Shown: positions 1 to 35,143, numbered from the stretch's first letter. The stretch: 35,143 nucleotides of DNA from an uncultured Enterobacterales bacterium (GCA_964532635.1 CAZHIK010000003.1:1-35143); one strand, 5' to 3'. Notes: generated by a model from the sequence alone, not told the origin. Translations and numbers: made by a program.

Positions 1-1
1 G

Positions 2-397
2 GACGACGACTTCGTCTTCGAGCTGGACGACGACGAGATCGTGGCCGTCCAGGGCCTCAGCACCGAGGGCTGGCAGTACTACGAGGGCTGGTGCGAGCAC
101 GTCATCCACTACTACTACGACGACGGCGCCAACTACGACTACGCCTTCGGCTTCATGTTCTTCGACGGCACCGAGACCCCCTACGCCTCCTCGTCCTACA
201 GCCCCTACAGCATCACGGTCACCCAGGACGGCTGCTCGGGCAACGGCGGCGAGGGTGGCGACCCTGCGGACGCCACCATCTTCTACATCGAGTCGGTGCT
301 GGTGCCAGTGGCCAACGTCCAGTGCCGCGACTGCGGCGACACCTTCCCCGAGTACTTCGGCTCCCCGCTGACGGACAACAGCGCCTGGCTGCGGTGA
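2..397 (+). CDS. 3' end of a hypothetical Tyr/Asp/Cys-rich protein (5' end is off the left edge)
   Basis: Frame 2 is open from the window edge (DDDFVFELDDDEIVAVQGL...) to TGA 395-397, with strong GC3 codon bias. The listed ORF 41-397 is only its internal GTG-to-stop part. No domain recognised. The stop overlaps the next start (GTGA at 394-397). Confidence 0.6.
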   Translation, partial: DDDFVFELDDDEIVAVQGLSTEGWQYYEGWCEHVIHYYYDDGANYDYAFGFMFFDGTETPYASSSYSPYSITVTQDGCSGNGGEGGDPADATIFYIESVLVPVANVQCRDCGDTFPEYFGSPLTDNSAWLR

Positions 398-1092
398 CGA
401 AGGCGATCTCCCCCGGTCGCCGAGCCGCCGTCCCCGCCGGTGCACTGCTGGCGCTGGGCCTGTACATGGCCGCCCTGCCCTGGCTCGCTTCCCTGGGGGA
501 GTGGGCCCTGCTCACCCTGCCCAGCCTGTGGCTGCTGGGCTGGACGGCGCTGCTGTGGCGGCTCGGGCGGCCTTGGGATCTGATGCTGAGCCGAGGGGGG
601 CGTCGCGCGGGCTGGATGCTGGGCGCCACCGCCGCAGCCGCCGTCGCTGTGCTGGCCTTCGCCCTGCTCTGGCCACAGGGCCTGGGCGAGGCCAGCCTGG
701 ACCGCACGCTCCGCGGCCTGGCCCTGCAGGCCCTGGTGCCCGTGGCCGAGGAGCTCTTCTTTCGCGGCGTGCTGCTGGCCGACCTGCGCCGTCGCTGGGG
801 CCCGGTGGGGGCCACGCTGCTGGTCACAGCCATCTTCGCCGCCATGCACGCCCCCATGGGTCAGCAGTGGCCCATGGCGGTCCTGTCCCTGCTGCTGTGC
901 GGTGTCACCATTACCAGTGGCTCCGTGCTGTGGGCCATCGGCATGCACGTGGCCTGGAACTCCATGGCGGTCCTCAAGCTGCTGCCGCCGGGAGGCGCGC
1001 GGACTCCAGCGCTGGTGGTGGCCCTGCTGCTGCTGGTAGCCATCGCGGCCTGGGGCTACGCTCGCCGGGAGTCGAGCGAGAGGCCCCCATGA
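394..1092 (+). CDS. CPBP family intramembrane glutamic endopeptidase (CAAX protease / Abi-like)
   Basis: This is the 3' two-thirds of ORF 91-1092. GTG 394 overlaps the upstream stop. The protein is multi-pass hydrophobic and carries the three CPBP motifs: EELFFRG (EExxxR), FAAMH (FxxxH) and HVAWN (HxxxN). Confidence 0.8.
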   Translation: MTKAISPGRRAAVPAGALLALGLYMAALPWLASLGEWALLTLPSLWLLGWTALLWRLGRPWDLMLSRGGRRAGWMLGATAAAAVAVLAFALLWPQGLGEASLDRTLRGLALQALVPVAEELFFRGVLLADLRRRWGPVGATLLVTAIFAAMHAPMGQQWPMAVLSLLLCGVTITSGSVLWAIGMHVAWNSMAVLKLLPPGGARTPALVVALLLLVAIAAWGYARRESSERPP

Positions 1093-2504
1093 GCGAACCC
1101 GTCGGTCGCCGCACCGTGCTGAACGCCGCGGCCCCCGATCTGCGCCAGCGGCGGGGCGATGCCTGGCTGCTGGTCTGGGGCGAGCTGGCCCAGTGGCTGG
1201 CGGTGGACGACGACCTGCTGGCTTTCCTGGAGCGCTTCGACGGCCGCAGCGATGTCCGCCGAGTGCTGCGCAGACACGCCAAAGCCCAACGGCGCTCCCT
1301 GGCGGAGGTGGAGGCCGAGGCACAGCCCGTGATCCGCGACCTGATGGAGCGCGGCATCCTGCGCCGCGACACCACGCCCGCGGGCACGAACGCAGAGCAC
1401 CTGTCCATCGCCAACCTCACCCTCAACCTCACCAACCGCTGCAACCTGCGCTGCGCCCACTGCTACAACCGCGACCACCACAGCGAAGACGCCCCCATCG
1501 AGGCCATCGTGGCCGGCATCCAGGCCTCGAAGAGAGTCCTGGATCCAGACGCCTCCCTGGTGGTGCTGGGGGGTGAGCCGACCCTGCAGCCGGAGCGCCT
1601 GCTCGCCCTGCTGGACGGCTGCGCCGGGTTGTTCGGGCAGCGGCCCGTGCTCTCCACGAACGGCACGCTCATCACCCCGGAGCTGGCTGGAGAGCTGGCG
1701 GAGCGCGGTGTCGAGGTGCAGGTGAGCCTGGACCACCACCAGCCAGCAGCGCACGATCGCGTCCGGGGAGCCGGCAGCTACCCGGCGGCCCTGGAGGGGC
1801 TCCGAGCGCTGCGGGAGGTCGGGGCCTACACCATCCTCTGCCGGGTCTACGCCCGGGGGGACGAGTCGCAGCTCGAGCCCTACCTCGACCTGGCCGCGTC
1901 GCTGGGGGTGGACGAGGTGCGCTTCATCCCCCTGCGAGGGGTGGGCATGGGCGCCCTGGATCCCGGCCGGCTGCCCGATCAGCTGGCGGCCATGCGTGCC
2001 CTGGTGGCGCTGCTGCGACGGCGCCCGGAGCTGGCGGGGCTGCTGGCCAGGGACTGGTTCTCCATCGCCGCCACACTGCTGGGCCGAGGAAGAGGCCGCA
2101 CCAGCTGCGGCATCGGCCGCCGGGTAGTGCTGGTGGACGCCGACGGCCGGGTCTACCCCTGCCCCAACCACACCGACCCGGAGCACGCAGCCGGCAGCCT
2201 GCTGGAGCAGGACCTGAGCAGGATCCTGGTGGGCTCCCCTGTCTTCCAGCGACTTCGCCAGCGCTACCACAGCGCCCGCTACACCCGCTGTCGCAGCTGC
2301 CCCTTCCGCGGCTGGTGTGCGGGGGACTGCCGTGGCGAGGTGCTGGCGCTGACCGGCGACCCCACGGCCCCTTCGCCCCACTGCACACAGCTGCGGGCGG
2401 TCTACACCGAGCTGCTCTGGCTCACCGCCACCGGACGCCTGCCCTTCGGTGAGCGGGCCACGCTGGCGGACGGGCGGGCGCTGCCACCGGAACCGTTCAT
2501 GTAG
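1089..2504 (+). CDS. Radical SAM/SPASM peptide-modifying enzyme with N-terminal PqqD-like RiPP recognition element
   Basis: ATG 1089 overlaps the CPBP stop (ATGA). The motif CNLRCAHC is the Cx3Cx2C radical SAM cluster. The C-terminal CRSCPFRGWCAGDC is the canonical Cx2Cx5Cx3C SPASM motif, preceded by a DADGRVYPC twitch-like element. The first ~95 aa (WLAVDDDLLAFLERFDGRSDVRRVLRRHA...VIRDLMERGIL) look like a PqqD-type winged-helix domain. The listed ORF 501-2504 carries a spurious Arg/Pro/Ala-rich N-terminal extension. Confidence 0.9.
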   Translation: MSEPVGRRTVLNAAAPDLRQRRGDAWLLVWGELAQWLAVDDDLLAFLERFDGRSDVRRVLRRHAKAQRRSLAEVEAEAQPVIRDLMERGILRRDTTPAGTNAEHLSIANLTLNLTNRCNLRCAHCYNRDHHSEDAPIEAIVAGIQASKRVLDPDASLVVLGGEPTLQPERLLALLDGCAGLFGQRPVLSTNGTLITPELAGELAERGVEVQVSLDHHQPAAHDRVRGAGSYPAALEGLRALREVGAYTILCRVYARGDESQLEPYLDLAASLGVDEVRFIPLRGVGMGALDPGRLPDQLAAMRALVALLRRRPELAGLLARDWFSIAATLLGRGRGRTSCGIGRRVVLVDADGRVYPCPNHTDPEHAAGSLLEQDLSRILVGSPVFQRLRQRYHSARYTRCRSCPFRGWCAGDCRGEVLALTGDPTAPSPHCTQLRAVYTELLWLTATGRLPFGERATLADGRALPPEPFM

Positions 2505-2576
2505 GGGTTGGCCCGAGGTTTTCCCCGAGGATAGTCCGGTGCGCACCAAAGGGCGCCATCCACGAGGGGGCTAGAC

Positions 2577-3848
2577 ATGCTGGACTACTCCGATCCGCCG
2601 ACCACCAGTCTCATGGTGCACGCGATGACTCCGGTCAACCGCCTGATCGTCCTGCCCATCCTGTTGAAGACCAAGGTCGATATCCCCCGCGAGGAGCGCG
2701 CTCGCTTTCAGCGCTACGTCAACCGTGACACCGCGGCCTTCCTCTCCCCGACCCATCCGATGTTCATGATCGACTGGATGGTCGACAAGGAGGTCTGCTC
2801 GCAGATCTCGCCACGCATGGCCCACTGGGGCGATGCCGCCGTGGTCAACGCGAACAAGCTCGGCAAGTGGTTCTGGACCCACAACGGCCTGATCGCCACC
2901 AACGGCCGGGCGCTGGCCGAGGACTTCTCCATCCGGTGGGCCTCCCAGGGCCACGGCGTGCTGCTACACCCCGAGGGGATCGCGCGCTGGACCGCCAGCC
3001 GAGTCCACGAGATCTTCCAGGGCATCGCGCGCATGCCCATCAACACCGCCAAGGCGCTGGCCGAGCGCAGCAGCGATCGGCCGGTCTGGATCGTGCCATT
3101 CGTGAGCCGGCTCCGGTTCCGCCGAGATGTCTCCTCCGGGTTGCAGGACGAGATGGCGCTCATCGAGCAGCGCCTCGAACTGCCCGATGGTGAGGGGCTG
3201 GCGGTCGCCGATCGCTTCGCGTCCCTACAGGTGAACCTTTCCAGGAAGCGCCATGAACTGCTCGAGTACACCCCACCCGAGCCCCTCACCCCGGCGAGCT
3301 TCTTCCGCTGCAGCGAGGCCTGCTCCACGGCACTACTCGCGCGGCTCGAGGCCCAGAGCGGGCCCATGGAAGGCAGCCTCTCCCAGCAGATCAACCGCCA
3401 CGAGCGGGCGCTGAAGCAGGCACAGAAGAGCGGCGCCACCGGGCTCGAGCCCCTCCGCACCGCTGTGTACGAGCTGCGCCGGATCTACACCACGAGCCCG
3501 GATCTCTACGGCGGCCCCGAGCTGACCCAGGAGCAGATCGCGGAGAGCCTCAAGCGCATCCTGAGGGAGATCGTCGACAACAGGCTGGTCGAGACGCGCA
3601 CGGGCAAGGACGTGTTTCGCAAGGTGATGCCGAGGCCGGTGGGTCGTTCCGTCATCCACGTGCGCCTGGCGGACCCCGTCCGAGTGGACGAAGCTGTCCG
3701 CGCAGGCGAAGACGAGGCCGAGCTCACCGACAAGCTGCTGACAGAGACCCACGCCTCCATGCAGCGACGGGTCGATGAGCTGAAGCGCGAGGTGGCCGGC
3801 CAGGGGAGCGGTCCGGTCCACCCCAATCCGCTCGAAGTGTCAGCCTGA
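2577..3848 (+). CDS. Putative acyltransferase (PlsC/LPLAT-like core) with a long charged helical C-terminal extension
   Basis: GAGGGGG lies upstream of ATG 2577, and composition and GC3 are normal. THPMFMID (an HX4D-like block, here H-x5-D) and LLHPEGIARWT (an FPEGTR-like block) are about 70 residues apart, as in glycerolipid acyltransferases. The C-terminal ~220 aa have no recognisable domain. The CDS is well supported; the function is tentative. Confidence 0.45.
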   Translation: MLDYSDPPTTSLMVHAMTPVNRLIVLPILLKTKVDIPREERARFQRYVNRDTAAFLSPTHPMFMIDWMVDKEVCSQISPRMAHWGDAAVVNANKLGKWFWTHNGLIATNGRALAEDFSIRWASQGHGVLLHPEGIARWTASRVHEIFQGIARMPINTAKALAERSSDRPVWIVPFVSRLRFRRDVSSGLQDEMALIEQRLELPDGEGLAVADRFASLQVNLSRKRHELLEYTPPEPLTPASFFRCSEACSTALLARLEAQSGPMEGSLSQQINRHERALKQAQKSGATGLEPLRTAVYELRRIYTTSPDLYGGPELTQEQIAESLKRILREIVDNRLVETRTGKDVFRKVMPRPVGRSVIHVRLADPVRVDEAVRAGEDEAELTDKLLTETHASMQRRVDELKREVAGQGSGPVHPNPLEVSA

Positions 3849-3986
3849 CACTCACCGACATGATGCAACTCGGCGCCAAAACACGCAGGAGCGCACCCGC
3901 AGCGATGCGGCCGAGAGCCCAACAGAGACACGCTCCTCGATTGTTGGCTTGATTTGCTGACTAATGGAGGAGTAGGGTCGAATGCG

Positions 3987-6900
3987 ATGCTACGCATGCG
4001 CGCCCTTGTTGCTCTCATCCTGTGCTCTACCGCCTGCGATCGACATCAGCATCCGCGCCGATCTGGCGCTCCAGACTGCGCTGAAGGCTGGCACAGCGAC
4101 GGAGACAGCTGCGTCCCCGAGTCCTGCGGGAAGGGAACCTGGGGAGAGCTGCTGGTCGACGAAGACACCATCTACGTCCAGTCCGACGCGGCCGAGGGCG
4201 GGGATGGCAGCGCGGAGGACCCGCACCGGAGCATCCAAGCCGCGCTGGACCTGGCAGGCAGCCGCGGAGGAGGGCTCGTGGCCGTAGCTGCGGGGACCTA
4301 TCCGGAGACCCTCGAGCTGGGACAGGACCACGCGGGGGTGCACCTGGCTGGCCGATGCCGGGACCTGGTGACGTTGGATGCGAGTGTGGGAGACGAGGAG
4401 AGCAACGGCATCGGCATCGATGGGCTGAACATCGAGGTCGAGGTAACAGGGCTGAGCGTCGAGGGTGCGCGATACGTCGGCGTGCGGGTGCTATCAGGCA
4501 TCGTGGGACTGGGAGAAATGCGCATCATCGGCAGCGGCTATGCCGGAGTGGGCGCAGCCTCATCCAGCTCGCTCAGCCCGACAGAGTTGTTGGTACGGGA
4601 CGTGGAGCTGGCAGGGAGCGAAGTCGGCCTCCTGGCCTACGACCCGAACACCGCGATCGTCCTACGTGAAACCACAATCCGCGACACCGCACCTGACGAG
4701 AGCGGTCAAGGTGGGATCGGCATCTACCTGGCCGATGGCGCCGATCTCCTAGCCGAAGGTTGCACCGTGGCGAGGAGCAGGATGGCAGGCATCGTCGCCA
4801 CCGACGACGGCACAAGACTCACCCTCCGTGACTCGACCATCTCGGACACACAACCCGACGGGCGCGGGCAGTGGGGTATCGGCCTGATCGTGACCGAAGG
4901 AGCAGCGCTCCATGCCGAGGGCTGTGAGCTCACCAGGAACACTACGGCCGGTATCCAAGTCATCGAGCCCGGCAGCGAGGCCACGCTCGAATGCTGCGTC
5001 GTGAGTGACACCCATCCCGATGAAAGTGGGCAATACGGCGCAGGCATCTCTGTCGTAGAGGCCTCGTTCTCTGCTGTTGACTGCGAGGTCTCGAGAAACA
5101 CGACTGCGGGACTGCTGTCCGAGGATGCCGGCACCGAGGTCACGCTGTACGGAACCGACCTCAACGACACGCACCCGGACGAGAGAGGGCTGGGAGGTTC
5201 AGGCATACAGGTTCACACGGGCTCGACGCTGAGAGCGACGAACTGCCGGCTGCACGGCAACTCCAGTGTGGGGATCTCGAGCATAAGTGAAGACACACGG
5301 GTCGAGCTGAGCGGTTGTCGTGTGCACAACGGAATGCCCGACGGACTCGGCGACCACGGATACGGCATCTGTGCAGAAGCAGGCTGCTACGTCGTCGCCA
5401 ACGACTGCGAATCGATCGGGAACATCAGGGCGGGCCTGCTGGTCGATGGCAAAGGCACCCAAGTGGTCCTGCAGGACTCCACCATCCATGGGACACTGCC
5501 GGGCGGAGAAGAACACGGAGGGTGGGGCCTACAAGTCCACGATGAGGCTTCGCTCCACGTCGTCGGATGCGAGGTCGCGCAGAACACAGCCGTCGGGATC
5601 GGCGCAGACGACTTTGGGACCGAGGTCACCGTCACCGACACCGCGGTCCGGAACACTCTACACCTGTCGGAGACAAGTGGCGGCGTTGGAATCCAGGCTG
5701 GCCTGGGCGCCAGTGTCACCATCGAACACAGCTTGGTGGAGAGCAACACCGCTCTCGGGATCTGGACCGTTCAATCGGGTTCGCGCATCGCGATACTGGA
5801 CTCCGTCGTCAGAGGCACGCGACCTGGGGGTGGCACACGCTGCGGGATCGGCGTCGCCGCCACGCAGGGTGCCAGCCTCGTGGTGGAGCGCAGCGAAGTG
5901 ATAGACAACGTTGGGGCTGGGTTCTTCTTCAGCGATGAGGGTACTGTGGCCCTGGTCCGCGACACCATCATCCGAGACCAACTCCCCTCCAGCGACGGTG
6001 GTTTGGGGTACGGAGTCACCGTGAATACCGCCGCACGTCTCGAGCTCGAGCGCTGTGTGCTGGAGGGGAACACCAATGTTGGAATCATGGCCGCCACAGT
6101 CGGCACCGCGGTCGACATCAGTGACACCATCATCTCCGGGACCATCGCCGGCTACGGGGAACGATCGAATATGGCACTCGGAATCAGTGCTTCCGATGGT
6201 GCCACGATTGGCGCTCGACGGCTGACGCTTTCCGACAACGCAGGTCCAGCCCTGCACGCCATCGATCCCGAGACACGGCTCATCTGCACCGATTGCCAGC
6301 TCTCGAACCACCAATTCGCGAGCGCTATCGTCGTCGACGACGGCTCCCTCGAACTGCTCTCCTCCACCATCTCGGGCAGTCTCGAGAGCGTGAACGCTGG
6401 CGGAGGTGTCGGCGTGTACGCAGCCTCGCAAGAAGCCTGGGCCGCTCCCACTCTCGTCGCGACCGACTGCGACTTCTCCGACTACACCGTTGCTGGCGTC
6501 TTCGTCGCAGGCAACGGCGGCTATCTGCTCGAAGGCAACAGCTTCACCGGAGGGGTTGGGGTTCCACACGGAGGCGGACTCCGCTGCGGTGATGGCGTCT
6601 ACGCCAGGGAGGTCAACTCCTGGGACGGACAAACCGGGCTACTCCTTGACGGAAACGTCATCTCCGACAACGTTGGTGCAGGTCTCTTCCTGGACGACGC
6701 CTGGGTGTCCCTCCAGGACAACGCATGGGAACGGAACGAGCCCGACCTGCTGTCCCAAGGGGACGCCTGCCACTCGCCCGGCGATGACTTTTCGGGGGTC
6801 CCCGTGGTCGAACTCTGTCCCCAATGGGATCGACCCACCTGCGATGTCGCGTTTCGCCTGAACCTGCGGGCTGCTGATCCAGCACAGCACGGGCTCGAGC

Positions 6901-7052
6901 CACCCAGCGCCCCCGCCACGGTACCAAATCCACTTGTCTGGGACCTGCCCAGCAGGCTCACCAGACCATCGTCGCCGCATCTTCCACTCATCGAGACACC
7001 CCGATTTCCGATGGACGAGGTACGTCCGCGTGTGGGTGACCTCGATCGATAG
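3987..7052 (+). CDS. Large right-handed parallel beta-helix repeat lipoprotein
   Basis: GGAGGAG (3967-3973) precedes ATG 3987. The signal peptide MLRMRALVALILCSTAC has a lipobox-like Cys. The N-terminal Cys-rich stretch (CAEGWHSDGDSCVPESCGKG) is followed by GDGSAEDPHRSIQAALDLAG...GTYPETLEL, typical of PbH1/pectate-lyase-fold proteins, and then by at least 10 tandem ~54-aa units. An alternative start exists at 3954. Confidence 0.8.
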   Translation: MLRMRALVALILCSTACDRHQHPRRSGAPDCAEGWHSDGDSCVPESCGKGTWGELLVDEDTIYVQSDAAEGGDGSAEDPHRSIQAALDLAGSRGGGLVAVAAGTYPETLELGQDHAGVHLAGRCRDLVTLDASVGDEESNGIGIDGLNIEVEVTGLSVEGARYVGVRVLSGIVGLGEMRIIGSGYAGVGAASSSSLSPTELLVRDVELAGSEVGLLAYDPNTAIVLRETTIRDTAPDESGQGGIGIYLADGADLLAEGCTVARSRMAGIVATDDGTRLTLRDSTISDTQPDGRGQWGIGLIVTEGAALHAEGCELTRNTTAGIQVIEPGSEATLECCVVSDTHPDESGQYGAGISVVEASFSAVDCEVSRNTTAGLLSEDAGTEVTLYGTDLNDTHPDERGLGGSGIQVHTGSTLRATNCRLHGNSSVGISSISEDTRVELSGCRVHNGMPDGLGDHGYGICAEAGCYVVANDCESIGNIRAGLLVDGKGTQVVLQDSTIHGTLPGGEEHGGWGLQVHDEASLHVVGCEVAQNTAVGIGADDFGTEVTVTDTAVRNTLHLSETSGGVGIQAGLGASVTIEHSLVESNTALGIWTVQSGSRIAILDSVVRGTRPGGGTRCGIGVAATQGASLVVERSEVIDNVGAGFFFSDEGTVALVRDTIIRDQLPSSDGGLGYGVTVNTAARLELERCVLEGNTNVGIMAATVGTAVDISDTIISGTIAGYGERSNMALGISASDGATIGARRLTLSDNAGPALHAIDPETRLICTDCQLSNHQFASAIVVDDGSLELLSSTISGSLESVNAGGGVGVYAASQEAWAAPTLVATDCDFSDYTVAGVFVAGNGGYLLEGNSFTGGVGVPHGGGLRCGDGVYAREVNSWDGQTGLLLDGNVISDNVGAGLFLDDAWVSLQDNAWERNEPDLLSQGDACHSPGDDFSGVPVVELCPQWDRPTCDVAFRLNLRAADPAQHGLEPPSAPATVPNPLVWDLPSRLTRPSSPHLPLIETPRFPMDEVRPRVGDLDR
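4674..6296 (+). repeat. Protein-level tandem array of at least 10 units of ~54 aa (about 162 nt) inside the beta-helix gene
   Basis: Hand alignment gives units that begin T(I/V)xDT.PD..G..G.GI and continue ...G(A/S)xL.A..C.(V/L).(R/Q)NT.AGI....G(T/S).(V/A)TL. Examples are TIRDTAPDESGQGGIGIY..., TISDTQPDGRGQWGIGLI..., VVSDTHPDESGQYGAGIS... and DLNDTHPDERGLGGSGIQ.... Unit lengths counted are 54, 54, 53 and 54 aa. The DNA copies have diverged and are not identical. Confidence 0.7.
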
Positions 7053-7070
7053 AACGCCGAGGTTCGCACC

Positions 7071-8249
7071 TTGCTCTCCACCCTCCTCTCCCTCGCCCTC
7101 GGCTGCTCCCCCGGCGAAGCGCCGCCAGACTGTGAGCCCATCAGCTGCGACAGCGCGAACGATGACAGCGCCGTGGAGGACAGCGACGAGCCCAACCCAG
7201 ACATCGTCCAGGAAGCCAGGGGTCTGTGGCTGTGGCCCGAGTGGGGCAACGACCCGCACGAGGGCCCGGCGGCCATCGAACAGGAGGTCTCGCGCCTGCT
7301 GGAAATAGGCTTCAACCTCTTCATTCCCTTGGTGGAAAACCACTCCGCCTACTACCCCTCGGAGCAGGTCTCGCTCTACGAGGGCTGGGACGCCTACGAC
7401 TACCCTCGCGCCTTCATCGACGCGGTGCAGACCCACGACAGCGAGGGCCGCGCCGAGGTGCACCTGTGGACCGCGGTCTTCCACCAGAGCGATCTGCTCG
7501 AGGAGCACCCCGAGTTCGCCACGGTCCACCAGGACGGTACCCCCGACAGCGGCATGGCCTGCCCCACCCACCCCGAGGTCCGGCAGCGCGCCCTGGCCGT
7601 GGTGGAGGAGCTGTGGGACCGCTACCCCGAGGGCGTGGTCCACCTGGACTACGTGCGCCACCCCGAGGACGGCTGCTACTGCGAGACCTGCCGGGCGGCC
7701 TACGAGGGCGAGTACGGGGAGGACCCGCACGAGCTGGATCCCATGGACGAGACCTGGGTGGCCTGGCGCGCCGAGCGCGTCACCACCTTCGTGCGGGAGG
7801 TGCGGACCGCGGCCCAGACCCGCGATCCCGAGCCCAGGATCTCCGCCGCGGTCTTCGCGGTACCAGGCCCCACCGAGGCGCTGAGCCTGGTGAGTCAGGA
7901 CTGGCGGGCCTGGCTGGACGAGGGCCTGATCGACCTGGCCATGCCCATGCTGTACAGCGACAAACACAGCGACTTCGTGAGCAGCTGCCAGGCCTGCTTG
8001 GGCGCGGTACCTCCCGATCACCACCAGTACGTGGGCATTGGCCTGTGGACCTTCGCCGAGCAGGATCAGCCCGAGGAAGCGCTCACCCAGATCGAGCTGG
8101 CTCGGGCCCTGGGGGCCGAGGGTCACGTCCTCTTTCGCGCCGCCTACCTCGACGACGACACCGCGGTGCTGCTCGAGGAGCTGTACGCCCAGCCCGCTGT
8201 GCTCCCCCACCGGGAGGACCACGAGCCAGCTATGATGGTCCTACCATGA
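7071..8249 (+). CDS. Lipoprotein, glycosyl-hydrolase-like family 10 (GHL10/DUF187, YngK-like)
   Basis: TTG 7071 is the only possible start after the in-frame TAG 7050-7052, and GAGG lies 9 nt upstream. The lipobox is LSLALGC. A TIM-barrel-like pattern includes VVHLDYVRHPEDG, which resembles the GHL10 signature HlDyiRyP. Confidence 0.6.
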   Translation: MLSTLLSLALGCSPGEAPPDCEPISCDSANDDSAVEDSDEPNPDIVQEARGLWLWPEWGNDPHEGPAAIEQEVSRLLEIGFNLFIPLVENHSAYYPSEQVSLYEGWDAYDYPRAFIDAVQTHDSEGRAEVHLWTAVFHQSDLLEEHPEFATVHQDGTPDSGMACPTHPEVRQRALAVVEELWDRYPEGVVHLDYVRHPEDGCYCETCRAAYEGEYGEDPHELDPMDETWVAWRAERVTTFVREVRTAAQTRDPEPRISAAVFAVPGPTEALSLVSQDWRAWLDEGLIDLAMPMLYSDKHSDFVSSCQACLGAVPPDHHQYVGIGLWTFAEQDQPEEALTQIELARALGAEGHVLFRAAYLDDDTAVLLEELYAQPAVLPHREDHEPAMMVLP

Positions 8250-8545
8250 GATCCCAGCTGCTCCTCCTCGCACTCCTTCCCGCCACGGCACTGGCCACGG
8301 AGCCCGAGGCCCCGGCCCAGGAGCCTACCGCAGAGGCCGAGGCTCCCCAGCTCGATCCCGCTGTGGTCACCTGGTACCAGGACATGCGGCTCGCCTGCAC
8401 GGACAAGCGCCAGGCCATCGAGCTGGCCCAGGGCCAGACCGACACCGCATGGCGGGCCTGGCAGGCGGAACCCGCCGAAGAACAGCGCGCCAGCTTGGTG
8501 CAGCAGCTCGAGGGACTGCAACGCCTATGCGGTAGCGTGGAGTAG
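8246..8545 (+). CDS. Small secreted hypothetical protein (99 aa)
   Basis: ATG 8246 overlaps the GHL10 stop (ATGA). The Sec-type signal is MRSQLLLLALLPATALA-TE. The mature part is helical and Glu/Gln/Ala-rich with 2 Cys. The listed ORF 7226-8545 is an off-frame shadow upstream of this start. Confidence 0.55.
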   Translation: MRSQLLLLALLPATALATEPEAPAQEPTAEAEAPQLDPAVVTWYQDMRLACTDKRQAIELAQGQTDTAWRAWQAEPAEEQRASLVQQLEGLQRLCGSVE

Positions 8546-8643
8546 GCACCCCCTACCGAACAAAGGGGCGTAGTTCATCTGCGCCCGCACGCCACGAAAC
8601 CTTCAGTCTCCACACTAATGGTTCGATGAGAGGAGCGGACCCC

Positions 8644-9857
8644 ATGAAACGCGGCACTGCCATCCACGACACCCTGAGGCGCGCCCGCCTGTTTGCCGGC
8701 GTGCCCCTGGCGGACTTCCAGCTGGTGCTGTCCACCATGCGAAAGGTGGAGCTCGCCCAGGGAGAGCGACTGTTCCAACAAGGGGATCGGGGCGAGGCCA
8801 TGCACGTGCTGGCTTCGGGCAAGCTGGCGATCCTGGTCAAAGACGCCCACGGTCGAGAGAACAAGATCAGCCAGATCGGTCCCGGCGCCTGCGTCGGCGA
8901 GATGACCTTCCTGGACCCCCAGCCCCGCTCCGCCTCTGTGGCCGCCATGGAGCCGAGCCTGGCCCTGGAGCTGGACCGCCACCTGCTCGAGTACCTCCGC
9001 GCCGACGCTCCCCGGGCCGCGGTGGCCATCGTCGGCGGCATCATCGAGCAGCTCAACGAGCGCCTGCGCGACACCAACGACCTGATCGACGTGCAGCTGC
9101 GGCGCCTCAAGGCGACCAAGGGCGCGCCTCCGCCCACCGTGGAGGTCCCCCGCCATCCCCGCGGTCCGGCCCCACGCCCCTACGGAGGGCACCTGGACCT
9201 CGAGGAGCTGCGAATGCTCCGAGGGCTCACCTCGGCCGACCAGCGCCTGCTGGCTCAGCTGGCGCCCCCTCGGATCTACGAGGATCGCTCCCTGCTGTGC
9301 CACGAAGACGACCCGGGAGCCTCCTGCTTCGTGGTGCTGTCGGGCCAGGTGGACATCCTCAAGGCCATGCGCGGCAAACGTCGCCGGCTGGCCACCCTGA
9401 AGGCCGGCTCCATGGTGGGGCAGCTGGCCCTCGTGGATCCCGCCCCCCGCTCGGCCACGGTGCGGGCCCGCGGGCGCGTGGTAGCCATGGAGCTGTCCCA
9501 CATCGACTTCCAGAAGCAGCTGGCCAAGGGCAGCCCCCTGGCGCTGCGCTTCCAGGAGCAGATCGCCGTCTCCGGCGTGCACCAGCTGCGCATGGCCAAC
9601 GGGCGCTGCGTGCAGCTGTTCGACAAGGCCAAGCACGCCCACGGCCGTGCCCCCGAAGCCCCCAAGAAGGCCTCGGCCCCCAGCAAGCGCCCCCGCACCC
9701 TCCCCCAGGAGAGCGTGCGCATCGAGGATCCCCTCAACTTCGTCAAGACCGCCCTGCGCGAGTGGGGCATGTCCATGGACGAGCTGGACAAGATGGAGGT
9801 GGTCCAGGCCGACGGCATGATGACGGCGGCCGAGATCGCTGCGCGCAAGCAGCGGTT

Positions 9858-9861
<4 letters not shown>
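8644..9861 (+). CDS. Protein with two tandem cyclic-nucleotide-binding (CAP/Crp effector) domains and no recognisable output domain
   Basis: AGGAG precedes ATG 8644, with an alternative ATG at 8626. Domain 1 reads LFAGVPLADFQ...GDRGEAMHVLASGKLAI...IGPGACVGEMTFLD..PRSASVAA. Domain 2 reads LRGLTSADQ...GASCFVVLSGQVDI...GSMVGQLALVDPAPRSATVRA. The C-terminal ~110 aa are a Pro/Ala/Lys linker plus an uncharacterised tail. Confidence 0.85.
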
Positions 9862-11398
<1,537 letters not shown>

Positions 11399-11399
<1 letters not shown>

Positions 11400-11836
11400 C
11401 AGCCCTCCAGGTGAGAGGCGGGCGCTCGGTTCAGGATCAGCCAGTACACCCCCAGCTGCCCTACGGCCTGCACGAAGTCCGGGAAGCTCACGGGCTTGCG
11501 GATGTAGGAGTTGGCCCGCAGCCGGTAGCTCTGGATCAGGTCCCGCTGCTCTCCGGAGGTGGTCAGGACGACGATGGGCAGCAGCTCCGTGCGCGGATCG
11601 GCACGCAGCGTGCGCAGCACTTCGAGCCCGCCCACCCTGGGCAGCTTGAGATCGAGCAGCACCAGGGCAGGCTGAGGGCCCGCGTCCGGCCCCAGCAGGA
11701 TCTCGAGGGCCCGGGCGCCGTCCTCGGCCACCTGGATGGGGTTGACGATGCCCGCCTTCTTCATGGCCCGCTTGGTGAGGGTCACGTCGTCGGGGTTGTC
11801 CTCGACCAGGAGGATGTGGTTGTGCGTAGCAGGCAT
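11399..11836 (-). CDS. Single-domain response regulator (CheY-like receiver)
   Basis: Receiver motifs are ILLVEDNPDD, LVLLDLKLPRVGG and SYIRKPV. The start is ATG 11836, or GTG 11842 which would overlap the upstream stop as GTGA. Confidence 0.85.
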
Positions 11837-11838
11837 GA

Positions 11839-13449
11839 TCACGCTCCAGGGAGTGGGACGCTGTCAGGCCCCAGCCCGCAGCTGGGAAGGATGAAGGTGA
11901 AGGTGGCCCCCTCACCAACGCGTCCCTCGGCATGCACCCGGCCGCCGTGGCGGAGGATGGCGCGATGGACGGTGGCGAGCCCGATGCCGTTGCCGGGGAA
12001 CTCGGTCACCCCGTGCAAGCGCTGGAAGGGTCCGAAGAGCTTGCCGACGTAGCTCATGTCGAAGCCCGCGCCGTTGTCGCTGACGGATACCGCCAGCTCG
12101 CCGTTCGCGACCCGGCCGCCCACGCGGATGCGAGCCACGGGGCGCTGCCCGGTGAACTTCCAGGCGTTGTCGAGCAGGTTCTGCATCGCGACCCGCAGCA
12201 GGGCGCTGTCACCGGCGACCGCGATCTCGGGATCCACGTGGATCTCCGCCTTCCGCTGGGGATCGCGCTCCAGCAGCTCGCCGAGGATCGACTCCGCCAT
12301 GCCCGACAGGTCCACCCGCGACTGCTCGAAGCTCCGCCGGGTGAGGCGGGACAGCCTCAACAGATCGTCGATCAGCCACCCCATGCGCTGGCTCGCACCG
12401 CAGAGCCGCTCGAGGTACTCCCGCCCGTCTTCGTCCAGTCGCCCACCGTAGTCCTCGAGCACCGCCCGGCTGAACCCGTCGATGGCCCGCAGGGGGGCGC
12501 GGAGGTCGTGTGAGACCGAGTAGGCGAAGGCCTCGAGCTCCTTGTTGGCCGCCTGCAGTGCCACTGTACGGCGCTCGACCCGCGCCTCGAGGCCGCGATT
12601 CAGCTCCCGCACCTCCTGCTCCGCCAAGCGCTGCTCAGTGATGTCCCGCGCCACGAAGACGATGGCCCGCCGCCCCTCCACCGGCTCATCCAGCGGCGCG
12701 CTGAGACCCTCGAAGTGGTGAACACCGTCGGGCAGCTCCAGCGCGTACTCGATGCGCTGGGTGGCCCCGCTGTCGATGGTGGTCCGGATCAGGCCCATGA
12801 AGCGCTCCGCCAGCGCGGGTGCGAAGATGTCCTGCAGGCGTGGGTCCCGAACTTCCTCCTTGGGCCGCACCAACAGCTCGTCTTCACCCGTCAGGACCTC
12901 TCGATAGCGGCCGTCCGCGTCCACCAGGAAGACCAGATCCGGCAAGGCGCCGAAGATGGCCCGCAGGCGGGCCTCGCTCTGTTGCAGCGCCAAGCGGGTG
13001 TGAAGGTGATGGGCCACCTCTTCCTGCAGCTGCTGCGTGCGGGCGTCCGCCAACTCCTCGAGGCCCACGGCCTCTTCTTTCTCCCTCGTGATGTCCGAAA
13101 ACACCGTGACGAAGGCGTCCAGACGAGGCGAGAACACCGAGATGCGGAAGTGCTTGGCCATGGGACGGAAGTGGACCTCGAAGCGGTCCGGCTCACCGGT
13201 CATGGCCACCCGAGCGTAGCGCTCCAGGTAGGGCGCAGCGTGGGTACCGTAGACCTCGGTAGCGGTTCGACCCAGCACCGCGTCGCGCTCGAGCCCGACG
13301 ATTCCGACATAGGCGTCGTTGACGTCCAGGATGCGGTAGTCGACCACGACCCCGGCATCATCGTGCACCAACTCGTGCACGGCACAACCTTCGGTCATGG
13401 TCCGGAACAGGCCCTGGTACAGCGCCGCGTCGTGGGTGGGAGAGCTCAT
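11839..13449 (-). CDS. Soluble PAS-PAS sensor histidine kinase
   Basis: The start is MSSPTHDAALYQGLF (ATG 13449, ATGA overlap with the upstream stop). It has two PAS-like modules, the H-box FAYSVSHDLRAPL, and HATPase boxes NLLDNAWKF, DNGAGF and GNGIGLA. There is no hydrophobic segment. Confidence 0.85.
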   Translation of the reverse strand: MSSPTHDAALYQGLFRTMTEGCAVHELVHDDAGVVVDYRILDVNDAYVGIVGLERDAVLGRTATEVYGTHAAPYLERYARVAMTGEPDRFEVHFRPMAKHFRISVFSPRLDAFVTVFSDITREKEEAVGLEELADARTQQLQEEVAHHLHTRLALQQSEARLRAIFGALPDLVFLVDADGRYREVLTGEDELLVRPKEEVRDPRLQDIFAPALAERFMGLIRTTIDSGATQRIEYALELPDGVHHFEGLSAPLDEPVEGRRAIVFVARDITEQRLAEQEVRELNRGLEARVERRTVALQAANKELEAFAYSVSHDLRAPLRAIDGFSRAVLEDYGGRLDEDGREYLERLCGASQRMGWLIDDLLRLSRLTRRSFEQSRVDLSGMAESILGELLERDPQRKAEIHVDPEIAVAGDSALLRVAMQNLLDNAWKFTGQRPVARIRVGGRVANGELAVSVSDNGAGFDMSYVGKLFGPFQRLHGVTEFPGNGIGLATVHRAILRHGGRVHAEGRVGEGATFTFILPSCGLGPDSVPLPGA

Positions 13450-14597
13450 CGCCCGTCGTCCTCGTAGATGGTGGTGAAGCTGGATGCGCTGTCCCTGCCG
13501 CCGCAGGACGTCTCCGTGACGATGGCCTCGAAGGCGGGCCGATGCTGCAGGAACAGCGCCACGAGCCCCGGATCGAACTGCCGACCGGCCTGGGAACGAA
13601 TCTCCTCGACCGCGCGCGCGACGGGCCAAGCCGACTTGTAGGGACGCTCCGAGCACAGCGCATCGAACACATCCACCAGCGCGCAGATCCGGCCGGCCAG
13701 AGGGATGAGCTCCCCCGTCAGGCCGCTGGGGTAGCCCGCGCCGTCCCAGCGCTCGTGGTGGGTCAAGGCGATGGTGCGCGCCAGCACGAGCAGTCGGGAC
13801 TCGTCCCCGGAGAGCAACTCAGCCCCCACGGAGGTGTGGGTCTGCATCACGGCCCGCTCCCTTTCGCTCAGCGGGCCCGGCTTGCGCAGGATGGCGTCGG
13901 GCACACCGATCTTGCCCACGTCGTGCATGGGCAGTGCTGCCTCCAGGCGGGAGCACTCCCGCGCGTCGAGCCCCACCAGGCTCCCCAGCAGCGCCCCCAT
14001 GCGGGCGACGCGGAGGATGTGCTCCCCGGTCTCCTCGTCGCGGAACTCCGCAGCCCGACCCAGCCGTCGAATGAGCTGCTGACGGCTCCGAGTCAGCTCT
14101 CGCGTGCGCTCCCGCACCGCCTGTTCGAGCCGCTCGTTGTGGCTCACCAGATCATGCTCCAGCAGGCTCATCTCCACCAGGTTGCGGATGCGGGCCACGG
14201 CCTCGGCACCGTCGAAGGGCTTGGTCAGGAAGTCTCGCGCTCCCGCCCGCAGGGCCCGCAGCCGGGTCTCGCGGTCCCGCAGCGAGGTGAGCACCAGCAC
14301 GGGCAGGGGTCCTCGGGGCACCTGTTCCCGCAGCGCCTCCATGAGCTCGAAGCCGCTCATTCCCGGCATGCAGAGGTCGGTGAGCACCAGGGCCGGCTGC
14401 ACCTGGCGGAACAGCACTGGGACCTCCCTGGGATCGGTGGTGGTGCGCAGGCCGGTGAAGCCTGCCGCGCGGAGGGTGCGCTCGAGGCCTCGGAGGTTGT
14501 GGATCTCATCGTCCACAGCGAGCAGATCCGCGCCGAGGATGCGGTCTGCAGAGGGCCCGGCCGGGCGCACCTGGATGCGCGGACGGCGAGGGCTCAC
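13446..14597 (-). CDS. Response regulator with HD-GYP domain (predicted c-di-GMP phosphodiesterase)
   Basis: The receiver has LLAVDDE, LVLTDLCMPGMSG and LTKPF. The HD-GYP domain has ALPMHDVGKIGVPD and HHERWDGAGYPSGL. GTG 14597 overlaps the upstream stop (GTGA). Confidence 0.9.
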   Translation of the reverse strand: MSPRRPRIQVRPAGPSADRILGADLLAVDDEIHNLRGLERTLRAAGFTGLRTTTDPREVPVLFRQVQPALVLTDLCMPGMSGFELMEALREQVPRGPLPVLVLTSLRDRETRLRALRAGARDFLTKPFDGAEAVARIRNLVEMSLLEHDLVSHNERLEQAVRERTRELTRSRQQLIRRLGRAAEFRDEETGEHILRVARMGALLGSLVGLDARECSRLEAALPMHDVGKIGVPDAILRKPGPLSERERAVMQTHTSVGAELLSGDESRLLVLARTIALTHHERWDGAGYPSGLTGELIPLAGRICALVDVFDALCSERPYKSAWPVARAVEEIRSQAGRQFDPGLVALFLQHRPAFEAIVTETSCGGRDSASSFTTIYEDDGR

Positions 14598-15739
14598 CTC
14601 GCCTCCTCGGGGGCCGCCGCCGGGAGGCTCACCGTGAAGACAGTACCGCAGCCCTCGCGGCTCTTCACGGACACCAGGCCCCCGTGGGCCTCAACGATCT
14701 GACGCACCACCGGCAGGCCCAGGCCCGTGCCCTTGTCAGCGGACTTGGTGGTGAAGTAGGGCTCGAAGACCCGCTTCTGGAGCTCCTCGGGGATGCCGGG
14801 GCCCGTGTCCTCCACCGACAGGTGCACCCGCTCGCCGTGGATCCAGGTGCGCACGTAGATGCGCTTGTCGCCGTTGGCGCTTTCCCCCATCGCGTCCACG
14901 GCGTTGTTCACCAGGTTGAACAGCACCTGCTCGATCTCATGGGGGCGCACCCGCACCGGCGCAGGCAGGAAGCAGAAGTCAGGCAGCACCCGCACATACT
15001 TGGTACGGCCGGTCTCCCCGAGCAGGGACAGCACCCGACCGACGAGGTCCCGCAGATCATGCACGCCCTGGGCCTGCTTGCTGGGACGCCCCAGCTCGAG
15101 CAGGTTGCGACCGTGGTTCTCGAGATGACCGAGCACCCAGTCCAACTCCCGGATGTCCTCGGCGGTCGCCAGCTCCTCGAACTCGACCTTGTCCGCGAGC
15201 ACCCCCACCTGGAGCCGGAGCACGTGGCACAGGTTGTTCAGCTCGTGGCCCACACCCCCCGCGAGGATGCCCAGGGTGGTCAGCCGCTCGGCGTGCAGCA
15301 GCTGGGAAGTGAGCCGCTCCACCTCCCGATGGAGCAGGTGCTGATCGGCGGTGATGCGGCGGTACTGCACCAGGGCGGACTCCACCGCTGCGATCACCTC
15401 CCGGGTGGGACAGGGCTTTTCGAGGAAACGAAACACGTGGCCGCGATTCACGGCGGCGATGGCGGAGCCCAGATCGGCGTTACCGGTGAGCAGGATGCGT
15501 ACCGAGTTTTCCTGGCGCAGGCGCACCTCAGCCAGGAAGCTCACGCCGTCCATGCCAGGCATACGGAGATCGGACACCACCACCGGAAACGGCCCGTGGC
15601 GCTCCAGCTCGATCAAGCCCTGGGCGGCGGACTCGGCGGTGATGACCTGGTAGGCACCCCGCAGGTTGACCCGGATCCCCGCCAGGAACGCTGGCTCGTC
15701 GTCCACGAAGAGCACCTTGGGAAGCGGAGTGTCAGGCAT
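14594..15739 (-). CDS. Hybrid REC-histidine kinase with no sensor domain
   Basis: The receiver has KVLFVDDEP and VVVSDLRMPGMDG. The H-box is AGGVGHELNNL. HATPase boxes are NLVNNAVDA, EDTGPGI and DKGTGLGL. The ATG at 15739-15737 overlaps the upstream gene by 8 nt. Confidence 0.85.
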   Translation of the reverse strand: MPDTPLPKVLFVDDEPAFLAGIRVNLRGAYQVITAESAAQGLIELERHGPFPVVVSDLRMPGMDGVSFLAEVRLRQENSVRILLTGNADLGSAIAAVNRGHVFRFLEKPCPTREVIAAVESALVQYRRITADQHLLHREVERLTSQLLHAERLTTLGILAGGVGHELNNLCHVLRLQVGVLADKVEFEELATAEDIRELDWVLGHLENHGRNLLELGRPSKQAQGVHDLRDLVGRVLSLLGETGRTKYVRVLPDFCFLPAPVRVRPHEIEQVLFNLVNNAVDAMGESANGDKRIYVRTWIHGERVHLSVEDTGPGIPEELQKRVFEPYFTTKSADKGTGLGLPVVRQIVEAHGGLVSVKSREGCGTVFTVSLPAAAPEEAR

Positions 15740-18356
15740 GGTTCCTTCCTTGGACGCGCTGGGCCGCGTCCTGGGGCAGCAGCACCACGAAGCGGGCCCC
15801 CCCCCCTTCGGCTTCCTCGCAGTGGATGCTGCCCCCGTGCCGGTCCACCACGATGGCGTAGGCGATGGCCAGCCCCTGCCCCGTGCCCTTGCCCGGAGCC
15901 TTGGTGGTGAAGAAGGGCTCGAAGAGCCGGCTGCGCAGCGCCTCGGGAACCCCAGGACCGCTGTCCGAGACCGTCAGCTCCACCATGTCTCCCCTTCGTC
16001 GGGTCCGGACCACGATCCTGCCCAGGCACGGGCCGCGGTTCGGGGCGTTCTCCACGGCCTGCGCCGCGTTCACGAGCAGGTTCAGCAACACCTGGCCCAG
16101 GTCGCTGGCGAAGCAACGGATCGGTGGCAGCTCACCCAGATCTGTCGCCACGTCGGCCACGTACTTGTACTCGTTGCGCGACACCACCAGGGCATCGCGC
16201 ACCAGCTGGTTCAGGTCAGCGGGGGCCGGCTTCTCGCCGCTGGGGTGGGACAGCTTGCGCATGGAGCGCACGATGGCCCGCACCCGGTCCAGACCCTGCT
16301 GGGCTCGCTCGAAGGCCCGCGGGATCTCCTCCAGCAGAAACTCCGGATCGAAGACCCCATCGTCGATCCGGGAGCGCTGGATCATGGGGTCCGTGCGCTC
16401 CTCCTCGTCCACCTCGGCCCCGAAGACGTGGTCGAAGGCCCCGCGCTGCAGGGATCGCTGGTAGGCGCTCTGCACGAAGTGCAGCGAGTCGCCCAGGTAC
16501 TGCAGCGGGGTGTTGATCTCGTGGGCGATGCCCGAGGACAGCCGCCCCAGGGAGTCCATCTTCTGGGCGTGGCGCAGCTCGACCTCGAGGCGCCGCAGCT
16601 CGCTCAGATCCTGGAACACCATCTGCACCACGGCCCGCTCGTCGATGGCGGTCACGGTGGCGGTGACCCGGACCGGCACGCGCCGGTGGGGTGAAGGTTC
16701 GAGGATCCCCTCGAACACGATGGGCTCCCCCGCCCCGATGAACTGGGACCAGCGCTGGGCGAACAGCGCCTGCTCCGACTTCGGACGAAGCTCCGCAGCG
16801 TGCCGACCCACGATCCACTCGCGGCTGCGCTCGAACAGGCGCTCTGCAGCCTGGTTGCAGCGCAACATCACCCCGCTGGCGGCGTCCGCCCAGACGATGG
16901 CGTCCCGGCTGGTCTCGAAGATCAGCCGGAACAGCTCCTCGCTGCGGGCAAGCTCCTCCCGGCCGATGAACTGCGCCACAGCCAGCGCCACGTGCTGAGC
17001 CACCCGCTCCAGCACCTGAACGCGGCGGGGGGTGAAGCGACCGCGGCGGCTGTCGTTGAACTGAAGCAGGCCCAGGGTCCGCTCGCCGTGGCGCAGCGGG
17101 ATCAGGGCCACCGACTCGTAGCCCTGGGCGTTGCAGGTGTTGCGCGTGGGCCCGCCCAGCTCCTCCTCGGTGGCCGTGGCCAACAGCTCCGTGGTGCAGT
17201 TGGTGTAGAAGCTGCCGCCCCCGGTGAAGCAGGGCTGCGACGGATCGGTGCGACCCTGCAGCACATTGCCGCACATGCAAGCGAGCAGAGGTGCTCCGCA
17301 CTCATCGCGCAGGATCCCTCCACCCTGGGCGTAGGTGCAGAGGTTGCGCTCGGCATCCACGAACGCAGCCGGGAAGTCCCGGGTCTCGTAGTATGGAAAG
17401 TCCTCCCCCAGGGTCAGGCGGACGGCCACGGCCTCGCAGCCGCACCAGGCCTGGAGCCGCTCGAGCAGGCCGCGCATGGCCTCACTCCGGTCGGTGGCTC
17501 GGTTCAGCAGCTCGCTGACCTCGATGACGAGCCGCTGCTCGTCGCTCATGGCCTTCAGCTCGGTGACATCGCGCACGGCGACCACGACCTGGTGGGGCCG
17601 GCCCCCGAGGTCCTTGAGGGGGGAAAAAACCACGTCCGCCCAGGCCGGATCGCCCCCATCGCGCTCGTAGCGGTACAGCCCCTGGTGAGGCGCGCCCTCT
17701 TCGAGCACCGTCGCCACCGTGCAGCCGTGCTCGGGATCGCACTCGGCGCCGAAGAAGCTCGAGATCACGCTGCAGTGGCTCCCGACCAGCTCACCAGGGC
17801 CGCCCCCCAGGGTGGCCTCGAAGCGCTGGTTGGCGTCCACTACCCGGCAATCGGAGCCCACCACCGCCAGGCCGTCCTGCAGCTGCCGCAACAGGCCTCG
17901 GTAGTAGCGCTCGCGCTCCGCGACAGCGCGGCGGGCCTCCAGCAGCTCTCTCTCCCGCTGGAGCCGCTCCATCGCGCGCTTCACCGTGAGCGGCAAGAAA
18001 TCCAGGAAGCCGTCGTCCTTGATGAGGTAGTCCCAGGCTCCCAGCTTCATCAGCTCCACCGCCACGCGCTCGTCCCCGTGGCCGGTCATGATGACGAAGG
18101 GGTGCTCCCGGCCCGCCTCTCTCAGCTCGCGTACCAGCCGCAGGGCGTTCATGTCGGGCAGCTGGAAGTCCAGCAGCAGCAGGGCAGGCTCTTCGAGCCC
18201 GAGGGCCCGACCGATCGCCTCAGCGCCGGTATCCACACCGCGGGCGTCGAAGCCCTCCCGCCGCAGCGCCCTGAGGATCAGGCGGCACAGGCCGGGATCG
18301 TCCTCGGCCACCAGGACGATGGGATCGGGGGCGATGCGGGCGGAGGCGTCGGCCAT
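15732..18356 (-). CDS. Hybrid sensor kinase, REC-PAS-GAF(Cys-rich)-PAS-HisKA-HATPase
   Basis: The receiver has IVLVAEDDP and LLLLDFQLPDMN. It is followed by a PAS, a GAF-like segment with 9 Cys, and a second PAS. The H-box is SSGIAHEINTPL. HATPase boxes are NLLVNAAQA, DSGPGV and GKGTGQGL. There is no TM segment. Confidence 0.85.
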   Translation of the reverse strand: MADASARIAPDPIVLVAEDDPGLCRLILRALRREGFDARGVDTGAEAIGRALGLEEPALLLLDFQLPDMNALRLVRELREAGREHPFVIMTGHGDERVAVELMKLGAWDYLIKDDGFLDFLPLTVKRAMERLQRERELLEARRAVAERERYYRGLLRQLQDGLAVVGSDCRVVDANQRFEATLGGGPGELVGSHCSVISSFFGAECDPEHGCTVATVLEEGAPHQGLYRYERDGGDPAWADVVFSPLKDLGGRPHQVVVAVRDVTELKAMSDEQRLVIEVSELLNRATDRSEAMRGLLERLQAWCGCEAVAVRLTLGEDFPYYETRDFPAAFVDAERNLCTYAQGGGILRDECGAPLLACMCGNVLQGRTDPSQPCFTGGGSFYTNCTTELLATATEEELGGPTRNTCNAQGYESVALIPLRHGERTLGLLQFNDSRRGRFTPRRVQVLERVAQHVALAVAQFIGREELARSEELFRLIFETSRDAIVWADAASGVMLRCNQAAERLFERSREWIVGRHAAELRPKSEQALFAQRWSQFIGAGEPIVFEGILEPSPHRRVPVRVTATVTAIDERAVVQMVFQDLSELRRLEVELRHAQKMDSLGRLSSGIAHEINTPLQYLGDSLHFVQSAYQRSLQRGAFDHVFGAEVDEEERTDPMIQRSRIDDGVFDPEFLLEEIPRAFERAQQGLDRVRAIVRSMRKLSHPSGEKPAPADLNQLVRDALVVSRNEYKYVADVATDLGELPPIRCFASDLGQVLLNLLVNAAQAVENAPNRGPCLGRIVVRTRRRGDMVELTVSDSGPGVPEALRSRLFEPFFTTKAPGKGTGQGLAIAYAIVVDRHGGSIHCEEAEGGGARFVVLLPQDAAQRVQGRNHA

Positions 18357-18361
18357 GGAGA

Positions 18362-18835
18362 TCAGGCCTGCAGCTCGGGGACCCGGATGACGGACAGGAA
18401 CAGGCCCAGCTGGCGCACCACGTCGATGAAGTGGTCGTACTCCACGGGCTTGGTGATGTAGTTGGAGCAGCCGATGCTGTGGCAGTTCTCGATCTCACGC
18501 GGATCGTCGGTGGTGGTGAGCATCAGCACGGGCATCTTGCGCAGCTCGTCGTCGCGCTTGATCCGCCGCAGCACCTCCACGCCGTCCACCCGCGGCATGC
18601 GGATGTCCAGCAGCAGCAGGTAGGCCCGACCGGGGACTCGGTGGTCGCCGTCACCGGCATCGAACAGGAAGTCCAGGGCCTCCTGGCCGTCGGCGAAGCG
18701 GCGGATGGGATTGGCGATGCCGGCGCGCTTCAGGTTGCGCTGGATGAGGCGAGCGTGCCCGTCGTCGTCCTCGGCCACGAGGATCTCGACGGCGTGGCTG
18801 CGGTCGCCGCTGCCGTTGTAGGGATAGACAGTCAT
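18362..18835 (-). CDS. Single-domain response regulator (CheY-like receiver)
   Basis: Receiver motifs are EILVAEDDDG, LLLLDIRMPRVDG and NYITKPV. ATG 18835 overlaps the upstream stop (ATGA). Confidence 0.85.
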   Translation of the reverse strand: MTVYPYNGSGDRSHAVEILVAEDDDGHARLIQRNLKRAGIANPIRRFADGQEALDFLFDAGDGDHRVPGRAYLLLLDIRMPRVDGVEVLRRIKRDDELRKMPVLMLTTTDDPREIENCHSIGCSNYITKPVEYDHFIDVVRQLGLFLSVIRVPELQA

Positions 18836-21219
18836 GGGTGCTCCAGGTGAGCGGTGGGTTCAGGCGAAGGCGCCGGCAGCTGGACGTAGAAGCGGGTGCC
18901 CCTGCCAGGCGCGGACTCCAGGCGCACGGTGCCGTGGTTCTTGTAGAGAATCTTGCGGACGATGGTCAGCCCGATGCCCTCGCCCTGGGTGCCGCGGGGA
19001 TCGAGGCGGTGAAAGATGTCGAAGATGCGGTCCTGGTGGCGAGGATCGATCCCCTGCCCGTTGTCCTCGATGCAGATCTCCACGACACCGTCCAGGGAAC
19101 GCCCCGAGATGCGGATGCGTCCTGGACGCTCGGGATCCAGGTACTTGATGGCGTTGTCCACCAGGTTGGCGAAGGCCTGGGACAGCTGCTCCCGGTCGCC
19201 GTGGCAGGCAGGCATGGCCTCGACCTGCACCTCGATGTCCCGCTCCTGCACCACGAACTCGAAGGAGCGGAGCAGATCGCGCATCATGGCCTGGGTCTCG
19301 ATGGGCTCGGGCCGGGGATCCCGCCGCCCGGCCCGGGACAGCTGCAGCAAGCCGGCCAGCAGCCCCTCCATCTTGTTGATGCTCGAGGCGATGAACTCGA
19401 GGCTCTCGTCGACGTCCTCCTGGACGATGGCCCGGGCCAGCTCCATGCGCTGGGGCGGCAGCTCCGCCTCGCCCAGGATGGACAGCAGCTCCTTCACGCC
19501 CCGGCCCAGCTCCCGGCTGAAGCCCTGCACGTTCACCAGCGGCGAGCGCAGATCGTGGGAGGTGACGTACACCACCTGCTCGAGCTCCTCGTTCTTGCGA
19601 TGCAGCTCGACGTTGAGCAGCTCTCGCTCGCGCTCCGCCGCCCGCCGCTCGGTGATGTCCAGGCCCATGCCCACCAGGTGGGGGGCCCCGTCCAGCTGGG
19701 CCAGGCGCCCGGTGAAGAGGTACGGGATGCCCGGCCCCTCCGTGGGCACCAGGGCAGCCTCGGCCGTGGCCTCGCCTTCGGTGAAGACCCGCCCGATGCG
19801 CTGGGCGATGTGCTGCTGATCCGCGCCCTCGAAGAGATCGAGGGCGTTGGTGGAGGCCATGCGCGCCCCGTCGCGGCCCACGACCTCCTCGAAGCGCGCG
19901 TTCCAGCGCACGAAGTCGCCCTTTGTGTCCAGCACGTAGAACACGCCCGGCAGGCTGGCGAGGATGGCCTCCACGAAGTCCTTCTCCTGCTGCAGCTCGG
20001 CGGTGCGCTCGGCGACCAGCTGCTCGAGCTCCTCGCGGTGGCGTCGGAGCTCCTCCTGTGTGCGCCGTTCCTCCGTGATGTCCGAACTCACGGTAGCCAG
20101 ACAGAGCGGCTGACCGACCTTGTCCCGCACCAGGAAGATGTGGTCGTTTGTGAAGACTCGGCGGCCCGCGAGCCCGGTCATCTCGAGCTCACCCTCCCAG
20201 CGGCCCTCAGCCATCACCGCAGGGATCACCTCCTGCTCGAAGCGCTGAGCGACCGGATCGGACATCACCTCGGAGACCTGACGTCCCACCAGGGTGTCCC
20301 CTTCCGGTGTCTGGGCCATCCGCGAGAAGGCTTGATTCGCGTAGATCAGCTGTCCATCGAGCGACGCCATGGCGAAGCCCTCGGTGGCCTCCTCTGCGAA
20401 GCGCTCGAAGCGACGCAGCCTCTCCTGAGCGACCTTCTCATCCGTGATGTCCAGGATGACGTCAGCCAGGTAGGCGGGGTTCCCTTCTTCGTCTCGCACC
20501 AGGAAGTAGTGCTCGTGGGTGGCGATGACCCGACCGTCCAGCCGAGTGAGCGCCAGCTCCCCCTGCCAGCTCCCCCTGCTCATCACCGTTGGGATCACCT
20601 CCTCGGTGATCCGTCGCAGGTGTGTCCCGGCGTAGAAGCGGGGGAAGGCCACACCCTCGAGGTCCCTGGCGCGCGACGCGCCGAGCATCCTGACCAGGGC
20701 CGGGTTGGCGTAGTGGATCCGACCGTCGAGGGTGGCCATGCCGAAGCCCTCGGTGGCCGCGTCGGCGAAACGGCGGAACAGGGCCATGCCTTCCTCCGAG
20801 GCCTTGCGATCGCTGATTTCTTCCGCTGAGCCGAGGATGGTCCGCACCCGGCCGTCGTCGGTCAGCTCGAACGCAGCGTCCCGGCTGCGCAGCCAGCGCC
20901 AGTCCCCCGTGGCGCTCTTCATGCGGTACTCGATCTCGTGGACCTCACCCTTGGACGCCACACGAAGCGTCGCGTGGTGTGCCATCACAGCGGGCAGATC
21001 CTCCGGATGAATGGTCTCGACGAACAGCCGTTCCCCGAACTCGCGGACCTGCTCGGGGGTGTAGCCCAACAGCTCCGTGACCTCGCGGTTGGCGAACACG
21101 TTCCGCTGCTCCACCAGGTCGTAGACATAGATGATGACGGGGACCGTCCCGAGCACGAGATCGAGAAACTCGCGGCGCTCCGCGGCGGGCAATCCGGGGA
21201 CAAAGGACGTGTCGGACAT
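18832..21219 (-). CDS. Soluble multi-PAS (about 4) sensor histidine kinase
   Basis: A strong RBS (GAGGAGG on the minus strand, 21223-21229) precedes ATG 21219. PAS modules recur (..IHPEDL.., two near-duplicate modules FAD/EEATEGFGMA/FAMASLDG..., ..LPGVFYVLD..). The H-box is YVTSHDLRSPL. HATPase boxes are NLVDNAIKY, DNGQGI and GEGIGL. Confidence 0.85.
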   Translation of the reverse strand: MSDTSFVPGLPAAERREFLDLVLGTVPVIIYVYDLVEQRNVFANREVTELLGYTPEQVREFGERLFVETIHPEDLPAVMAHHATLRVASKGEVHEIEYRMKSATGDWRWLRSRDAAFELTDDGRVRTILGSAEEISDRKASEEGMALFRRFADAATEGFGMATLDGRIHYANPALVRMLGASRARDLEGVAFPRFYAGTHLRRITEEVIPTVMSRGSWQGELALTRLDGRVIATHEHYFLVRDEEGNPAYLADVILDITDEKVAQERLRRFERFAEEATEGFAMASLDGQLIYANQAFSRMAQTPEGDTLVGRQVSEVMSDPVAQRFEQEVIPAVMAEGRWEGELEMTGLAGRRVFTNDHIFLVRDKVGQPLCLATVSSDITEERRTQEELRRHREELEQLVAERTAELQQEKDFVEAILASLPGVFYVLDTKGDFVRWNARFEEVVGRDGARMASTNALDLFEGADQQHIAQRIGRVFTEGEATAEAALVPTEGPGIPYLFTGRLAQLDGAPHLVGMGLDITERRAAERERELLNVELHRKNEELEQVVYVTSHDLRSPLVNVQGFSRELGRGVKELLSILGEAELPPQRMELARAIVQEDVDESLEFIASSINKMEGLLAGLLQLSRAGRRDPRPEPIETQAMMRDLLRSFEFVVQERDIEVQVEAMPACHGDREQLSQAFANLVDNAIKYLDPERPGRIRISGRSLDGVVEICIEDNGQGIDPRHQDRIFDIFHRLDPRGTQGEGIGLTIVRKILYKNHGTVRLESAPGRGTRFYVQLPAPSPEPTAHLEHP

Positions 21220-21330
21220 GAGGCCTCCTCGCCTACCAGCATCAGCGGGCCCCGCTTCAGGCGCATGTCGTCAAGGCGCTGATCCTGGTGTAGGCGATGG
21301 GAGTTCGCCCCTCGTCCCGCGCTGACGGCC

Positions 21331-21350
21331 GTGTAGGCCCAGGCCTACAC
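21331..21350 (-). terminator. GC-rich hairpin 2 nt downstream of the NarL-type regulator stop; possible intrinsic terminator or RNA stabiliser
   Basis: GTGTAGGC-CCAG-GCCTACAC forms a perfect 8-bp stem with a 4-nt loop (one further G-C pair could extend it to 9 bp). No U-tract follows on the minus strand, so termination activity is uncertain. Confidence 0.35.
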
Positions 21351-21352
21351 CA

Positions 21353-21985
21353 TCAGTCGAGCAGCCCGTTCTCCACGGCGTAGCGGGTCAGGGCCGCGTT
21401 GCTGTCCACCCCCAGCTTCTCGAGCACCCGGGTGCGGTAGGTGCTGGCGGTCTTGGGGCTGATGTGGAGCTGAGCGCCGATCTGCTTGATGGTCAGCCCC
21501 CGGGCCAGCCGGACCATCACCTGCCGCTCGCGGTCGGACAGCCGCTCGTGGGGCACGGGCCGCTCGCCCTCGGCCAGGGTCTGGGCCAGGCGCTCGGCCA
21601 AGGCAACGCTGACGTAGCGCCGGCCCTCGAGCACCCTGCGAAGGGCCACGATCAGCTCGCTGGGGGCGCTCTGCTTGGTGAGATAGCCCGAGGCTCCGAG
21701 CCGCAGGGCCCGAACGGCGTACTGCTCTTCGGGGTGAGCGCTGAGCATCAACACCGGCATCCCGGGGTACAGCGCAACCACGTCTCCCAGGATGTCCAGG
21801 CCCGTGCGCCCGGGCATGGACACATCGAGGATCAGCGCGTCGAACGGATCGCCGGCCAAGACCCTCATGGCCTCGTCGCCGCTGGCGGCTTCGCCGACCA
21901 CCCGCAGATCGGGGGTGTCCGCGAGCAATCGCTTGAGCCCCGCCCTGAAGATGGCGTGGTCATCTGCCAGCAGGATGCGCCTCAT
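21353..21985 (-). CDS. NarL/LuxR-family response regulator (REC plus helix-turn-helix)
   Basis: The receiver has RILLADDHAIFRAGL and LILDVSMPGRTG. The GerE-type HTH reads LSDRERQVMVRLARGLTIKQIGAQLHISPKTASTYRTRVLEKLG. ATG 21985 overlaps the kinase stop (ATGA). Confidence 0.9.
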   Translation of the reverse strand: MRRILLADDHAIFRAGLKRLLADTPDLRVVGEAASGDEAMRVLAGDPFDALILDVSMPGRTGLDILGDVVALYPGMPVLMLSAHPEEQYAVRALRLGASGYLTKQSAPSELIVALRRVLEGRRYVSVALAERLAQTLAEGERPVPHERLSDRERQVMVRLARGLTIKQIGAQLHISPKTASTYRTRVLEKLGVDSNAALTRYAVENGLLD

Positions 21986-24702
21986 CCTATCTCGCTCCGT
22001 TCGCCACTTGGGAAGCCTACGATCAACAGAGTACCCTGTCCAGGCGCCGACCGTATCTCGACAGTGCCCGCCAACAGCCGCACCCGCTCGCGGATACCCA
22101 GCAGGCCGAAGGTCCCGGGTCGCCGCTCGCCATCGGGCGAGATGCCGACGCCGTCATCGCGGACGCTCATGAACACCCGGTCCTCGGTGCTCTCGATGAG
22201 CACGTCGACCCGGCGCGCCTGCGCGTGCCTCACAACGTTGGTCAGTGCCTCCTGGAGGATGCGGTACAGCGCCACCGAGCGGCTCTCGTCCAGCCGCAGG
22301 TTCTCGGGCTCCAGCAGCAGCTCGCACTCGAGCCCCCCCCGTTCGCAGGTGCGGGACACCAGCCACTGCGCAGCAGCACCGAGGCCGAGGTGATCCAGCA
22401 GGCCCGGCCGCAGCTCGGAGGCCAGATCCCTCACCCGCTGGCCCAGATCTTCCACCAGTCGCTCGAGGTCCGCGACGCGCTCGGAGACCGCGGGGTCGTC
22501 CGGAGGCACCCGCCCCGACATCCAGCCCAGGTCCAGGCGCAGCGCCGTGAGGGTGGATCCCAGCTCGTCGTGCAGCTCCCGAGCGATGCGCTTCTGCTCG
22601 ACCTCCCGCACGTCGTGAAGGTGCTGGGAGAGGGCCCGCAGGCGCTCATCGTGGGCCTTGAGGGCCCGATCGGTCCGCTGGCGCTCCAGCTCGGCCGCGA
22701 CCCGCACCGAGAACACCCGCAGCACGGCGTCGGCCAACTCCGGGTCTTGCAGGGGACTGCGCCCCAGCGCAGCGAGCACACCGATGGGTTCCCCCCGGGT
22801 GTCAAGCAGGGGCGTGCCCGCGTAGGACTCGATGCCGAGTTCCGCCAACATGAGGTCACCGGGGAAGCTCGCAGCGACACCACTGGGGTAGGTGCACAAC
22901 TCCTGCCGGAGGACCTTCTCGCAAGGCGTGCCCGCCAGCGCGTAGCGGATGGGCTCGCGGATGTCGCCGTCCATCCACAAGGCCGCCGTGTGCGCCAAGC
23001 CGTCATCGCCCTCATCCAGCTCTCCCACCAGCACGATCTCGGCACCGAGCAGGTCGGCGATCTGCGCGGCCGCCTGCTCGAGAAACGCGCTGCCCACCTT
23101 GCCCGAGGACAGCTCCAGGGCCTCGCGCACTGCGTCGAAGCGCCTGCGGCGGGTGATGTCCACCGCAAAGGCGAGCACGAAGCGTTCTTCCCCCTGCTCG
23201 AACAGGTTGAGCAGCAGCTCCACAGGGAAGGTGCTGCCGTCCGCCCGGCGCTGTCGGGTCTCGAAGCGGGTCACGCCCGATCCCTCGAGCTGGGCGAGAG
23301 CCATGGGCCAGCTTCCTGCGGGGATCTTCTCGTCCACGGCCTCGACGTTCATGTCCATCAGCTGCTCTCGGGAGTAGCCCAGGCTGCGGCAGGCGGCGGG
23401 GTTGGCGTAGCGGATGGCGCCGTGCACATCGACCTGGAACACCGCGGTCTGGACCTGTTCGAGGGCGTGGCGCACCAGCGCGAGATCGCGCTGGGCGCGG
23501 CGTCGTTCGGTCTGATCCCAGACCCGGGCGAGGACCATGGGCCGGCCACCGACCTGCACTGGAGAGAGCGAGACCTCGACCTCACGGAGTTCGCCATCCG
23601 CGGTCCGGTGGCGCCAGGGGAAGCGCAGCGACGCGCCGTCGCCGACCAGGCGCATGTGCTCCAGGGCGGCCTCCTCCGAGCTGCGTCCGTCCGGCTGCTG
23701 CAACGGCGAGAGTTCCCACGGCGCGCTGCCGATGATCTCCTCCCGAGGGCGTCCCATGATCTCCTGCGCGCGGTCGTTGCAGTCCACGAAGCGCCCGGCG
23801 TCCATCAGGAACATGCCGTCGCTGGCCTGGTTCCACATGACGCGGGCGCGAAGCTCGCTCTCGCGGAGATCCCGCTCGACGCGCTTGCTGGCCGTGACGT
23901 CCCAGAACACCCCGGTCGCCCATCTCTCGCCCTGGTTGGTCACGACCCGGCTGGCCCGATCGTGGAGCCAGATCCAGCTTCCATCCTTGTGCCGAACGCG
24001 GTACTCGACGTCGAAGGCCTCTCCCGCGTCGAACAGGGCCGCGAAAGCCCGGCGTACGCCATCGACGTCCTCGGGATGGACACGGGCGAACCAGACCTCC
24101 GAACCGCCGGCGTAGATCTCGGTCGGCGTGAAGCCGTAGACCCGTTCGACGCTGGGGCTGATGTAGTGGGTCCTGCCCTGCTCATCCGTCGACCACGCCA
24201 CCACCGGCAGGTTCTCCACGAGCAGTCGATACCGCGCCTCGCTCTCCGCGAGCCGCCGGGTGACCTCGTCGAGCTCGGTGACGTCGATGGACACGCCGAC
24301 CAGGTGGGGCTCGCCGCTGATGTCCACCCGCCGACCGAAGCCGAAGTTGTGCATCACCCGGCCGTCCTTGCCGCGATCCCGAAACGCGATCGTGGCCGAG
24401 CCTTGGCGGAGCGCCTGCTCCACCGCGCGCTCGACCGTGGGCAGGTCCTCCTCCACGATCATGCCCAAGGGCCCGAGCGCCTGCAGCTCCGCCGCCGAAT
24501 AGCCGAGGCGCTCGAGGGTGTGCTGGTTCCAGGCGACGAACCGCTCCTGGGCATCGAACAGGTAGAAGTCCCCGGGCACGGCCTCGATCAGGGCGTCGAG
24601 CACCCGCGCCTTGTTGTCCAACATCCGGATCCGCTCATCACGCTCGGCGAGCTGGCGCTCGAGCTCGAGGATGCGACGGCGGAGCTTGTCTTCGGAGGAC
24701 AT
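21982..24702 (-). CDS. Soluble multi-PAS/GAF sensor histidine kinase of the HisKA_3 (NarX/DegS-like) class
   Basis: An N-terminal coiled coil is followed by about four PAS modules and one GAF-like module. The HisKA_3 H-box is IARELHDELGSTLTAL. The HATPase has NVVRHAQA, DDGVGI and GLLGIRERV. It sits next to a NarL-type regulator. Confidence 0.85.
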   Translation of the reverse strand: MSSEDKLRRRILELERQLAERDERIRMLDNKARVLDALIEAVPGDFYLFDAQERFVAWNQHTLERLGYSAAELQALGPLGMIVEEDLPTVERAVEQALRQGSATIAFRDRGKDGRVMHNFGFGRRVDISGEPHLVGVSIDVTELDEVTRRLAESEARYRLLVENLPVVAWSTDEQGRTHYISPSVERVYGFTPTEIYAGGSEVWFARVHPEDVDGVRRAFAALFDAGEAFDVEYRVRHKDGSWIWLHDRASRVVTNQGERWATGVFWDVTASKRVERDLRESELRARVMWNQASDGMFLMDAGRFVDCNDRAQEIMGRPREEIIGSAPWELSPLQQPDGRSSEEAALEHMRLVGDGASLRFPWRHRTADGELREVEVSLSPVQVGGRPMVLARVWDQTERRRAQRDLALVRHALEQVQTAVFQVDVHGAIRYANPAACRSLGYSREQLMDMNVEAVDEKIPAGSWPMALAQLEGSGVTRFETRQRRADGSTFPVELLLNLFEQGEERFVLAFAVDITRRRRFDAVREALELSSGKVGSAFLEQAAAQIADLLGAEIVLVGELDEGDDGLAHTAALWMDGDIREPIRYALAGTPCEKVLRQELCTYPSGVAASFPGDLMLAELGIESYAGTPLLDTRGEPIGVLAALGRSPLQDPELADAVLRVFSVRVAAELERQRTDRALKAHDERLRALSQHLHDVREVEQKRIARELHDELGSTLTALRLDLGWMSGRVPPDDPAVSERVADLERLVEDLGQRVRDLASELRPGLLDHLGLGAAAQWLVSRTCERGGLECELLLEPENLRLDESRSVALYRILQEALTNVVRHAQARRVDVLIESTEDRVFMSVRDDGVGISPDGERRPGTFGLLGIRERVRLLAGTVEIRSAPGQGTLLIVGFPSGERSEIG

Positions 24703-24866
24703 CTTCGAAGTTTCCGTAATTTTCGTTTTGGATGATATCGTACATTTCTGCCCATATCCACCCTCCGACGGTCATTGTCCGTACAGACTCGCCAGCGCTG
24801 ACAATGCGCTCTCATCGTCCACCACGCGTGCTAAGCTCGGTGCACGGACCCCGGAGGAACGACAAG
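24703..24866. promoter_or_regulatory. Divergent intergenic region, the most AT-rich stretch in the window, with a 7-bp inverted repeat
   Basis: The region lies between divergent starts at 24702 (-) and 24867 (+). It contains tracts such as gtaattttcgttttggatgatatcgtacatttc. CATTGTC (24773-24779) and GACAATG (24800-24806) form an inverted repeat with a 20-nt spacer. GGAGGA (24853-24858) precedes ATG 24867. No convincing -35/-10 pair could be assigned by eye. Confidence 0.4.
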
Positions 24867-26000
<1,134 letters not shown>

Positions 26001-26009
26001 GAGATCACT

Positions 26010-26675
26010 GTGCGCGCTACCATCCCCATCCTGCTGGCCCTGCCGCTCCTCATCTCCTGTGGTGACAAAGAGGACACCGGTCCCGACACCCCCGAGGCCG
26101 ACACCGACACCGACACCGATGCCGACACCGATACAGACAGCGACGCTGACGCCGACAGCGACGCAGACGCCGACAGCGACGCTGACGCCGACAGCGACGC
26201 AGATGCCGACGCCGACAGCGACGCTGACGCCGACGCCGACGCAGATGCCGACACCGACGCCGACACCGACACCGACACGGGCCTGCCCGCCTGCACCACA
26301 TCCGACCTGGTGTTCAGCGGCCAAGTGCGAGACCCATCGGGCTCGGCCTGCACCACCTGCCCCGCCGACGTGCTGCTCGACTTCACGGGGGTGGTGGACA
26401 ACCCCTGCCACAGCGACATCACCCTCACCACCAGCTCATCCTGCCTGGTGGCGGGCTGGACCCTCACCGAGGTGTGGTCCGGTACCACCCTCCTCGCCGG
26501 CGTTCCCGGCTGCTACGAGGTCATCACCGACTGGGTGGTGCCCGCGGGCAGCCGCGTCGAGGAGACCTTCGACACCTACACCACCTGGCAGGAGGTCGAG
26601 CACCAGTTGGACCTCACCTTCAACGACAGCGGCGGCACCACCGCCACGGTGAGCTTCGACATCGACGAGATGTAG
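26010..26675 (+). CDS. Acidic lipoprotein paralogous at its N-terminus to the upstream gene: (DT/DA/DS)n linker plus a Cys-containing C-terminal domain of unknown function
   Basis: AGGAG (25999-26003) overlaps the upstream TAG and lies 6 nt before GTG 26010. The signal and lipobox read [17 protein letters not shown]. The motif [19 protein letters not shown] is shared with the upstream gene. A 61-aa acidic dipeptide tract is followed by ~130 aa with 6 Cys. Confidence 0.75.
26097..26279 (+). repeat. In-frame hexanucleotide repeat with a higher-order 18-nt unit (GACAGCGACGCWGAYGCC = DSDADA)
   Basis: The 18-nt units fall at 26136-26153, 26154-26171, 26172-26189, 26190-26207 and 26214-26231. They are flanked by GACACC/GACGCC hexamers. 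The tract encodes 61 aa of strictly alternating D and A/T/S. Confidence 0.9.
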
Positions 26676-26678
26676 CGC

Positions 26679-27290
26679 TCAGGCCCGCTGCTTGCTCACC
26701 ATCGCCGCCAGCCGCGCACGGTCGCGCTCGGCGTCTTCGCGGCTGCCCTCGAGGCCAGCGTTGAAGCGCTGGTGGGCGTCGCTGAGCTTGCGCGCCAGGC
26801 GCTCGATGTCGCCGGCAGGGGTGAGCTCGAGGCGCAGCTCGTGAACCCCCCCGTCGAGCATGTGGAAGCTCACGGACCACTCGTTCCACTTCACGCGCGC
26901 CATCTCTGAGAACGGCAGAAAGGTGGGCTCCTCGGGCTGCCCCAGGCCCAGGGGCAGCGGGCCCTTGGTCTTGGCTTCGCCCTTGAGCTCCGCCACCCCG
27001 GGATCCCGGCGGGTGTAGAGACGAGACAGCTCCACCCCGTGGGCCCGACAGCGGATCTTCCAGGACACCAACTGGGCGCTGAGGATGATGTTGGCGGCCG
27101 CCGCCAGCCAGGCGGGCACGGTGAGGATCACCGTGAGAAACAGCACCATCATGATCAGGTGGAAGTACAGGGTGCGCTTCTGGAAGCGCCGGCTCTCGTC
27201 CCGGTCGATGGCGGCGCACATGAAGCCGTCCATGTCCTCGACGATGCGCAGCTCGCGGGGGGAGTCGAGCTTGGTGCTGCGGCGTGCCAT
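26679..27290 (-). CDS. Hypothetical membrane protein (203 aa)
   Basis: GC3 and composition are good. One long hydrophobic stretch (LYFHLIMMVLFLTVILTVPAWLAAAANIILSAQLV) could form a helical hairpin, and the C-terminal domain is soluble. No motif recognised. Confidence 0.55.
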   Translation of the reverse strand: MARRSTKLDSPRELRIVEDMDGFMCAAIDRDESRRFQKRTLYFHLIMMVLFLTVILTVPAWLAAAANIILSAQLVSWKIRCRAHGVELSRLYTRRDPGVAELKGEAKTKGPLPLGLGQPEEPTFLPFSEMARVKWNEWSVSFHMLDGGVHELRLELTPAGDIERLARKLSDAHQRFNAGLEGSREDAERDRARLAAMVSKQRA

Positions 27291-27478
27291 CAGGACTCCA
27301 GGAAAGGTGGGAACAGGGTGCGGAGGAAGCGGTCGCAGGCCTGCACAAGGGGCCGTGGAGCGCGCTCATGGCTGCACGGTAACCCGAGCTGTCAACTCGA
27401 GGAAAAGCGTTCGGTCGCGCTGCCATCCCTCAACGGCCGCGGTTCGCAACCTGTGTCCTCAGAGCCACGGAGACCGCC

Positions 27479-27955
27479 ATGACCGCGCGCACCGCCCTAA
27501 TCCTGTCCATCCTGATCGCCCTGGTGCTCAGCGCCTGCTTCCCACAGCTCGACAAGGGCTTCGGCGCGGATGGCAGCTCGCTGTCGGACACCGCGGACGC
27601 CATCACCGGCGCCAGCGGCAGCGGCTCGGGTGACGGAACCCTGACCGCCAGACACCCCGGCTTCGAAGACGCCTGCTGCGCCGACTGTCACGCATCCGAC
27701 GCCCACAACGAGGGCCTCGCTTCCCACGAGTGCGCCGGCTGTCACGGCAACAACGGCGCGCCTCGCCGCCACACGAACGAGACCCCCTGCGCCGAGTGCC
27801 ACAGCCGAGAGCACCGCTGCGGCGACTTCCCCGATCCGACGAGCTGCCTCACCTGCCACGAGCCCGGAGGCAGCGGTGGGGATGACGACGATGACGACGA
27901 CGACGACGATGACGATGACGACGACGATGACGACGACGAGCGCGACGACGACTGA
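27479..27955 (+). CDS. Small tetraheme c-type cytochrome lipoprotein with a poly-aspartate C-terminal tail
   Basis: GGAGAC precedes ATG 27479. The lipobox is ALVLSAC. Four CxxCH motifs (CADCH, CAGCH, CAECH, CLTCH) lie within ~80 aa, with extra His residues available for bis-His ligation. The C-terminus has 19 consecutive Asp codons (27881-27937) followed by ERDDD. Confidence 0.8.
   Translation: MTARTALILSILIALVLSACFPQLDKGFGADGSSLSDTADAITGASGSGSGDGTLTARHPGFEDACCADCHASDAHNEGLASHECAGCHGNNGAPRRHTNETPCAECHSREHRCGDFPDPTSCLTCHEPGGSGGDDDDDDDDDDDDDDDDDDDERDDD
27881..27952 (+). repeat. (GAC/GAT)n trinucleotide tract encoding D19-E-R-D3
   Basis: Codon-by-codon reading from 27881 gives gat gac gac gat gac gac gac gac gac gat gac gat gac gac gac gat gac gac gac gag cgc gac gac gac tga. 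Confidence 0.9.
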
Positions 27956-27961
27956 GCTCGG

Positions 27962-28744
27962 CTATCCCTCACCCCAGGCTTCGCAACCCATCGCAGCGCG
28001 GAGCCTGGGGTCGAGCAAGTGGGACGACTTCACGTTGCGCAGGGCGGTCATCATGTTGCCCTTGACCTTGGGGTTGTCGGCCGTCAGCTCCGACAGCAGG
28101 GCCTTCATGTCCTGGCGCTTCTGGTCGGGCTGGTTGTCGCACAGTCCGCAGGGCAGGATCGGGAACTTCTGCTCGGCGGCCAGGGCCGCGATGTCTTCCT
28201 CGGCGCAGTAGTACAGCGGCCGGATCATCACGTTGCGGCCGTCGTCGGAGGTGAAGCGCGGGGCCATGGTGCCGATGCTGCCGGCGTAGAACAGGTTGAG
28301 CAGCAGGGTCTCGAGCACGTCGTCGCGGTGGTGGCCAAAGGAGATGCGGTCGTAGCCGGCCTCGAAGGCCTCGCGGTACAGCCGACCTCGCCGCAGCCGG
28401 GCGCAGAGCGAGCAGGTTGTCTCGCCAGGCTTCAGCTTCTCCTTGACCACCCGGTAGGTGTCCTGGCGAACGATGCGGAAGTCGTGGCCCTGCTCGGCCA
28501 TCCAGGCCACCAGCGGCTCGGGTTCGAAGCCGGGCTGACCCTGGTCGAGCAGCATGGCGTGCAGCTCGAAGTCGAAGGGCACCCGGGCCCGCATCAGGGC
28601 CAGCAGGTGCATCATCGCCACGCTGTCCTTGCCGCCGGACACGCAAGCCAGCACCCGATCACCCGGCCGGATCAGCCGGAAGTCTCCGTTGGCACGGCCG
28701 ATGGCGCGGAGCAAGCGGCGCTCGAGCTTGGACAGGTTGGCCAT
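27962..28744 (-). CDS. ttcA: tRNA 2-thiocytidine(32) synthetase TtcA (PP-loop ATPase)
   Basis: AGGAG lies upstream of ATG 28744 (MANLSKLERRLL...). The PP-loop is ACVSGGKDS. Conserved Cys motifs are CSLCARLRRG and PCGLCDNQ. The listed ORF extends to 28822 but lacks RBS support there. Confidence 0.85.
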   Translation of the reverse strand: MANLSKLERRLLRAIGRANGDFRLIRPGDRVLACVSGGKDSVAMMHLLALMRARVPFDFELHAMLLDQGQPGFEPEPLVAWMAEQGHDFRIVRQDTYRVVKEKLKPGETTCSLCARLRRGRLYREAFEAGYDRISFGHHRDDVLETLLLNLFYAGSIGTMAPRFTSDDGRNVMIRPLYYCAEEDIAALAAEQKFPILPCGLCDNQPDQKRQDMKALLSELTADNPKVKGNMMTALRNVKSSHLLDPRLRAAMGCEAWGEG

Positions 28745-28815
28745 AGAGAGCTCCTGGGAAGGGGCGCCTCCTAACCGGAAGCACGCTGGCGGAAGCCGAG
28801 GGCGGACGCTCGCCC

Positions 28816-30027
28816 ATGACACCGAACTCCCGCCGCGCTACCTCAGCCTGCCACCCCCTTCGCCCCACGACGAGCCCCGTGCCCCGCACCAATCCCCTCC
28901 TGGACCAGCTCGAGGCCTACCCCATGGCCGCTTTGGTGCGCGCGGTCACCACGTTGCGCGAGGCCGGTGGCCCGGTGTTCGACTTCGGCCTGGGCGATCC
29001 CGACGAACCCACCCCCGCCTTCGTGCGCCGAGCGCTACGCGAGGCTGTGCCCCCGGTCAGCCAGTACCCCACCGTGAGAGGCACCCTGCCTGTACGGGGA
29101 GCCATCGCGACCTACCTGCAGCGCCGCTTCGGCGTGTGGGTCGATCCCGAGACCCAGGTGCTACCCACCAGCGGCTCCAAAGAAGCGGTGTTCCACCTGC
29201 CCATGGCGGTGATCGACCGCGACGCCCCTGATCGGGCTGTGGTCTTCCCAGACCCAAGCTACCCGGCGTACGGCCGCGGAGCGCTGTTCGCCGGTGGCGA
29301 CCCCGTAGCCGTGCCCCTGCCGAGCGACTGGTGTTTCAGGCCCTGGGAGCTGAGTGCCGACCTGCTGGCCCGCACCCGCATCCTCTACATCAACTCGCCC
29401 CACAATCCCTCGGGGGTCATCGCGGACCTGGACACCCTGCGCCGGATCCATGGCCTGTGCCTCGAGCACGACATCCTGCTGGTGGCCGACGAGTGCTATG
29501 CCGACGTGTACGACCACCAGCCTCCCCCCTCCCTGCTCGAGGTGGGGCTGGAAAACGCTCTGGTGATCCACTCCCTTTCCAAGCGCTCGGGCATGACCGG
29601 CTACCGCTCCGGCTTCATGGCCGGTGATCCCCGCTGGATCGGCATCCTGGGTGAGCTTCGCACCAACCCGGGGGTGGCGCCCCAGGACTTCGTCAACGCC
29701 GCCGCGGCCGCCGCCTGGTCCGACGACGACCACGCCGACCAGCGACGCCGTGTGTTCTCCGCCAAGCGCGCCCTGATGCGGGACTTCCTCGAGGGGATCG
29801 GCCTCGAGGTCGCTCCCAGCCAGGCCACCTTCTACCTGTGGTTCCGCGCACCCGAAGGCCACGATGACACCAGCTACGCAGAGCTGCTGCGGAGCGCCGG
29901 CATCGTGGTTGTCCCCGGGCGAATGCTGGGTAGCACCCCCGCCTGCCTCGGCTGGCTACGCCTGGCCCTGGTGCCGGATCTCGAAGGCTGCAAGGCCGCC
30001 TGCCAAGCCTGGGCGCAGCTGGTGTGA
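28816..30027 (+). CDS. Class I/II pyridoxal-phosphate aminotransferase, candidate succinyldiaminopimelate aminotransferase (DapC)
   Basis: Aminotransferase fold motifs are present: GLGDPDEPTP, SGSKEA, YINSPHNPSG and the PLP-lysine block SLSKRSGMTGYRSGF. It is on the same strand as dapD and dapE in the same cluster. An alternative in-frame GTG start lies at 28879. Confidence 0.6.
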   Translation: MTPNSRRATSACHPLRPTTSPVPRTNPLLDQLEAYPMAALVRAVTTLREAGGPVFDFGLGDPDEPTPAFVRRALREAVPPVSQYPTVRGTLPVRGAIATYLQRRFGVWVDPETQVLPTSGSKEAVFHLPMAVIDRDAPDRAVVFPDPSYPAYGRGALFAGGDPVAVPLPSDWCFRPWELSADLLARTRILYINSPHNPSGVIADLDTLRRIHGLCLEHDILLVADECYADVYDHQPPPSLLEVGLENALVIHSLSKRSGMTGYRSGFMAGDPRWIGILGELRTNPGVAPQDFVNAAAAAAWSDDDHADQRRRVFSAKRALMRDFLEGIGLEVAPSQATFYLWFRAPEGHDDTSYAELLRSAGIVVVPGRMLGSTPACLGWLRLALVPDLEGCKAACQAWAQLV

Positions 30028-31460
30028 GCCGCGAAGGCCGTGAAGGCTGGCGCCCCGCCCCGGCCCCGCTGCGCCTGATCCCTGCCGCCGCGATAGCGCT
30101 GTTCATCACGGGGCTGGCCACCTGGTGGGCCATGGCGTCCCTGGCCCCGGAAGGGCCAGGCCGGGCGCACGCGGTGGAGACCTGGCCAAAGGACGGCGCG
30201 CGGGGGGTACCCGCCGGCCTGCAGCGCGTCGAGCTGGTGTTCGACCGACCCATGTCCGCGCGGGAGTGGGAGTGGGAGGACCGTGGCGAGGACGTGCCAG
30301 AGCCCAGGGGAGCCCGGGAGTGGGCCGATCCCACCCAGGCCACCATCCCAGTTTGGCTCGAGCCGGGCCGCAGCTATCGCTTCGCCCTGGGCCACGGCCT
30401 GGCTCCGCTGTACGCCGCGGACCGGACGCGAGCCGAGCCAGTGGAGATCCACTTCGAGACCGCGCCCGACCCGCCGACGGCTCCGTCCTCGGAAGAGCTC
30501 ACCGCCATGTCCCTCGAGCAGCTCCAGGAGGCCCTGCCGGCGCGCTACTCCTACGCAGACCTGCGGGGGGTGGACTGGGACGCATGGCACGCCCAGGCCC
30601 AGGCCGAGCTGGGAGGGCTGCTCGAGCCCCGCGCCTTCGCCGAGGGCCTGCTGCACCTGCTGGCCCCCCTCGAGGACGTCCACGTCACGGTGCAGCACGG
30701 TGCCGACTTCGAGCGGCGCTCCCACAGGGTGAAGCCGCGTCGCACCGTGGATCCGGATCGGCTGTCCAAGCTGGTCCCCGGCCTGGAGCCACGGGGGGAA
30801 CGCGTCCAGGCGGGGCGCTGGGATGACGGGACCGGCTACCTGACCATCCGCTCCTTCGCCGGCGATCAGGAAGCGCTGGCCGAGGAGGCCCTCGAGGTGC
30901 TCGAGGGGTGGCGCGGCGGTCCCGGCGGGATCATCGACCTGCGAGAGAACGGCGGCGGCAGCGATGACGCAGCCTGGCGGATCGCCACCCTGTTCCAGGA
31001 CGTGCCCAGAATCTACGAGCTGTCGCAGCGGGTGGACCCCGGCACACCCGGGGGGTTCACCCCCATCAGCGAGCGCCGCATCCGCCCCCACCCCGACGGC
31101 CTGTACCTGGACGTTCCTGTCGCCGTGCTGATGGGACCCCGCTGCGGCAGCGCCACCGAGCGCTTCCTGCTGGCAATGGACCAGGCGCCCAATGCCCGCA
31201 GCTTCGGCGAGCCCAGCTTCGGCAGCAGCGCCGGGCCCCGCCCGACCCACCTGGCCAACGGGGTCACCTTGCAGCTGCCGGCCTATCGCCCGATGCGACC
31301 CGACGGTGTGCTGGTGGAGGGCAACGGCCTGGAGCCCGACGTGCGGGTCGCCTGGAGTCCCGATGAGCAGTCACAGGGAGACCCGGTGCTCGAGGCCGCG
31401 CTGAGCTGGCTGCGTTCCGAGGGCCCGGCCCCCTTGACCCCCGAAGCAGACCCCAGATAG
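30024..31460 (+). CDS. Membrane-anchored S41 family serine peptidase with an N-terminal Ig-like (SbsA-type) domain
   Basis: GTG 30024 overlaps the upstream stop (GTGA). The N-terminal anchor is LIPAAAIALFITGLATWW. The segment WPKDGARGVPAGLQRVELVFDRPM is Big_5-like. S41 signatures are IIDLRENGGG and GPRCGSATERF (catalytic Ser context). Confidence 0.75.
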   Translation: MSREGREGWRPAPAPLRLIPAAAIALFITGLATWWAMASLAPEGPGRAHAVETWPKDGARGVPAGLQRVELVFDRPMSAREWEWEDRGEDVPEPRGAREWADPTQATIPVWLEPGRSYRFALGHGLAPLYAADRTRAEPVEIHFETAPDPPTAPSSEELTAMSLEQLQEALPARYSYADLRGVDWDAWHAQAQAELGGLLEPRAFAEGLLHLLAPLEDVHVTVQHGADFERRSHRVKPRRTVDPDRLSKLVPGLEPRGERVQAGRWDDGTGYLTIRSFAGDQEALAEEALEVLEGWRGGPGGIIDLRENGGGSDDAAWRIATLFQDVPRIYELSQRVDPGTPGGFTPISERRIRPHPDGLYLDVPVAVLMGPRCGSATERFLLAMDQAPNARSFGEPSFGSSAGPRPTHLANGVTLQLPAYRPMRPDGVLVEGNGLEPDVRVAWSPDEQSQGDPVLEAALSWLRSEGPAPLTPEADPR

Positions 31461-31585
31461 GCGAGGGCCATGCCACAGCCCCTCGACACCCTGCTGCCCC
31501 TGCTCGCGGAGTCCGCCCGCGGCTGGCACGCGCCTTGCTCTACCAGCCACCCACCTTCCACTCCCCCTTCCCCGTTGGAGACCCC

Positions 31586-32620
31586 ATGGCCCTCATCGCC
31601 GAGTACATCTGGATCGACGGCACCAAGCCGGCCGCCCACGTCCGCTCCAAGACCAAGATCGTCCCGGAGCACAGCGGCCCGGTGACCCTCGCCGAGCTCC
31701 CCTGCTGGAGCTTCGACGGATCCAGCACCAACCAGGCCGAGGGCGCCAACTCCGACTGCATCCTCGAGCCGGTCTGCATGGTGCCCGACCCGGTCCGGGG
31801 CGACGGCGCCTACCTGGTGCTGTGCGAGGTCCACAACCCCGACGGCACGCCCCACCCCACCAACAGGCGCGCCGAGCTGCGGGACGCGATCGACAGGGCC
31901 GGCCCTGGTCACGATCCCTGGATCGCCTTCGAGCAGGAGTACACGCTCTTCGAGGGCGCCAGGCCGCTGGGCTTCCCTGCAGAGCGCCGCTTCCCCGCCG
32001 CCCAGGGCCCATACTACTGCGGAGTGGGCGCCGACGAGGTCTACGGCCGCCCCCTGGCCGAGGAGCACATGTTCGCCTGCCTCGAGGCCGGCCTGGTGCT
32101 CACCGGCATCAACGCCGAGGTCATGCCCGGGCAGTGGGAGTTCCAGTGCGGTGGTCCGGGCACCGATCCGCTGACCGCCTCGGATCACCTCTGGCTGGCC
32201 CGCTGGCTGCTGTACCGCATGGGCGAAGGCCATGGAGTCTCGGCCACCCTGGATCCCAAGCCGGTGCCCGGTGACTGGAACGGTGCAGGCATGCACGCAA
32301 ACTTCTCCACCACCGCCATGCGCTCCGAAGGCGGCGCGGGCGTGATCGAAGAAGCCTGCCAGGCCCTGGGCCGCTACCATCGCGAGCACCTGGCGGTCTA
32401 CGGCGCCGGCAACGAGGCTCGCCTCACAGGCGCCCACGAGACCTGCTCCTACCGGGAGTTCCGCTACGGCGTGGCCGACCGCACTTCGAGCATCCGGGTA
32501 CCCCGCCTGGTGGCCGAGACCGGCCGTGGCTACCTCGAGGATCGCCGGCCTTCGGCCAACGCCGATCCCTACGAGGTCGCCACCGCCATGATGCTCACCA
32601 CCCTGGGCCTGCGGGACTGA
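31586..32620 (+). CDS. glnII: Glutamine synthetase type II (eukaryote-like GSII)
   Basis: GGAG precedes ATG 31586. The sequence is GSII-like throughout: EYIWIDG, SFDGSSTNQA, FEQEYTL, GPYYCGVGA, MPGQWEFQ, DWNGAGMHANFS, RLTGAHET and SIRVPR. Confidence 0.85.
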   Translation: MALIAEYIWIDGTKPAAHVRSKTKIVPEHSGPVTLAELPCWSFDGSSTNQAEGANSDCILEPVCMVPDPVRGDGAYLVLCEVHNPDGTPHPTNRRAELRDAIDRAGPGHDPWIAFEQEYTLFEGARPLGFPAERRFPAAQGPYYCGVGADEVYGRPLAEEHMFACLEAGLVLTGINAEVMPGQWEFQCGGPGTDPLTASDHLWLARWLLYRMGEGHGVSATLDPKPVPGDWNGAGMHANFSTTAMRSEGGAGVIEEACQALGRYHREHLAVYGAGNEARLTGAHETCSYREFRYGVADRTSSIRVPRLVAETGRGYLEDRRPSANADPYEVATAMMLTTLGLRD

Positions 32621-32732
32621 CCGCAGCAACAGGCTCGCCAGGCCGAAGCCCAGGCCCCACGGCACCTCAGTGGGCTAAGGGAGGCTGGTCGTGCCCCGGG
32701 CCTTCCCGCGGGCCAGGAACCACGGAGAATCC

Positions 32733-33519
<787 letters not shown>

Positions 33520-33542
<23 letters not shown>

Positions 33543-34671
33543 CCCCGCCGTGGAGCGCCTCGCCGAGCTGTGCCTCGAGCTGTGCGCCATCCCCAGCCCC
33601 ACCGGCCACGAGGCCCGGCTCTGCGGCCTGCTGGCCGAGCGCTTCGCCGAGACGCCCTGGTCCGCCGTGCGGGTGGGCAACGCCCTGGCGGTGCGCGGAC
33701 CCGTGCGCCGCGGGCGCCCCCTGCTCACCCTGGTGGGCCACACCGACACCGTGCCCGCCGCCGTGGGTGGCCCCTACGCCCAGCTGGACGCCAGCGGCGA
33801 CCTACCGGCCTGGCGGGAAGGCGACCGGCTGTTCGGCCTGGGGGTGAGCGACATGAAGTCCGGCCTGGCCGTGATGCTGGCCCTGGCCGAGGACCTCGAC
33901 CCCACCGCCTTGCCGTGGGACCTGGGCCTGGTCTTCTACGACAAGGAAGAAGGCCCCTACGCCGACAACGGCCTCGAGCCACTGCTCGATGCGGTGCCGT
34001 GGATCTCCGAGAGCACCCTGGCGGTGCTGCTCGAGCCCAGCCAGGACGTCGCCATGCTGGGTTGCTTGGGCTGCCTGCACGGCTGGGTGCGCTTCGAGGG
34101 CCGCGCGGCCCACTCCGCCCGCAGCTGGCTGGGCGAGAACGCCATCCACAAAGCGGGGCCCTTCATCGGTGCGGTGGCGGCCAAGCCCCCGCGCCACGTG
34201 TCCATCGGCGGGCTGGACTACGTGGAGACCGTCAGCATCACCCTGGCCAAGGGTGGCAGCGCCCGCAACGTGGTGCCCGACCGGCTCGAGCTGAACCTCA
34301 ACTACCGCTTCGCCCCCGACCGCAGCATCGCCCAGGCCGAGTCACTGCTGATCCGCTTCGTGGCCGAAGCCAGCGACGGCCGAGCCAGCCTCGAGATCCA
34401 CGACCGGGCCCCCGCGGGCCCCGTGGACGCCGACCAGCCGGCTGTGCGGCACTACCTGGACCACACCGGTGTGGCCGTGGAGCCCAAGCTGGGCTGGACC
34501 GACGTGGCTCGGTTGTCCCTGCGTGGCATCCCCTGCGTCAACCACGGGCCGGGACTGGCGGCCCAAGCCCACCAGTCCCACGAGCACGCCGACCTGGCCC
34601 CCATCGCCGGCACCTACGGCCGCATCCGGTCGCTGCTCGAAGCGCCGCCCCCTCCCGGGATCGGCGGCTGA
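33520..34671 (+). CDS. dapE: Succinyl-diaminopimelate desuccinylase (M20 family metallopeptidase)
   Basis: GTG 33520 overlaps dapD by 23 nt. M20 motifs are LVGHTDTVP, GLGVSDMKSG and VFYDKEEG. It lies directly downstream of dapD. Confidence 0.75.
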
Positions 34672-34673
34672 TC

Positions 34674-35143
34674 ATGGCGCGCCGTCGGCCGGACCCACAG
34701 CTGCTCCTGCCGCTGGCGGCCGGTCTGCTGGTGCTGCTCGCCTCCACCCACACCCCGGTGGTGGACGAAGAGGTCTACCTGTGGCTGGCGGGCGCCTTGG
34801 CCGACGATCCACTCCATCCCTACGCCTTCCACCGTTCGATGCAGCCCTGGGGCCCGGGCCCGGAGACCTTCGGCTTCGCCCACCCGCCCCTGCACTGGGC
34901 CTGGGTGGCGCTGTGCAAGACCATTGCGGGTGAGCGGCTGTGGCTCCTGCGGGCCCTGGTCGCCCTGCCGCCGGCGGTGCTGCTGGGCTGGGCCACGGCC
35001 CGGCTGGCACGGCGCACCCGCGCGGGGGGGCTGGCGGGCGTGCTGTGGCTGGCCTCGCCCGTCACGGTGCTGGCCCTGGCCTCGGGCCTGATGATCGATC
35101 TGAGCGCCGTCGCCCTGGCCACAGCCGGGGTGGTGGCCTGGCG
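34674..35143 (+). CDS. 5' part of a polytopic membrane protein, possibly a GT-C fold (ArnT/PMT-like) glycosyltransferase; continues past the right edge
   Basis: ATG 34674 lies 2 nt after the dapE stop. I translated the frame by hand to the window end without a stop. The product is hydrophobic, with an early VVDEEVYLW motif resembling the DExxY loop-1 motif of GT-C enzymes. It is absent from the ORF track because no stop lies within the window. Confidence 0.45.
   Translation, partial: MARRRPDPQLLLPLAAGLLVLLASTHTPVVDEEVYLWLAGALADDPLHPYAFHRSMQPWGPGPETFGFAHPPLHWAWVALCKTIAGERLWLLRALVALPPAVLLGWATARLARRTRAGGLAGVLWLASPVTVLALASGLMIDLSAVALATAGVVAW

Follow-up and report, generated by a model that had tools for sequence, protein, structure and literature searches.

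A CPBP protease-radical SAM/SPASM gene pair of an uncharacterised family and its candidate membrane-protein partner

The window (the whole 35,143-nt stretch of DNA that we analysed) begins with three ORFs on the same strand (+), listed with their motifs in Table 1. Direct reading confirmed the two overlaps described in an earlier annotation made from the sequence alone (hereafter the sequence-only reading). The stop codon of ORF1 (TGA, 395-397) overlaps the GTG start (394-396) of the gene for a CPBP protease, forming GTGA (394-397), and the stop codon of the latter (TGA, 1090-1092) overlaps the ATG start (1089-1091) of a gene for a radical SAM (rSAM) enzyme, forming ATGA (1089-1092). A small precursor gene could not be accommodated here, since successive genes overlap or directly adjoin one another, with only 72 nt 3' of the rSAM gene. 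The sequence-only reading had noted the lack of a short precursor gene, and indeed no conserved small ORF is present in the window or in ~20 related loci. The locus thus departs from canonical RiPP gene clusters, in which a short precursor with a leader and a core is encoded beside the maturase; the conserved partner is a membrane protein of 90-400 aa. A 423-aa ORF at 2577-3848 was considered as a member of the module and discarded, having no family match and no homologue in any related locus. The window holds a real, uncharacterised gene pair encoding a membrane protease and a peptide-modifying rSAM enzyme, and both proteins were shown to belong to an unnamed family present in MAGs of Myxococcota-like bacteria, Hydrogenedentota and Pirellulales. 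Among the papers covered by a literature search, none combines radical SAM with CPBP or CAAX proteases in a RiPP context, and a search on Myxococcota and SPASM found none on a CPBP-rSAM system.

Table 1. Features of the module at the left end of the window
Feature	Position (nt)	Strand	Basis or assignment
ORF1, 3' end only, 131 codons	2..397	+	C-terminal part of a COLFI/fibrinogen-like domain
CPBP (Rce1-like) glutamic intramembrane protease, 232 aa, GTG start	394..1092	+	PF02517
CPBP motif 1, EELFFR (EExxxR)	748..765	+	sequence reading
CPBP motif 2, FAAMH (FxxxH)	835..849	+	sequence reading
CPBP motif 3, HVAWN (HxxxN)	946..960	+	sequence reading
Radical SAM/SPASM enzyme with N-terminal RRE-like domain, 471 aa, ATG start	1089..2504	+	Pfam, NCBIfam, AlphaFold, Foldseek
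PqqD-like RRE (winged-helix) domain, residues ~1-100	1089..1388	+	secondary structure, profile match, homologues
CX3CX2C radical SAM cluster motif, CNLRCAHC, residues 118-125	1440..1463	+	C118, C122, C125 invariant
SPASM domain, seven invariant Cys	2106..2384	+	PF13186, TIGR04085, alignment

The identification of the middle ORF as a CPBP protease in the sequence-only reading was borne out by its three motifs and by its match to PF02517 (E = 8e-18, 64.9 bits for a cut-off of 22.4). Its gene is found directly upstream of the rSAM gene in 14 distinct loci. The product of the third ORF matches the Radical_SAM (PF04055; E = 5e-19, 69.6 bits for a cut-off of 29.5) and SPASM (PF13186; E = 7e-9, 36.3 for a cut-off of 21.5) families as well as TIGR04085 (50.5 bits for a cut-off of 27), the last two spanning residues 340-432. 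More than 355 homologues were found. In 24 of them, the three Cys residues of the Cx3Cx2C motif, which binds the SAM-cleaving [4Fe-4S] cluster, are invariant, and the SPASM Cys residues C340, C358, C401, C404, C410, C414 and C432 correspond to invariant alignment columns. The Cx2Cx5Cx3C signature, CRSCPFRGWCAGDC, is located at residues 401-414 (nt 2289-2330); in SPASM domains it is part of a seven-Cys pattern that serves two auxiliary clusters. A scan of metagenomes with the rSAM alignment used degenerate patterns that proved too generic, such that only L011-L017 among the 80 loci retrieved contain true family members.

The N-terminal extension of the rSAM protein had been likened to PqqD, and this view is supported by several lines of evidence. 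In the AlphaFold model (pLDDT of 91 overall and 92-96 over residues 11-90), the segment comprising residues 10-87 forms three strands (18-22, 25-30 and 35-39) followed by three helices (41-48, 56-66 and 71-87), i.e. the three-stranded sheet and three helices of a winged-helix domain preceding the rSAM barrel, an arrangement known from CteB and SuiB. The best match of an N-terminal domain profile in the PDB is PqqD (5SXY, E = 0.0076, residues 37-90 aligned with 40-93). Seven of 22 members of the rSAM family match the Pfam PqqD model (PF05402, best E = 7e-5), with the caveat that the N-terminal ~100 residues of the protein in the window do not, even at E <= 1. The top Foldseek matches of the model are CteB, TigE, anSME and SuiB; the structural alignments with the RRE-bearing maturases CteB, TigE and SuiB extend over almost the entire length (451, 485 and 465 columns, respectively), vs ~375 columns for anSME, which is devoid of an RRE. 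These data support the view that the third ORF encodes an rSAM/SPASM enzyme which bears an RRE and belongs to the peptide-maturase type. As anticipated, it lies outside the known classes: we compared it with the MftC, PqqE, QhpD, anSME, StsB, PapB, CbpB, ScmE/F, NirJ, AhbC/D, DynA and WgkB equivalogs, and it reaches no curated NCBIfam equivalog cut-off (MftC, 124.9 vs 265; GeoRSP, 112 vs 400; StsB, 111 vs 625; QhpD, 85 vs 453; PqqE, 76 vs 381; anSME, 57 vs 349).

By homology with complete genes, ORF1 is the C-terminal part of a collagen-C-propeptide/fibrinogen-like (COLFI) domain that closes a lipoprotein of ~1,200 residues with MopE repeats. The 5'-truncated fragment present in the window (the distal 131 residues) has no family match of its own in the Pfam and NCBIfam models, and the assignment (PF00147, PF01410, NF040941) was obtained on its full-length homologues, only eight homologues having been retrieved by a word-based search. 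ORF1 is 87% identical to the end of an ORF in L001 and roughly 80% identical, as estimated by eye from the alignment, to a 1268-aa homologue in L094. The latter harbours a lipoprotein signal, 15 MopE repeats and matches to GGGWT_bact (NF040941, 5e-16) and Fibrinogen_C (PF00147, 8e-5), and it thus resembles the MopE-repeat surface proteins with bacterial fibrinogen-like/COLFI (GGGWT) domains. The homologues P0306, P0308 and P0310 carry PF01410, and P0306 also carries PF00147; the domain matches FIBCD1 and the procollagen III C-propeptide in the PDB (4M7F, 8e-7; 4AE2, 1e-4). This homology explains the unusual composition of ORF1 (12% D, 11% G and 9% Y) already noticed in the sequence, and the simplest explanation for its Cys residues is that they form disulfides. 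The protein ends in ...DNSAWLR, with neither a C-terminal membrane helix nor a sorting tag.

The sequence-only reading had taken ORF1 as the likely substrate of the rSAM enzyme and had set the lack of conservation of the three-gene arrangement as a ground for rejecting that proposal. Genes of the ORF1 type adjoin the module in the window, L001, L091 and L094 only. An internal deletion has reduced the gene to a 58-codon remnant in L092/L093, where the CPBP and rSAM genes are intact; the remnant of L092 retains the final residues ...SAWLR. The gene is missing from L095/L096, L102/L103 and L006/L007, the rSAMs of which are 63-72% identical, and from every locus whose rSAM is <60% identical; in L002, no ORF1 homologue was found within 250 nt upstream of the CPBP gene. 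The GTGA overlap is not conserved either, as it was seen only in the window and at the L092 remnant among the junctions compared. ORF1 is therefore a neighbour gene and not a conserved part of the CPBP-rSAM system; it would be a lineage-specific passenger. We also looked for relatives of ORF1 among other upstream proteins, and BLASTP comparisons with two 317-aa lipoproteins of L006 gave compositional similarity only (E >= 0.35). The Tyr/Asp/Trp-rich lipoprotein paralogues of 311-317 aa found in L006, L092, L095 and L102 were likewise rejected as conserved partners, being confined to the clade of the window and never present in distant loci.

The recurrent partner across ~20 distinct loci (rSAMs 37-74% identical) is an unannotated protein family, which we called type A and which comprises 431 representative clusters. 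Type A proteins have 330-400 residues, with a version of 90-260 residues in distant clades. They start with a tail of fixed length, written M-K-I-L-A-S-S-x7-F-L-H-x-G-Y-x-S-A in short and M-[KRQ]-I-[LIF]-A-x-S-x7-[FY]-L-H-x-G-Y-x-S-A with its variants, in which His17 and Tyr20 stand out; almost every full-length member has His at position 17. The tail precedes two hydrophobic membrane helices separated by a short K/R-rich loop and a domain of ~200 residues with the motifs YGxDGW and SAGxDG..DD. The motif regex occurs once per gene, at N-termini only, and matches nothing else in ~250 kb of loci. It is present in 153 of 185 family proteins, at exactly residue 15 in 139 of those, and the proteins devoid of it are nearly all N-terminally truncated fragments. 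Even in L014 and L016, where identity to the rSAM of the window drops to 37-38%, His17 and Tyr20 stand at the same distance from Met1; in L015, this distance is off by one residue. In the AlphaFold model, residues 1-21 form a free tail of low confidence and residues 76-121 a helical hairpin. In most sequences, the loop contains two to four K/R and no D/E, and both flanks are acidic. No significant match to PDB folds was found for the model. The possibility that type A proteins are T2SS pseudopilins G was rejected: a single match to PF08334 fell below the cut-off (E = 1e-3, 19.2 bits vs 21), and the N-terminus is not G-FTLIE-like.

We established the linkage of type A genes with the module from an HMM map of the loci and by reading the ORFs. 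They occur in one to four tandem copies and remain linked to the rSAM gene where the CPBP gene is missing. The order type A, CPBP, rSAM is found in L003, L005, L008, L092/93, L095/96, L099 and L102/103, and the complete order type A, MopE-COLFI, CPBP, rSAM in L094. Type A-like genes follow the CPBP-rSAM pair in L011, L012 and L014 (four tandem copies in L014) and the rSAM gene without CPBP in L013, L015 (three copies) and L016, and in L009 a type A gene precedes the rSAM gene without CPBP. In L097 and L100/101, the contig ends within a MopE lipoprotein gene that comes after a type A gene, the mirror image of the window, L001 and L091, all of which start within the MopE lipoprotein gene. The window most probably starts there because MopE repeats break assemblies. 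We infer from this synteny that a type A gene is probably located immediately beyond the left end of the window. The order of the module would thus be type A, the MopE/COLFI lipoprotein gene (in the sub-clade of the window), CPBP and RRE-rSAM/SPASM, the window representing its right-hand end. The sequence-only reading could not have seen type A, as the gene would lie outside the window.

Our favoured reading, which we hold with moderate confidence, is that the rSAM enzyme modifies the N-terminal tail of the type A protein and that CPBP processes this tail. The RRE domain would bind the extreme N-terminus of the type A protein in the cytoplasm, and the rSAM/SPASM core would use radical chemistry to modify the invariant aromatic cluster (F/Y)-x-H-x-G-Y-x-(S/A). 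As for the product, we would guess at an intramolecular cross-link (C-C, C-N or C-O) that joins an aromatic side chain to a residue nearby; a thioether is not expected because the tail has no conserved Cys. Conversion of Ser to formylglycine in the manner of anSME also appears unlikely, as S-A-Y-P-R in the tail does not line up with C/S-x-P-x-R and several distant paralogues have Ala in place of the Ser. The hairpin would then insert in the membrane with the tail and the domain outside, in keeping with the positive-inside rule. CPBP, frequent but dispensable, might clip the membrane-proximal tail or be an accessory processing factor. Several observations nevertheless argue against type A as the substrate. 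No type A gene or motif is present in the 35-kb window, L006/L007 contain a CPBP-rSAM pair without type A within 13 kb, and the type A gene of L098 has no module in its vicinity. The replacement of the motif Ser by Ala in some distant paralogues also speaks against it. A membrane protein of 330-400 residues is an atypical rSAM/RRE substrate, and the predicted N-out topology, which places the tail in the periplasm, would require modification to precede membrane insertion.

A broader proposal, which we put forward only tentatively, is that the CPBP-rSAM pair and type A form a previously undescribed post-translational system with a 'self-exporting' class of precursors in Myxococcota, Hydrogenedentota and Planctomycetota. 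In such a system, the N-terminus of a hairpin membrane protein would itself carry the RiPP-like recognition and core sequence. The tail would be cross-linked by radical chemistry in the cytoplasm and then cross the membrane by N-tail translocation, and the modified tail would remain extracytoplasmic or be clipped off by CPBP as a secreted modified peptide. RRE-bearing rSAM/SPASM enzymes are a main source of new peptide chemistry, and to our knowledge nearly all of them act on small free precursor peptides. The present family, with at least several hundred members, appears to be tied both to an intramembrane protease and to a membrane protein with a fixed-register tail at its N-terminus. If this is borne out, the family would represent a new substrate class, probably with a new cross-link centred on the invariant His-x-Gly-Tyr, and a case of protein-embedded RiPP-like modification. 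It would also provide a functional handle on an abundant unannotated protein family of poorly studied Myxococcota-like lineages.

The substrate of the rSAM enzyme might instead be encoded elsewhere, as a short unlinked precursor or other exported proteins, with type A being only a membrane partner that is often co-located (for example a scaffold, exporter or receptor) and CPBP a leader protease or an immunity protein. RiPP precursors are in many cases encoded at unlinked sites or by ORFs too short for gene calling, and CPBP/Abi proteins serve as immunity factors in bacteriocin loci; the loci with only one of the two partners (L006/7, L098) also fit this scenario. We nevertheless consider it rather unlikely, since none of the loci read contains a conserved small ORF, and the tightest and widest link is that between the rSAM and type A genes, which persists without CPBP (L009, L013, L015, L016). 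Moreover, the tandem paralogues and the invariant, fixed-register tail of type A are hallmarks of a recognition/core sequence. It is improbable that the enzyme is a SPASM protein acting on a cofactor or small molecule (NirJ/AhbD-like or of the PQQ/mycofactocin type) with a generic winged helix at its N-terminus. MftC, NirJ2, AhbD and PqqE are among its best NCBIfam scores and the window protein itself lacks a Pfam PqqD match, but those scores are two- to eightfold below the family cut-offs and no pqqA-D, mftA/B/D or nir/ahb genes are present in the window or in any locus. In addition, the full-length structural matches are RRE-bearing peptide maturases, and the N-terminal profile matches PqqD specifically. 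Slightly less probable still is the initial proposal that thioether or C-C chemistry followed by CPBP processing acts on ORF1, or on its C-terminal ~60 residues rich in Cys, Asp and aromatics: although the gene directly adjoins that of CPBP with a 4-nt overlap, also precedes the module in three other loci and keeps its last residues in the L092 remnant, it encodes the end of an extracytoplasmic domain of a lipoprotein with a standard signal peptide, has no homology to the other upstream proteins, and its patchy synteny largely refutes the model. In this case, the substrate could not be recognised from translational coupling to the closest upstream ORF, which calls for caution in annotation.

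The tail of type A as the substrate can be set against known systems. RRE-dependent RiPP maturases (CteB, SuiB, TigE, PqqE with PqqD, MftC with MftB) share with the rSAM of the window the succession of a PqqD-like RRE, a CX3CX2C barrel and a seven-Cys SPASM domain, and they provide its best structural matches (5WHY, E = 6e-18; 8VPO; 5V1T). The logic is likely the same, in that the RRE would bind an N-terminal recognition sequence and the core enzyme would modify residues ~10-20 positions downstream. In contrast with those maturases, the enzyme reaches no equivalog cut-off, the substrate proposed for it is a tail at the N-terminus of a membrane protein rather than a free peptide of 20-70 residues, and the partner protease is a CPBP protein, dispensable in some loci. 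Thioethers of the sactipeptide or ranthipeptide type are unlikely in a tail devoid of conserved Cys.

A second comparison is with anSME, which modifies sulfatases, and QhpD, which modifies the QhpC subunit of quinohemoprotein amine dehydrogenase. As in these systems, the target of a cytoplasmic SPASM enzyme would be a protein bound to cross the membrane later, and the rSAM core matches anSME strongly in structure (4K39, TM-score of 0.74 normalised to the target). However, anSME lacks an RRE, type A is devoid of the sulfatase motif (C/S)-x-(P/A)-x-R, its S-A-Y-P-R being shifted by one residue, and the rSAM of the window scores far below both the anSME and QhpD cut-offs. No qhp or sulfatase genes were found in the module.

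Finally, sorting proteases of the myxosortase type (MrtX, MrtJ, MrtS) are CPBP proteins that pair with Cys-containing C-terminal sorting tags. The preprint on myxosortases does not mention a radical SAM partner. The CPBP protein of the window scores below the NCBIfam cut-offs of three myxosortase models (MrtJ, 44 vs 75; MrtS, 32 vs 130; Mrt_core, 23 vs 100 bits), and its neighbour ORF1 carries no such tag; the motif of type A, unlike sorting tags, is N-terminal and has no invariant Cys. The similarities are that the CPBP protein is also a glutamic intramembrane protease from Myxococcota-like genomes, with MrtJ and MrtS as its best named partial matches, and that its putative target, type A, displays the succession of a signature motif, a membrane helix and a basic cluster.

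The left edge of the window, whose G+C content is ~69% over 35,143 nt, falls inside an ORF. Three consecutive, overlapping ORFs on the same strand were claimed there by the sequence-only reading, and their coordinates bear out this layout. All the motifs that it quoted were also found, as read from the sequence, namely CNLRCAHC (residues 118-125) and CRSCPFRGWCAGDC (residues 401-414) in the product of the rSAM ORF and EELFFR, FAAMH and HVAWN in that of the CPBP ORF. The latter matches the model of the Rce1-like/CPBP family of glutamic intramembrane proteases (8e-18). The rSAM protein matches the Radical_SAM (5e-19) and SPASM (7e-9) models and TIGR04085 (50.5 bits; cut-off 27).

Coordinates and junctions of the ORFs at the left edge of the window
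Feature	Coordinates	Strand	Start, stop and overlap
ORF1	2..397	+	TGA stop 395-397 overlaps GTG 394-396
CPBP ORF	394..1092	+	GTG start 394-396; TGA stop 1090-1092 overlaps ATG 1089-1091
rSAM ORF	1089..2504	+	ATG start 1089-1091

The rSAM protein reached the cut-off of none of the curated NCBIfam equivalogs. The best of them, the mycofactocin maturase model, gave 125 bits for a cut-off of 265, and the QhpD, PqqE and anSME models fell much further below theirs. The enzyme therefore stands outside all characterised families, as had been suspected. Its own family is a large one: we found >355 homologues, annotated merely as 'radical SAM protein', in Polyangiaceae, Myxococcota, 'Deltaproteobacteria', Pirellulales and Hydrogenedentota MAGs. 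The Cys residues of the CX3CX2C motif and seven SPASM Cys residues are invariant in an alignment of 24 members, and conservation is also high over the first ~100 residues (LLVWGxLAQWxVVDxEL...FDGR...RGIL). Pfam searches yielded no PqqD match for the rSAM protein of the window and matches for 7 of 22 homologues (best E = 7e-5). With a profile of the N-terminal domain, the best PDB sequence match was PqqD (5SXY; E = 0.0076; residues 37-90 vs 40-93). The AlphaFold model of the enzyme (pLDDT 91.3, pTM 0.89) has strands at residues 18-39 and, after them, helices at 41-48, 56-66 and 71-87. Foldseek placed CteB (E = 6e-18), TigE and SuiB among the top matches (ranks 1-4 and 10), with anSME in between; the former align over 451-485 columns, in contrast with ~375 for anSME, which is devoid of an RRE. 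We accept the modelled N-terminal domain as a PqqD-like RRE on these structural grounds.

About 20 distinct related loci were read and mapped with HMMs built here for rSAM, CPBP and type A, an unannotated family of membrane proteins. The CPBP and rSAM genes are adjacent and on the same strand in 14 distinct loci, and their ends overlap in several of them. The type A gene precedes the pair in L003, L005, L008, L092/93, L095/96, L099 and L102/103, and it does so in L094 with a MopE-COLFI gene in between. A type A-like gene follows the pair in L011, L012 and L014 (four tandem copies in L014). Four distinct loci lack CPBP: in L013, L015 (three copies) and L016, the type A-like gene follows rSAM, and in L009, type A precedes rSAM across a 620-nt non-coding gap. 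Because these gene orders include type A and rSAM without CPBP, the link between rSAM and type A is wider than that between rSAM and CPBP. The gene that truly recurs next to the enzymes is thus type A and not ORF1.

Type A proteins have no significant family match in Pfam or NCBIfam, and the sources call them only 'hypothetical protein'. A search of 1.84 billion representative proteins with the type A profile retrieved 431 relatives, of which 134 had E <= 1e-30. In an alignment of 22 members, M1, L16, H17, G19, Y20, S22, P25 and R26 are invariant; this N-terminus is followed by a variable linker and a conserved LxLDMxxALxLQGE segment. Further towards the C-terminus come two hydrophobic helices and then a ~200-aa domain with YGxDGW and SAGxDG…DD motifs. 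When searched as a regular expression over all loci, the tail motif matched type A N-termini and nothing else. It is present in 153 of 185 family proteins and begins exactly at residue 15 in 139; the sequences that lack it are nearly all N-terminally truncated fragments. The most distant paralogues in L014 (MRIEHQGTIETQPVYQHVGYVSA…) and L016 (MKIIAQSEVPVRPSYLHIAYVAA…) keep His17 and Tyr20, and in that of L015 (MQLIAHSVIPSNPVPYMHLGYISA…), the register of the His and Tyr residues is off by one.

Other features of the family were noted. The tandem paralogues downstream of rSAM, four in L014 (8328-11045) and three in L015 (8355-9992), each begin with a tail of the form M-x-I-x-x-x-(S/G)…Y-x-H-x-G-Y, and one L015 copy (103 aa) consists of the tail and the membrane helices, without the globular domain. 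A nearly invariant Cys ends the second hydrophobic helix (alignments A2 and A3; residue ~123 of P0121); the exceptions are L003, L008 and the distant clade, which lack it. The region around it, after the K/R-rich loop, resembles an internal lipoprotein signal peptide and weakly matches NF058595, 'lipo-invert putative C-terminal anchoring domain' (E = 0.2).

SPASM families that lack characterisation are numerous, and the key partner of this one is not in the window, as neither a type A gene nor its motif was found within the 35,143 nt. In L097 and L100/L101, the contig ends within a gene for a MopE-repeat lipoprotein that lies downstream of type A, with one other gene in between in L097. The left ends of the window, L001 and L091 lie inside the same kind of gene, and L094 joins both halves, from type A through the MopE gene to CPBP-rSAM. 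MopE repeats evidently break assemblies, which would account for the absence of type A from the window; its gene probably lies at least 3.5 kb upstream of position 1.

Alongside the observed enzyme folds and motifs, gene linkage, fixed-register tail and tandem paralogy, we propose a candidate new class of substrate, the N-terminal tail of a hairpin membrane protein, paired with CPBP. The RRE would bind the very first residues of type A (~1-9, β-prone), and the rSAM core would modify the aromatic cluster (F/Y)15-x-H17-x-G19-Y20-x-(S/A)22. Our best guess is a cross-link (C-C, C-N or C-O) in which His or Tyr takes part; epimerisation or hydroxylation may occur instead, and a thioether is unlikely since the tail has no conserved Cys. 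In the AlphaFold model of type A (pLDDT 80), the tail (residues 1-21) is of low confidence, and a strand (39-44) and a helical hairpin (76-121) follow. We take the high score around the strand (pLDDT 96 over residues 41-50) as a hint of packing against the C-terminal domain. The helices are joined by a loop that, in most sequences, has 2-4 K/R and no D/E, with acidic flanks on both sides, and the positive-inside rule thus predicts that the tail and the domain are both extracytoplasmic. In that case, modification would have to precede membrane insertion, just as the substrates of anSME and QhpD are modified before membrane passage. The most plausible role of CPBP is accessory processing, in which the protease would clip type A near the first helix; this is the weakest step of the mechanism, and CPBP could have an immunity-like role instead. 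The fixed-register His-x-Gly-Tyr tail makes the proposal directly testable.

The CPBP-rSAM-type A module would work like RRE-dependent rSAM/SPASM RiPP maturase systems. In contrast, the lack of a short precursor sets it apart from canonical RiPP clusters, and no conserved small ORF was found in the window or the ~20 loci. Membership tests placed it in none of the named families, the myxosortase systems included, and our literature search found no publication on such a system. An unlinked substrate, with type A merely a partner, would fit L006/7 and L098, in which the type A and CPBP-rSAM genes are separated; we regard this as rather unlikely. That rSAM performs non-peptide chemistry is most improbable, as there are no pathway partner genes and its fold is that of an RRE-bearing maturase.

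Finally, ORF1 had been put forward as the substrate. Its complete homologue in L094 (1,268 aa) combines a lipoprotein-type signal (MRRLAPLALFLALAAC...) with 15 MopE 'putative metal-binding' repeats (PF11617, 7e-127) and a fibrinogen-like YCDxxxxGGGW domain (NF040941, 5e-16; PF00147, 8e-5). Its tail corresponds residue for residue to ORF1 (…VQCRDCGD[TA]FPE[YK]FGSPLTDN[SP]AWLR). The last 229 residues match FIBCD1 (4M7F, 8e-7) and the procollagen III C-propeptide (4AE2, 1e-4, residues 32-212) in the PDB, and precomputed domains on close homologues are COLFI (PF01410) and Fibrinogen_C. By homology, ORF1 is the distal part of an ordinary, predicted extracytoplasmic lectin/collagen-propeptide-like fold, which explains its 'unusual composition'; its Cys residues are most simply read as disulfide Cys.

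The conserved three-gene arrangement, whose absence the sequence-only reading had named as a refutation, did not hold up, as an ORF1-type gene flanks CPBP-rSAM only in the window, L001, L091 and L094. Of the closest relatives (rSAM 63-74% identical), whose clade has a star-like rSAM tree, only some have it. In L092 (6145-6321) and L093, it has shrunk to a 58-codon ORF next to intact CPBP and rSAM genes, the signal peptide and first repeat being fused to the last residues (…DNAISAWLR). This MopE/COLFI remnant reflects an internal deletion and in L092 retains the 4-nt overlap with the CPBP start; of the junctions that were compared, only those of the window and this remnant show the GTGA overlap. 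No ORF1-type gene was found in L095/96, L102/103 or L006/7, nor in any of the loci with a more distant rSAM among the ~20. In L002, the 250 nt upstream of CPBP consist of a 45-bp palindromic tandem repeat and not of ORF1. Being patchy, reduced or absent among related loci, ORF1 is a lineage-specific passenger gene, and with CPBP and rSAM persisting where it is lost or a remnant, its role as substrate is hardly credible.

The L002 repeat (1-235), in which a unit …ATCTCCCCTCTCCCCGCCGGGGAGAGGGTGAACAGGAACACCTTC… that contains a palindrome recurs in ~five tandem copies, occupies the end of the contig. It immediately precedes CPBP, a place taken by ORF1 or type A in other relatives. Between rSAM and a GHL10-like gene of the window (7071-8249) are two others (2577-7052): a 423-aa ORF, which matches no Pfam or NCBIfam family and has no counterpart in related loci, and a gene for a 1,032-aa right-handed beta-helix/NosD-like protein in a stretch of lower GC (0.63-0.66 vs ~0.70). 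In L094, rSAM is directly followed by the GHL10 gene, which suggests a local insertion of this segment. A series of four large genes for multi-PAS/GAF histidine kinases (659-929 aa) occupies 11839-24771 (-), one with a receiver domain and one with a HisKA_3 domain, among several smaller same-strand ORFs. Only in the window's clade is the space between a divergent TauE gene and type A/CPBP/rSAM occupied by a pair of genes for paralogous lipoproteins of 311-317 aa (L006 3340-5278; L095 1880-3811; L102 7027-8921; L092 1-1461); these proteins have a high content of Tyr, Asp, Trp and Gly, end with a four-Cys motif (e.g. …CEVTITVGGDSCTMVCVGYGTYDC) and have no family match. In L008, a 291-aa ORF upstream of type A (3111-3986) weakly matches Radical_SAM from profile position 28; as the CX3CX2C region is apparently missing, this could be a second rSAM in truncated or degenerate form. 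Type A genes not immediately next to CPBP-rSAM are near sulfatase-maturation genes, with two FGE-sulfatase genes in L097 (2460-4132) and L100 (4370-6036) and a sulfatase and a separate 414-aa rSAM/SPASM gene in L098 (1163-2407 and 5870-7813); this proximity may be a coincidence.
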